From Carcharhinus amblyrhynchos (Eukaryota): a stretch of 64,000 nucleotides of DNA. Both the position numbers and the translations under genes were made by a program. Location of the stretch: assembly GCA_965287045.1 (NCBI GenBank), contig OZ336876.1, positions 22,196,001 to 22,260,000 of the forward strand, given 5' to 3'. Positions 1 through 64,000 of this stretch are shown here, piece after piece (positions within the stretch are counted from its first letter, which is position 1; every line of letters begins with the position of its first letter). The notes beneath the pieces are model-generated. The model was not told where the DNA came from. It did no database searches and worked only from the letters and a program-made list of their open reading frames with translations.

Positions 1-45
1 TAAGAACAGGCTAACATCTAACTCACAGTCACAGTCTGATATCCA

Positions 46-1045
46 TAGAAACATAAAAACTAGAAGCAGGAGTAGGCCATTTGGCTGTTCGAGCCTGCTC
101 CGCTATTCATCTTGATCATGGCTAATCATCAAATTCAATATCCTGATCATCCCTTACTCCCACACCCTTTGATCCCTTTAGCCTCAAGAGCTATACAGAA
201 ATCAGACAACGTTTTGACCTCAACTGCTTTCTGTGGTAGTGAATTCTACCCATTCACCACCCTCTGGGTGAAGAAATTTCTCCTCACCTCAGTTCTAAAA
301 GGTTTGCCTCTTATCCTCAAATTATGACCCCATTGGGAACATTCTTGCTGAATCTACCCTGTCAAACCCCGTTAGGATTTTATAAGTTTCTATGAGATCC
401 CCTCTCTCTCTGCTAAACACCAGTGAATATAATCCGAAATGACTTAATTTCTCCTCATATGACAGACCTGCCATCCCAGGAATCAGCCTGCTAAACCTTT
501 GCTGTACTCCCTCTATAGCAAAGATATCCTTCCTCAGATAAGGACACCAAAACTGCATTCAATACTTCAGGTGTGGCCTCACCAATGCCCGATACAATTG
601 CAGCAAAACATCCCTATCCTTATAGTCAAATCCTCTTGCTATGAAGGCCAACATATCACTTGCCTTCTTTATTGCTTGCTGCACCTGTGCACTTACTTTC
701 AGCGACTGATGCACAAGGATTTCAAGGTCTCATTGAGTATTCACCTCTCTCAATTTTTGCCCATTCAAGTAATAATCTGTCTTCCTTTATTCCTACCAAA
801 GTGGATAACCTCACGTTTATCCATATTATGCTGCATCTGCCATGTAGATACCCTCACAGCCTGTCCAAATCACACTGAAACATCTCGGCAGCCTCCTCAC
901 AGCTCACCCTCCCAGCCAACTTTGCGTTATTTTCAAATTTGGAGATAATACATTCAGTTCCTTCTTCCAAGTTGTTAATATATAATGTGAACAATTGGGA
1001 TTCTAGCACAGATCCCTGCGGATCTCCACCAGTCAGGAGTTGTTT
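46..1045 (-). mobile_element. CR1 LINE, 5'-truncated (RT C-terminal part and 3' UTR)
   Basis: Minus-strand peptides PQGSVLESQLFTLYINNL..SKF and QFWCPYLRKDIFAIEGVQQRFSRLIPGM; CR1-type tail complement (catagaaacat) at the left end; frameshifted. Confidence 0.9.
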
Positions 1046-1202
1046 ATTCTTGTTTCCCACTGGTCCTTCTTCCTTCCAGGTTTCTCAATGCCCCACCTCA
1101 TATCTGATTACGTTGTTTTGACCCATTTACACTGGGAGAGGTTACTTACAGTAAGATATGGGCCCAGATTGCACTGTGACTTGACTTGCATTGTTAAGAG
1201 TC

Positions 1203-1420
1203 TGTTGTAGGTAAAATAATACCTCTGAGACAGTGATTCAAAACACAGTGGTTTTTATTACAAAACTCTGGCGTCTTATTCCAGGATTTTGGGAGAAGTC
1301 TGGTAATCTATTATAAGGAAGCAGTTCCTCCCAAAATTCTGGAATAAGACGCCAGAGTTTTGTAATAAAAACCACTGTATTTTGACTCACTGTCTCAGAG
1401 GTATTATTTTACATACAACA
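1203..1420. mobile_element. Palindromic MITE-like element, ~93-bp inverted arms, TGTTG...CAACA ends, 4-bp TSD AGTC
   Basis: 1203-1295 is the near-perfect reverse complement of 1328-1420; AGTC at 1199-1202 and 1421-1424. Confidence 0.8.
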
Positions 1421-1902
1421 AGTCCAAAGGGTTGGATTTTCAACATATGCCAGAAAGGTGGAAAAAGTTGTCAGAATGGCCATACCACATCTGGTTGCCA
1501 GAAACATTGAATCATTGGGTGCAGTTTCAAAAACAGTGGGCTGAATGGCCTCCTTCTGTGTTATAAGATTCTAAGATTCTTATATCTTTTGTAAGTGTGA
1601 TCACTCTAAAGATCTGATTCCAGGTTTACTGCAAATCCATGACTGGAATGAAATCATTAAGTGGTTCAGTGGCTTTATTCTAGGGGAATAACCATAACTA
1701 CATACAAAGGGAGATTTGCAATTGCACTCTGAACTTTGCCTAATGAAGTCCAATGAATGTGTCCAATAATGTGTGCGATGATGGTAGATGACTGGCAATT
1801 TAGATGGGTGAATTAAATTCTTAAACTAATAGCGCGTCCTATGGAGTAGTGGGGCTAGAACAATTGCGCATCCACAAAGCGAACCTTCATGTCAATGCCA
1901 TC

Positions 1903-2856
1903 AGTTATGAGGACAGGTTGGAAAAACCTGGTCATTTTGTTAGAATTATATCTTTCGGGACAATATTTTGTTTTAAAATTTGGAAAGACATTGCATTACT
2001 TGGGACACTTGGATGAACAAACAGCTCACAAGTTCATCTTTCGACTAGAAAACTACGATTTCCAAAAAATCACCTGACCATCTTGGTGAGGGAAACTATT
2101 TGCTTGTTCGCACTACAATTATTTAAGTTGGGGGGGGGGGCATGAGCAGGGGGTGTGGAGTGCTGGTTTAAAGGCAAAAATTAATGATTTACTGGAAATC
2201 ACATGATACGACATGGATGAATATTTTTTGAACTTGTTTTTCAAATTCAGTTGGGACTGAACTGGGAAAGTGAACAGCGGTCCAACTCGCATTCTTTCTG
2301 AATTACCCAAAGTAGAATGGCTAACAGTATCCAGCCAGGAATCTTCATCTCAGGAGAACTTGTCTCAGTAGAACCCGAGAGGCTGAGTCAAGGAGGATTG
2401 ATCCAGCTCTATTTCCCTCCACACCAAAGGTCCATTGCTGAGAACTTCTAGGCAGCTGCTGGGTCAAGCAATCTGTCTTCACAAGTGGGAACACCAGATC
2501 AACAGTATCAATATCCTGTGAACTTTATCTTTTAGTTTGCCAAAATCTATTCTCTAAAGCCAATCTCTGCAGAGGCATTAAATGTGTGTGTGTTTGAAAG
2601 GAATAGATAGTTGTACTTCCAGATAACATTTTATACTAAGTTTTTCTTGTAACTTCTTTTTTTTAAATGTTTTATAATTAGGCAATCATTCTGAGCTTAT
2701 TTAAAGAAGCCTGGTTAAAATCTGTTTTATTCTGGACGCAGTGAAGGTAGATGACTGGTAATTTAGATGGGCGAATTAAACTCTTAAATTAATAATGAGC
2801 CCTGTGGAGTAGTGGGGCTAGAACAATGGTGCAATACTCCCATCCTGGTTATAACG
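1903..2856 (+). mobile_element. Probable degenerate solo LTR
   Basis: Starts (a)gttatga and ends gttataac, resembling decayed TG...CA ends; non-coding; part of its 3' region (2746-2830) recurs at 1782-1870. Confidence 0.45.
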
Positions 2857-4372
2857 ACTTCAGCTCAAAAGGAGGCATCAGAGAAATGTCTTTTGTGAGG
2901 TAAGAAGTAGTGAGTGGCTGGAAAAGATCAGTGTCCAATACTTCTTTAAAGGGAATAGACAAGGGGACGTGTGTTGGGGCTAATAAAAAATAACTTTTAG
3001 ACCAAATCTGGAGATTCTTCTTCATGTAGAGAGTGATCAGCACCTGGTACAGATTTCTAAGCAAAAGGGTGAAAGTGAAAAGGTCTGAATCGCTCATTGA
3101 AACAACTAAATGCAGCAATGGGTTTGCATTGGGTTATTCTGGATAATAAGGTACGTTGAATGACCTTGGTCGTCCGTTTATATCTTGTCATCTTGCCTAG
3201 TCTCGTGATGAGCAGTTTGTATCATCTGCACACGTCAACAGTGTTCCCACTGTGGTGATGACTAATAACCTTCTAAAAGTTACCTTTTCAAAATATTGCA
3301 ACAAATACACAGAAATATTGAAGTGTTTTCAGACCTCAGTAAAACATGAAATATTTATTTTTAAGAAAATTCTTCCCCCACCATTTGATTGAAACATTAT
3401 CGTTTTAAAAATCAAAAATCATTAAAATAAGACACAACTTGTTTGGTAGAGTACTTCAAACATTTAACTTACCAGAAAATTCTGATTAGGTGGAGGTACG
3501 ATTAAAATGCAATTATTTTAATGATAATAAAGGACCCAAAGTGAGTGGGGTATAATTCAGGAGGTTCAATGTTCAGAATGGTTGCATTAAGCACAAGTCG
3601 ATTACCCAGTATGATAATAGACATTATACGATAATTTATGTTACTAATAAATATTTCTGGAGCACTTTATAACGTGTTTGGTTTCAGGCACAGGGATTAA
3701 CAAGCCATTTCTGCTTAAAGTCTCATGACATTCTTGTCAAGACACAAGCAATAGATGGAGCTGCTCCCACAGACAGTTAAACAGGAAACCAGATTTTAAA
3801 GAGATGTTTAAAATAAACACATTTATGTTATGGTGCTGTAATGCAGTGGTGCATGACTGAGATAGGTAGAAATTTGTGTGTAAGATGGTCACACCCCTGC
3901 ACAGCAGGCTACACGCCATATCAGTCTGGGAAACTTTTTTAACCTACTGTTGACCCCTGTTCGTAATGATCAAAGATTAGGTTGTGAAGGAAACAAGTTA
4001 TGGTTGTTTATTGATTGTAGTAGCCCATTACTATATTTATAAACTACATAACCTTTATTATTCTTCAGCTTCATTCATTAGTAAAACTCCTAGTCAGCAT
4101 CCTAATTACAATTGATCTGTCGTAGTTATTAACTTTAAATTGTCGATAAACTAGTTGAGCTAAAGGAATATAAGTCATTGAGGTCGTGTAGCCCAGTTCT
4201 CAGGCTCTTAACTAGGGATGCTGTCGGCTAGAGCTAATGGAATGAAGGTGAAAGAAAGAGGTTACAGACCAGAATCATGAAACTGTGTCTGCTCCTCCTG
4301 ATTCACAAGCAGTACTGTAAAAAAAAACTTTCGTTGGAGCTGGAATTTACATCTCATTAACATGATATAATA

Positions 4373-4705
4373 AGAACAAAGAACAAAGAACAAAATCAGC
4401 CTGGGAAACAGGCCCTTTGGCCCAACGAGCCCGCGCCGCCATCTCAACACCACCAGTCCCCCTACTCCACCCACGACCTCTGTCTAATGTTTTATGGCCA
4501 TCCAGATTGAGGGAAACTGATTTAGGGACAACTTATTCCTGCCAATCAGCCTAACCGCACATCTTTGGGGTGTGGGAGGAAACCGGAGCACCCGGAGAAA
4601 ACCCACGCAAGCACGAGGAGGATGTGCAAACTCCCACAGACACCGGCCCAAATCCATGTATCTGCACAGCAATCAGCGATAGTCACTGAGCTGTCGTGTT
4701 GCCCA
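4373..4705 (-). mobile_element. tRNA-derived HE1/V-like SINE with (TTCTTTG)n CR1-type tail
   Basis: Reverse complement carries the gggttttctccgggtgctccggtttcctcccaca core; tail agaacaaagaacaaagaac. Confidence 0.85.
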
Positions 4706-5249
4706 GTATCTGGTCCAGTTTAGGCACCCTAACGATATGAAGCACTAGGCTATCTCTCCAGCAGGCATTACTTAGGCGTCTCTGAAACCCACTGAGGTTA
4801 AACCAAAAGCAGAAGTATTCATGATTGGTTGGTTCCGGGTTTCCTGTACTTGCTGACTTATCCAGCTCAATTTGGAAATATTGGAAATAACCTCTTGCAT
4901 CCCTGGAGGTTGAGCTGGATTAGACGGTCTGATGGGATTCTTGGCCACCAGTTGGAGCATCGATGGGAAACCCCTGTCAGTTCCATTGGGTGGGGGTGGA
5001 GGGAGGTGGGAGTAGTCCTGACAGTTTTAAGTTTCCATCAGGCACTTAAGTGGTCACTGTTGTATCTTTCCCAGGCTTCAGGACCTTGGTGGTGAGTGCC
5101 TTGTCAGTCAGTCGGAGGCCAGCATGTCTCCATTGCTCATCAGCACTGCCAAAAATGGTGGCAGCTGCTGGCAGTGCAACCATCAGAGGCCTAGGATCAC
5201 AGAGGATCCCCAGGTCAAAGGTGACTGAGGGCCAGCTGGGGAATGCAGG

Positions 5250-6225
5250 GACACAATACTCTAAATGATGCCTAACTAAGGTACTGTACAGCTGCAGCAT
5301 GACCTTCCAAATTTTATACTGAATGCCCTGACTGATGAAGGCAAGCATGCTGCATGCCTTCTTGACTACTTTATCCACCGCCACAGTCACTTTCAGTGAT
5401 CGGTGGACATGTATGCCTAGATCTCGCTGCCTGTCAGTACCCTGAAGGGCTCTACCTTTTACTGCATTGGACCTTCCAAACTGCATCATCTCACGCTTGT
5501 CCAGATTAAACTCCATCTGCCATTTCTCCGCCCAAGTCTCCAACTGGTCTATATCTTGCTGTATCCTATAAGAATCCTCTTTACTATCCGCAACTCCACC
5601 AATTTTTGTGTTGTCTGCGAACTTACTAATAAGACCAGCTATATTTTCCTTCAAGTTATTTACGTATACTACAAACCACACAGGTCCCAGAACTGATCCC
5701 TGTGGAACACCGCTAGTCACAGCCTTCCGTTTAGAAGAACACTCCTCTACTGCAATCCTCTGTCTTCTGTAGCCAAGCCAGTTCTGTATCCATCTTGCCA
5801 GATCTCCTCTGATTGTACCAGTCTACCATGAGATACCTTGGCAAAAGCTTTTCTGAAGTCCATGTATACAACATCCACTGCCTTTTCCTCATCTATCATC
5901 CTTGTCACTTTCTCGAAAAACTCAATCAAGTTAGTGGGGCACGAACTCCCCTTCACAAAATTATGCTATTACTAATAAGTCCATTTGTCTCCAAATGTGA
6001 GTAAATCCTACAAACCTTCTCCAATAATTTCCCCACCACTGACTTAAGGCTCACTGCCTATAATTTCCTGGATTAACCCTGCTGCCCTTCTTAAACAATG
6101 GAACAACACTGGCTATCCTTTTGTCCTCTGTCAAGGCCCCAGCAATTTCCATCCTTGCCTCCCTTACTATTCTGGGGTAGATCCCATCAGGCCCTGGGGA
6201 CTTATCTACTTTAATGCTTTAACTG
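5250..6225 (-). mobile_element. CR1 RT fragment
   Basis: ORFs 5046-5720 and 5747-5956: SGVPQGSVLGP, SKFADNTKIGG, YMDFRKAFAKV. Confidence 0.9.
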
Positions 6226-6294
6226 GACATATTCCTGTGGTGAAGGCAGAAGGTAAAATATTGTGATTTTTTTTAAGAAGTTATTAATGAAATG

Positions 6295-6542
6295 ATCATT
6301 GCCTATGTGGAGTTTGCATGTTCTATCCATGTCTGTGTGAGTTTGCATGTCCTGTCCATATGTGTGTGGTTTCCTCCGGGTGCTCCAGTTTCCTCCCACA
6401 GTCCAAAGATTGCAGGTTAGGAGAATTGCTATGCTAAATTGCCCCTGATTGTCAGGGAGACTAGCAGGGTAAGTGTTTGGGGTTGCAGGGATATCGGCTG
6501 GGTGGGATTGTTAACAGTGCAGTAGGGATTCTATGATTCTAT
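6295..6542 (+). mobile_element. HE1/V-like SINE (5'-truncated)
   Basis: gtggagtttgcatgttct...ggtttcctccgggtgctccagtttcctcccacagtccaaagat; tail gggattctatgattctat. Confidence 0.85.
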
Positions 6543-7079
6543 AACTTTAAAATATACTAATTAGTCAGTTAAGAACACTCTAGGAACATAGAATTATTTT
6601 TACTGGGCCAGTTCCATTGTTCATTAAATTTCATTGATCATAATGCCATTAAAAAACCCAGTTATAAGTGAGTGAAGCAGGTGTAAGTTTTAAAAAGAGT
6701 TTTGAACAGGAATTTGGGAGCAGGAAGGTTTAAGTTCTCACTGATTGAAGTGATTACTGGCTGAGGAGGTGTGGATCTGCACCACAGCCTGTGCTGGAGT
6801 GATGCAGTGCAATTGCAGGATTTATGTGTCCAGCCTGACATCCTGGGGTTGCAGTCAGCTTTGGAGTATGAGTGACAGTGCATGCAGCCAGTTCGGCTTC
6901 AACCCCCTTCCCACATCTGCCCTGTTAAAGCCAGGTGCCCACTTTCCAACCGTCCAAAGCCTATAAAATGGCAAAGGAAACCAGGCAGACAAAAATGGAG
7001 TGAATATTAAGGCAAAAAAGAAGAAAAATATCACTTGCAATTGAACATGTCTACTTTCTGGCTGTTACAAAGGACACAT

Positions 7080-7280
7080 TGGGTGAGATTTTCTGACCTT
7101 TCCCATTGGCAGGGTTTTCTGCTCTCACTGAAGGTGACCCCGCCAGAGTGGATCGAGTAGGCTGTACAAAATGCCGTAGGCTTTGGTGGGACCATAAGGT
7201 TCTACTGACGGCCACTTCTGCTGCTGGAAAACACACGATGTGGGGGCGCGGGGAAGGGGGGGGGTGTGGTGTGGGGGGTG
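7080..7280. mobile_element. PIF/Harbinger-type MITE (degenerate)
   Basis: Ends gggtgagattttct ... ggaaaattcagg resemble the GGG.G.ATTTTCC TIR seen in several copies in this window. Confidence 0.5.
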
Positions 7281-7715
7281 GAGGGGCTGGAAAATTCAGG
7301 TTGGCTCATGTAAAGAGCCTATTGTCTCTGAAATCCTGCCCAAAAAGCAAAGTGAGGAGCAACATCATTAGGAGAAACAATGAAAACAGACATTGAAATC
7401 CAAGAAAGAGACAAGGCTTTAATGGAAAAAGTCAAAAATTGGAAGATTGTGTCCTTAAAATGCAATAACAATCATAATGCTCCTCTAATATTTTAAACAA
7501 AATTCACTTATTGTTCACGTAAAATAAAGTGTTTCAGAAATAAATGGTGATTCTGGACTGATAGTGGACTGTCAGAAAAGACATTTTTTTCCCCAATTAC
7601 TATTAGATTTTAGATCAAAATCACAATTTGGAAGTAAAGTCAATTTTGATGAATACAAAATCATTTTCAATTTTTTAACCACTTTTCGGATTTCAGCCTG
7701 TTGTTTTCACCTTTA

Positions 7716-7842
7716 AGGCAAAATATTCCTGTTCCACCCACCAGGGGAATTGTAGTGGGTGGGATACAGGCCATGCAAAGATCTATTTACCTCGGGTGGG
7801 ATTTTCCGGTTTTGGGGTAGGCGTGGCCAGAAACTCCCGCCC
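7716..7842. mobile_element. PIF/Harbinger-type MITE with TTA TSD
   Basis: aggcaaaatattcc ... gaaactcccgccc with TTA on both sides; a 3-bp TTA/TAA TSD is typical of PIF/Harbinger. Confidence 0.6.
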
Positions 7843-9174
7843 TTAATATTTTACATATTTCAGATTCTTGTTGATATTTCCCTTTTCCCTTAAAGAGCAA
7901 CAAACTGGGGGTAATTCGTGTTAACAAGAAGGGAATTTGGAAGCGATGGAATTAGTGAGAGTGTATATTAGGAATGATTAAAACCATATATGAATTTTAA
8001 ATGTTTGTAAACATGCATTTTACTTTACAAACTGAAACTAGCCTTTCTCCACTGAATGGTGTCTCCTTGGCTTGTTATAGGGTGCAAACTTACCCAGTTG
8101 ACAAGGCCCAATAAAGCATGCTCCTGCTATGATGAAGAAAGTCGGAGAGAAGGTCAAGGGAATAGGCAAGTAGTGACAGCAAGTCTGGGAAGAGAAGACT
8201 GAGGAAGGTGAGGATCCTGGGAAAAATACGACAGGAAATGATGCAATGAGTCTTGCTTGCAACAAAGAGAGGATACAGGAGGCGGAAATGTGTGTAGGTG
8301 TGTTTGAACCCTAGACAAAAGAAATGAAGGAATGTTCAGGCTATCAGGGACGGTAACTGTATCGATAAAGTAGAGGCAGATACTTCCAGTAATATGTTAA
8401 CTGTACATATTAAGAGGCCAATACCAAAAGATTAAGAAGGGATAAGCGATAGCTGGACATCAGTTCTTGCTACTTTAAGTGCATCTTTCTGAAGTAGAAT
8501 ATTCTGATTCTTAAAAAGTGTCCCCAATCACAAGTCAAAGTGCCAAAGTACACTTGAAACATTCAAGAGATATTTTACTAAATGCTAAAGGATTGACAGA
8601 CCGGGGAAATAACTTTTCCTTTTAAAAACTGATGAAAGGCTATATCAAAGCTTCAAAGATTGAAGAAAAGCATAAAAAAGCATTGAGTCTTGTCATGTAC
8701 TGCCGTTTAGGGTCATGACTTGACCTGTTGATATTTCTAAACGTTTGTATGTAAGTCATTCATGACCCCAACCCACAAGGAGCTCTCAGCCATGTTATTT
8801 TAGAACCTGCTGACAGTCATGGCTTAAAACCTGTAATACTTGGTGGGTGTGGCCTTTTCTCAGGTCACCTTCATGCTGCAGAGCCCCAGTCGCTATCGAT
8901 GTGCTGAGAAATTCTTTGAACTGCTGATGGTTGAAGAATTCTAATTGAAGTAACAATAAACACCAGAGAGATTACACAGATTTCGAATCAGCAAATAGTT
9001 GCATGCTGTTAGTAAAAATTTAATTCCCAAGGTTTTCATGTTGTCATGAATGCGAGAACCATATCTTTCCCTGTCACAGTACTTAGCTAACATTTCAAAT
9101 TTGCCTTTGTCTTGCTTCAAAAGTGGAATTTAAAAAATAACAAAAAGTCAATCTCTGATTTGTGTTTTTTGCAG

Positions 9175-9231
9175 GATTCTGCATTAGACAATCCAGAAAA
9201 ACATTTTTCAGCTGTGCTATGGAGGGTCCAA
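9175..9231 (+). CDS. Candidate internal coding exon of an unidentified host gene (DSALDNPEKHFSAVLWRVQ)
   Basis: Strong acceptor tgtgttttttgcag|, donor CAA|gtaagt, 57 nt (phase 0-0), open frame, in non-repeat sequence. Confidence 0.55.
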
Positions 9232-9261
9232 GTAAGTGATGTAGGGCAACACGAGATAGCA

Positions 9262-9340
9262 AAACTGAACATGCTGGAAAATCTCAGCAGGTCTGGCAAC
9301 CTCTGTGAGGAGAGAAAATTTCTGACATTTCAAATCCAGA
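9262..9340 (-). mobile_element. Penelope-like terminal repeat relic
   Basis: atgctggaaaatctcagcaggtctggcaacctctgtg matches the copy at 36615-36727, which carries a hammerhead core. Confidence 0.5.
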
Positions 9341-9379
9341 TGGCCAGATAGCAGACACTGCTGCTACAAATATTCTGTT

Positions 9380-11120
9380 TCTACAAATATATGAAATGAA
9401 AAAGAGTGGCGAAAGTAAATATTGGTCCTTTAGAGGACGAGAAGGGAGATGTAATAATTGGAAATGAGAAAGTGGCTGAGGCATTGAACAGGTATTTTGT
9501 GTCTGTTTTCACAGTGGAAGACACAAATAACCTGCCAAAAATTGATGACAGGAAGGCTATGGCAGGTGAGAACCTAGAAACTATCATTATCATGAAGGAG
9601 GTAGTGTTGGGCAAGTTAATGGGGCTAAAGGTAGACAAGTCTCCTGGTCCTGATGGAATGCACCCCAGGGTACTAAAAGAAATGGCAGGAGAAATAGCAA
9701 ATGCACTAGTGGTAATTTACCAAAATTCGCTGGACTTTGGGGTGGTTCCCGCAGGTTGGAAAACAGCAAATGTGATGCCACATTGCTAGAGGGGTAAAGT
9801 TTAAAAAAGGAGGTAGACAAAAAGCAGGTAACTATAGGTCGGTTAGCTTAACTTCTGTAGTAGGGAAAATGCTTGAATCTATCATCAAGGAAGAAATAGT
9901 GAGACATCTGGATATAAATTGTCCCATTGGTAAGACGCAGCATGGGTTCATGAAGGGCAGGTCATGTTTGGCTAATTTGCTGGAATTCTTTGGGAACATT
10001 ATATGTGCAGTGGACAATGGGGAACATGTGGATGTGGTGTATCTGGATTTCCAGAAGGCATTTGACAAGGTGCTGCACCAAAAACTGCTATATAAGATAA
10101 ACGTGCACAGTGTGATGGGTAACCTATTAGCATGGATAGAAGATTGGTTAACTAACAAAAAGCAAAGAGTGGAGGTAACTGAATGGTTTTCTGGTGTGCC
10201 TCAGGGATCAGTGTTGGGACTGCAATTGTTTACGATTTACACAGATGATTTGGAGTTGGGGACCAAGTGTAGTATGACAAAATTTGTAGATGACACTAAG
10301 ATGGGTGGAAGAGCAAAGTGTGCAGAGGACACTGAAAGTCTGCAAAGGGATATAGATAATCTAAGTGAGTAGGCGAGGGTCTGGCAGATGGAGTACAATG
10401 TTGGTAAATGTGAGGTCATTCATTTTGGTAGGAATAACAGCAAAATGGATTATTATTTAAATGGTAAAAAATTGTAGCATGCTACTGTGCAGAGGGACCT
10501 GGGTGTTCTTGTACAGGAATCTCAAGGAATTGGTTTGCAGGTTTGCAGGTAACTAAGAAGGCAAATAGAATTTTGTCCTTCATTGCTAGAGGGATGGAGT
10601 TTAAAAACAGTGAGGTTATGTTGCAGCTGTACAAGGTGTTGGTGAGGCTAGGTTGATTCCAGATTTGAGAGGGTTGGCTTATGAGGAGAGACTGAGTAGA
10701 CTGGGGCTATATTCTTTGGAATTCAGAAGAATGAGAGGAGATCTTATAGAAATATCTAAGATTATGAAGGGAATAGATAAGGTAGAAGCAGGTAGGTTGT
10801 TTCCACTGGCAAGTGAAACTCGAACTAGGGGGTATAGTTTCAAAATAAGGGGAAGCAGATTTAATTCTGAGTTGAGGAGGAACTTATTCACACAAAGGGT
10901 TGTGAATCTGTGGAATTCCCTGCCCTGTGAAGCAATTGAGGCTACCTCATTGAATGTTTTTAAGGCAAGGATAGATACATTTTTGAACAGTAAATAAATT
11001 AAGAGTAATGGTGAGCGGGAGGGTAAGTGAATCTGAGTCCACAAAAAGATCAGCCATTGAATGGTGGAGCAGGCTCGAGGGGCCAGATAGTGTACTCCTG
11101 CTCCTAGTTCTTATATTCTT
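9380..11120 (+). mobile_element. CR1 LINE, 5'-truncated, disrupted RT
   Basis: DKSPGPDGMHPRVLKE, YLDFQKAFDKV, GVPQGSVLG, TKFVDDTK; internal deletions; 3' UTR and ttcttat tail. Confidence 0.93.
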
Positions 11121-11124
11121 ATTA

Positions 11125-11362
11125 TCATAGAATCCCACAGTGCAGAAGGAGGCCATTCGGCCCATTGAGTCTGCACCAACAACAATCCCACCCAGGCCCT
11201 ATCCCCACAGCTCCATACATTTACCCTAGCTAGTCCCCCTGACACTAAGGGGCAAGTTAGTATCCACCTAACCCGCACATCTTTGGACTGTGGGAAGAAA
11301 CCGGAGCACCCAGAGGAAATCCACACAGACATGGGGAGAATGCGCAAACTCCACACAGACAA
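11125..11362 (-). mobile_element. HE1/V-like SINE
   Basis: Tail complement tcatagaatccc followed by the V-like core ctgtgggaagaaaccggagcaccc. Confidence 0.88.
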
Positions 11363-11979
11363 TAACAATATTCCTAGATCATATCAGATTTTTCTTATCT
11401 AAGTATAAAACGTACAGTGAAAAGTTCTGAGTGGAGGTCTATTACCCAGACAAATAGGATTAAAAACAAGACTTGTTTCTAAGTGTGAGTTAGATGTTCA
11501 GCACACTTTGCAAGAAATAGTTTGGATTTCTATCTAGTAACCCATTTTGGTAACTGAACACAAGTTGACTTCAAATATTTTACCTTTGTGTTGATAATCC
11601 CTCCATGAACAGACTGCTAAATTTAACAGAAGTCTTACTTGAGAACCCCTTTTTGTGACCCTATATAATAAGCCATCATCCAGTTGCTATGTTAAAAGTG
11701 CAATCAAAAGTTGGAGTCTGATCATCTTAGAGCAGATTAAAACTTGAAATCTTACTCTTCATAAAATTACAGTTTATGGTGTTATCCACAAGATCAAAAT
11801 TACAATTTCAGTAAGCCAGAGTCTAGAATTAGACCTTGTCTTGCAATCCATTTTATAACTAACACAGGTGTATAGTCTTGAAACTACTGTTTTCTAAATG
11901 CTCAATGTGTCCATGAGCTATTTCTTGTCAACTATTATAAAATAATAGAATTGCAGGATTTCAAGGTGAAGCCTTCCAT

Positions 11980-13245
11980 TGTTTGCTGGAGCAGACGAGT
12001 GAAGGAGCAGAGAGAGAGCTAAGATTTTACCTGTTAAAAACCTGTTTAAAATAAGTTTAAAGCACTTTGTTCTTTGTAGAACTGTTTAAAGCATTTATTT
12101 ATTGTATTTACTGCTTTAAGAATTCTGAGGGAGTGGTTAGCAGGCAGTTGTGGGCCATCAGATTTAAATCAGCGCCAGGTTTAAAAGGAGGCCTGGTGTA
12201 GACAGCGGGCAGCGTCTGAGCGGGCAGTGGAGTGAGAGGGAAGCAGAGTGAGCTACTAGGGCTTAATATCAAAAAGGGCTGGAAGGAAAAAAGGCCAGGT
12301 GAGTTTGTTTGAAAAACAAAAAAAACAAAAAAAAAAAAATTTTTTCAAAACTACTACAGTGAATAATGGAGGGGCATGTGATGTGTGGTTTCTGTATGAT
12401 GTGGGAACTGGTGGACCCTAGGGTTCATCCCAGTGACCATGTCTGCAGTAAGTGCAGGTTGCTGGAGGAGCTCCAGCTCAGGGTAAATGAGCTGGCCTCT
12501 GAGCTACAGACATTGAGGCTCATCAAGGGGAGAGAGGGTGCCATTGTCAATGGGGTGCAAGTGACATCCACCCCCCCTAGACTGGCTAACTCTAAGGGTC
12601 AGGGACAAGAGGGGGCTACTGGGAAGAGGAAGGGGGGTGAGGAGCGGAAGCCTCAACCTCTTAATCTGCATAACAGGTTTGAGGTTCTTGCTTCCAAGTT
12701 GGACAAGAACGCGGCAGGTGAGGTTGGTGAGCAAGCTACACAGCAGAGGAGGTTTACTAGGCTGATACCGGAGTTGAGGGGGTTGAGCTATGAGGAGAGG
12801 CTGAATAAACTGGGCTTGTACTCGTTAGAGTTTAGAAGAATGAGAGGAGATCTCATTGAGACGTATAAGATGATGAATGGGATGGATAGGATCGAGGTGG
12901 AAAGACTCTTCCCGCTCAAAAAAGACAATAGGACTAGGGGGCACAGCCTCAAGATAAAAGGGGGGCAGTTTAGAACGGAGTTGAGGAGGAACTTCTTCAC
13001 TCAAAGGGTGGTGAATCTCTGGAATTCTCTGCCCGTTGAAGTGGTGGAGGCTGCCTCGCTAAATATTTTTAAGACGCGGGTTGATGGGTTTTTGATAGGA
13101 GAGGGGATTAAGGGTTATGGGGAGAGGGCGGGAAAGTGGAACTGAGCAGCGACAGATCAGCCATGATCTTATTGAATGGCGGGGCAGGCTCGAAGGGCTG
13201 GATGGCCTACTCCTGCTCCTATTTCTTATGTTCTTATGTTCTTAT
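11980..13245 (+). mobile_element. Internally deleted CR1: 5' UTR, ORF1 N-terminus fused to RT C-terminus, 3' UTR and tail
   Basis: 5' UTR-like leader, ORF 12366-13145, then a 3' end nearly identical to 47115-47614 with (TTCTTATG)n tail. Confidence 0.88.
12366..13145 (+). CDS. 259-aa CR1 ORF1 zinc-finger/coiled-coil fused in frame to the ORF2 C-terminal domain
   Basis: N-terminal CGFCMMWE...HVCSKCRLLEELQLRVNELASELQTLR; junction at ~12742 into QRRFTRLIPELRGLSYEERL...; no stop codons. Confidence 0.75.
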   Translation: MEGHVMCGFCMMWELVDPRVHPSDHVCSKCRLLEELQLRVNELASELQTLRLIKGREGAIVNGVQVTSTPPRLANSKGQGQEGATGKRKGGEERKPQPLNLHNRFEVLASKLDKNAAGEVGEQATQQRRFTRLIPELRGLSYEERLNKLGLYSLEFRRMRGDLIETYKMMNGMDRIEVERLFPLKKDNRTRGHSLKIKGGQFRTELRRNFFTQRVVNLWNSLPVEVVEAASLNIFKTRVDGFLIGEGIKGYGERAGKWN

Positions 13246-13448
13246 TAAGACCCTTGTTTATATCTGACTCAGTGATTTTATGTGCTTTAATTTAAATATT
13301 GGACAAAGAAGAAGTACAGTACACTCGTTTACAGGCGTCCTGTGAATCTTAGCACCTCACCGCAATGCAGAAATGGAGCATTTTGTTGACACAGATACTC
13401 TGCAGGTTCTGTATCACATTTACCATAAGAATAAATTACTAACATAGG

Positions 13449-13760
13449 AGGTCTTGTGGAGCAGTGGGTTGAATCCCTCCCTCCGTGCCAGAAGTTCTAG
13501 GATCAAGTCCCATCCCAGGACTTGATGGCCAAGGAAAGCACGTTCACTGGAGTATCAACCCACCAGAGTCTCCCAACATGCCAACGGCAGGTGATAAGAT
13601 TGTGAGAGACTACTGGTTGGTCATGCTTGGTGTGGAGTAGTGCCATTCAAACTATAAGCCTCTGATGACAGCCTAGCAACCCGACCCAGGTAAAAAAACC
13701 TCACTATAGAGTCAGCTAAAAGTCTGCCTTGTGCACCACTCGGGTGGAAAGAGAAACAAA
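13449..13760 (+). mobile_element. tRNA-derived SINE, second family
   Basis: Head gaggtcttgtggagcagtggg...ggatcaagtccc with A/B-box-like motifs; homologous copy at 62063-62345. Confidence 0.65.
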
Positions 13761-14492
13761 ACAAAATTACTAACGTATAATTAACTACACTGTTTAATAG
13801 CGGTTGGATCCAATTTAAGGAATGCTGCATATTCTAATATTTAAAGTTCTTGTACCATCACTGCTACTGTCACAGTTAGAATAAAATATCAGGCTTTATT
13901 TCACCAAATGACTTGAGGCAATATGCTTACCAGTATTTTTTGAATATATTCAAAAAAATGTCCAATATGAAATTAGAGTTAAATCCTACTGGTGTGTAAC
14001 ATGACTGGATAGCTGAGAATATACAGCCTTTTACGTTACTTAACTATTTTCTTCCACATGGAAATGAAGTGTACAGTTTAGTTGCCTCAGCAAGTATAGG
14101 GCAAAATATATTCTGTATTAATACTTTAGTAAAAGTAGGATCCACAAAATGTTGCCAAAACCTTTTTTTTAAACAAGGAGGGTGAATGTAATAACTCCAC
14201 AGAGGCAAAAGTCCCATCACCAAGTTACTTTATTTACACCATCCATCTGCACACAGCCAACTCTCCAGTTGCTCCCTGCTGAATGCAAGCTGGGAGTCTG
14301 ACATATCTGCTTTAAATGGGGAGCAGGAGGCTCCCTGATTTAACCATCAATTAGGACTCATCAGATAGCTCATTTGACACCAACCAAATAAACGAATTCA
14401 AATTAACAGACGGACAATTAAAAGGGGCAGCTCCCCAAAAGGAAGAGGGGAACAGCCCAAAAAAAGGCAAAGTCAGAAGGGAACTTAAAACA

Positions 14493-17400
14493 TCAAATCA
14501 AAAGGCGATAATCGGGGTCTATAATGCACCCCAGCCCCTGCGGTGCCCAGCGGGCGCGGAAGGTGTCAGTTGCGCCTGTAGACACTGCATGGTCCCTCAC
14601 CAGGGACACCTGGCTGCGAATATAGCTGTGGTAGAGGGTCAGACAGTCAGGATGGACGACCCTGTCGATCACCCGCTGCCTGGACCTGTTGATGGCATGT
14701 CTCACCAGGCTCAGGAGCAGGGACATGAGGAGGTCATCCTCCCGACTTGCCCCCCCTCCACTCCAGGCACCTGTAGGTCAGGAGCTTGGGACTGAAGTGC
14801 AGACAAAACATCAGTAAAAGATTTTTCAGGAAATTGAAAAGGGTGCGCAACCTATAACACAAGACGTAGATATGATCCACAGATTCCACAAGATTACAAA
14901 AAGGACATGCTTGGGAGCCCGTGAACCTGAAAAACCTACGGTTGTACAGAAATGCTAAGTGCAACATTTCCCCAAGATAGTGCAGGGAGATCCCTCCGTA
15001 GAGGGACCTCCACTGAGAACCTCTGCCACCTAGTGGCAACAAAGGCCTGCCAAGGTGTATCCGGCAATGGGTGTGCAGCAGCAGCCCGTACAGGAAACGC
15101 ATCCACGCAGTGGCAAAGGGCACGGAGGACATTTCCATGAGGCGACACACGCTGTGGGGGCCCTGACTGGGGGGGAGGGGGAGTCTAGGCTTGGGGCCAA
15201 TGTGTCCCATCCGAGCAGGGGAACACTCGGGCAGGATCCCACCGCACTGTTGCGCCGTCTCAAGACAGTACAACTGTTCTAAGGTCTTGGATGGCTTTGG
15301 CCACATGACGGACAGTCACCCCCACACACTCAGCCAGGAGTGGGCTGGATTCATCCAGCCCCCTCCTCCGCCAACCAGCACATCCCCGATCCTGCTCATC
15401 CCACCATCCATGGCCCTCCTTCCCACCAGCCACCTGAAGTTACACGGTTGGAGAAGCAGATTCCTCAGCAGCGGCCCTCACACGAGAGCCGCTACTCCTG
15501 ACGGGAGAGAGCTGTGTCGCGAGGTGACCATGTTCCAGACCATGACGGTAGAAGATGGACAACACCTGCATGGAGGTTGGGAGATGCCTCAGATTTACAT
15601 ACAGGAGCTGCACGTCATAATTCATGCTGTGCCACTGGCAGAAGAAATATGTCACCGGGGCACACCATTGTGGAGGAGACTCAACATCAAGGTATCTCTG
15701 CAGGGTCTGGAGGCAGAAGGTCGCTATCTGTATGTGGAGGCACACCAGACCTTGACCACCCTTCCCAAGTGGGAGAAGCAGAACCTCAGCAGAGACCCAG
15801 TGCAGTCGGTTGTCTCAGAAGAACTGGACAAGGGTTCTCTGACGCTTGTGGCAAAGTTAGGGGGAGGAATCAAAATAACCAGCCGGTACCACAACATGGA
15901 GGTGATGAGCTGGTTTACGACAGTCCTGCGCTGCGAGCAGAGACTTTGGCCTCCAACTCCTGCCAGTTCGCCAACCAGGATTCCTCAGCTGGGCAGAGAT
16001 GGACCCCCAAGTAGAGGAGGTTGGTCCTGCTCCAGGTGAAAGGCCTGCGCTCCTCCGGAAGGGGGTCCGTCTCCCATGGACCGACCAGGAGTCTGGAACA
16101 CTTGGCCCAGTTGATCTGGGCAGAGGGCGCAGCGGAGTACGCCGCCTGGCATTCTCGTATCCTCCGCAGGTCAGCCGGGTCCGTGAACATGAGGAGCACG
16201 TCATCGACGTAGGCCGACAGGACCACCCCTACGTCCGGGCCACGCAGAGTCAAACCCGACAACCTCCTGCACAAGAGGCGCAGGAATGGACAAGGGGCAA
16301 GGGGCAGCCCTGCCGTACTCCTCTCCCAAAGCAAAGGGGTGCTGTCAGGGGCCCGTTAACCTTAATTAGACACTCTGCAGCAGAGTACAGTAATCAGATC
16401 CAGGCAACAAAATGCGTCCCAAACTTGAATGTCCGCAGAGTTCCAAGTAAATACTCATGTGTGAGGAAGTGGAGGGATGGGTAAGTAAGTTCGCTGATGA
16501 CACGAAGGTCGGTGGTGTTGTGGATGGTCTGGAAGGATGTCAAAAGTTGCAGCAGGACATAAATAGGATGCAGGACTGGGCGGAGAAGTGGCAGATGGAC
16601 TTCAACACAGATAAATGTGTAGTCGTCCATTTTGGCAGAACCAATGGGATGAACGAGTACACTATCAAGGGCAGGAGTCTTAGTAGTGTTGAAGAGCAGA
16701 AGGATCTAGGGGTCCGGGTCCACAGGACTCTTAAATCGGCCTCGCAGGTGGAAGAGGTGGTCAAGAAGGTGTTTGGTGCACTGGCCTTCATTAATCGAGG
16801 GATTGAGTTTAGGGGTCGGGAGGTAATGCTGCAACTTTATAAGACCCTTGTCAGGCCTCATTTGGAGTACTGTGTGCAGTTCTGGTTGCCTCACTATAGG
16901 AAAGACGTAGAAGCTATTGAAAGGGTACAGAGGAGATTTACAAGGATGTTGCCTGGACTGGGAGGCATGCCTTATGAAGTTAGGTTGAGGGAACTGGGTC
17001 TCTTTTCCCTGGAGAGACGAAGGTTGAGAGGCGACCTGATAGAGGTTTATAAAATGTTGAGAGGAATGGATAGGGTGGATTCTCAGAGGCTATTTCCCCG
17101 GGTTGAAATGGTCGCTACGAGAGGACACAGATTGAAGGTGCGGGGAGGAAAGTACAGAAGTGATGTTAGGGGTAAGTTTTTCACTCAGAGGGTGGTGAGT
17201 GAATGGAATCGGCTGCCGTCAGTGGTGGTGGAGGCGAACTCGCTGGGGTCTTTTAAAAGACTTCTGGATGAGTATATGTGGTTTTATGGGATTGGGGGTT
17301 ATAGATAGGTGTTGACGTGATCGGCGTAACTCATGGGCCGAAGGGCCTGTTTGTGCTGTAGTGTTCTATGTTCTATGTTCTATGTTCCACCCTGTTGAAC

Positions 17401-19067
17401 GCATTCTCCTGACTGAATGCTAAGAAGGCGCTCAACAGACCAGCCCTTTGGGAATGACGGATAAGATCCCGGGTTAGATATAAATTGTCATGGATTTGCC
17501 TACCTGGTATCGTGGTCAGGCTGCATCATGTGGTCCAGCACAGACCCAAGGCACAAAGCCATTGCCCTGGCTAAGATCTTATAATCCATGCTGAGGAGGG
17601 AGACTGGGCGCCAGTTCTTAAGACACTGGAGATTCCCCTTCTTTGGCCGCAGAGCAATGATGGTCCTCGCCATGAAAGGGGCTTCTCCCTGGTAGCGATG
17701 CTCTCCCCCAGGATCCTTGCGTAGTCGTTCCCCTAGGACGTCCCAGAGCGCCCTGAAGAAGTCCAGCCCCGGGGCCTTGCCTCGTTGGAGGCTGTTGAGG
17801 GTGCCGGTCAGTTCGGCCATGGTGATATTGGCCTCAAGCCTGCCGACATCTTACGGGCTGACCACACAACTCTGTGGGCATCCTCACTGGATGGATCCAG
17901 AGAGAAGAGTGTAATAGTCTTGGGCAATAGCCCTGATGCCCTCTGGATCCTAGACCGGGGAATCATCGTCGGCCCGCAGCGTAAGGAGCTGCTGATGGTT
18001 AGCCCGCCCTTTTCCCAGTGAATAGAAGAAGGGGGAGCTGTGATCTGGGTCCACTTGGGACGAGTTACAGGTCCTGCAGCGCGTCCTTCTTCTCCCTGTA
18101 CCCCAGACGCAGGGCTGGGTCCGCGTCGGGCTGACTGAGGCGTGCCTCCAGGTCGAACAGCTCCTTCTCCAGCTCCTCGAGCCTGGATCTCCGCCTCCTT
18201 GTCGACCCCCTCGTGTACTCCTGACAGAAGGTACGGATGTGAGTCTTGCCCACATCCCACCATAGCCTCAAGGAGGGGAAGCCTCCCCGTTTCCTTCACC
18301 AGCCGGCCCAGAATCGACGGAACGAGTCCCGGAAGCGCTCGTCCTCCAGCAGCGTGTTGTTCGAGTGTCAGTACACCGACCCCCCCTGGATGCAGGATGG
18401 ACCAAATTCTGCCCACACCAAGTGGTGGAGGCCAATGGGGTGCTCGACATGTGCGCCCTCGTAATAGAGAGGCTGTAGAGTCTGAACGCTCCGCCTCCAG
18501 GCTTCACAAAAGTGGAAGTCCTGGAGTCAGGATGGAGATGTCTCCAGACGTCCATGAAGCCACGGGTCCCAAACAGGTCCCTCAACTTCACCAGCGCCAG
18601 GGCGCACAGCCAGGGGCCGGTGAGGTCCTGAGCCTCGAAGGTACAGTTGAAATCCCCCCCCCCGAGGATGATGCATTTGCCCCCTGCGATGGTGTCGAGA
18701 TGAGCGGACACTTTGTCATAGAAAGTCGTTTGTTGTGGTCCAGCAGTCGGGGCCGAGACGTTCAGGAAGTGGATGACCTCCTTGCGGATTGCCAAGTGCA
18801 GCAACCGGCCTGGCACAGGCTCCTTGACTCCCAAGATCCCTGTCTGAAAACGCGGGGCCAAGAAGATAGCCATCCCATTAGGAGCAAGCGTGAGATGGCT
18901 CTTGTAGACCCCACCCCCAGCCACTCCAGGAGCTATCGGGCTTCGTCGCTCGGGTTTCTTGCAGGAAACGCAATGCAGACTTCATCGCGGAGGACCGAGA
19001 AGTTCTGGGACCTGCGGAGCGGTTCACTGCGGGCGTTGACGTTGAGGCTGGCTACAGTCACCTTCTT
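14493..19067 (-). pseudogene. Tx1 ORF2 (APE endonuclease, RT, C-terminal Zn-finger), frameshifted and interrupted by CR1
   Basis: VTVASLNVN, ILGGGDFNCT, KNWRPVSLLSMDYKILA, AFNRVE/HEYL, LSAYVDDVLL, CPFCNLVESVDHIYVLC. Confidence 0.9.
16461..17386 (+). mobile_element. Young 5'-truncated CR1 nested in the Tx1 RT
   Basis: Uninterrupted frame SKFADDTKVGG...GYR*; (TTCTATG)n tail; splits Tx1 peptide AFNRVE|HEYL; ATGT present at both junctions. Confidence 0.95.
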
Positions 19068-19100
19068 GTCAGTAGCGTTGGGCCACCGTCACCACTTAAT

Positions 19101-21109
19101 CTAAGTGCGTGAGGGAGTGCTGGCGCAAGACGCGCCAATCCGCTCCCCCATGAGCCCGTCGAGGATACTCCTGTACCCGGCATCACTCTTTTTCAGCCAG
19201 GCCTGGCACACCCTGGCAGCAGCTCCAGGTCCGACCACGGTCGAGGGCCAGTCGGACGTTGTCAGGGCAGCCAGAGTGGTCATTGATAAAAAGGGGGGAA
19301 GAGGGGCAACTCGGTGGGGTGCATGAGGGAGTTTCCTCGCCTCGCCCCAGGCAGACCTCAAAACTGTCCCTGTCCCACCACTGAGCAGCTTATCTCTCAT
19401 GGGGCTGTCAGCCTTCGACTCTGAGCTCCCCACTGCAGGACGTACAGCGGGCGGCACGGAGACGCCAACTGGTCCTGACTCCCCGCCCGATCTCACCCCC
19501 AGGATCAGCGGAGAAAGGGTTTCCCCCCCCACCCCCGGGCTCTTCTCCCTGGGTTCGTGGGTTAGAGGGCGATGGTGGCCAAGCCCCCACCTCTGCCCCA
19601 GAAACCTCACAGATCCGGAGAACCCTCCAGTCTGAGGTGGGCAATGCCCAGCATCAGAGGTCGGTGGTGAGGAGGGGGGGTTCTTCCTCGCCACTGTCAC
19701 CCAGGGACCCAAACAACGGGGTGCTGCCGCAGTCCCCCAGCAGGCTAAATAGGAACTCTTCTGAGATGTTGAAATGCACCGGGTGGAACAGGACCGTGGG
19801 GGCCCTGCTCTCACCCCGGCCCCGGGGAGTCCCGCTCGGAGGACTGTGGCAGCATGTCTTTCCTGTTCATGCCCTTGCCATCGTCCTGGGGGCAAGGCAC
19901 GAAGACGGGCGGGGACAGCGCAGGGGATGGGACAAACGTGGAGAGGGGTGTAGGCACCTCGATCTCTAAGCTAGGGGCAGGGGGTGTGGGGACCCCCACA
20001 GGTCTCAGATTACCCCTCCCCTGAGGCGTAGTGCCTCTTCTTGAGAAGCAACCCCCTGGCAGGGGGATGCCCCTCGCACTCTGCCCCTCTCCTTCCTGCC
20101 CTGCCCCTTTGGGCTTTCCCTTTCCCTCCCCAGGAGGCGCTGTTTCTGCTGGCTCAGGTTTGCATGCCCCCCCCCACGCATTGACCCGGGAGCCTGTGCA
20201 CCCGTGACGCCGGGCCTAGCACCTGGCACTGAAGCGTCCACGGGCACGGTAGATGGTTTTGAAGGGGGCCAGAAGTGCCCTTTTTCCCCGAGGTAGCTGC
20301 CAGGGTGACTGGGGTAGTGGGAGTTGGAGTTCCGTTCCCCCCCCCCCCCCACTTTTTTGCCCTTCTTATCTGGGGTCTTCTGGTTTCATGGAAGTTCTGC
20401 TCCCAGCACCCCCCTCCACCGGCAGCCAAGATGGCAACTGCTGCCTACACAGCCTCCTCTTCCGGGGGGCCAGGTGAGACTTGGTTGGGGGGAGAGGAGG
20501 CTGCAGTGCCAGCTGCGGCGGCCTTGGAGTCGTGGCAGTTCTTTTTAACGTGCCCCACCTCCTAACAGTCATGATACCGCATACCGTCAATGGACCAGAA
20601 GACCCTGTAGGTGGTCCTCTTGAAGGGGATGTTAAAGCCCCCTCGAGACACTCTTCCCGGCCAAGCGGACATAGACCTGGCGCTGGAAGGAGTACACGTG
20701 CCTGAGGGCAGGGTCATGAGGATCGGTGCCATGCTGGACCTGACCTCCCCCAGTAGATGGAGATGAGGGATGAAGGGTGGGACGTTCGAGATGACAATTT
20801 GACGGATGGTGACCTCTGGGGGGAATGTCCCGCCGCTGTGAGCCCCTTTTCCAGGGCGAGGTGGACCACCCGTTTGGCCTTCGAAAAGAATATGGCCCTA
20901 CTCTACATCTTTGAGGCCATGACAATGGCTGAGGGGCTGACAACCCCAGCCATTGCCCGAACGCAGGTCTCAATGGTCATGTCGGGGTGGGTGTGGCACT
21001 TTACACCCAGTTGTTTGGTGCTGAGGCTGAAAGATGGCAGGGCCTTGGGAGCGGCGGGGGCTTTGGCCTCCGCCATACCTGCATAGGTGAGCCTGGAAGG
21101 CCCTGCCAT
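19101..21109 (-). pseudogene. Tx1 ORF1 (gag-like, CCHC knuckle), disrupted
   Basis: MAGPSRLTYA...GVKCHTHPDMTIETCVRAMAGVVSPSAIVMASKM; degenerate knuckle HDC*EVGHVKKNC at ~20530-20580; low-complexity C-terminal part. Confidence 0.8.
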
Positions 21110-21977
21110 GGCGACGGTGTCACTGTCACAATGTTTTCAATGGGTGCTAAGCCCACCCAAGACTGCCCAGGTGCATGGCAGGGCATACCAATGATTACTT
21201 TTTCCATGGGGTGGGGGGGGGCTTTGCAGGGAGGGGTGGGTGAGGGGCCTCTCTGGCCTTTATGACAGGCGCAGAGAGGGATAGAGAGGGAAAGGAGTGT
21301 GGGTATAATGGGAGGGGGGGTGGACATGGTGTCTCTGCCCAAGTGTTGGGGAACAGAGAGGGAATGAGGGAGGGTGGGGTGGCTGGGGGTCCAGGTGCTC
21401 TCTCCCTGGTATCAGAGAGAGAGAGAGAAGGGGACGGACGGGCAGGAGGGAGGACAAGGGACATGGCACTGAGGAGGGTTGGTGCTCCAGTCAGGAGGAA
21501 GGGGTGCCAGTGTTGGGGGCAGCAGCATTGGGTAGGGGACTTCCAATCTTCAGTCCTGTTGGGACAACCAATAAAAAATCCCGGGGGTCTTCACTCTCCC
21601 ACCCCTATAGCTTCCTGTAGTTCCCCCCCACCTTCCTTTCAGGCACGGACCTTGGATAACTGGGGACACCAGCCCAACAACCCAGTCCTTAGATGTTGAG
21701 AGCCTTCCTTTGCGGAGTGCTGTTCTCCCTCCTGCAGGTGGAGAGCATCTCTTTCCCTCCCTCCCTTCTCCCACGGACAGAGCACCTTCTGGTAGCTCCC
21801 CGCGCAGGATGGGCGGTGGATCCTACTTCCTGCCTTCCTTCCTGTGGAAATCCTTGAAGGGAAGCAAAGGGCCCCTCACCGAGCTTTCCTCTTTCCAACA
21901 GCAACAGCACCAACAGTCCACTTCTCTGCTCATAGGCAGCCATGTGAATGCAGGCCGGGAGATTGCCTGTCTATTAA

Positions 21978-22320
21978 TTAATGAGGGGCATAGACAAGTC
22001 ATTATCTTTTCCCAAAGGTAGGGGAGTCTAAAACTAGAGGGCATGGGTTTAAGGTGAGAGGGGAGAGATACAAAAGTGTCCAGAGGGGCAATTTTTTCAC
22101 ACAGAGGGTGGTGAGTGTCTGCAACAAGCTGTCAAAGGTAGAAATAGAGGCGGGTACAATTTTGTCTTTTAAAAAGCATTTAGATTGTTACATGGGTAAC
22201 ATGGGATGTGAGCCAAATGTGGGCAATTGGGATTAGCTTAGGGGTTTTTAAAAAAAGGGTGGCGTGGAGAAATTGAGCTGAAGGGCCTGTTTCCATGTTA
22301 TAAACCTCTGTGACTCTATA
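21978..22320 (+). mobile_element. CR1 3' fragment joined head-to-head with the Tx1 5' end
   Basis: taatgaggggcatagacaag...ttcacacagagggtggtgag...tgactctat; same subfamily as 59560-60195. Confidence 0.88.
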
Positions 22321-22677
22321 ACCTGCTTTAAATAGGGAGCATGAGGCTCCCTAATTTAACCATCAATTAGGACTCATCAGTTGGTTCATACTCACTAGCC
22401 TGGCTGAAGTCATCACGCTCCTCCCCCCCCGCCTCCAAAGTCCAAGGAATCCCCTCGGTTTGCTTCCCTCAGGGGTCTTTTCCTCAGCCTGAGCACCGGG
22501 TCAGCCTCTTCCAACTCGGCCTCTGATGTTGGCGGTGCGTAACAGTTGGGCGCCCGCCTCTTCTGCTGCGAATGCTGGAGGTCTGGTTCCTCGTTCACCT
22601 CAGGTGGTCGGGGAATCGCTACAGCTTCATCCCCTGTGTCCATTTTGGACACTGAAGTCCCCATCAAGAGTGCAGTA

Positions 22678-22842
22678 CTTGGGGGTGAATGGGATCAAAG
22701 ATTATGGAGAGAAAGCAGGATTAGGCTATTGAGTTGGACAATCAGCCATGATTGTAATGAATGGCAGAGCAGGCTGAAAAGGCCAAATGACCTCCTCCTG
22801 CTCTTATTTTCTATGTTTCTATATTTCTATGTTTCTACATGT
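22678..22842 (+). mobile_element. CR1 3' UTR and tail
   Basis: gatcaaagattatggagagaaagcagg...(TTTCTATG)n. Confidence 0.8.
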
Positions 22843-23551
22843 TTCATATCTCCAGAAATATTTTCCCCCCTCTGGTTCTTCAGGTTCATTCCCAGAGGAG
22901 GAATAGAGTCAGAATGATGAGCGCACCAAAGAAACATCTAATCAGAGAGAACCCACCACACAATCCGAGCTCAGATCCTACACTGTAGAAAGAACACAAA
23001 GGCATCAGATCTCTGGTAGGAATCTTCACAGAGCCCTATCTAAACTTTATTATAAAAGATAAAACGTTACGACACCAAAGACAAGGATACAGATTAACCA
23101 AAGCTGATATGTGTCTGTGCTACAAAACCCTATCACACCTAAAATACGGTGAAGCATGCAGAACATTCAATTTGCTTGTGATGGTTGTACAACAATGTGG
23201 CAATGTTACAGAATATTAACATCAGCACATTGGTGCAGAAAATTGGTTCTACAGCTAACCTTTTCATCGTAGGGAACAGAAAAATGCCATCTCCCAGGAT
23301 ACAACCATTAAAGCTCTGCTAAGTCCTCTGCACTCCAGCCTGTCACCAAGACCTGATTTTCACTTTAATGGACAGGTCTCCTGTTGTGGTGAAAATCCCA
23401 TAAATGGGCAAAATTTCTAATACCAGCCCCTGAACTCTGCATTTCCCATCTTTGTGGGAAAAGGTTAGGAGTCAGCTCATTCATGCTTACTTAATCGAGG
23501 CAACTGGTCATTTACTGAAGGCATGCTTTCACTGATTGAGCACTTATAGTA

Positions 23552-24457
23552 TAATATAGAAACATTGAAGATAGGAGGAGGAGGAGGAGGCCATTTGACC
23601 CTTCAAGCCCACTCTGCCATTCATCACGATCATGGCTGATTGTCCAACTCAATAGCCTAATTCTGCTTTTTCCCCATAACCTTTGATTTCACTCGCCCCA
23701 AGTGCTATATCTAGCCACCTCTTGAATACATTCAATGTTTTGACTTCAACTACTTCCTGTGGTAATGAATTTCACAGGTTCACCACTCTTTTGGTGAAGA
23801 AATGCCTCCTCACTTCCATCCTAAATGGTCTATCCTGAATCTTCAGACTGGTTCTCGATTCCCCCATCATCTGGAATATCTTCCCTGCATTGACCCTGTT
23901 TAATCCTGTTTAGAATTTTATAAGTCTCTATGAGATCCCCCCTCATTCATTTGAATTTGGCGAAAACAATCCTAATCTGGTCAATCTCTCTGATTTTCCA
24001 CACGAACATGAGCTGATTTTCTATATTAGGTCCAAGATTCCACATTATCCCCGTATTCAGCAATTCCCTTTGTATCTTAAAACTTATTGACCTCTGTTAA
24101 CAACTGATCATCCACAGTTCTTTGGGATAGGGAATTCCAAAGGGAAGAAATTTCCCTCCTTTCAGCCTAAATGGTTGACCCTTATTCTGAGTCTGACTCA
24201 ATGATGCTACATTCTACAGCCCAGGAAAATAATTTCTCAGCATTCACCGTTAAGCCCCTTCCAAATGTTACATGTTTCAATTCGATAGTGTCTCATTCTT
24301 TGAAACTCCAGGGAATATAGACCTAGTCTACTCAATTCCTTCTTATAGGATAATAACTTCAACCCACCAACCAATCTAATGAACCTTCATTTCACTCCAT
24401 GTAGGATACGTATGTCCTTCCTTTGATAAGGAGACCAAAACTGTACACAGTATTCCA
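23552..24457 (-). mobile_element. Two CR1 3' fragments
   Basis: Reverse-complement 3' UTR and RT C-terminal sequence (ccaaaactgtacacagtattccag = LEYCVQFW). Confidence 0.75.
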
Positions 24458-24678
24458 GTGATATTTTTGACGTACAGCTACGGTATTAAATATCGTCAAT
24501 CAGGGCAATATACAAATGCTGAAGCTTTGTCAAGATTGCCATTACAAATTGAGCAAGAACCAGTAGAAAAGTTTTGTCAACATCCTATATTTCTCAAGTG
24601 GATAGCGTACCTTCATCTTAAGTTCAGAGACACACAAGAACCTATCCAGTAATGGGGGATGCTATGGATATGGTTCTG

Positions 24679-24965
24679 GAGCAGCACAATGACAGTGGTT
24701 AGCATTGCTATCTCACAGCGCCAAGGGCCCGGGTTCGGGTCACTGTCTGTGCGGAGTCTGCATGTTCTCCCGTGTCTGCGTGGGTTTCCTCCAGATTCTC
24801 CAGTTTCCTCTGAAAGATGTGCTGGTTAGGTGCATTGGCAGTGCTAAATTCTCCTTCAGCGTACCCGAACAGGCACTGGAGTGTCGTGACTAGAGGATTT
24901 TCACAGTAACTTCATTGCAGTGTTAATATAAGCCTACTTGTGGCACTAATAAATAAAACTAAAAC
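24679..24965 (+). mobile_element. HE1/V-like SINE with non-CR1 tail (ctaataaataaaact)
   Basis: Head gcagcacaatgacagtggttagcattgct...gggttcgg; V-like core; distinct 3' end. Confidence 0.8.
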
Positions 24966-25228
24966 TAAAGGGAACAATGACAGAAGAACATTGTAAAAAC
25001 CCAAACCCCAGGCCTTACTTCACAGGACAGTTTGGAGTGGAGTTTCATTTACGGGGAACCTGAGTGATTATTTCTTTGCGCTTATGTGAGAGAATCCTTA
25101 AACAGTTACACGAGAAACATCCAGGTGTAGTGAGAGTGAAGGAACTGGCATTTAATTATTTTAGGTGGCCAGGATTAGATGCACAAAATCAAAGAGAAAG
25201 GAAGAAACACTCCACCGGTACAAGCCTT

Positions 25229-25625
25229 AGACTTTATTCTGTATCTAACCCTGTGCTGTACCTGTCTTGGGAGTAAATGATGGGGACAATATAGAGGGAG
25301 CTTTACTCTACCTGTCCTAGGAGTGTGTGATGGGGAGAGTGTAGAGGAAGCTTTTCTCTGAATCCAACCCCGTGCTATACCTGTCCTGGGAGTGTTTGAT
25401 GGCGGACAGTATAGAGGGAGCTTTACTGTGTATTTAATCCTGTCTGTACCTGTCCTGGGAGTGTATGATGAGGACAGTAAAGTGGGAGCTTTATTTAACC
25501 CCATGCTTTACCTGTCCTGGGAGTGTTTGATGGGGCAGTGTCGAGGGAATTTTACTCTGTACCAACCCCGTGCTGTACCTGTCCTTGGGAGTATTTGATG
25601 GGGACAGTGTAGAGGGAGATTTTAA
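25229..25625 (+). repeat. ~69-bp minisatellite, ~6 degenerate units
   Basis: Unit consensus gtatctaaccccgtgctgtacctgtcctgggagtgtttgatggggacagtgtagagggagctttactct. Confidence 0.9.
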
Positions 25626-27156
25626 CTGGTGTTGTGAGACTTCTTACCATGGCTGAAACAGCCATAGCAGAGAATGCATTTAGATTATGCTGCTTCAGTA
25701 GAGGGACACATGATCCTTGTTTTGGTAGATGCACAATCTAAATGGCTGGAAGTAGTGATCCTGAAATCCATGAAAGCAGAACAGATCACTAAGGGTGAAA
25801 TATTTGCTAGATTTGGTAGACCTGAGCAATAGTAAGGGACAATGGGACACAGCTCACATCCAAGGAGTTTGAAAACTACTGGAAATGGTACACAACTCAT
25901 CAAGTCATTTCCGTACCATTCATCTACAAATGGACTTGCCAAATGATTCGTACAGTCACTTAAATATTCAATAATGGTATCAACGGACCAAGGTGCATTG
26001 TTAAGATGAGTAAATAATTTCTTGATATTATACAGGAACACCATACACACAGAGTTCACCAGCGATGCTGCTTTTAGAAAGAAAGCTAAGATTAAAATTT
26101 GACCTTTCGATACACCTGATACTTCAGAGATTGTTGAACAACAAAAAAAGGCAAGGTTTTCTAGGAGGGAACAGGGTTAAAACCAGTCTTTTAACCCTGG
26201 TTAAAAGAGTATTTAACCAGGGAGAGGAAGTACTAGCAAAAAGCTACACTACCAATGAGAAATGGGTATCTGCAAAAAACAGGTTCAATAGCTGACAATA
26301 TTGTACAGATCGATGTTGAGAGAGTTTGGCGACGTCCACTGGCTAGATATTACCCTCAAGAAGTGAAATCACTGAAGCTTCATGAGAAGTACTTTACATC
26401 AGAAATGTTAAGTAGTGAGATCTCCGAACAGAGACTAGCCATAGAGTTAAATTCAGATGCTGTTTCTGAAGAATTTTCAACACCAATGGAAACTGACACC
26501 AAAATAGTTTCATATGAAGAATTACAACAGAAGAGAAAGAGGACACTTCAATGGGGGAATGCCATCAAGTGGCTGTGATGGTACTTGGTGAAGGTGGTGA
26601 GAGTGTAATTTGTGGGTGAGGAGGGTATTCAGTGGAGTTGGGGATTGTCAGAGGGTCGGGAAAGTAGTCGGGAGGTGGGGAGTTAGTAGTTGGGGGATGA
26701 GTGGTGTCAGATAGTTTGGCTTGGTGTGTTCTGGGGGGTAGCGGAGTTGTCAGGGGATGGTGTTAGTTCGGGATGGGAGGGTACGATCCTAGTACATGAC
26801 CAATCTAAGAACGGAGGTTCTGGGCCATTCGATTTGTCTAATTCTTCCGACCGGATTGGATAATTTCATGCTTCATTACATTGTATGCCACCTTCCATGT
26901 TCTCATACAATCTAATCATATTCCTCTACAGCCTCTTTACATCCTTTTCACTGCTTACTTTCCCATCTAACTTTATATTGTCAGCAAACTGAGATACATT
27001 GAATTAAGTTCCCTCTCTAAGTCAATAATACAGATGGTAACTAGCTGAGGCTCGAGTATGGATCCTTCTGATGCCCTGTTGGTTACAGCCTGCCAACCCA
27101 AACATGTTTGATTTTCTTCCTATTCTCTATTTTACCAATCCATGCTAGAAGACCCA

Positions 27157-27322
27157 AGGCTGAATTTTCTGGTCCTTCCTATTGGCAGGATCTCTCAGTC
27201 CCACTGATGGTGACCCCAGTGTGGCAGGTTCCCGAGTGCCATGCCCAGCCAACAATACAAAACGGCATCGACAGTGGCAGGACTAGAAAATTTTGGTGGC
27301 GGATGTGGAAAATCGCACGCCT
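27157..27322. mobile_element. PIF/Harbinger-type MITE inserted in CR1
   Basis: aggctgaattttct ... ggaaaatcgcacgcct; interrupts the CR1 RT frame; internal similarity to 7080-7280. Confidence 0.6.
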
Positions 27323-27832
27323 AACTTTGTATAATCCTGTTTTATGAGGTACCTTGTCAAAAGCTTTTTCGAAATCTAAATACATCACATTCACTAGTTC
27401 ACCCTTAGCCACTTTACTTGTTACATCCTCAAAAACCATTAACAGGTCTGTTAAACATGATTTCCCTTCCATAAACCAGTGTTGACTCCATTTAATTATA
27501 TTACTATTTTCTAAATGCCCTGTTCTATGCACCACATCCCGAAATTAGATTTTAGCATTTTGCCTGATAATTTGAGGCTAACTAATCTATAAATCCCAGT
27601 TTTCTCCTTTCTTAAATATTAGGATTATCTTCCGATCCTTGGGAACTGTTCTAGAATTTAAGAAATTCTGAATTATCAAAACTCTGCAGTTATATTTTTA
27701 AAATTCTAGGATGCAGGTCAATGGAACTTCTTACCATTTAATCTCATTAATTTATTCAGTCTTATTTTTTTCCTTTTACTGAATTCTTCCCGATCCTCAT
27801 TCTTACTGGACCCTTAATTCATTTCTGGAATG

Positions 27833-28150
27833 ACACATCTCTCGGCCTTTTGGCTTAGATCAAGTGTAGTGTAGACATGCTATGCTTGGTTGAAGTCATC
27901 AGGTTACATTGCAGCTTCATTTGAAGCAATTTTTAAAAGCGGCATCTCGGCCTTTTGGCTAAGATGCAAATGAGATCAAGCCTTGGAGGAGGAGCTATGC
28001 CGACACGCCAATCAGCTTGGATCATGTCGATCAAGCCCAAGACAGGAGGTGAGAGCCCTGTCTTGTCAGTGTGGATCAGGAATGTCTCAACTTGTTGAGA
28101 ATCTGAATTGGACTTGATTTGATAGAATTGCAATAAAAACACAAAAAAAA
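27833..28150 (+). mobile_element. U2-snRNA-headed SINE-like element (SINEU-like) with two U2 5' fragments and an A-rich tail
   Basis: ctctcggccttttggcttagatcaagtgtagt matches the U2 5' end; second copy tctcggccttttggctaagat at 27945-27965; ends caataaaaacacaaaaaaaa; inserted within CR1. Confidence 0.75.
27838..27870 (+). pseudogene. U2 snRNA 5' fragment (stem-loop I through the branch-point recognition region)
   Basis: Close match to vertebrate U2 TTCTCGGCCTTTTGGCTAAGATCAAGTGTAGT; remainder of U2 (including Sm site) absent. Confidence 0.85.
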
Positions 28151-29919
28151 TCTACAAAAGGACAGACACAAAGCATTTATTTAGTGTCTCTGCCATTTCC
28201 TTATCCTGTATTGAAATTTTATTTATTTATGCCTCTAAAAGGTCTATGTCTACTTTCATTAATCTTTTCCTATTTGCATATCTATAGAAATATTTATTTC
28301 TCATGCTAGCCTTGTTCATTTGTTCTCTTTTCTCTTTCCTTATTGACTTCTTGTTCCTCCTTTGCTGAATTCTAGATTCCATTAACAAACTGTGGATATT
28401 GTGACAGGGTCAACACTGAAGGTACTTGGACACCTACAAGGCGGCAGTTCAGCAAAGCACAGTGCTATGGATGTTTGGATGCTGTGTGAATATGATTTGC
28501 GAATCATCATGGAACATTATTAGTAAGATTATTCCAAAGGATCATGTAAACATTGTTGTGGTTGTGTTATTTCTTAATTCACTGCCAAAACGTCTTTGTT
28601 GAATTTGGAATTGTCTAAGATGTGCTGGCTCATGTAACATAAATATTTATGTCTCTGATGGATTATTTGTTGAGTTCTTTCTTGTCAGTCACGCTGCACA
28701 TAGGTTAACGTCAATTAATTCTACCTGCATGAGCAAGCTACATAGTTTCAGATGGAAATTACAGCTTTGATAGGGTGTAAAAGCGATATCAGCAGATTTC
28801 CAAGCTGTTTTACATTGGCACATCAATGCAAAGTTGTAATATTCCACAAAGAAGGTCTGATCTGCTAATGCCTGCTTCATGGCACCATGAAAGTTAAAAT
28901 TTTCACCCTATATGTTAGAGTCTGGCCAATATTCACACTGATTGTAAGTCTACCTCTGGCCAATATTTCTGTCTCAGTTCAAGATTTACATAGTACAGGA
29001 AGGCTTTGATATTCGCAGTTTAGTGCTGTCATTGTACTGAATGTGGCTGGGGATTTAGTTAACAAGACTTGGAATAAATCAGTGAGTCCATTCAATTATA
29101 CACATGCTGTATTAAAAATCTGTGAATGGCTGAATAATTAATGGTGCAATGGTCTATTCATCATCCATACTGTTCCCAGTACAGACTCCACCAGAATCCT
29201 CATCAGTCTGTATGTCATTCCTTCACAACGCTGCTCTTTGCCAGTATCTCTCAGTCTATTCTCATGTGCTGCTGAACTTGGCCTCCACTGATTGACAATC
29301 TTCCTAGTGGCCTTTGGTATTAGGCAACCCCTTCAACCTGTTGTCAACCGAGCCTAATAAGGATAATACCAGGCACAATTGTTTTGATCTAGGCAATGGA
29401 TTTGGTTACAACATGGGCACACCAAACCCAATCAACCCTGCAAACTCTTCCACATTAAAATTGTGCCACTGGTTCCACAAGCTGGTCAAACAACCAGCCT
29501 GATGTAATCATACTCACCAAATAATACCTTACAACCAATGGAGATCCCTTCATTATCATTTTTGAATATTTTCTGTCTCACCAGCAGGACAGACACATAC
29601 AGTAGTGGTGGCATAGTGGTATACAGTTGGGAGGGAGTGACCTTGGGTGTCCTCAAGTGTCCTTGACTATGGAGCTCGTAAAGTCTCATAGCATCAGGTC
29701 ATTGTGAACAAGAAAACCTCGTGCTGATTACCACTGACTGTCCTCTCTGAACTGCTGAGTCAATACTCGTCCATGTTGAATTCTATTGTGAAGAAGCACT
29801 GAAGGTAGCAATGGCATAGAATATACACTGGGTGGAGAACTTCAATGTCCATCACTAATACTGGCTCAGTAGCACTGTTACTGACTAAGCTGGCTGAGTC
29901 CTGAAGGATATCTCCTTTA

Positions 29920-32134
29920 CGATAGCATTGGAAAGAGATAGGATCAGGCAAGCTAGGAAAGTGTTTATCTGCAATAAGGGGAAATATGAAGGCATCGGGC
30001 AGGAAATTAGATGAGTAAATTGGAAGGAGGTGTTCTTGGGGAAAAGTACCGAAGGAAGGTGGCGGATTTTCAAGGAATGTTTGCCTGGAGCTCTGCACGA
30101 CAATGTTCCGATGAGACAGGGAGGTTTTGGTAGGTTACGGGAACCGTGGCGCATGAAGGTTGTAATGAACCTAGGCAAAAAGAAAAAAAGGCGTACAGAA
30201 GTTTAAGAGAGCTAGGAGATGTTAGGGATCTAGAGGAGTATACGGGTTGTAGGAAGGAACTTAAAAAGGAAATTAGGAGAGCCAGAAGGGGTCACGAGAA
30301 GGCCTTGGTGGGTAAGATTAAGGAGAACCCTAAGGCGTTCTACAAATATGTGAAGAGTAAAAGGAAGAGATGCGAAGGAATAGGACCTATAAAATGTGAA
30401 GGTGGGAAAGTTTGTGCGGAACCGGTAGAAATGGCTGAGGTGCTTAATGAATACTTTACCTCGGTATTCACGATGGAAAATGATCTGGATGGTTGTACTG
30501 CAGGTTTGCGGCGGACTGAAAAGATTGAGTATGTGGACATTAAGAAAGAGGATGTGTTGGAAATTTTGAATAGCATCAAGATAGATAAGTCGCCAGGACT
30601 GGATGAGATGTACCCCAGGTTACTGTGGGAGGTGAGGGAGGTGATTGCAGAGCCCCTGGCGATGATCTTTGCATCGTCGATGGAGACGGGTGAAGTTCCG
30701 GAGGATTGGAGGATTGCGGATGTGGTTCCTATTTTCAAGAAAGGGAACAGGGATAGCCCGGGAAATTACCGACCGGTGAGTCTAACCTCAGTGGTTGGTA
30801 AGTTGATGGAAAAGATCCTGAGGGACAGGATTTATGAACATTTAGAGAAGTTTATTATGCTCAAAAGTAGTCAGCATGGCTTTGTCAAGGGCAGGTCATG
30901 TGTTACAAGCCTCGTTGAGTTCTTTGAAAATGTGACTAAACACATTGATGAAGGAAGAGTGGTAGATGTGGATGATATGGACTTCAGTAAGGCATTCGAT
31001 AAGGTCCCCCATGCAAGACTTCTTGAGAAAGTGAGAGGGCATGGGATCCAAGGGGCTATGGCTTTGTGGATCCAGAACTGGCTTGCCCATAGAAGGCGGA
31101 GAATGGTTGCGGATGAGTCTTTTTCTGCATGGAGGTTGGTCACCAGTGGAGTGCCCCAGGGATCTGTTCTGGGACCCTTGCTGTTTGTGATTTTCGTAAA
31201 TGACCTGAATGAGGAAGTGGAGGGATGGGTTGGTAAGTTTGCCGATGACATGAAGGTTGGTGGTGTTGTGGATAGTCTGGAGGGATGTCAGAAGTTACAG
31301 CGTGACATAGATAGGATGCAAGACTGAGTGGAGAAGTGACAGATGGACTTCAACCCGGACAAATGAGTAGTGGTCCATTTTGGCAGGTCCAATGGGATGA
31401 AGGAGTACACTTTCAAGGGTAAGACTCTTAGCAGTGTAGAGGATCAGAAGGACCTTGGGGTCTGGGACCATAGGACTCTTAAATTGGCCTCGCAGGTAGA
31501 GGATGTGGTCAAGAAGGCGTATGGTGTACTGGCCTTCATCAATTGAGGAATTGAGTTTAGGAGTTGGGAGATAATGCTGCAGCTCTAAAAGACCCTAGTC
31601 AGACCCCACTTGGAGTACTGTGCTCAGTTCTGGTCGCCTCATTACAGGAAGGATGTGGAAGCAATTGAAAGGGTGCAGAGGAGATTTACAAGGATGTTGC
31701 CTGGATTGGGTGGCATGCCTTATGAGGATAGGTTGAGGGAGCTCGGTCTTTTCTCCCTGGAGAGACGAAGGATGAGAGATGACCTGATAGAGGTTTATAA
31801 GATGCCGAGAGGTATTGATCGGGTCGATTCTCAGAGGCTATTTCCCAGGGCTGAAATGGTCGCTACGAGACGACACAGGTTTAAGGTGCTGGGAAGCAAG
31901 TACAGAGAAGCTGTCAGGGGTAAGTTTTTCACTCAGAGGGTGGTGGGTGAGTGGAATCGGCTGCCATTGGTGGTGATGGAGGCGAATTTGTTCGGGTCTT
32001 TTAAGAGACTTCTGGATGAGTACATGGTATTTAATAGGATTGAGGGTTATAAGTACGCCTAGTAGGCAGGGACATGATCAGCACAACTTGTGGGCCAAAG
32101 GGCCTGTTTGTGCTGTAGTTTTTCTATGTTCTAT
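29920..32134 (+). mobile_element. CR1 LINE, 5'-truncated ORF2
   Basis: 393-aa ORF 30146-31327 with NYRPVSLTSVVGK, DFSKAFDKVPH, PQGSVLGP, KFADD; stop codons downstream; ttctatgttctat tail. Confidence 0.95.
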
Positions 32135-32514
32135 ATTTATGATATTTCTGCCCAATTGGGCCTGCAGCAAGCGGTGAGAGAACCAAAACAGGGGAAAAAT
32201 CTACATGACAGATTCCCATTTGACAACATCGATAGAAATGATAACCATGTGGTCCTTGTGAAGACATAGATACACCTTCACACTGAGGATACCCTGCATC
32301 ATGTTATGTGGCACCACCACCACCACAGTAAGTGACATATTCTGGATCTATGTCCAGTTTTGAGCTGCTAGGTATGTTCCAAATCTATTTGATATCTGTA
32401 ACCTCATGGCTCAGCATATCTCTCATTGTATCATCTATCAAGTCAGGAAGAGACACTTGCCAAGAGCAGCCTTCAGACCTACCTAAAAATGGGGTACCAG
32501 CCTGGTGAATCGAT

Positions 32515-32662
32515 GGGTGAGATTCTCTGCCTGCACCGCCACCCCCCAGCTGTGTGTTTGTTGGCAGTGGGATGTGGCATGGCAGCAGCAGGAACTTCAG
32601 GTCCCACTGCAGAGGTGGAACTGTAAGATCCCACCAGCTTGAATAGCCGGAAACTTCCAGCC
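32515..32662. mobile_element. PIF/Harbinger-type MITE
   Basis: gggtgagattctct ... ggaaacttccagcc termini. Confidence 0.5.
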
Positions 32663-33740
32663 TACATGTCAGGACAACACGTATGCTAAACATTAGAATC
32701 AGCATGTGATAGACAGAGATAAGCAATCCCAAAACCAACAGGTCAGGTCAAAGCTCTACATTTCTTTTACATATGGCCGTGAATCGTGGTGGCAATTAAA
32801 TAAATAATGGGAGGAAGAGGTTTTGCAAACAACTCTATCCTCAATGGAGGAAAAGTCCAGTACATCAGTGCAAAAGACAAAGCTGAAACATTTGCAATCA
32901 AATCTTAGCCAGAAGTGTTGAGTGGATGATCCGTCATGCACTTCCCTTGAAGTGCCTACCATCACAGAATTCAGTCTTCAGCTTATATGTTTCACCTCAT
33001 GTGATATTAAGAAAAGGTTGATCGTGCCACGTACAGGGCTATGGGCCCTGAGAGTATTGAAGACTTGTGATCCAGAACTAACTGTATCCTCAGCTAAGCT
33101 GTCCCAGTATAGCTGCCTGACAATATGGAAAATTACCTACAGTCACAGATGCCATAATTCCTGTCATTAGTGCTTCTACTGGCATTGAGGGTAGAGATGG
33201 ACCTTCCAGGGTGTATTTACAGCTGGAATTAGATAAGAGCAGAAATAATAGGAGTGGGTGTAGAAGGAGGCAGGTTCAATCAGGATTTTCAAGAGGGCAT
33301 TGGAGAATGATTTGAATAGAAATGACGTGTTAGGTAAGGGAAAAAGGCAGTGGAATGGCAATAAGTCATAATGCTGAGAGATAGTACAGACACTATGGGG
33401 TGAATGGTCATCTTTTGCACCATAACAATTCTGTGACTGGATGGCAATTGAAAGGTGCAAACATCTGAAGATGATAGAGATGGTCATAATAAAAAAAAGT
33501 TGGCAGACATTGGGAATGGTGTTTGAGAAAATGGACAGAAGCTGCACATGTTATGTTTTTATAAAGATATAAAGGCACCAATCATTCATAAAGGTTTGGG
33601 TAAAAATATTATGGGTTCATTTATTGAGACATGGCACACATGAACAGATATATATATAGATAGAAGATATCAAAACTGCAGAACTGTGCATGTGTGCGCT
33701 GCTAAAGCAAAAGTGAAACTAAAGCTGAATTGCATTACAG

Positions 33741-33899
33741 GATTCATTTCTGGTGCTGCTGCAATCCCTTAAAAGTATATTCCAACAGGATGCAGCACTT
33801 TATCTGGAGGAAATCAGTGCTAACCTTAGCATAGAGGGAGCGGAAACGAAAGGTGTTAGCATGACCACTAGGCGAGGAAAGCATGTCATCTTGAACTAG
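33741..33899 (+). CDS. Candidate terminal coding exon of an unidentified host gene (DSFLVLLQSLKSIFQQDAALYLEEIS...RRGKHVILN*)
   Basis: ttacag| acceptor (weak pyrimidine tract), phase 0, 52 open codons with protein-like composition, TAG at 33897-33899, AATAAA at 34180-34185. Confidence 0.5.
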   Translation, partial: DSFLVLLQSLKSIFQQDAALYLEEISANLSIEGAETKGVSMTTRRGKHVILN

Positions 33900-34274
33900 G
33901 CGGAATGAGTAGAGTTCTCGGTTCAGTTGAATGAGCAAAAGGAAATAATTTCCTCCAAGATCTGTGATGCCAAAAGAGAGAATCTATCTCAAAGGATGGG
34001 GCATTGTATGATATGCAATGTTTCTGAATTGTGTCTTGTAGGATTTGAAAACCTTAGAGAATTAAAGCCAGAAGTGTAGGACAAGGGAGCATGTTGCTTG
34101 AGGCAACTTTTGGGAAGTGATGATTTGGATGCCTATTGAAAGTTGAATTGTCATTTTGATTTTTATCAATTGAAATGTTAATAAATGTCCAAGTAATACT
34201 GGTGATTAAAATGAACAAGAACGCATAATTTTTTATGTGAAATGTTTAAAGTTTTCTGGAAAGAACATAAAAGA

Positions 34275-34672
34275 AAGACTTGCATCACATAATGCTTTGC
34301 ACAAACACCAGGTAACTCAAAGTACATCACAGTTAATTAAGTACTTTTGAAATGTTGTAATGTCAAAAGTGCACAGCCAATATGCATGTTGCAAATTCCC
34401 AAAATCGGCAATGTAATAGTAACCAGATAATCTGTCTTTGTGTTGTAGATTGACCAGGATACAAGGGATGACTCCATTGCTCATCTTTGAATTAGTACCA
34501 CAAAATCTTCGATATCCATCCAAAAAGGCAGATGGAGCCTTAGTTTAATCTCTCATTGAAAAGATAACACCTCCAACATGGCAGAATGCACTCAGTACTG
34601 CACTGGAACAGGTTTTGAACGCAGAATGTAGTGACTTAGAGGCAAGCATGCTATCAATTGAGTCATGGCTGA
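34275..34672 (-). mobile_element. LF-SINE-like ancient SINE
   Basis: Reverse complement reads tcagccatgactcaattgatagcatgcttgcctctaagtc...ccagtgcagtactgagtgcattctgcc...gagattaaactaaggctccatctgcc, resembling LF-SINE head and core. Confidence 0.7.
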
Positions 34673-35129
34673 AACCTAAATGGTACCTTAACTTCCTTAG
34701 CACTATTTCAGTTTTGTTTCACCAATACCAATGGAGAATTGTTGTGCATACCTAGCACTTAATTACAAAGTCTGCATCACTGTTTTTCACAGGACCAATT
34801 TTGTATTCTCAAGTTTTTTGCAATTGTGAAATTGTTTTATATGAAATTGTCTAGGTTGGTATGTTTGAAAGAGTGACCAACATTTGGAATGGACTTTTAG
34901 GCAGGAAGCTTAAGAAAAAGTTAGAAGTTAAAAAGGAACAGTTGGGAGCTGTGATGGAACATGCCCTAGGTGGTGAGCAAGTGGTTCTTCATTCATGTTT
35001 ATCTTGTGTGACACCATTTATCCACTTGCCTTTGAGATTTTCAGTCAACCACAGAATAAATCTTCAATAGGCAGGCAGCCAACTTTAAAAAGGGTAAAAT
35101 CTAAAAATACCTGTGAAGCTAAATGTATT

Positions 35130-35545
35130 TGAAAATCCATTAATTGCTGCACACCCATGGACCTTCAATACTGTGATGTAGCAAGAACCAGATGACCAGT
35201 CGGGTACCTAAAACTCCACGTCAAGTATGCTTGCAAGTGTGACATGAAGACTCTGAACATCAAACCCTTGGAAGTCACTAACTGACAACAGAGGAAGATG
35301 GCAACACTACCTACAGGTTGATGTGCATCACCAAATGACCAGTGGCTAGGCAACAGGTGCCAAGGTTGAAATCTACAGCCCACATTGACACCTGGAACTT
35401 TCATGTGCAGCACATGTAGCAGCACCTGCCTCTCAAGGATTGGCCTCAATAACCATCAGCAAAGGTGCGCCATTTGAAGACGCTCCTTCTGAAATGGATT
35501 GTTTACTGCATTTGGAGTCAATCTTTTGTAGATAGATGGATGCCG
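35130..35545 (+). mobile_element. RTE-clade LINE 3' relic
   Basis: RPVGYLKLHVKYACKCDMK-like segment and terminal C2H2-like FMCSTCSSTCLSRIGLNNHQ. Confidence 0.65.
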
Positions 35546-36614
35546 ACAACAAAGGTTGTGCAAGTTATAACTCTGGTATTAAAACCAGATTGCTTCCTTC
35601 CTGACAAATACTATACAAAACAGCCTCTATAAAAATGCATCCCGTACTCAAAAATGTTTTTCATCTCACATCTGAAAAGGGTGCAGAACAAAAAAGTGAC
35701 TTATCTTCAACTTTCCAAATAGCAGTTTAAACTTATATGATAGCACAGGGGAAACATTTTGAAAAAACTGATAGCTAAGTAATTTAACTAGTTCTTTTCT
35801 CTCATCTTTCCTCTCTTCCTCACTTCAATCACCTCTGAATGACCCTAGTAGCAGGAAGAGGGATCTTTTCTTATGCCAATTTTTCTGGGGTGTTTACAAA
35901 ATCCTGGTCCAACCACAGACTCCAGATCTAACAGTGTTAAAAAGATTGATTTTATAGATACTTCAGTTTAAGAGCTGAGGGAATATTTTATTGTTTTAAG
36001 ATCAATGAGAAGATAAACTGTGGAACCGACGTGCATGAAGTATGATGTTCTGAGGCACAGCTTATATCTTGTTTACATATTAGTCATATTTGCCCAGGTT
36101 ATGTCTGGAGATGTTTCAACATAAATGTGACACGTAACATTAAAGGCTTCTTTCGTCTGAGCAGAAGTAAGAGATAGTAATCTGTTTAATCTGAAGATTC
36201 ACTGAAGTTTTGCAACTGTGGTTGATACACCTTGTTGTCCTTTTTCAGTTTTGCTAATTCTGGCTCTCACTGATTTAATCCCAAACATGGACATTTGGAC
36301 AGTGCTAACACACTTTGGAGGCATTATCAAGGTTATCCGCTTTCAACAGTCAATGTGACTGAAAGGCATGATGTCGGCCAACCATAGTTACGATATTAAC
36401 CGAGCATGCACATAGGTTAAAACTGTGCACACCCAAAATGAATCAATGATGACAAATTCTAAATATATTTTTACACTTCATTACAGGTCTCAAAAGTCAA
36501 TAAGGAAGTATAAATATGGAGTTTTAATAATTCTACTACCATTGTGCCAGAATTGCACCTATACTGCTATTATCAACATGACTTATTTAGAGGTTTAAAC
36601 AGAAGCACCAAAGC

Positions 36615-36727
36615 AAAATACTGCTGGAAACCCTGAAAGAAAAAATGCTGGAAATACTCAGCAGGTCAAGCAGCATCTGTGGAGAGAAACATAGCTAACG
36701 TTTCAGGTTGAGGATCTTTCATCAGGA
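36615..36727 (-). mobile_element. Penelope-like terminus with hammerhead motif
   Basis: Minus strand: CTGATGA aagatcctcaacct GAAA CGTTA gct. Confidence 0.65.
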
Positions 36728-38007
36728 TATTTTTAATGCAGAATTGAATGACTGCCACCGGTCAATTCAAATCATGTAAGGAGTGGACCCTTTTTTTCAG
36801 CTCAATGCTTTTTCCTTTGCACTGTAAATTTGTTGCATGCAGGGGTCAAATTCTGGTGTCATATCAACTGGAAAGGTTGCCACCATGGCAGAATAGTGCT
36901 CCTTCTGAGTCTTCTGGTGCAACCTGGGAACGTCGATGTAGGTGCCCTTCTCAAGGGGGTCGGCCACATGGGCCTTACCAGGAGAATCTGACGGCGCAGC
37001 AGAACACAACACCAGGAGCACGCAATGCCTCCTCAACTGTTACAGAGATTAAATTCGCACGCAGGGTTTGCAGAACATTAAAGACTTTTACAAAAAGCTA
37101 AAATACTGATTTCAAAAAATAAAGCAAAAGATAAAAATCTCAATTTTCTATATGCCACAATTCTCACCCTGAAATCTAAAATTGCATTGGCTTTTTATGT
37201 CCCCATTCGTTGTAGTTTTGCTTTTAATGTTTTTTGAAATCTTCTTGTTGTTCTATATAATCCACCTCGTCCTGTTTAACAAAGTATTATTACTCTATTT
37301 TTAATAAAATATACTAACTCATGTTTATTGGCTTTGAATTCTATTTTATACTCTTTGTCCAATTCGTCCTGTTGTTGATATCCCCTTGCAACTTCCTCCT
37401 GTTTTAGTAGCATCTGCAAATTTGGACACTACTCACTTGAGCTCTGAATCTAGATTATTGATACACACAATGACCATTTTTAGATTAAAAATGTCCAGCT
37501 TTCTATGCTATTCATGGCAAATAAGTTGGATTTGAATCATCTGGTCCTTCTTTGAACCTTATCTGGGGCTTCAATATCACCAGCAATGTGGCAGGGACCA
37601 AAACTGGACATAGTTATCAGGAATATACTTGAAGTTTATTCCTGCTCTGCTATTTTAAATAGGTGTGTAGAAACGTCAGTATAGTTTTCAATGCACCTCG
37701 AAGACAATGGAGCAGGAGCTGTTCCAAGCAAATCCAAGGCAAGTAACTTAAATGAGGTTCAGCTAAGGCTTTATACAAAATAGAATGGTAGATTTTATTT
37801 TGTATTCGATTACTCTGGCAATGCATTCTGACACTTTACTTCTCTGCAATTGTGACACTGATCGTAAACCTTCAGAAAAAACCTGTTCTTTCTCCCCCTC
37901 TATATCCTTAAACTCACAACACCGTTTGGTGTAAACATGCTTGACATTTATCCCCCGCCCCCGCCCCACCCCTCCCCGCCCCATGCAGAAGTCTATATTA
38001 AAGGATA

Positions 38008-38250
38008 AGAACAAAGAACAAAACAGCACGGGAAACAGGCCCTTCGGCCCAACAAGCCCGCGCCGCCAGTTTAACAAAGGATGTGCAGGTTAGGTTGATA
38101 GGCTATGCTAAATTGCCCCTTAGTATCGGGGGATTAGCAGAGTAAATACATTGGTTATGGGGATAGAGCCTGGATGGGATTTTTGTTGATGGAGGTTTGA
38201 TGCACTGCACTCCTTCTGCACTGTAGGGATTCTATGATTCCATGAATTAT
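38008..38250. mobile_element. Inverted SINE/CR1 tail (38008-38075, -) joined to an HE1-like SINE 3' half (+)
   Basis: agaacaaagaacaaaacagcacggg... followed by gatgtgcaggttaggttg...gggattctatgatt. Confidence 0.7.
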
Positions 38251-38459
38251 GAAGTGAAATGTGCCAGATTAATCCAGATTAGCTGTAACCTAATGTCTTC
38301 ATCAAAAGCTTCAACATCTGATCAAATGTTTGTATCATTCACAAACTCATCTTCAACAAAAAGAGTGAAGAGTAATAGTCTGAAACATTGATCCTTGTGG
38401 GACTCCACTCATATGCTCAGAGTCATTACCACTAAAAACAATGGTTATAATACCTTTAG

Positions 38460-41010
38460 GGGAGGCGATGGCTAGTGGTATTAACCCAGAAACCCAGCTA
38501 ATGTTCTGGAGACCCGTGTTCGAACCCCGCCATGGCAGGTGGTGGAATTTGAGTTCAATAAAAAATATCTGGAATTAAGAGTCTTCTGATGACCATGACA
38601 CCATTGTCGATTATCAGAAAAACCCATCTGTCCTTTAGGGAACAAAATCTGCCGTCCTTACCTGGTCTGGCCTACATGTGACTCCAGAGCCACAGCAATG
38701 TGGTTGACTCTTAGTTGCCCTCAGAAATGGCCTAGCAAGCCACTCAGTTGGAACAATCGCTACAAAATCTCAACAAAGAAATGAAATCAGGGTGGATCAT
38801 CTGGCATCAACCTAGGCACTGGAAAAGATAAGGGCAAAAAAAAAAACAGCCCTGTCAATCCTGCAAAGTCCTCCTTACTAACATCTGGGGGCTAGTGCCA
38901 AAATTGGGAGAGCTGTCTCACAGACTAGTCAAGCAACAGCCTGACATAGTCATTCTCACAGAATCATACTTTAGAGAAGAGTGGCTTGGCAGCAGCATTA
39001 AAGATCAAGCTGATTGCGTCCGAAAGGATATAATTGCTAGACTGGGTTTGCAGCAAGTGGTGAAGGAATCAACGAGAGGAAATAACATACTTGACCTCAT
39101 CCTTATCGATCTGCCGGCTGCGAATGCATCTATCCATGACAGGATTGTTAAGAATGACCACTCCACAGTCCTTGTGGAGACGAAATCCCACCTTCATATT
39201 GAGAATAACCTCCATCGTGTTGTGTGGCACTATTACTGTGCTAAATGGGACAGACTTCGAACCGATCTAGCAATTCAAGACTGGTCATCCATGAGGCACT
39301 GTGGGCCATCAACAGCAGTGGAATTGTACTCCAGCAAAAATCCGCAACCTCATGGCCTGGCATATCCCCCACTCAACTATTGGCTTCAAGCAGGGGATCA
39401 ATCCTGATTCAATGGAGAGTGCAGGAGGGCATGCCAAGAACAGCACTAGGCATGCTTTAAAATGAGGTGTCAACCTGGTGAAGTTACCAACAGGACAACT
39501 TGCATGCCAAATGGCAAAAACACAAGTGATAGACAGAGTTACGCGATCCCGCAACCAATGGATCAGACCTAAGCTCTGCAGTTCTTCCAGATCCAGTTGA
39601 GAATGGTGGTGAACAATTAAACAACTCACTGGAGGAGGAGATTCCACAAATATCCCCATCCTCACTGATGGAGGAGCCCAGCAGATCAGTGCACAAGATA
39701 AGGCTGAAGTATTCGCAGCAATCTTCAACCAGAAGTGTCAAGTGGGTGATCCATCTTGGTCTCTTCCAGTGGTCCCCAGCGTCTCAGATACCAGTCTCCA
39801 GCCAATTCGATTCATTCCACGTGATAACAAGAAGCAGTTGGAGGCACTGGATACTGCAAATGGAAATGGGCCCTGATAACATTCTGGCATTAGTACTGAA
39901 GACTTGTGCTCCAGAACTTGCTGCTCTCCTAGCCAAGCTCTTCCAGTGCAGTTACAACATTGGCGTCTACCCAACAATGTGGAAAATTGCCCAGGTATGT
40001 CCTGTACACAAAAAGCAGGACAAATCTAACCCCGCTAATTATTGCCCAATCAGCCTACTCTTGATCATCAGTATCCAGTATAGAAGGGGTCATCAACAGT
40101 GTATCAAGCAGCACTTGCTCAGCAATAACCTGCTCAGTGGCGCCCAGTTTGGGCTTTGCATAAGTCACTCAGCTCCTGACCTCATTACAGCCTTGATTCA
40201 AACATGGACGATAGAGCTGAATTCCAGAAATGAGGTGAGAGTGACAGTCCTTGACATCAAGGCCGCATTTGACCTAGTGTGGTATCAAGGAGCCCTAGCA
40301 AAACTGGAATCAATGGGTATTGGGGGCAAACTCTCCACTGCTTGGAGTCGTACCTGGTACATAGGAAAATGGTTGTCGTTGTGGAGGGTCAGTCATCTCA
40401 GCTCCACTGCATCTCTGTGGGAGTCCCTCAGGGAAGTGTCCTCAGCCCAACAATCTTCAGCTGCTTCATCGATGACCTTTCCCCGTCATAAGGTCAGAAG
40501 TGGGGATGTTTGCCAACTATTGCACAATGTTCAGCACCATTCATGATTCCTTAGATATTGAAGCAGTCCATTTTAAAACGCAACAAGATCTGGACAATAT
40601 CCAAGCTTGGGCTGACAAGTGACAAGTAACATTCATGCCACACAAATTCCAGGCAATGATCATCACCAATCAGAGACACTCTAACTGCCGCCCCTTGGCA
40701 TTCAATGGTGTAACCATCACTGGATTCCCCCATCTTTGCAGTTACCATTGACCAGAAACTGAACTGGATTAACACATAAACACCGTGGCTACAGGAGCAG
40801 GTCAAAGGCTCAGAATACTGCAGCAAGTAACTCACCTCCTGACTCCCCAGAGCCTATCCAGCCTCTACAAGGCACAAGTCAGGAATGTGATGGAATACTC
40901 CTCACTTGCCTGGATGAGCGCAGCTTCAACAACATTCGAGAAGCTTGATACCATCCAGGACAAAGCAGCCCACTTGATTGGCACATCTACTAACATTCAA
41001 CCCTCTCCCA
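38460..41010 (+). mobile_element. ORF1-less CR1/L2-group LINE with tRNA- and Deu-like SINE head, disrupted EN-RT
   Basis: Head ggggaggcgatggctagtggta...gtgttcgaacccc; Deu-like core ccttacctggtctggcctacatgtgactccag; then LLTNIWGL..IVILTES (EN), NPANYCPISLL, DIKAAFDLVW, GVPQGSVLSP. Confidence 0.85.
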
Positions 41011-41982
41011 CTAGCTTATCACTAGTAATCATTTCCAACACCTCATCTGAGGCAAAAGTCACGTTTAATGTGTGCAATTTCCTACTTCTGAACTAATATT
41101 TGTTTTAAAATATTGGTATCGTTATACACCAGGTTCTCATTTCAAGACATGTAGTTAGAAGATTAATTCTGTGAGATGTTTTGACCACTGATTCTCCTTC
41201 TGTTGTATTCCGTACAATGTTTTGAAACATTTGATAATGTCGGCACTTCCTGACAACATACGCCATGGCTGAAGGATCATGTTAAAATGAAAGTAGAATG
41301 CATTTTAAAGCAATGAGGCTAAACCTCCGGCGATGAGTAGAATCCAAGAGTTTGAAATGTTCTAAATTGAATTTTGTCCGGTCTGCATCGTCACAGATAT
41401 TACAGTGAGTATTCAAGAGATTAGATGAAATCCTTGTATGTCATTTTGTAAGGTGTAGTGCAATGTTTAGTGTGAGTCTAAGGATACTGAACAGCATAGG
41501 TATCATTAGGGATTTGTTGATCAAACAGCAGGTAATAATGGTTGGTCAATTTCTTCTTAATGTTGATCTGAAATGGATTGTTGAAGTCACATTTAAACCT
41601 AATGGATGCCTCCTGCATATTAACATGAAGCAACTAGATGTGTAAGATAGTCTTATCCACAATGGAATTTTATTATTTTCTTTCCTACATTTCTTTTCCC
41701 AAACTTAATTCAGCTCAAATTTGCACAGAGTCTGAGATTTGTTTTCTATGGTTTCCCTGGTAAAGTTGAAACTTTCTAAACAGGCTGGAAGCCTGAGTAT
41801 TCAGAGCAAAGGCAATTAGTTGGCAAATTCAAGCTTGATTAAAAATTCAGATCCCTTATTAAGTGCAGTGGCATTTCATTGTGACAAAACTCACTCTGTT
41901 GGGTAGCGCTTTTGTTGCTGTCTCTAACGTAACTTCATTTTAATGAGCACATCCAAACACTTGGCCTCCTTAAACTCCAGTC

Positions 41983-42235
41983 TACTAGAATCACAGAATT
42001 CTCCGATCTGTAGGAGGCCATTCAGCTCATTGTACTTGTGCTGGCTCTTTGAAAGAGCAATGCAATTAATTCCGCTTCCCTGCTCTTTCCTCAGAACACT
42101 GTGAATTTTCCCTTTCAAGTATATCCAATTTCCTTTTGAAAGTTACTGCTAAATCTCCTTCCAACACCCCTTTCAAGCAGTTCATTCCAGGTAATAATAG
42201 CTCACTGCCGAAAATAATTTCTTATCTCCCTTAAC
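41983..42235 (-). mobile_element. CR1 3' UTR fragment
   Basis: tagaatcacagaat tail complement followed by ggaggccattcagc. Confidence 0.7.
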
Positions 42236-42409
42236 TTTTTCACCAAAAATATACATACTTTTAAAACTACGTTTGGCATCACCTCATCAATACTTTTTGA
42301 TTTGGCTCATCTTCTCCATGGGTCTTTTAGCTTTCTTGGTCAGCTGGGTCATAGTTCTTGGTCTTTCATTTCAATTCTAGTGTTAAGAAAATTATAAAAA
42401 TAAAATATG

Positions 42410-42730
42410 TATCTGAGTCAGTTATTATAGTGTGGAGTTTGCACATTCTCCTCCTGTCTGTGTGGGTCTCACAACCCCTCTGTGGAGTTTGCACATTGTC
42501 CTCATGCCTGCGTGGGTTTCCTCCGGGTACTCCAGTTTCCTCCCACAGTCCAAAGATGTGCGGGTTAGGTTGATTGGCCATGCTAAGAAATTGTCCCTTA
42601 GTGTTGAGGTTAGAGGGGTTAGTGTGTATAATATGTCAGGATATGGGGGTAGGACCTGGGTGGGATTGTGTTCGGTGCAGACTTGATGGGCCGAAGGGCC
42701 TCTTTCTGCACTGTAGGGTTCTATGATCTG
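42410..42730 (+). mobile_element. HE1/V-like SINE with internal partial duplication
   Basis: gtggagtttgcacatt occurs twice (42431, 42482); tail ggttctatgatc. Confidence 0.85.
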
Positions 42731-43019
42731 ATCTTATACAAAGTGAGGTAATGGAGCCTGGGTAAAGTGTTGTCACATCTAGAAGGATAAATCCATTTTT
42801 ACTCTGATCTGGAATGAGCAAATAACAGGGTAAAAAAGTTCAGATTTTCCTATTCCTCTCATTTATCCACTGTCTATGGGCATATGGATGGCAATTGCCT
42901 TCAGTGTTGCCATGCAAGACTGAAGCTCTATAATTGTGGGTTACTACTGATTATTGAAAATTGGGCTCTGAAGAGTATACACCTCAATCATTAATTTCTT
43001 CCTGCTCTGCAAATGAATG

Positions 43020-43900
43020 GCACTCTCCTATTCCACTAACAGGTCCCTGTTCTCACTAATGTTTGATGAATTTCCCTGCAGTGACAACCCATATGACTGT
43101 CTGACTAATTTCTCACAAGTGCAAGTCTCTCGGCTGGTGCTTGTGCAGGTAAGATCCAAGGATAGGGTTGGTGCGCACATTGCAGCAGCTGTGAACCTGG
43201 AAGTGCAGTTTTTGGAGCAACTGCTGTCTTCATCCAATGTACCCCCGACAATGTAAAAGACAAGCAGAGTTCGTTTCACACACAGTGATATTTGCTGTGC
43301 AGAAATATGAATGAATGGAAAGGCACTTAATACTTTAAGAAAACACATCAAGTTGAAACTGTGTTTAATTAGCTTTGCCCCGCCTTGTCTTTCCAGGTCT
43401 CCAACCCTTGCACTTTCCTACACCTGCTTCTTCATCTATATGTGTGGGGACTCAGGGATTCTCATTGATGGTCATCCTCATTGGTTGACCTTCTGTGGCA
43501 TTATTTTAGAGCTTTTATCTCCCTTTGGAGAGAGAGAGGTTTTTAGATGTCATGGAGACTTCCACTATATGAAGTGATGTGTGCCAGCATGATGAGAGGC
43601 GAATGTGCCTTATTATTTTAAATGGAGTTTTCTTGGAAGACCAGAAGTCCTTTTGGCAGACACAGTAAGTGGAGAGACTGGTGTTAAGGTGGTGAGACAA
43701 AAAAAAGGAGTGTGATGTAAGTAAGTGAATGAAGCTGTTTGACTGGTAGAGCATAGGTTATGGAATCTCTTCCTGGCAGTTTCCGAGATGGCGAGAATTG
43801 CATCGCCTACCTCTGCCGCTCCCCTCCAGACCACATGGAGTGCCAATCCGACTGTCCCTTTTGGTGTCCACTCTCACAGAGCTACCTTCATGAATTCATC
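43020..43900 (-). mobile_element. Probable Harbinger Myb/SANT-like accessory ORF relic
   Basis: ALHVVWRGAAEVGDAILAISETARKRFHNL resembles the W..IAE.V...R...QCRKRFNDL helix of Harbinger Myb/SANT proteins; highly degenerate. Confidence 0.45.
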
Positions 43901-44396
43901 AGCAAATCTGGGATACTTCCAAAGGTGCTGACAGCCCTGGGCTGCTATTCTTCCTTCGCCACCTTAATGAAATGTGATGCTGCTAGTGTCTTATTGGCAG
44001 CTATTTGAATACCACCCCACTGTAAGCCTGACAGTGGGAGAGAATGCAGCCTTGAATGTCACAAATACAGTTCACATTTCTTGTTTTGGATCCCCCATTT
44101 CAAATGCTTCTTTGGCCACGTCTCAAACTATTTCTATTTTTTAGTTGCCATTTATTCACCCAGGATGGATAACTGCTGTGTTAAAGTACTGCAGGCTGAA
44201 ATTCCACAGCTCTTTTAACACATTCTGGCTAGCAGGTGTGTACTTCTGTCCCTGTGTTGTCAACAGCTGCTAGATCTTGTAGAGGGCAGAATCTTTGCCC
44301 CTTGATGCCTCAAGGCGTGCAGCCAGGGATACGAATTCCCATGCCGGGGATTTCCCAGACTTTGGCCTACATATGACTCTCCAAGAGGAGTCATAT

Positions 44397-44723
44397 GGGG
44401 CAGCACGGTGGCATAGTGGTTGGCACTGCTGCCTCATAGCGCAGGGGGCCTGGGTTCGATTCCCAGCTTGAGTCACTGTCTGTGTGGAGTTTGCACATTC
44501 TCCCTATGTCTGTATCTGTGCTCTGGTTTCCTCCCACAGACCAAAGATGTGTGGGTTAGGTGGATTGGCCATGTTAAATTGCCCCTCAAGTGTCAGAGGA
44601 TGAGATAGGGTAAATGCACAGGGTTATGGGGATAGGGCCTGGGTGGGATTGTGGTCGGTGCAGACTCAATGGGCCGAATGCCTCCTTCTGCACTGTAGGG
44701 TTTCTATCAATCTATGATTCTAT
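44397..44723 (+). mobile_element. Full-length HE1/V-like tRNA-SINE with TSD
   Basis: A box tggcatagtgg, B box ggttcgattcc, V-like core, CR1 tail tctatgattctat; flanked by gagtcatat and gagtcagat. Confidence 0.92.
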
Positions 44724-45049
44724 GAGTCAGATTGGCCAACACCCTAGTTGAAGTGAAGCTTACCTTGGGGTCCAGGCATCCTATCCTCTCCCACAAGTGA
44801 CTGATAAGCACAATTCTCTTCTTTCTTTTTATGGATCCTGTTATATATTGTATATATATTGGATTAACACATAAATGACTTTAGTTGCTATGTGTGAACC
44901 AGGTTTCATTCACAGTGCTTTTAAAATGTTTACCCCATGCACCAGCTCAGACCTCTACCTTTTTCTACAGTGTGTTTATTTTTTCCCAGAGTTGACACCC
45001 AGATTTAACTAATCAAGCAAAATGATTGTCAATCATAAACAGACTCACA

Positions 45050-48000
45050 TAATCAAACATAGCCAAAATCAACACTGCATCTTTTTCCCCTTATAAAACT
45101 AAAGATCTTATTTTGAATTGACTCATCGTAAACAACAAACGGAAGTACACTGAATAATTTCTTACAGTTCAGCTTGCCAGTTACTTGGTTGCGTGAACCT
45201 GCAAGATACTCAACTTTGAAGTTATACTGATGAAGGTGATCTGACCATTTGTAGGTACAGAGAGGTTGATGGCTAGATTCTGATGTGGCTAATATAGTCA
45301 ATGACTGGAGATTGGTGTGGAGAGTAAACTTTCTACCATAGATACATGTGCCAATGTCCACAAGTGTAGATGCAGGCTGTGCTTCCTGCTTTCCAACAGA
45401 GTATTTCTGTTCAGCTATTGACAACAGCATCTGCCATGTAAGCAATAGCATGTGCTTCCTTGAATATACCATGAGAACATGACTCCAATTATATTTCCTG
45501 AGGCACCTGTTGTGACATACATTCCTGCTAATGGGTTGAAATGCATAAGATCTAGAAAAATGCTACCTTCACCTTTAAGGTGAAATGCTGTTTTCTGTGC
45601 AATTATCTATTTGCATTTTTGTTCACTAGTGTCTAAAGAGTCTCTGCAATTTCTACATACTCAGGAATAAACTTGTGATAAAAATTGGTTATACTGAGGA
45701 ATTATGCCAATTATTTCATGTCAGATGGGACTAGAAGCGTGCAAATGGCTTTGATGTTATCGTGTGTAGGCTTTACTCCAGCTGCTGTCATTTTGTACCC
45801 TAGGAAGTCAATCCTGAGAGCTGCAAATGTGCATTTGTCTTTGTGGAGTATTAAATGGTCTTAATGGCAAGCTGAGTGAGCACTGCTGATAATTGTTTTG
45901 TTTCGGTCTTCACGGAGGAAGACGTGAATAATTTGCCGGGTGTTAGCGATGGAAAGGTGGTAGGACTGGAGGGTCTCAATGACTAGAGAGGTGGTGCTCG
46001 ACAGACTGGAGGGACTGATTGTGGACAAGTCCTCAGGACCGGATGGAATGCATCCGAGGGTTCTGAAAGAAATGGCGGAGGTGATAGTGGATGCCTTGGT
46101 GGTTATTTTCCAAACGTCGCTGGATTCCGGGGAAGTGCCGGAAGATTGGAAAGCGGCTAATGTTACGCCGTTGTTTAAGAAGGGTGCCAGGCAAAAGGCA
46201 GGGAATTATAGGCCGGTTAGTTTAACGTCTGTGGTAGGTAAAATGTTAGAATCCGTCATCAAGGAGGAAACAGCGAGGCATCTTGAGGGGAATTGCTTGA
46301 TAGAGCAGACGCAGCACGGTTTCGTTAAGGGGAAGTCGTGTCTTACAAATTTATTGGAGTTCTATGAGGATGTGTCTAGGGCGGTGGATAGAGGAGAGCC
46401 GGTGGATGTGGTCTTTCTTGATTTTCAGAAGGCGTTTGACAAGGTACCTCACAAGAGGTTATTGCAGAAGGTAAGGGGGCATGGAGTTGGGGGTAGGGTG
46501 TTAGCGTGGATAGAGGATTGGCTGTCAAAGAGGAGGCAGAGAGTGGGGGTTAATGGGTGCTATTCGGATTGGCGGTTGGTGACTAGTGGAGTGCCCCAGG
46601 GGTTGGTTCTGGGGCCTCAGCTATTTACCATTTATATAGATGATCTGGAGGAGGGAACCGAGTGTATGGTGTCGAAATTTGCTGATGACACCAAGATTGG
46701 TGGAAAGGCAAATTGCGCGGAGGGTGTGGAGAGTCTGCAGAAGGATCTAGATAGGCTGGGCGAATGGGCCAGGAAATGGCAAATGGAATTTAATGTTGGC
46801 AAGTGCGAGGTGGTCCACTTTGGTAGGAATAATGGTAGGAAGGACTATTACTTACGGGGCGAAAAACTGCAGCAGGCGATGGTGCAGAGGGACCTCAGGG
46901 TCCTTGAGCATGAGTCGCAAAAACCCAGCCTGCAGGCGCAGCAGGTGGTCAGGAAGGCTAATGGGATGCTGGCCTTCATAGCGAGGGGGATTGAATATAA
47001 AAGTAGGGAGATCTTGCTGCAGCTGTATAGGGCATTGGTGAGGCCGCAGCTGGAGTACTGTGTGCAGTTTTGGTCGCCGTACTTACACAAGGATATTTTG
47101 GCCTTGGAGGGAGTGCAGAGGAGGTTTACTAGGCTGATACTGGAGTTGAGGGGTTGAGCTATGAGGAGAGGCTGAATAAACCAGGCTTGTACTCGTTAGA
47201 GTTTAGAAGAATGAGGGGAGATCTCATTGAGATGTATAAGATGATGAATGGGATGGATAGGATAGAGGTGGAGAGGCTCTTCCCGCTCAGAAAGGACAGT
47301 AGGACTAGGGGGCACAGCCTCAAGATAAAGGGGGGGCGGTTTAGAACGGAGTTGAGGAGGAACTTCTTCACTCAAAGGGTGGTGAATCTCTGGAATTCTC
47401 TGCCCGTTGAGGTGGTGGAGGCTGCCTCGCTAAATATTTTTAAGACGCGGGTTGATGGGTTTTTGATAAGCGAGAGGATTAAGGGTTATGGGGAGAGGGC
47501 AGGAATGTGGAACTGAGCCACGACAGATCAGCCATGATCTTATTGAATGGCGGGGCAGGCTCGAAGGGCTGGATGGCCTACTCCTGCTCCTATTTCTTAT
47601 GTTCTTATGTTCTTATAATCACTGATCAGGTTCTGCTTTTTCCCTTCCATGGACAGCAATGTTTTCAAGTTGGTAGACCATCCCTGCAACATCTGACAAG
47701 ATTGAGGAAATGATCTTCTGGAATACGCTAAATGCTGATCTTATTCCACAGAGCATTCTGCGATATTGAAACGCAGTTGCAAGAGTAACAAAAGCTTTAA
47801 GCTCTTTCCACCATTTCTCTGACACCACACCCGGGCTTAACTAATTCAGCACACAGTGAGCATCAACTGTAAACAGAGTTACAATATTGAACACAGAACA
47901 ACTGAGCCACACAGATTCCCTTACAAAGTGGACTGTGGGGATACAAAGTCATTTTGGGGTTGGGAATTGGGTGGTGTCAACACACCTGTTAATTTCCAGC

Positions 48001-48500
48001 CACTGGCCAATTTTTGAGACTGAACACTCTGGTGTTGGCAACCACTGCTTGGGCGTCAGCAGAGAAGTTCAGCCCATTTCTGCCCCATTTATCAGCATCT
48101 AATTTTGTGGAGTGAATCTAAAGCAGATATTACTTATGCTCCTTGTTAATATATTAACAGGGCCTAACACCCTTGGTTGCACCCATTTTACACTCAAAGT
48201 TTGATATCTATCTCTATGAGCTTTTGTAATTTTAGAGAAACACAACACCTAACAGAAGCCAGTTTTCTTTCAGATCTTGATGCCAGCTGAAGATTCAACA
48301 TCAACTGGGAATCCATCAAATGTAATTCACCTCAATATGTACTTATCCGTGGCAATTAGATGTTGTGATCTTAAGGAGATGGATCAAGTTAAACACATCT
48401 CCATCTTAGCAGCAGAATAATGCTTAACAGGGTAACTATATCATAATGCTCCTCTCATAAAACAGCGTATGCTCTGGGTAAACATGAGGTATGACATATT
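45050..48500 (-). mobile_element. Gypsy protease/RT/RNase H relic, split by CR1
   Basis: AFQYRRMLCGIRSAFSVFQKIISSIL; IDFLGYK; AEQKYSVGKQEA; YGRKFTLHTN; YNFKVEYLAGSRNQV. Confidence 0.8.
45894..47614 (+). mobile_element. Young CR1, RT intact except one frameshift; TSD ATAAT
   Basis: 392-aa ORF then a 1-nt loss in a G run at ~47150 compared with 12775-12782; (TTCTTATG)n tail; ATAAT at 45889-45893 and 47615-47619. Confidence 0.95.
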
Positions 48501-48529
48501 AAATCCATTACCAGTTATGTTACGAAAAC

Positions 48530-49170
48530 AATATAGAGGCAATGGAGTCAGTGCAGGTAAGGTTTATGGGGATGTGATCATAGGTTTCAGGAATGGATTG
48601 ACAGGCTGGACCTCTTTTCTCTTGGAAATAAAGAAGTCTGAGGGGTGACTCAAAAGAGATCTTTCTAGTTCTGAGAGGATTTGATAGAATGAGTGCAGAG
48701 AGAATGTTTCCCGGCAGAGGAAGAGTATAACTAGGTCACCAATATAAGAAAGTCATCAGGAAATCCAATCATGAAATCAGAAGAAACTTCTTTACCCAAA
48801 GGATGGTGAGAATGTGGAGCTCACTACCACTTGGAGTGGTTGAAGCAATTTGTATCTTGTGTCCCGCGTTCAATATTGTAACTCTGTTTACAGTTGATGC
48901 TCACTGTGCTGAATTAGTTAAGTGTGGTCTCAGAGAAAAGTAAACAAATGGTGGAAAGAGTTAAAAGCTTTTGTTCCTCCTGCAACTGCGTTTCAATATC
49001 GCAGAATGCTCTGTGGAATAAGATTAGCATTTAGCATATTTAAGAGAAAACTAGCCAAACATTTGAGGGAGAAGGAGAGAGAGTCACAATGATAGACTTA
49101 GATTAAAAATATGGGAAAATGCTCAAGTTGAGTTAGTTGGGCTGATATATTGTATGTTGTATATTAAGTA
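48530..49170 (+). mobile_element. Old CR1 3' fragment carrying an inverted copy of nearby Gypsy sequence
   Basis: agaaacttctttacccaaaggatggtgagaatgtgg; interrupted at 48856-49040. Confidence 0.7.
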
Positions 49171-49179
49171 CTCCCACTG

Positions 49180-49545
49180 TTGTAAAACAATGTCAAGTAA
49201 TTATCTGGTCATTTACTCATTGCTGTTTCTGAGATCTTCTGTATATAGGCTGTTATGTTCGCCTATACCTAGATAGCAATAGTGAATTTGCTTCAACAAT
49301 AAATATTTTGTTGGCTGTGAAAGTAATTTGGGACGTCCTGGAGATATAAAAAATTCTTTTCTCATAAACTCGTGCATTGACCATGGCTAATCCATGTAAC
49401 CCACACATCACTGAGACTGTGGGAAGAAACCAGAGCACCCGGAGGAAACCCACTCAGACACAGGGAGAATGTGCAAACTCTACACAGTCACCCGAGGCCA
49501 GAATCAAACCCAGGTCCCTGGCGCTGTGAGGCATCATGCCGCCTG
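49180..49545. mobile_element. LF-SINE tail (+) followed by an HE1-like SINE fragment (-)
   Basis: attatctggtcatttactcattgctgttt...tttgggacgtcctg; then ctgtgggaagaaaccagagcacccggaggaaaccc. Confidence 0.65.
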
Positions 49546-52500
49546 AAAGAGAAAGAGAGGTCAATATTTTGGCTCAGACACTTTCTTCAGAACTTTATCT
49601 TTGTCTTTCAAATGCTGCTTGACCTGCAGTGTTTTTCCATCAATGTCTGTTATTGCGCTCACGGCTTATATTTTTACACATTCACTGTTTTCAATACGTT
49701 AAGTTAAGCTGGGTCCACTGGGCAAGCTCCAGACTGCAGATCATAACAAAGCTGCAAATGTTTTCGAGCAAAGCTACAGGTTATGTGACCTACAGGAAAG
49801 ATGAACCTCTGCAACAGAGTTTCAACAGGTGCAGGGTGTAACATTATACCCTGAAGAATTATTAATTGAATAGGTTAATATGAAGAATGTAACCAAAGAC
49901 CAGTCATTAGTCTATTTAAATGTTTGAAATTTTAGGAAAGTGTAAATTCTATTACATGTAACCTGAAGAAGGGTTGTTGTTGGAATCATATTGTTTTCTG
50001 CCAATCAATGGAAACGTTTTTACTTCCACGAGCGCCAATCCCAATCATACCGATGACTAGAGGATGTTTTCAAGGGGTTTTAAAGAGAGGCTGTCAGAAC
50101 AGTGATGAACTACAGCTTGCACACCTGCTCTTCCACTTTGTAAACCAATAAATGCTTGTAGAAAGGTAATGTTCTATTAATTAATCTGCAATAAATCATA
50201 TTACTTCAAAAAGGAGTCACAAAGAAAGACATGTTTAAAAAATGTAGGCAACATGGGGAGGGGAGGAATCCTAAACTTTTGAACCCCATGCACAGCAAAA
50301 CAATTGTAAATGTTTTATCTGAATGATAATGCTCCATCAAGTAAGGAAGTTCAATAATTTTCCCCTTCAATGTTTGTGGCACTTTCACGGCATCCAGTGG
50401 GCGAAATAAATCATGAATGCAACAATCCTCTCACAGACAAATAGCCTATCAAACAGAAGTGATTTCAATGGCTCAGGCACTTCAACAACATGGAAGGTGG
50501 CACATTTCCAAGGATTTTATGTATGGTGACCAGCTAGAGCCAAGAGGTCAGCAGGACACCAAAAACTTCTCAAGGGAAATTAGGGATGGCCAATTCATGC
50601 TGGCCTAGTCAGCGATGCCCACACCCCATGAGTAAAAAGGAGTTGCACTTTGAGCATATTTGCCAATGTGACATGGCTCTAAATATCGATTTCCCACCTG
50701 GGAGACACCAACTGATGATAAGGAAAATGGCGACACACAAGCGGAATACCTGGAGATTGTAACTGAAAACCAGTTGATATTCCCATCGACCTGGGTTGTT
50801 TGAACCTTACTGGAATTAGTTAACACATGGACTGGTTCAGCTGTATACAACAGGAACAACTGACACTTAAAATGGGAAACCAGTTGTGATTTCACTTGGC
50901 AGCCATTTGAATCTTATTTGAACCAGTTGACTTCTATTGGGACAAACTAGCAACCAAACCCAAACTAGTCGACATAGCTGCTCCAGTGATTCCTGGAACT
51001 AGAAACTGTACCTGTTTGAAGCCAACTCAATTGACTGAAAGACTGCCCAAGTTAATGTGCAAAGTGAAAAGGCAGTGACATGTCAGTACACATTTACACG
51101 TCAAGTTTGCAATGTGCTACAAAGAGAACAATGATATTTATCTCCTTACCTTGAATATATGAATGAATACATGACACAGATACAAGTCTATTAATGTTGT
51201 GCATCCAACCGTTTCATGATTTTTCTGAATTTTTGAGTATAGCTGCACCCAAATGGTCACATAATGGAAAATCAGAAACTATTATATTAAAACTTCTCAG
51301 ACATGGAACAAAAATAAAAAGACATTTCTCATTGAGAAGCATGAAAAAAGCAGTTCCAGGATTAATCAGTCCCTTTATCAGTACACTAAGTTGCCATGAT
51401 ATCATGTTAATCAGAACTCAGTGGCAGCATTACTTACACCTACTTGAAAGTGGTTAGCGAAAGACCTCATGTTCTCTGATAACCCTATTAGGAATGGATA
51501 ATGGTAAGAAACATTGACATTGACACCAATTAAGAGCATGAGCTGAAAAAAATGGCAGATTCAAGTGGAGGAAAACTCAAAGAAAAGAACATACAGACAC
51601 AAGAAACAAACATATAAATACAAGACAAGCAGATACCCCCTTGGTGACTGAATACTATTCCCTTCACAAGCCACCCTTACTGCTCCTACTCCACAGTACT
51701 ATCTGGCCACCTTTGTCTTGTTTTCCCCAGATTGGCTGCACCCACCCTTCTTCCTCTTATGCTCTTTCACGTCTGCTTTCACTCTCTCGCAGTGCTCAAC
51801 TCTTGCCGCTTCCTGACCTCCATCATTCCACCAGACCTCTTGTTTCTTCTCTTGCCATCCCTCCGAGCACACTTCTTCTGAGCCCTTGAAGAGATCAGGC
51901 GGAAGGTACCGAGCTGCTGAAGGTTCAGGATGTCCAAGATTGTGGACTAACTAGAGCGCTGTCTAGAATGGAAGCACAGTGATTATATGCCGGCAAGGAT
52001 GAAAAAAAGCATTCAAAATACAGCTTGGGTAAATATTTTCTCACCACTTCCATTAAGAATGAGTTACAAGATCTCAGATCAAAGCTAGGTGAATTCAAAA
52101 GTATCTTCTCTCTGACAGAATTAAGGGGAAGACTGCCTGAACAATGGAGGCCTGAGAGCAACGATGAAAGAGAGGATAGCTGCAAGGAAGATTTGATACA
52201 ATACAGCCTCCTGATCCAAGAAGAAGCAACTGGGACTTTGAATCAGAAGCTAGAGGGAGAAATTGTAAAACTGCCATAAATGGGTGAGATACAACTATTA
52301 TTTTAATGTTACCTAGTACACCTCTTTCTATGATTAGTGCAGCTCTGTCGAACTGGAAAGATGCAATAGAGTGAATTGCATTTGTAGAAATAGCCTCCCA
52401 ATTCTGATGTATGAATGATGAAAATTATTATTCATCGTTGTGCTCAGTGAGCACCACACAAGCAAAGAACACTGGACATGCCAGCACACTCAGCACTACA

Positions 52501-53009
52501 GAATCAGCAAGTCATATGGAGCAGAACGAAGACAGTGAACAGTTGGAGACTGCAGTTGCAAAGTCATGATTCTTAGAATTAATTATCAAAATACTTAACC
52601 CACAGTGTAGGTTTCAGCAAAAAGTGATGGATCACTATGATGGTGGGTGCAGTGTTAAACTTGCCTCCATCACTGATGACTTGTCATTTTGTGAGACTGA
52701 ACTATTGAATAGCCTCACGGAGAGTTTGTAGTTAATCTGAGTCTATATTCAAATTTTACAAGTAAGGTATTGGGTGAGTCATTGATCTGACTTGCAGGTA
52801 ATAATGTCAGGTGGTACTGAGATGTCAGAGGGTGTCTCACAGGCAAAGGTCAAATTCATTCTTCATCAAGTATTTGGAAGTTGGCATATGCGGGTTGGAG
52901 GAATTGATGGGAAAGGTGTTTTACTGCAGGCAGCATTGTGGATGTAAATTCTCTCAGTTCAAGTAATATCTGGAAATAAAGAGCAGGTATCTGGAAAATG
53001 ATGGTGAGG

Positions 53010-53220
53010 TGGACTAACATACTTTAGGAAAGGAAGCTTACCTGATCTGGCCTAAATGTGGAACGATTCCTAACTGCCTACTGAAAAACCTCCTGAATTA
53101 GTCCAACAAGCCACTCAATTATATTGAACCACCGCAAAGAAGAGCCAACATCACCTTCTCAACCCAGTGGTAGGAATAAATGCCAGCCTTGCCAGTTATA
53201 TCTGCATTTCAACAATAAAT
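53010..53220 (+). mobile_element. Deu-type SINE relic
   Basis: ctttaggaaaggaagcttacctgatctggccta...aagccactcaatt...aataaatgccagccttgccag; related pieces at 50560-50635 and 54950-55140. Confidence 0.6.
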
Positions 53221-55209
53221 AATTTTTAAAAGCTTGTTTTTGGTGAGATTCCAGACTCACAGATTCTGAATTTCTCAACACTTACCATAACCACTTAAAC
53301 ACACTCATTTAAACAGGATGACCTATAGCAGGGAATACACAGCCCCAAAACTAAACTGTTTATTTACTTGAAAATCTGCATGAAAACTCACAAAGCCATC
53401 ACTTGACTGTTAAAAGTGCAAATAGCCATGAGCCTCTTTCAAGCGACATCTGCATTGACCTGAAAACCTATTTCTTACAGAGAGAGCCTTATAATATTTA
53501 ACACTAATTCTTAAAACTATAAAGCTTGTGTCCAGTGTAGTGTTTTCCAAGATGCTGATGAAAGCTTTGGTATATCTTTTTACACGCCTCAGGTCACAGC
53601 TCAAAAGGAGGAAAAATAGCTGCTGACAAAGGGAAGACAACAACATGAGGGACACACAGAAAATAAATGTAAATAGTCTGTAATATCAGTGCAATTTCTA
53701 AAGCTGGCATTCTTCCTAGGGTAAGCAAACTGAGTGTATATTACCTCATAGGTAAATAAAGGCAGCTGTTGTTGGTTTAAATCTGTAAAGCACATTCACT
53801 TAAAAAGATGAGTCAAATTAGAATTGTATGTCACCTGTACTGATTAACCATCTTCTGATTAAATGATATAAATGTTTGGAGCACATTATTTGCTGCAAGT
53901 GAAAGTCCTATGCTCTCTAAAGTAAGACAACATGACGCAGCTGCTGGAGAGTTACAAACACAATTTAAAGTCAACACTGCTGAGTTTTAAAGATAATATC
54001 CAAAGCATTTTTGTTTTTCTTTTCAATTTTCTAGTAATAATGTAACAAATATTCCAATATTTATCAAACCTCATTAGGCTAAATGTAAACCCAAAAATAT
54101 CTTTGAATACGGAGGGAATTAGTTATTTAACTTCATTTTTAAAAAATGTTAATGTTTGTTGAGGGCGAATGGAATTTTGTTCAGCAGAGTTTTCTGTGCA
54201 ATGTATGAATGAGTTTAACTGCTTTTCAGGGGCATCTCTAACTTTTTCCTACAAGTTCAAAAAAATTCCAGCGTAGTTTGAGAGAGTGTTATACCAGGAT
54301 AAGTATATATGTCACCGAGGTGCTGTGTCACTGCAAAGGGGCAATTGCTGCACCTGAGGCCAGACATAGCTTGTCATCGATTACAAGGTGAAGCATCAGA
54401 GAGAAAGGAAGACTGATGATAGCAATGACAGTGATTCCACACTCCTCATACCAGCAACAGACAAGTGCAAGAAAGACTTCTGTAGCCCCAGTGCTCATCC
54501 TTTTGTTTTTGTCAGCATTATTACCTGCATCTGCGTTTGACTTTTTTCTTTTCTTTCAAAGTTAAAACAATGCTGGATAAACAAAAGACTCCACCGCTTG
54601 AAGAATGTCCTTGCTCTCGCCGAATTTAGTTGCATGAAATGTGATATAGTTCTTTAGAAAAAAAAAATCGAGTGTTTAGTCTTTATTTTTCTTTGTGATA
54701 TTTATCTGAGCATTTAGTACGGTGATGATATGGAAATGCTGATATAAGCAAGGCTACTTACAGTAACACTTCCAGTGTGCACAGGCTTCATTTAAAAATA
54801 ATACTCTTTTCCACTCCTGTCCTCTCCAGTTTGCATGTTTGGGAAAAGTTTCATCAGTGCTGCCTGCGCTTAATGCTTACCCGATGAGGCGTTTCTCATT
54901 TCTCCTTGGGAAGTGCAGGAGTTGAACGGCTGCAGCACTGGATTAGCAACTCAGGGGTTCCGGTGAGTTCAAATCCTACCATGGCAAGTTGTAAAATGTC
55001 TTTAAATCTGGCAGTTTATGGGATAGTATCAGAAAGTGATCTTGCAAACTGCTTGTTGGCTTTAAAATAGAAGACAACTGGTACACTAATGTGCTTCAGG
55101 GAAAGGAAGCTACTATGTCTATATGGTCTTGTCAAAATGCTATTGATTCTTAACGCCTGCAGCTTTCCCAGGGAGGAGCAGTAGCTTGTTTCCATTGTCC
55201 TTAAAGCAA

Positions 55210-56390
55210 ATAGAACCATAGAACCACAGAAAATTACAGCTCAGAAACAGGCCTTTTGGCCCTTCTTGTCTGTGCCAAACCATTTTTTGCCTTGTCCCAC
55301 TGACCTGCACTTCGACCATATCCCTCCACACCCCTCTCATCCATGAACCCGTCCAAGTTTTTCTTAAGTGTTAGAAGTGACCCCGCATTTACCACTTTAT
55401 CTGGCAGCTCATTCCACAGTCCCACCACTCTCTGTGTGAAGAAGCCTCCCCCCTTCATATTCCCTTTAAACTTTTCTCCTTGTTTTTCTCCAAAAAAAAC
55501 AAATGATTTGTTTTTTTAACCCAGACAATGGGGCTGATTTTCCTGGATTTATTAGATGTACTGTGCACAGCATCTAGAGATTTTGTGTATCTGAGGAAAT
55601 TGGTTTAATTTTCCCGTCAGTATTTTATATAATTGGAAACTCATCCATTTGGCCTCTTTGCACTGCTCCCCCCTCCCCTCGCAGGCATTTAAAACACCCA
55701 CATGCAATAGCAGGAAAAACAGTCCCAGTGAAAATCAAATAGCTGTTTGGCTTTGGTCAACATAACAACCAAGTCTGAGCCTGTCCTCAACTGATTGTTC
55801 ACACACGTCCACTTTGCAATCACTGGATAGAGATCAGGAGCGAGAACTGAGCCTGAAGAATCCCCGAGAATCATAGAATGGTTATAACATACAAGGAGGC
55901 CAATTGCCCTGTTGTGCCATGTTGGTTCTTTGTGAGATTAATTCAACTAGTCCCACTGCCACACTCTGGCCCCAAGGCCCTGTAATTTTTTATTTTAACT
56001 TTCAGGTTCTCTTTGAGAATTCCATTCTCTTTGAAAGCCCCAATTGAATCAGCCTCCATCACATTCTCAGGCAATGCATTCCAAATGTTAACCACTTGTT
56101 GCAGGAAACCTTCTTTTTCTGATTGCCCTTTCTTTTTTTGACAATCGCTTTAAATGCCCACCCTTCTGGGTCTTTCCAGATTGAGAAGTAGGTTTAAAAT
56201 CCCCTGCATCCCCATGGCTGTCATGGCCATCATAGCAGCTTGAAATAGAACATAGAACATAGAAAAACTACAGCATAAACAGGCCCTTCAGCCCACAAGT
56301 TGCACTGAACATCTCTACCTACCACCCAGTCCAGGCAACATCCTTGTAAATCTCCTCTGCGCCCGTTCAATGGGTGCAGAGGAGATTATT
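55210..56390 (-). mobile_element. Cluster of three CR1 3' fragments (55210-55480, 55870-56150, 56245-56388)
   Basis: Tail complements tagaaccatagaacc, gaatcatagaat, tagaacatagaacat; FFTQRVVGLWNELP peptide. Confidence 0.8.
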
Positions 56391-57869
56391 GCTGAATACT
56401 GTTGCTCAGGTTGGGCCCTGACTCCTAAACTGCATTTGCACTACAAAAATGAACAAACAAGATAAAACAAGTGGTAAAACACAAATGATGAAGTCAGTTC
56501 AATCAAATTGTTTCACACAAAGAAGTATGCGCAACGTCATGCTCATTCTATCTCTTGCAAATTAAATTGCCGTTAAAAGGTCTTTGAGTCCAAATCATAA
56601 CTGATGCTGATGAAACTATTGCTTGACTGAAATAGCAGCCAGTTGCAGCCAGTTGCAGCCTGCACTGGCAGATACACAGGGAGTGATTTTCCCAAGAAAG
56701 GGGATATGATCAGCAGCAAGTTAGCCATCACTTTTATACCCCACAGACAAAGAACATTGGACATGACAGCACACATTCAGACACATCTGCAAAGGATCTT
56801 TGAGAACAGCCTATCTTCCCACCAATAAAGCAATGGCAGGACTTTCCTGCCCTGGCTGGTTTCGTCAAAGGTCAATCCCCGGTGATGGTTCCCCCGATGA
56901 CAGGGTCCAAAAATGCCCAATATCCGTTGAGAAGAGTTAGCGATCTGGCCAACTGAACTAATCGGCACTCTTGTGAGGAATGTCAACTTAGAAATGACCT
57001 CACTCTGGAATTTAGATATAGAGCCAATGGCAGGAATACCTGCTGTGCCAAAACTGACATGTGAGAGGATCAGACAGAATCTTACATCGTTAGGACATCA
57101 CCAGCACGCTGAGGAAGCTTGTCCTGTTCAAAAAGGGTAGTGTGCTAAGAACAGAAAAGTTGGCGCGGGTATGGGGTGGGGAGATGCCAGCTTTGGACCT
57201 ACAATGAGTTTGGTGGGGGAAGAGGGGAGGCAAGGTGATTGAAGGTGATGATGATTAGTGAAAGGCAGAGACTCGCTCTCTCACCGGGGGGCTGGGAGGA
57301 GCACTGCCGATCTCCCTGGCTCCATGTTGAAATGATGGTTTTAACTGTTCCTTTTTGATGGGGCTTCCAATGGTCCCTTTGAGGACTGCAGCTGTAGTAG
57401 CTTCGGAAGTGACAAATTGTGGCTTCAAGTTATAACTAATTTATTATCAACAATATTTATATATGCACAACAATCAAGGGTCTGACAGAGCAGCAATACA
57501 CGTCTACTCTCCTCCCTGGCTCCAAGTTGGGTTTTTCCCCGACCCAGGATGTGCATCTTTTGGCACCTGATGGGCTTGCCCTCCCGTGCTCCCTCTCCAT
57601 AGGGTCCAGCCTGATCACGTGGCTCTCAAGGATTGCTTCCTTAAAGGGGCCACAATATCACAGCAGTATTGACTTGTTTTGCTGTAAGGAAATTCATTCC
57701 AGCACGCATAATGCCAGCTATGGCCAGCTGTAATCCACTTTTGCAAAGATACCTGAAATCACCTATGCTTGCTAATTTCAGATGACCCCAAGGAGCTCTA
57801 ATCGAGTTGATATGTGATGCTCTCCACATGCCACACTTAACTTTCATCGTTTGTATCACTTCCCAGAGA

Positions 57870-58560
57870 AAGGGATATAGTGCCATCTAATTTACTATGA
57901 TACTTAGGAGACAACCTCTTCAACTTGAGACGACTGAAATCCTCAACTATAGTATCAGAGAAGATAAGGTGGAAATTGCAATTTGACAATGATTGTGTCC
58001 TTGTATCACACTGTGAGCTTGCCCTTCAAAGGATCAAAAGAAATTGGTGGGTATGGGATGATCATCAACTTCAGGAAACCATAGATACATCAACTTCCAC
58101 TGAATTCTGACTGAACCCTATCTATTAAAACTATTAATGACACATTTCAAAAACCCATCTACAGAAATATCTGCATTGGTAGTGAGGTGGCAAATAGAAT
58201 TTCCACGGCTAGCTCAGCATTTAACTATTTATGCAAAGGAGTATTATGCAACAAGATATTGTCAAACTTACAACATTTTCTGTGTACAAAGTTATGGTAT
58301 GACTTACCCTCTTATGTGCCTGTGAGATGTGGACTGCCTCTCCAGATGTATTAAGTAGTTGGACAGGTTTCACATGAGATGTACTCAGAACAACATAAGC
58401 ATCAAATGGAAGGTGAAAGTGTTCGACACTGAGGTACTTCAAAGAGGACAGATATCTAGAATAGCTTGGCTCAGATGGAGTAAACATGCTATATTTATGA
58501 CTGATGATAAGATCTCTAATGAGTTTGTCATGTACTCACAACTGCTTGTGAGATCTTTCA
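57870..58560 (+). mobile_element. RTE-clade RT relic
   Basis: LQFDNDCVLVSH (FADDCAL-like) and RFHMRCTQNNISIKWKVKVFDTEVL. Confidence 0.65.
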
Positions 58561-58766
58561 GTCAGTAGTGGAGTGGGTGTACCTGCCAATGACTGCAATT
58601 CAAACTACCATCACCATTTTAATCTGATCTCAACTCAAATGGGGATCTAGCAGTGTTAGGAGGTGTACTGCTGAAATGTAATTCCAGCAAAGACATGCCC
58701 CTTAAGATCCATCTTCCAGTAATTGACTTACAGAGGTTTTAAATGGAGCTGTCACCCTTAAAACTG

Positions 58767-59072
58767 ATGTGGAGATGCTGGTGTTGGACTGGGGTAAACT
58801 CAGCAAGAAGTCTGACAACATCAGGTTTAAGTCCAACCAATTTATTTGATAGTAAACTCACAAGCTTTTGGGGTTTGCCCTTCATCAGGTGAACGGAGAG
58901 TTCTGGCCTCTGACAGAGCATATAAAGCACAGACTGTCTGTGTTATATGCTCTGTCTGAGGCCAGAACTCTCCATTCACCTGATGAAGGGCAAACCCCAA
59001 AAGCTCGTGAGTTTACTATCAAATAAATTGGTTGGACTTAAACCTGATGTTGTCAGACTTCTTACTGTGTTT
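58767..59072. mobile_element. Fold-back Penelope-like element with hammerhead motifs, 13-bp TSD
   Basis: Arms ~58792-58934 and 58936-59076 are near-perfect reverse complements; ACCCTTAAAACTG at 58754-58766 and 59073-59085. Confidence 0.85.
58975..59011 (+). ncRNA. Minimal type-I hammerhead ribozyme-like motif (GAAA box reads AAAA)
   Basis: ttcac CTGATGA agggcaaacccc AAAA GC TC gtgag: stem I ttcac/gtgag, stem II ggg/ccc, palindromic AGCT stem III; mirror copy at 58857-58893 (-). Confidence 0.6.
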
Positions 59073-59094
59073 ACCCTTAAAACTGCACAACCCA

Positions 59095-59520
59095 ATCCCA
59101 CCAACAATGTTTACCCCCCTCCTCACATACCCTTGACATTGTTCACCCGATGACATTGGTCACTCCATCAACCTCCAAAAAAGCTCACCCTCTCTCCTCA
59201 TCCCTGACCATCTTCACATCTAACAATTCCAAAACCAATGACAATGCTCACCCTACCTTCCTCACCCCCTGACAATGCTCACCTCCTTCACTCACCCGAC
59301 AGTGTTCATCCTTTCCCACACCCCCTGACAAAGTTCACCTCTCTCCAGCTCCCAGTTCACTCTCCCTCTCCTAAACCAAATAAAATTCACTGTACTTCCT
59401 GCACACCTTCTGACAATGCTGACTGTTCTTGCATCAGCCAGATAAGAGCCAGGGATTCCAGAAGATGAGGCAGGAGAGAGGGTAAGCATTGTTGGGACTA
59501 TGGATGAACATTGTCAGAGT
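59095..59520. repeat. Degenerate ~25-bp tandem repeat (ccctgacaatgctcaccctctctcctca-like) with inverted units at the right end
   Basis: Recurring tgacaatgctcacc motif across 59100-59420; reverse-complement units at 59465-59520. Confidence 0.65.
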
Positions 59521-59559
59521 GGCTAAATGTTGTCGAGATGGTTGGATATTGTTGGGAGT

Positions 59560-61565
59560 AATAGAGTCATAAAGGTTTACAGCATGGAAACAGGCCCTTT
59601 GGCCCAACTTGTCCATGCTGCCCTTTTTTTTAACACCCATAAACTAACCCCAATTGCCTGCATTTGGCCCATATCCCTCTATACCCATCGTACCCATGTA
59701 AATATCTAAATGCTTTTTAAAAGATAAAATTATACCCGCCTCTACTACTACCCCTGGCAGCTTGTTCCAAACAATCACCACCCTCTGTGTGAAAAAATTG
59801 CCCCTCTGGACACTTTGTATCTCTCCCCTCTCACCTTAAACCTATGCCATCTAGTTTTAGACTCCCCTACCTTTGGGAAAAGATATTGACTTATCTACAT
59901 TGTCTATGCCCCACATTATTTTGTAGACCTCTATAAGGTCACCCCTCAGCCTCCTATGCTCTAGAGAAAAAGTCCCAGTCTATTCAGCCTCTCCTTATAA
60001 CTCAATCCATCAAGTCCCAGTAGCATCTTAGTAAATCTTTTCTGCACTCTTTCTAGTTTAATAATATCCTTTCTATAATAGGGTAACCAGAATTGCACAC
60101 AGTATTCCAAGTGTGGCCTTACCAATGTCTTGTACAACTTCAACAAGACATCCCAACTTCTGTATTCAATGTTCTGACCGGTGAAACCAAGCAAGACACA
60201 GGAACAGAATTGCAGAGTATTATTTAAATGGTGATAGGTTGGGAATTGTTGACATACAATGGAACTTGGGTATCCTAGTACACCAGTCATGGAAAGCAGG
60301 TGAGCAGTTAGGAAGGCAAATGAAACGTTGGCCTTCATTGCAAAAGGTCTTGAGTACAGGAGCAAGATGTCTTACTGCAGCTTAACAGGACCTTGGTGAG
60401 ACCACACCTGCATGCAGTTTTTGTCTCCTTATCCAAGAAACAATATACTCTCAATAGGAGAAGCACAGCAAAGGTTCATCACACTGATTCCTGGGATGGC
60501 AGGACTGTCCTATGAGGAGAGACTGGGTCAGCTGATTCTGTATTCACTGGAATTTGGAAGAATGAGAGGAGATCTCATTGAAACATAAAATTCCAACAGC
60601 ACTGGACAAATTAGAAACAGAGGTGTTGTTTCCTCTTGCTGGAGAATCTAGAACAAGGGAGGGGGAGTCACAATCTCGGGATGTAGAGTAGGCTATTTTG
60701 GGACTGAGTTGAGGAGAAATTGCTTCGTTCAAAGAGCATAATTCTCTACTACAGAAGGCTGTGGAGGTCAATTCACTGAACATATTTAAGAGAAAATAGA
60801 TAGATTTCTAAACTCTGAAGGTGTCAAGGGGTATGGGGAGGGAACGGGAGTATGGTGTCGAGATACAGGATCAGCCACAATTATGTTGCATGGTGGAGCT
60901 GGCTCAAATGCTTGTTTCTATGTTTCATAAGGGATCCTGGGCATATATAAATGAGGATTATAGAATACAAAAGCAAAAATAATTATGGCAAATCTGTGTA
61001 AATAATTGGTTTGGCTTCAACTAGAGTATTGTGTTCAATTCACCGCAACACACTTTAGGGAGGGTTTGAGGGCGCTGGGAAAGGCGCTAGCAAAAAATTA
61101 TGGGAAAGGTTTCAGGGATGAGGGACTTCAACTACACGATTGATAGATTGGAGAAGCTGGGCCTCCTCTCCACAAAGAGAAGGTGAAGAAGAAAGTTGAT
61201 AGGAACATTCAAAATCATGAGGGGTCTGGACAGAGTAGATAAAGAAAGATCGCCCTTGTTGGCAGAAGGATCAAAAGCCAGAGAGGACAGATTTAAGGTG
61301 ATTGACAAGAAAAAAAACAAGAAAAACCTTTTTATGCAGTGGGTGCTTAGGATGTGGAATGTGCTACCTGAGATTGTGCCAGAGATAGGTTCAATTATGG
61401 CTTTCAAAAACGAATTGGGTAAGGACTTGAAGAGAAAAAGATTGCAGGGTTATGGGTAAAAAGCAGATGAATGGGGCTAACTGGGTAGCTCTTCTACAGA
61501 GAATCAGTATGGAGAAGATGGCCAAATAGCCTCCTCCTGCATTGTAATCATTCAATGATTCGATG
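59560..61565. mobile_element. Three CR1 3' fragments: 59560-60195 (-), 60197-60925 (+), 60930-61565 (+)
   Basis: LVRPHLEYCVQFWLPYYRKD on the - strand; older + strand RT C-terminal and 3' UTR pieces. Confidence 0.85.
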
Positions 61566-62062
61566 ATTATACACAACGCAATTTGAGTAAATAGAGAAAA
61601 CCGTCCCTTTGTCTTAATTTTAGAAGGTGACTTGAAGGAGGGGGGAGGGTCTTAGCATTTTTTTTGCTACCAGCATGCTACCTATCTACGTCAGCTTCAA
61701 CGCAAACGTCAACGAGATCACAATCTCCAACTATAACAACCTTGCTGCAACCACATAGTTTGAATATGGAAGGTTGCAACATTGATTTATCAAACAAATT
61801 ATTCTGTTTTTGTTCTGCTGAAAGATTATTGGTCTAAAAAACTGGGAGATAGTTGAACTCAGTGATGCCCAGGGAACGGATGAGTTCAGTAGCAGGTGGG
61901 AAACCTGGACATTCCTGTAGCACATTTGTCAGTGGCTATTTCAGCCAGCGATTTCCAATTTTCCTGATTAATTAGCACAAGCTGTTGTGATTGTGACTTT
62001 TAGCTGAAATATTTAAAGGTGTACTGCAAACAGGATAGTTGAAAGATTGTTCCACATGGACG

Positions 62063-62615
62063 AGGGGGTCTTGTGGAGCAGTGGGTAATGTCCCTGCCTC
62101 TGATCCAGAAGCTCCAGGTTCAAGTCTCTAACCAGGATTTGATACTCAAGAAAGGTGCATTTATAACATGGTTAAACAGGTTGAGTATCAGTCTGCAAAT
62201 CCTCCCAGCCCACGCCAATGGCAGGTGGTAAGAGTGGGAGAAGTTCCTCTGGTCAGCATTTGATAAAAAGAACATTGGAGTCTTCACCATCATGGTTCAT
62301 AGCTCCAAACTACAACAGACATGCAAAGATGCATGTTGCCACCGAAACTCAGTAACTATGAGCGACACAGTGGCAATAGATCGTGAAAGGGTAAGGTTTG
62401 TGTTAATCCTGTTTAAGAGGCATTGAGAGTTTAGCACTGCTGCCTCACTGCATCAGGAACCCGGGTTCAATTCCGGCCTTGAGTCACTGTCTATGAAGTC
62501 TGCACGTTCTCCCCCCGTGTGGGTTGCCCCCGGGTGCTCTGGTTTCCTCCCACAGCCTGCTGGGCAATGGCCACGTTAGATTCTCCCTCAGTGTGCAGCA
62601 CTAATAAATAAACTG
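62063..62615 (+). mobile_element. Second-family tRNA-SINE (62063-62345) and HE1-like SINE (62428-62615)
   Basis: Homology to 13449-13760; ttagcactgctgcctcac...ggttcaattcc head with ctaataaataaact tail. Confidence 0.7.
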
Positions 62616-62663
62616 GAAGTCAAACTCCCGGGGCGAACTGTAACACATTGTCAGGTGCATGAA

Positions 62664-62667
<4 letters not shown>

Positions 62668-62699
<32 letters not shown>
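62668..62699 (+). repeat. (CA)n microsatellite
   Basis: About 16 consecutive CA units. Confidence 0.95.
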
Positions 62700-62702
<3 letters not shown>

Positions 62703-63739
62703 CTTGCCCTCCTCACACCTTGCAGGAAAAGAGTACTAAACAACAGGGATTGCCGACAGCTTCACAGAGGAGTGTTTGTGGGTAAGTCAAATCTCAGCAT
62801 GCCAGGCTATTGGAGCTGCGGAGATGGGCCCTCTGGTGACAGGATTAAATATCACACAGCAGCATGGCATATAGCACTCACCAATGTCAGCGGGCACTAA
62901 AAGATGATGATTAGCTTAACCCCTTTTTAGCATGACAGTTCTATCTCACGCGTTTCAGTTTCCACCGACTCATCAAATGCTTCTCCTGCTAGTCGAGGTG
63001 GAGGAGGAGGGTGAATGCTCCTCAGGGGAGGTCACTCACTCTGAGGATGCACCATCATAGGAGTCATTTAGACCATGCACCAGCTCAGAGACACGCAGTT
63101 CGGTGTGAATAGCAAGATAGATCGTTGTGTTCTCATGTCATCAATCGCACAAAAAACGTCACTTGGAGCCGATGTTGGAAACAGGGACAGCACTGGAAAA
63201 TTCCCATAGAAGACTTCAGGACTTTAGTCAGTTGGGTTCACATGCTAAGCTCTGGTGGCCATAGATTAAAAGGTAATTCTGGAGTGACACTTGGCAGCTA
63301 CATTGTCCAGGTTTGAAGAGACATTGGAGCAGTCTGCCTCAACTATGAGTGTCATGCTATCATTGGTCAAATACATCGAACACAGAGTACATCACATGAG
63401 TGCACACTTGCCCTCATCGGTGGCTGGCAAACTCTCAATGCCTCTTAAACAGGATTAACAAAAACCTTATCCTTTCGTGATCTATTGAAGTGCAGCAAAG
63501 AGTTCTCTAGATCTGGACTAACTGTGAAATGTGGCCAGACCATAAGACAAAAGATGGTGAACGAAGACATGGAAGTCGGGACTCTCCTCAAAGCTTCATT
63601 CACTTGTTTCCCCTTCTCCCGTCCCCGTTCAGAGTAACTCATACTGCCACCTGGTGCGATGGCCAACTCTGCCCCTGCGCAGGTACATGTCCTGCAGTCT
63701 GTGGTAGGGCCCTCATAGCCTCCAAAACCCAATGGAAAA

Positions 63740-64000
63740 GAGGATCTACTGCACTCACACCTTCTTCCTCCTGCAGCTCCTGTCCTCACTATTGCACTGT
63801 GTTGAGCAGGTGTGCAGCACTTCACACATTCTCTACGTTTGGGCTGGTGCAGACTCAAGGGCATCCTTAGATCTATCCAACCACCTAAAACATCTACAGC
63901 TTGAAGACAGCTCTTTTGGTTAATGGCTTTGATTGTATCACTCTTGGACATTGCTGTCTGGGCTCCTAATCATGTCATCAGCCACATCTTCAATAGTTTA
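63740..64000 (-). pseudogene. PIF/Harbinger (HARBI1-like DDE_Tnp_4) transposase C-terminal relic
   Basis: Reverse strand gives LKMWLMT / IRSPDSNVQE*YNQSH / CFRWLDRSKDALESAP, matching the WLMTP...YN.SH...RFRCLDRSGG.L pattern; stops and frameshifts present. Confidence 0.7.

Follow-up and report, generated by a model that had tools for sequence, protein, structure and literature searches.

How two LINEs of different clades came to share one pair of target repeats is the question raised by a locus of Carcharhinus amblyrhynchos, where a Tx1-like element and a CR1-like fragment lie head-to-head, in opposite orientation, with the 3' end of each placed at one copy of a 58-bp direct repeat. A sequence-only reading had proposed that the two 3'-OH ends of a widely staggered break were primed on RNAs of the two clades. 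The locus was analyzed within a window of 64 kb, which is the whole stretch of DNA considered, and its features are listed in Table 1.

Table 1. Features of the locus, ordered by position in the window.
Feature	Position	Strand	Remarks
3' part of short, putatively Gypsy-like LTR	14187..14306	-	ends ..CA at 14187; target DNA downstream of duplicated segment
Left 58-bp copy	14307..14364		LTR segment; 55/58 = 22323-22380
3' untranslated end, Tx1-like LINE	14365..14516	-	without poly(A); adjoins left 58-bp copy
ORF2 C-terminal part, decayed	14517..16457	-	RT second half and C-x2-C-x7-H-x4-C; residues 606-1283 of P0045
Internal CR1-like 3' fragment	16462..17388	+	927 bp, in Tx1 RT region; 85% to 31210-32141
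ORF2 N-terminal part, decayed	17391..19070	-	APE endonuclease and RT first half
ORF1, decayed	19100..21109	-	six-frame translation; degenerate CCHC knuckle near 20530-20580
5' untranslated region	21110..21860	-	from position upstream of ORF1
LTR-homologous 5' leader	21861..21972	-	old copy of 14202-14308 at ~61% identity; ~110 bp
Junction CR1-like 3' fragment	21969..22322	+	354 bp; head-to-head with Tx1; short tail beside right 58-bp copy
Right 58-bp copy	22323..22380		TATA-like motif on its minus strand
5' part of LTR	22381..22417	-	begins beside purine tract
Polypurine tract-like run	22418..22436	-	18/19 purines
Open-frame end reaching purine tract	22416..22681	-	translation; interrupted by third CR1 3' end, 22682-22837

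BLAST within the window bore out the 58-bp direct repeats with three mismatches that had been noticed in the sequence (E 7e-22), and the 3' ends of the minus-strand Tx1 and of the plus-strand CR1 fragment adjoin the left and the right copy, respectively, just as described. The joint between the two elements, formerly placed near 21977, had to be moved: homology of the CR1 fragment to a sibling copy at 59558-59928 (minus strand) begins at 21969, and the joint falls within 21969-21972. Neither a third copy of the 58-mer nor further copies of the LTR or of the Tx1 ends were found by self-BLAST of the 64-kb window, where the Tx1-like element is present once. In a collection of bacterial and archaeal contigs, an exact 24-nt pattern gave 0 matches, and a scan with the Tx1 protein gave only weak bacterial matches, in 2 of 123 stretches.

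The description of the repeats as LTR sequence holds as far as anatomy goes, namely for the termini, the purine tract and the end of an open frame, although that frame end, about 90 codons being left of it, has no Pfam match. Positions 14187 and 22417 pair as the two ends of one LTR, with 9 of 13 terminal nucleotides complementary and all 4 mismatches, the first base among them, being transitions. Judging from its sequence, the frame at 22416-22681 is the probable C-terminus of an LTR-retrotransposon polyprotein, and its superfamily is putatively Gypsy-like, by resemblance, for the polyprotein end as for the LTR. The TATA-like motif within the 58-mer is taken to have a putative promoter-type role.

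The element filling most of the interval is a two-ORF LINE, running on the minus strand from about 21860/21972 to 14365, which we assign tentatively to the Tx1 clade by resemblance. Its ORF2 is colinear with residues 6-1283 of a 1291-aa relative (P0045), which itself carries RVT_1 plus a sub-threshold zf-RVT match; in the element, RVT_1 is matched with an E of 9e-8 at 15915-16355. The protein nearest to the N-terminal part of ORF2 (P0001, 74-77% identity) carries PF03372 and matches L1 ORF2 structures with an E of 4e-11, and the APE domain falls into Atlas clusters annotated Exo_endo_phos (score 0.96). Named matches to this N-terminal part come from Heterodontus and Amblyraja, at 46-49% identity. 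For the N-terminal 68 aa of ORF1, no Pfam or Atlas match was obtained, and the CCHC knuckle, a degenerate one, is seen in translation only. The element had been called full-length: both of its ends are indeed present, but it is decayed, with about 12 frameshifts and 8 stops over 1164 codons of ORF2, and interrupted by the 927-bp CR1 fragment, of which the sequence-only reading says nothing. A search of positions 14000-23000 against Rfam gave one match, at 18.3 bits versus a gathering score of 55, and no ribozyme or snRNA. An LTR-Tx1-LTR composite, in which the 3' end of Tx1 would mirror the 5' LTR part, was considered and discarded: only 37 of 1000 shuffles score as high, but so do 259 of 1316 window tiles.

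At its 5' end, the Tx1-like element begins with a stretch resembling the LTR. It is identical to 14202-14308 in 79 of 129 alignment columns and follows the target colinearly as far as the joint with CR1, and the matching LTR stretch is the one to the left of the left 58-mer. The alignment score is 51, as compared to a maximum of 33.5 among 3000 dinucleotide shuffles, none of which reach it; out of 1206 tiles of the window, 14202-14308 is the best match, the best unrelated tile scoring 32.5. In an anchored version of the test, 0 of 200 shuffles were as good. In a search with a 136-aa frame spanning leader and joint, 0 of 51 candidates scored. The two elements had been reported to meet with no host DNA between them. 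LTR-homologous sequence is in fact present there, but at 61% identity it is more likely to be a leader belonging to Tx1 itself. The Tx1-like element thus probably has a 5' leader derived from the LTR, and its insertion probably produced the long duplication of the TATA-like LTR segment. A short remnant of target DNA may also lie between the two 5' ends (best-fit lnL gain of about 3, permutation p 0.10).

The fragment at the junction matches 100 family proteins, the best at 82%, and consists of an ORF2 C-terminus followed by a short 3' UTR and a microsatellite tail; the matched proteins are all unnamed, and the CR1 label is a tentative one. It is identical to the sibling copy in 310 of 353 columns, and the tail, a short run of a ATGACTCT-type unit, is common to both. 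Its first 4 nt (21969-21972) are shared with the leader, an overlap which does not single out twin priming, since an ordinary truncated insertion gives microhomology too. The flanks of the fragment are in register with the left target copy, and a 2-nt CT is found at both ends, as would be expected after an ordinary CR1 insertion. The CR1 lies no more than a few bases away from where identity to the target changes from 95% (55/58) to 61% (79/129), a change which is significant by Fisher's test both versus the proximal 28 columns (p = 0.012) and versus the distal ones (p = 6e-7).

CR1 sequences are dense in the window, with 26 tblastn segments corresponding to about 14-17 loci. One of them, the internal fragment of Table 1, is younger than the Tx1-like element and entered it after its insertion. 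It is open for 280 codons, with 0 disablements versus 20/1164 codons in Tx1 ORF2, and shows a 3-nt duplication and a tail (array at 17362-17387) overlapping the target by 6 nt. Its insertion costs no Tx1 coding sequence, the ORF2 alignment being broken at residues 603/606, and a deletion of about 130 bp of RT by this fragment is ruled out.

For the junction CR1, the comparison of its age with that of Tx1, which the sequence-only reading had called for, was carried out and detected no difference, with wide intervals. Non-CpG decay affects 3/88 sites (3.4%) in the junction CR1 and 4/137 (2.9%) in Tx1 (Fisher p = 1.0), where the interval for the former is 0.7-9.6% and ages are resolved to a factor of two or worse. 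Amino-acid changes are 11/78 (14%) versus 29-44/255 (11-17%; p = 0.55-0.60), and disablements 2/90 codons versus 20/1164. Insertion at the same time is preferred to a uniformly later one by a likelihood factor of 1.9-4.7. The two 58-mers differ at 3/58 positions (CI 1.1-14.4%), and since this agrees with the non-CpG decay of the Tx1 copy over its 137 conserved sites, the pair reads as a target site duplication. The Tx1-like element alone accounts for it, and CR1 is not needed. Insertion of CR1 before Tx1 is ruled out by geometry, there being no CR1 beside the left 58-mer.

The explanation that we prefer is one of nested insertions. A Tx1-like LINE would have entered the LTR and duplicated the 58-bp TATA-like segment, by nicks whose positions we infer from the repeat ends. 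As the element would start, at its 5' end, with an ancient copy of what normally comes after that segment in the LTR, each such insertion would rebuild an LTR-like promoter unit ahead of ORF1, and the family might rely on the leader for its transcription and for the register of its 5' end, as judged from one copy. This part of the scheme, a Tx1 in an LTR with a 58-bp duplication and an LTR-like leader, is regarded as likely. Soon afterwards, the CR1 3' fragment would have entered separately, in antisense, at or a few bases from the seam between duplication and leader, with no more than 2 nt of duplication or microhomology to mark the event; the second CR1 entered ORF2 later still. To a separate event for the junction CR1 we give an even chance, and use of the promoter and the order of Tx1 and junction CR1 are likewise deduced rather than seen. 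Since the leader is colinear with the left target copy up to the CR1, the latter has the look of a clean insertion in LTR-like DNA, and separate entry is favoured by the CR1-dense window and by the one CR1 which provably entered this Tx1 later. According to PMC4245944, target duplications of the CR1 clade are most often 3-5 bp long, and 5' microhomology is frequent in truncated LINEs. Against separate insertion counts the chance of hitting the seam, about 0.1% per copy (2 CR1 inserts per 7.6 kb, a 7-bp target interval, one orientation). A true duplication of about 85 bp with CR1 inside would remove this coincidence, but is not favoured by the sequence (permutation p = 0.10; marginal lnL -83.0 to -84.1 versus -82.2). 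Separate insertion is also spoken against by the age of the junction CR1, which is no younger than Tx1. As to the leader, it begins 5-12 nt after the TATA-like motif, upstream of the transcription start expected from it, a position for which the scheme does not account.

Next in order comes the cross-clade priming originally proposed. The Tx1 protein would nick both strands 58 bp apart, and before the full-length Tx1 cDNA, ending in the leader, had been joined, a CR1 ribonucleoprotein would prime on the second 3'-OH and copy its own 3' end; the two cDNAs would then be united through an overlap of 2-4 nt. The geometry, the 4-nt overlap and the absence of an age gap fit the proposal, but none is specific to it, and the duplication of 58 bp can do without CR1. 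Cross-clade priming gains from the CR1 tail lying exactly at the switch from 55/58 to 79/129 identity, and from the likelihood ratio for same-time insertion, which is tempered by the resolution of the age test. In human, antisense tRNA/L1 and 5S/L1 insertions and 12-17% of 452 Alu/L1 insertions share one duplication, and for the antisense cases it has been proposed that a second RNA takes part in twin priming (PMC13174262). The published antisense cases, however, use the same L1 protein, whereas here the CR1 RT must prime on a foreign nick with no more than 2 nt of tail pairing, as compared to 6 nt for the internal CR1. Moreover, such cases amount to tens per human genome, by our comparison no commoner than a chance later hit in CR1-dense DNA, and the present locus was chosen in a scan because it looked unusual. 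That a Tx1 family parasitising an LTR promoter left a staggered break captured by CR1, with two autonomous LINE clades reverse-transcribed and joined head-to-head, is on balance rather unlikely. Lower still ranks an inherited junction, in which the donor Tx1 already had CR1 at its 5' end and both were copied on a read-through transcript annealing, by its own 5' end, to the target within the 58-bp segment. Read-through would account for the start of the leader, the decay of CR1 equals or slightly exceeds that of Tx1 by both measures given above, and flank-derived 5' extensions are described for Tx1-mobilised SINEU (PMC4494074). This merely shifts the coincidence to the donor, however, and requires read-through past a complete CR1 tail; no second copy of the junction was found by self-BLAST of the window, and we consider the scheme improbable.

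The repeats may also belong to two LTRs, a partial left one and a right one (21844-22417, with CR1 inside), which would come from related subfamilies and have been united by recombination or by insertion with flanking sequence; the 58-mer would then be a conserved promoter segment. With CR1 set aside, the right side reads as a near-complete LTR-like unit. Such an origin is nevertheless very improbable: identity would have to be 95% in precisely those 58 bp that lie between the 3' end of Tx1 and the tail of CR1, versus 61% adjoining, and no clear LTR terminus is seen in the leader, whereas the ends of one LTR are formed by 14187 and 22417, which pair.

LTR-targeting Tx1 families, long target duplications and antisense two-RNA insertions within one duplication are already described. 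Tx1-8_Crp and Tx1-4_AMi, two Tx1 families of crocodilians, reside in LTR retrotransposons (PMC4494074), like the present element, which differs in its host and in being known from one copy. Transcription of Tx1 elements from the flanking target is discussed in the same source. Keno, Tx1L and SINEU with target-derived 5' sequence are similar in placing a Tx1-type element in a multicopy target, from which it is possibly transcribed (PMC4494074, PMC4640811, PMC1919474), but the targets reported there are U2 genes or DNA transposons, whereas here the leader is a diverged LTR copy from downstream of the insertion site. If the leader were a family trait, a LINE would take its 5' end from its LTR target and rebuild a promoter at each insertion, which would bear on the gain and renewal of LINE 5' UTRs and on the origin of long target duplications.

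The Tx1/CR1 pair and the LTR-derived leader were not found in the literature searched. The antisense Alu/L1, tRNA/L1 and 5S/L1 chimeras also hold two opposite RNAs within one duplication pair, but both RNAs use L1 ORF2p, the duplications checked measure 7-19 bp and orthologs were used to verify the timing (PMC13174262), as compared to two autonomous LINE clades and 58 bp, seen at a single locus, in the present case. In L1 twin priming in cis and in synchronous bridges, another cDNA is started from the second DNA end and joining occurs by microcomplementarity, as it might here; the RNA is, however, the same or of the same family, and bridges link two loci (10.1101/2022.05.18.492429; 10.1101/2024.08.27.596794). 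A single decayed locus proves neither the leader as a family trait nor dual priming, which, if true, would make the nick of one LINE usable by the reverse transcriptase of another clade in the germ line. The duplication had been noted as unusually long, and rightly so, since APE LINEs give duplications of 10-20 bp (PMC6895275). A long target duplication is also made by R9, a LINE of a restriction-like endonuclease clade residing in rDNA, for which a stagger of 126 bp is reported (PMC6895275).

The two direct repeats of 58 bp (58-mers) were found at the coordinates proposed by the sequence-only reading, with three differing positions as it had noted. They enclose two LINE sequences: one with two ORFs, encoded on the minus strand, and a 3' fragment of 354 bp in plus orientation (junction CR1). 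We take the former to be Tx1-like, the fragments CR1-like and the element providing the LTR-like target Gypsy-like, from domain order and general resemblance rather than from a named reference. Heterodontus and Amblyraja supply the named relatives closest to the Tx1-like endonuclease (46-49% identity; 6 matches among 403 candidates), which makes a cartilaginous fish the probable host. The Tx1-like element had been called full-length; its ORF2 is in fact decayed by frameshifts and stops, and its RT is split by a second CR1-like fragment (internal CR1). Compared with P0045, a related database protein, ORF2 carries 12 frameshifts and 8 stops in 1164 codons, and compared with three other full-length relatives 16 and 9 in 1052, 12 and 9 in 1121, and 10 and 8 in 812, all approximate calls, as identity to the four relatives is 32-36%.

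Features of the locus and other repeats, in window positions
Feature	Position	Strand	Remarks
Left 58-mer	14307-14364
Right 58-mer	22323-22380
Open frame		minus	stops at purine tract
Purine tract	22418-22436	minus	after open frame
LTR-like start	22417	minus	directly after purine tract
Opposite LTR end	14187
Putative leader	21861-21972		aligns to 14202-14308
Junction CR1	21969-22322	plus
Internal CR1	16462-17388	plus
Third CR1-like 3' end	22682-22837	plus	truncates Gypsy-like frame, again head-to-head
Facing CR1-like 3' end	23569-23699	minus	756 bp from the third; 131-nt arms, 83%
Recent CR1-like family, two copies	12740-13250; 47100-47625	plus	21 differences in 502 columns, final 90 nt identical
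Fold-back repeat	58792-59076		near-perfect; 134-nt arms, 96%; 17-nt spacer
Fold-back repeat	1203-1420		near-perfect; 93-nt arms, 96%; 32-nt spacer
Inverted arms	47717-49045		100 nt, 92%
Inverted arms	62374-63487		59 nt, 93%
Minisatellite-like array	25247-25600		37-nt core x6, spacing 50-69 nt
Another LINE family	38832-40546	plus	decayed endonuclease/RT frames (RVT_1 E 1.7e-5)
Stop-to-stop frame	63445-63969	minus	174 aa, no Pfam match

The open frame upstream of the purine tract has no Pfam match. At the two LTR ends 9 of 13 bases agree, all four mismatches being transitions, and the LTR would be about 215 bp long, if the 58-mer is counted once. The window contains neither a third 58-mer nor another copy of the LTR, and scanning bacterial and archaeal genomes by pattern turned up none.

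The junction is not as previously placed and described: homology to a sibling CR1 copy begins at 21969, and the Tx1 side is LTR-homologous DNA. This segment aligns to the LTR left of the left 58-mer with a score of 51, reached by none of 3000 shuffles (maximum 33.5) and by no unrelated tile among 1206 window tiles (best 32.5). With the junction as its anchor, the alignment reaches 71.5, a score seen in 0 of 200 shuffles; the CR1 tail, taken as a control, reaches 11.5. Colinearity holds as far as the junction CR1, both ends of which carry CT, with an overlap of 4 nt at the 5' one. Identity is 79/129 columns in the leader versus 55/58 in the repeat, a drop seen both in the 28 columns nearest to the CR1 (Fisher p = 0.012) and in the remaining ones (6e-7). 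We read the segment as the element's own leader, probably LTR-derived and anciently captured. A variant with a duplication of about 85 bp, having the CR1 and filler bases inside, gains about 3 log units at best fit and nothing in marginal terms (-83.0 to -84.1 versus -82.2; permutation p = 0.10); such a duplication is neither supported nor contradicted by these values. A mirror-image reading, in which the 3' end of the Tx1 would be a copy of the 5' LTR part, was rejected, since 259 of 1316 tiles score as well.

No CR1 is required for the arrival of the Tx1-like LINE: it was probably primed at a nick located upstream of the duplicated 58 bp, and its 5' end would have been joined 58 bp further, in register with the LTR-like leader. 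This would rebuild an LTR-like unit, presumably with a TATA-like motif, ahead of ORF1. The element may use this unit as a promoter. The start of the leader is nearer to the motif than would be expected of a transcription start, an unexplained feature.

The age estimates are rough, because the proteins taken from databases are biased towards open frames, had been ranked by their similarity to the query and possibly derive from other species. Over the first 255 of 334 endonuclease codons, alignment with P0001, the closest protein (out of frame thereafter), gives 52 amino-acid differences, of which four outgroups assign 29 to the window copy and 8 to P0001, leaving 15 ambiguous. Outside CpG, first and second codon positions differ at 18 of 227 sites, or at 4 of 137 once P0001 is required to match two or more outgroups. 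The junction CR1, compared with majority residues of the top 40 of 100 matches (81 columns retained), shows 11/78 amino-acid differences (median among the 40 rows, 10%) and 3/88 at non-CpG sites. The two decays do not differ significantly (p = 1.0, 0.21, 0.55, 0.60), and the repeat pair (3/58, CI 1.1-14.4%) is compatible with both. The age gap named beforehand as an argument against dual priming is therefore not seen. By a factor of 1.9-4.7, the decay of the junction CR1 speaks for insertion at the same time rather than uniformly later. At the internal CR1 no coding sequence is lost, the ORF2 alignment ending at residue 603 and resuming at 606. No break occurs in its frame over 280 codons (probability about 0.01 at the Tx1 disablement density): CR1s continued to enter the Tx1-like element after its arrival. 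This young fragment has a 3-nt duplication and a 6-nt tail/target overlap, a clean CR1 insertion signature.

The following weights are judgements, not computed posteriors. A separate insertion of the junction CR1 at the seam between duplication and leader is given an even chance: CR1 sequences abound here (26 tblastn segments, forming about 14-17 loci, in 64 kb), two CR1s lie within these 7.6 kb, the short duplication and microhomology at the junction are usual for the clade, and the locus was picked for its odd look. By our arithmetic, hitting the 7-bp seam has a chance of about 0.1% per copy, given orientation, reduced further by the age factor and increased under the longer-duplication variant. 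Priming of both Tx1 and CR1 RNAs at one break predicts the position and age of the fragment directly, but the CR1 enzyme must prime on a foreign nick with a tail pairing of at most 2 nt (6 for the internal CR1), and published human cases amount to tens per genome with one protein; we hold it doubtful. A junction inherited from a donor copy through a read-through transcript, also consistent with the ages, appears improbable, and a rearrangement between two LTRs more improbable still. What was first observed stands in part, and its dual-priming interpretation is partly supported and unproven.

LTR retrotransposons are insertion targets of Tx1-8_Crp and Tx1-4_AMi, and the same source discusses transcription of Tx1-mobilised SINEU from the adjacent target (PMC4494074). 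Antisense tRNA/L1 and 5S/L1 chimeras are attributed to twin priming; the sense orientation accounts for 83.2% (legend) or 88.5% (text) of 452 Alu/L1 insertions within a single TSD, so that 12-17% are antisense (PMC13174262). TSDs of the CR1 clade peak at 3-5 bp (PMC4245944), and staggers are 126 bp for R9 and 10-20 bp for APE LINEs (PMC6895275). Further related literature comprises PMC4640811, PMC3747384, PMC1919474, 10.1101/2022.05.18.492429 and 10.1101/2024.08.27.596794. A literature search of open-access papers, judged mostly by their listing, returned no report of a Tx1/CR1 head-to-head insertion or of an LTR-derived Tx1 leader; target-site figures in PMC4494074 may show similar TSD lengths or leaders. 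The leader with its 58-bp duplication, from one decayed copy, is the more solid new point.

Elsewhere in the window, the two fold-back repeats are possibly small non-autonomous DNA transposons, and the two pairs of inverted arms, each with its arms about 1 kb apart and enclosing other repeats, are candidate terminal inverted repeats.

Follow-up and report, generated by a model that had tools for sequence, protein, structure and literature searches.

The window, as we call the whole 64-kb stretch of DNA analysed here, contains mostly old CR1 LINE fragments together with a multicopy short repeat and one Tx1-like LINE. The first-pass annotation had placed it in an elasmobranch-like genome, and the ray and shark relatives of the CR1 frame at 30134-31324 make an elasmobranch source likely. 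Within the best 120 of 5,519 matches of this frame, the most identical named relatives come from Mobula (77%), Hypanus (75%), Hemiscyllium (69%), and Scyliorhinus (63%), and the identity to turtle, bird, and lizard sequences is mostly about 42-57%. Two pairs of CR1 3' ends (12743-13245 with 47115-47616, and 16462-17384 with 31210-32141) are 96% and 85% identical, respectively, showing relatively recent CR1 activity. The Tx1-like LINE is degenerate, occupies about 14400-21900 on the minus strand, and is interrupted by a CR1; no U2 flank was seen at it. It includes an RT fragment with an RVT_1 match (15915-16352) and a frame that looks endonuclease-like by eye and has no Pfam match (18268-18981), and a 67-bp direct repeat (91%; 14307-14373 and 22323-22389) brackets the element. 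The short repeat of about 250 bp is present in about nine copies (4524-4655, 6330-6522, 11124-11361, 24677-24858, 38074-38252, 42478-42727, 44396-44725, 49376-49540, and 62419-62558) and is probably a tRNA-derived SINE; ARAGORN places a tRNA-like gene at 44388-44476. In addition, a tandem-like repeat is found at 25232-25622, with copies about 120-190 bp apart that are 74-86% identical, and a near-perfect 29-bp inverted repeat at 58901-58967, which is possibly a MITE remnant, folds on both strands and served as control.

One of the old CR1 fragments is split by a retro-insert (Table 1). Such an insert had been proposed for 27833-28150, and it is real: it comprises 318 bp, is non-coding (the longest open frame has 72 aa), ends in an A-tail, and carries two heads derived from U2. 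As had also been proposed, there is no TSD, and the flanks belong to one colinear minus-strand CR1, whose left part contains a weak RVT_1 match (E 2.4e-4, frame 27179-27541). The suspected target deletion corresponds to 9-12 nt that are missing in comparison with the CR1 near 9.5 kb. This is only suggestive because further gaps of comparable size (3-16 nt) set the host copy apart from that paralogue at several other places. The bases GACACA at 27832-27837, at the 5' junction, are the reverse complement of part of the segment that the host CR1 lacks, as judged from the paralogue at about 9.5 kb, and could be an inverted scrap of the target. The ATC of the junction probably represents U2 nt 1-3, with nt 4-6 having been lost.

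Table 1. Coordinates of the insert parts and of the flanking host CR1 in the window.
Feature	Position	Strand	Basis or remark
Host, old CR1 LINE fragment, left of the insertion	27330..27832	-	CR1 paralogues align colinearly over the junction
5' junction, about 4 extra bases, then ATC	27833..27839	+	Sequence compared with human U2; boundary uncertain, few bases
Head 1, U2 nt 7-37 (stem-loop I plus the larger part of the branch-point recognition region)	27840..27870	+	Rfam alignment, human U2
Antisense arm, degenerate reverse complement of 27844-27872	27877..27905	+	29-position hairpin, 4-nt loop
Small hairpin, 5 bp, 4-nt loop	27914..27927	+	Helix probability 0.96
Single-stranded AAUUUUU between two hairpins	27928..27934	+	Placed by Rfam at the U2 Sm-site position; without G after the U-run
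Head 2, diverged U2 nt ~4-37, stem-loop I extended to 10 bp, then a further GATCAAG	27942..27980	+	
Body, origin unassigned	27981..28131	+	Partial second antisense arm 28015-28028; hairpins 28038-28065 and 28085-28100
AATAAA (28132-28137) into A-rich tail	28132..28150	+	A8 at 28143-28150
Host CR1, right of the insertion	28151..28330	-	Plus strand starts with TCT, as does the Keno 3' target

Rfam aligns the U2 model to 27833-28034 with 41.9 bits (E 6.4e-7), in agreement with the similarity to the U2 5' end noticed before; this score falls below the gathering score of RF00004 (46 bits). The whole 64-kb window has no gathering-level Rfam match, and the only other match in the insert has an E-value of 1.2. 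Head 1 differs from U2 nt 7-37 by a single change, A23>T at 27856, and stops, as described by the first-pass annotation, in the branch-point recognition region, namely at nt 37, one base short of the full hexamer. The U2 positions were counted by eye on the human U2 line in the Utopia supplement, so that the reference is human and not shark. The second copy of stem-loop I is likewise present 105 nt downstream with 20/21 nt identical. A 16-mer common to both heads has two exact matches in the 64 kb, compared to 0.53 expected even when three mismatches are allowed. The pairs of the extended stem-loop I of head 2 have probabilities of 0.96-0.97, the following branch-site segment is degraded, and the fold energy is -15.9 kcal/mol compared to -11.2 kcal/mol for head 1 alone. 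A functional U2 gene at the locus was rejected, given the Rfam score below the gathering level and the incomplete branch-site hexamer; a search of the insert for a canonical Sm site (RAU4-6GR) and a 3' box, as features of U2 genes, found neither. The 500 bp upstream of the insert align to CR1, and on that basis an snRNA promoter is absent here; the insert is probably a dead copy. In the predicted fold the AAUUUUU at the U2 Sm position is unpaired between its two hairpins. The chance of RAT5 within the 11 given positions is about 0.003 for a feature that was spotted after the fact, and the Sm-like site is a lead only.

An antisense arm adjoining head 1 had been overlooked. Aligned without gaps, arm and head form 26 pairs over 29 positions (17 Watson-Crick and nine G·U), and none of the three mismatches is A·C. 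Apart from the head's own complement, the arm is the best partner of head 1 among the 127,944 29-mers of the window, the next best reaching 23 pairs. The antisense relation of the arm to head 1 is secure. As plus-strand RNA the head/arm hairpin is more stable than all of 200 shuffled sequences (z -4.50). As minus-strand RNA, 58/200 shuffles are as stable (z -0.49), and as DNA this is the case for 50/200 on each strand (z about -0.7). A palindromic DNA element or MITE was thus rejected because, unlike the control repeat, the hairpin does not fold as DNA. Stem and loop also look short for a pre-miRNA by the usual criteria. The plus-strand fold of the whole insert is matched by none of 100 shuffles (z -2.91), that of the body is no better than shuffles (z 0.10), and the 3' half of the insert is no better than shuffles on the plus strand (111/200) and better on the minus strand (1/200).

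The head/arm helix has probabilities of 0.92-0.96 in the predicted ensemble, burying the U6-pairing and branch-site bases. The first-pass annotation had expected transcripts to display exactly these U2 sequences, which is contradicted in silico: they are paired with the antisense arm and are therefore predicted to be masked and not displayed. Head 2 would not provide the display either, its branch-site segment being degraded and its stem-loop I reinforced in the predicted fold. The three hairpins listed earlier exist (Table 1), with the modification that the 2-nt loops proposed for some of them fold as 4-nt loops. Besides the two heads, other GATCAAG and antisense modules recur in the body, where a third GATCAAG at 28029 can pair with 28113-28119. 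Outside the heads the two halves of the insert are marginally similar (31/1000 shuffles as good), and a simple dimer was rejected, this similarity being only marginal. The AATAAA and the A-rich tail are present at the 3' end as annotated, and AATAAA running into the A-tail fits L1/Tx1 ends better than the reptile and echinoderm Utopia ends of the PMC4640811 supplement.

The two arms of the hairpin have changed to different extents. In the sense arm 1/27 positions deviate from U2, a value counted by eye and entered manually, compared to 11/27 that deviate from the perfect complement in the antisense arm (p 0.002). All nine transitions in the antisense arm retain a wobble pair: wobble-keeping transitions occurred at 9/20 G/U sites and pair-breaking ones at 0/9 A/C sites (Fisher p 0.017). 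The sole change of head 1, A23>T, creates a pair whose partner in the arm is an A. Had the product of a single fold-back simply decayed neutrally, both arms should have been hit alike and would not differ in this way, which argues for a long-lived lineage and against a one-off accident. When neutral decay of a perfect inverted repeat was simulated, at least 26 pairs remained in 66/20,000 runs at a transition fraction of 0.5 and in 580-1288 of 20,000 runs at fractions of 0.67-0.75; the simulations covered fractions up to 0.75, and the paralogues in the window have 0.69 and 0.81. The observed hairpin energy was reached in 20-76 of 1,500 runs. Among 2,582 GC-matched windows of 78 nt, 15 fold as stably as the head/arm hairpin, and 14 of 4,918 windows show as large a strand difference, to be read with the helix itself having been picked out by folding. 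Taken together, the hairpin shows moderate evidence of selection (p about 0.01-0.06, from one copy), and selection on the antisense relation is likely.

Searches for relatives revealed a single copy. By blastn there is no second copy of the insert within the 64-kb window. Translated searches for spurious ORFs of other copies gave no candidate with frame 27964-28095, and with frame 27974-28114 eight candidates, all of them longer proteins and none scoring. The minus-strand frame 27972-28130 has two weak matches among 1.84 billion proteins, which were taken as chance. Both are long proteins whose Pfam domains (FlgD_ig, DUFs) look prokaryotic. For all three frames the negative outcome is a weak one. 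Plasmids, phages, and prokaryotic genomes contain no match to the insert, which is uninformative for a shark element. No Rfam ribozyme was found in the insert at E<=10; the hammerhead core is absent from the plus strand, and one CUGAUGA lies on the minus strand within the antisense arm. Our own HDV-like descriptor, used without positive control, had no plus-strand match, and a loose match on the minus strand only was treated as chance. None of five short insert motifs occurs in ten Utopia supplementary files. In the literature within our scope, which excluded most subscription papers and the Repbase Reports, neither a shark U2-headed SINE nor an antisense-masked U2 head was found, and the passages covered of PMC5786205, PMC4758252, PMC2912911, and PMC3706591 add nothing on sharks. 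The insert may already be catalogued in Repbase or Dfam.

Keno, which targets U2, inserts 37 nt into the gene, where the 3' target begins with TCTG (PMC6136364), and Utopia uses the same site (PMC4640811). The first-pass annotation had linked the insert to U2-targeting LINEs. This link holds insofar as nt 37 is the last U2 position in head 1 and the A-tail is directly followed by TCT, but both clues are soft. TCT is the expected CR1 sequence at the flank: only three bases of the Keno target match, they are fully explained by the host, and the TCT frequency of 0.019 in the window is the chance of such a match. U2 fragments made by L1 are also cut at defined single-stranded positions (PMC5322556), and an end at nt 37 is therefore not unique to Keno.

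With slightly less than even confidence, we tentatively explain the insert as an off-target copy of a SINEU-like retroposon that is short, non-autonomous, transcribed from a U2 promoter, and dependent on a Keno-like LINE of the Tx1 clade, itself U2-targeting or U2-headed. Starting from the anatomy and the predicted fold, we infer a master copy, a partner LINE, a mode of transcription, and a purpose of the arm. The master copy would reside at the 37/38 site of a U2 gene. Starting at the U2 promoter upstream, Pol II would produce a fusion transcript that begins with U2(1-37) and terminates at the AATAAA of the element. A Keno-like LINE protein would reverse-transcribe this RNA at a nick with relaxed specificity, and reverse transcription would run through the U2 leader, leaving no TSD. 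The Tx1-like LINE of the window was rejected as the partner, having no DNA similarity to the insert. The antisense arm would have been retained because it hides the U6-pairing and branch-site bases, so that the transcript either does no harm to splicing or gains stability. Head 2 would represent an older head, neutralised as a reinforced stem-loop. It would be a step further, and we regard it as doubtful, to assume a whole cartilaginous-fish family that borrows the U2 promoter and disarms the U2 leader by a selected antisense hairpin, and that may present an Sm-like site and so enter snRNP assembly and nuclear import.

Some of the same features could have arisen differently. The insert may be the end of a known Keno element, more precisely the 3' end that 5' truncation left of an autonomous Keno/Tx1 LINE, with U2(1-37) attached by a template switch. 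Pairing between U2 snRNA and an antisense-U2 sequence already in the 3' UTR of the LINE could direct the jump, resulting in the order head, short loop, and arm. The junction geometry would be the same, the tail immediately follows AATAAA, an almost unchanged U2 sense arm is combined with an old antisense arm, and template jumps to snRNAs have been reported for R2 (PMC3414825) and for SINEU (PMC4494074). However, the A23>T change of head 1 matches the arm, as would be expected of two sequences evolving together in cis, the second U2 head in the body needs a separate explanation, and the Utopia files lack all five insert motifs. We consider this origin rather unlikely. A one-off chimeric retrocopy, in which a fold-back duplicated a U2 fragment, further sequence was captured, and the whole has decayed neutrally since insertion, would agree with the single copy in the window, and the simulations reject neutral decay only at about 1-6%. 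The unequal divergence of the arms speaks against it, and the two heads and the repeated GATCAAG/antisense modules would require several events, which makes such an accident improbable.

It is similarly improbable that the insert was retrocopied from a divergent U2-like snRNA paralogue of cartilaginous fish, or from some other RNA of the Sm class in these animals, whose 3' end had been extended and polyadenylated. The Rfam alignment spans the whole U2 model, and the rarely expected Sm-like U-run stands at the Sm position, followed by two hairpins. However, the insert has no counterpart of the conserved single-stranded run that follows nt 37, the region of stem II is left unaligned, the Sm motif lacks the G, there is no 3' box, the branch-site region is predicted to be masked, and the hairpin at the stem III position is just a second stem-loop I. 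Least probable is a Pol III SINE with TGGCTAAG and GATCAAGCC, both derived from U2, serving as A and B boxes. Two identical 9-mers of the B-box-like form GWTCRANNC (27974-27982 and 28029-28037) and loose A-box-like 8-mers at 27851 and 27956 are present, yet there is no strict A box, T4/T5 runs are present at 27848, 27930, and 27953, each box motif consists mostly of plain U2 sequence, AATAAA suggests Pol II, and ARAGORN finds no tRNA at the insert.

If the off-target retroposon reading is true, a master copy inside a U2 gene that gives U2(1-37) fusion transcripts should exist. The masking hairpin suggests how a U2-targeting element could avoid a partial U2 that is toxic to splicing, and masking predicts similar antisense arms in Keno 5' ends. 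A family with a selected hairpin would represent a structural solution to living in U2 genes and a testable answer on the transcription of snRNA-headed SINEs; the insert would be a curiosity if it were just the end of a truncated Keno or a solitary chimera. SINEs with snRNA heads have been reported only from crocodilians, and the insert would be a second, independent case with a head ending at the Keno site. It is best called an unusual variant of an snRNA-headed retroposon (n=1), for whose antisense masking no description was found.

In crocodilians, PMC4494074 describes recurrent addition of U2 and U1 heads, target truncations, internal oligo-T, and U2-headed Tx1 LINEs; SINEU was not found outside crocodilians by Kojima 2015, and its transcription without internal promoter was left open. 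With SINEU-1 and SINEU-3 the insert shares a length below 500 bp, the non-coding character, the U2-derived 5' head, the A-tail, more than one snRNA-derived segment, a possible target truncation, and a proposed Tx1-clade partner. With respect to the internal oligo-T and the missing Pol III promoter of SINEU the picture is mixed: T4/T5 runs occur in the insert and a strict A box does not, but the two B-box-like 9-mers do. In contrast to SINEU, it is found in an elasmobranch-like genome, its single copy lies in a CR1 and not in the Mariner-N4 target shared with Tx1-Mar, and the parts of that text covered here describe no antisense arm that masks the head. By its shared features the insert works like SINEU, of which it is at most a candidate member. 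Keno, a U2-specific LINE of the Tx1 clade, resembles the insert in the U2 sequence ending at nt 37 and in the TCT of the 3' flank, but the insert has no ORF (neither APE endonuclease nor RT) and lies outside a U2 gene, and the flank is CR1 instead of the U2 3' target (nt 39 onward), TCT alone matching. Utopia, an RLE LINE, uses the same U2 site, its reptile and echinoderm 3' ends carry AATAAA a short distance before the target, and short target-like flanks are kept by reptile copies at other sites, such as the off-target copies of alligator (PMC4640811). However, these 3' ends are without A-tail, reptile Utopia makes 20-bp TSDs, the insert has no RLE/RT ORF, and cartilaginous fish are absent from the species table of that paper. 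The insert thus cannot be classed as Keno, Utopia, or a U2 gene, because the defining features of these fail. R2 SIDEs (Eickbush and Eickbush 2012, PMC3414825) are comparable as short non-autonomous derivatives with structured 5' ends that are co-transcribed with their RNA-gene target, as the insert's master would be; they differ in that the insert head comes from U2 and not from 28S rRNA, and in that the insert has no HDV-like ribozyme on the plus strand. Finally, L1-made truncated U2 retropseudogenes and snRNA-LINE chimeras share with the insert a 3'-truncated U2 5' fragment at the 5' end, but the tailless L1-made U2 copies have TSDs and no body, whereas the insert combines a body of 280 nt with a second head, an antisense arm, and a tail.
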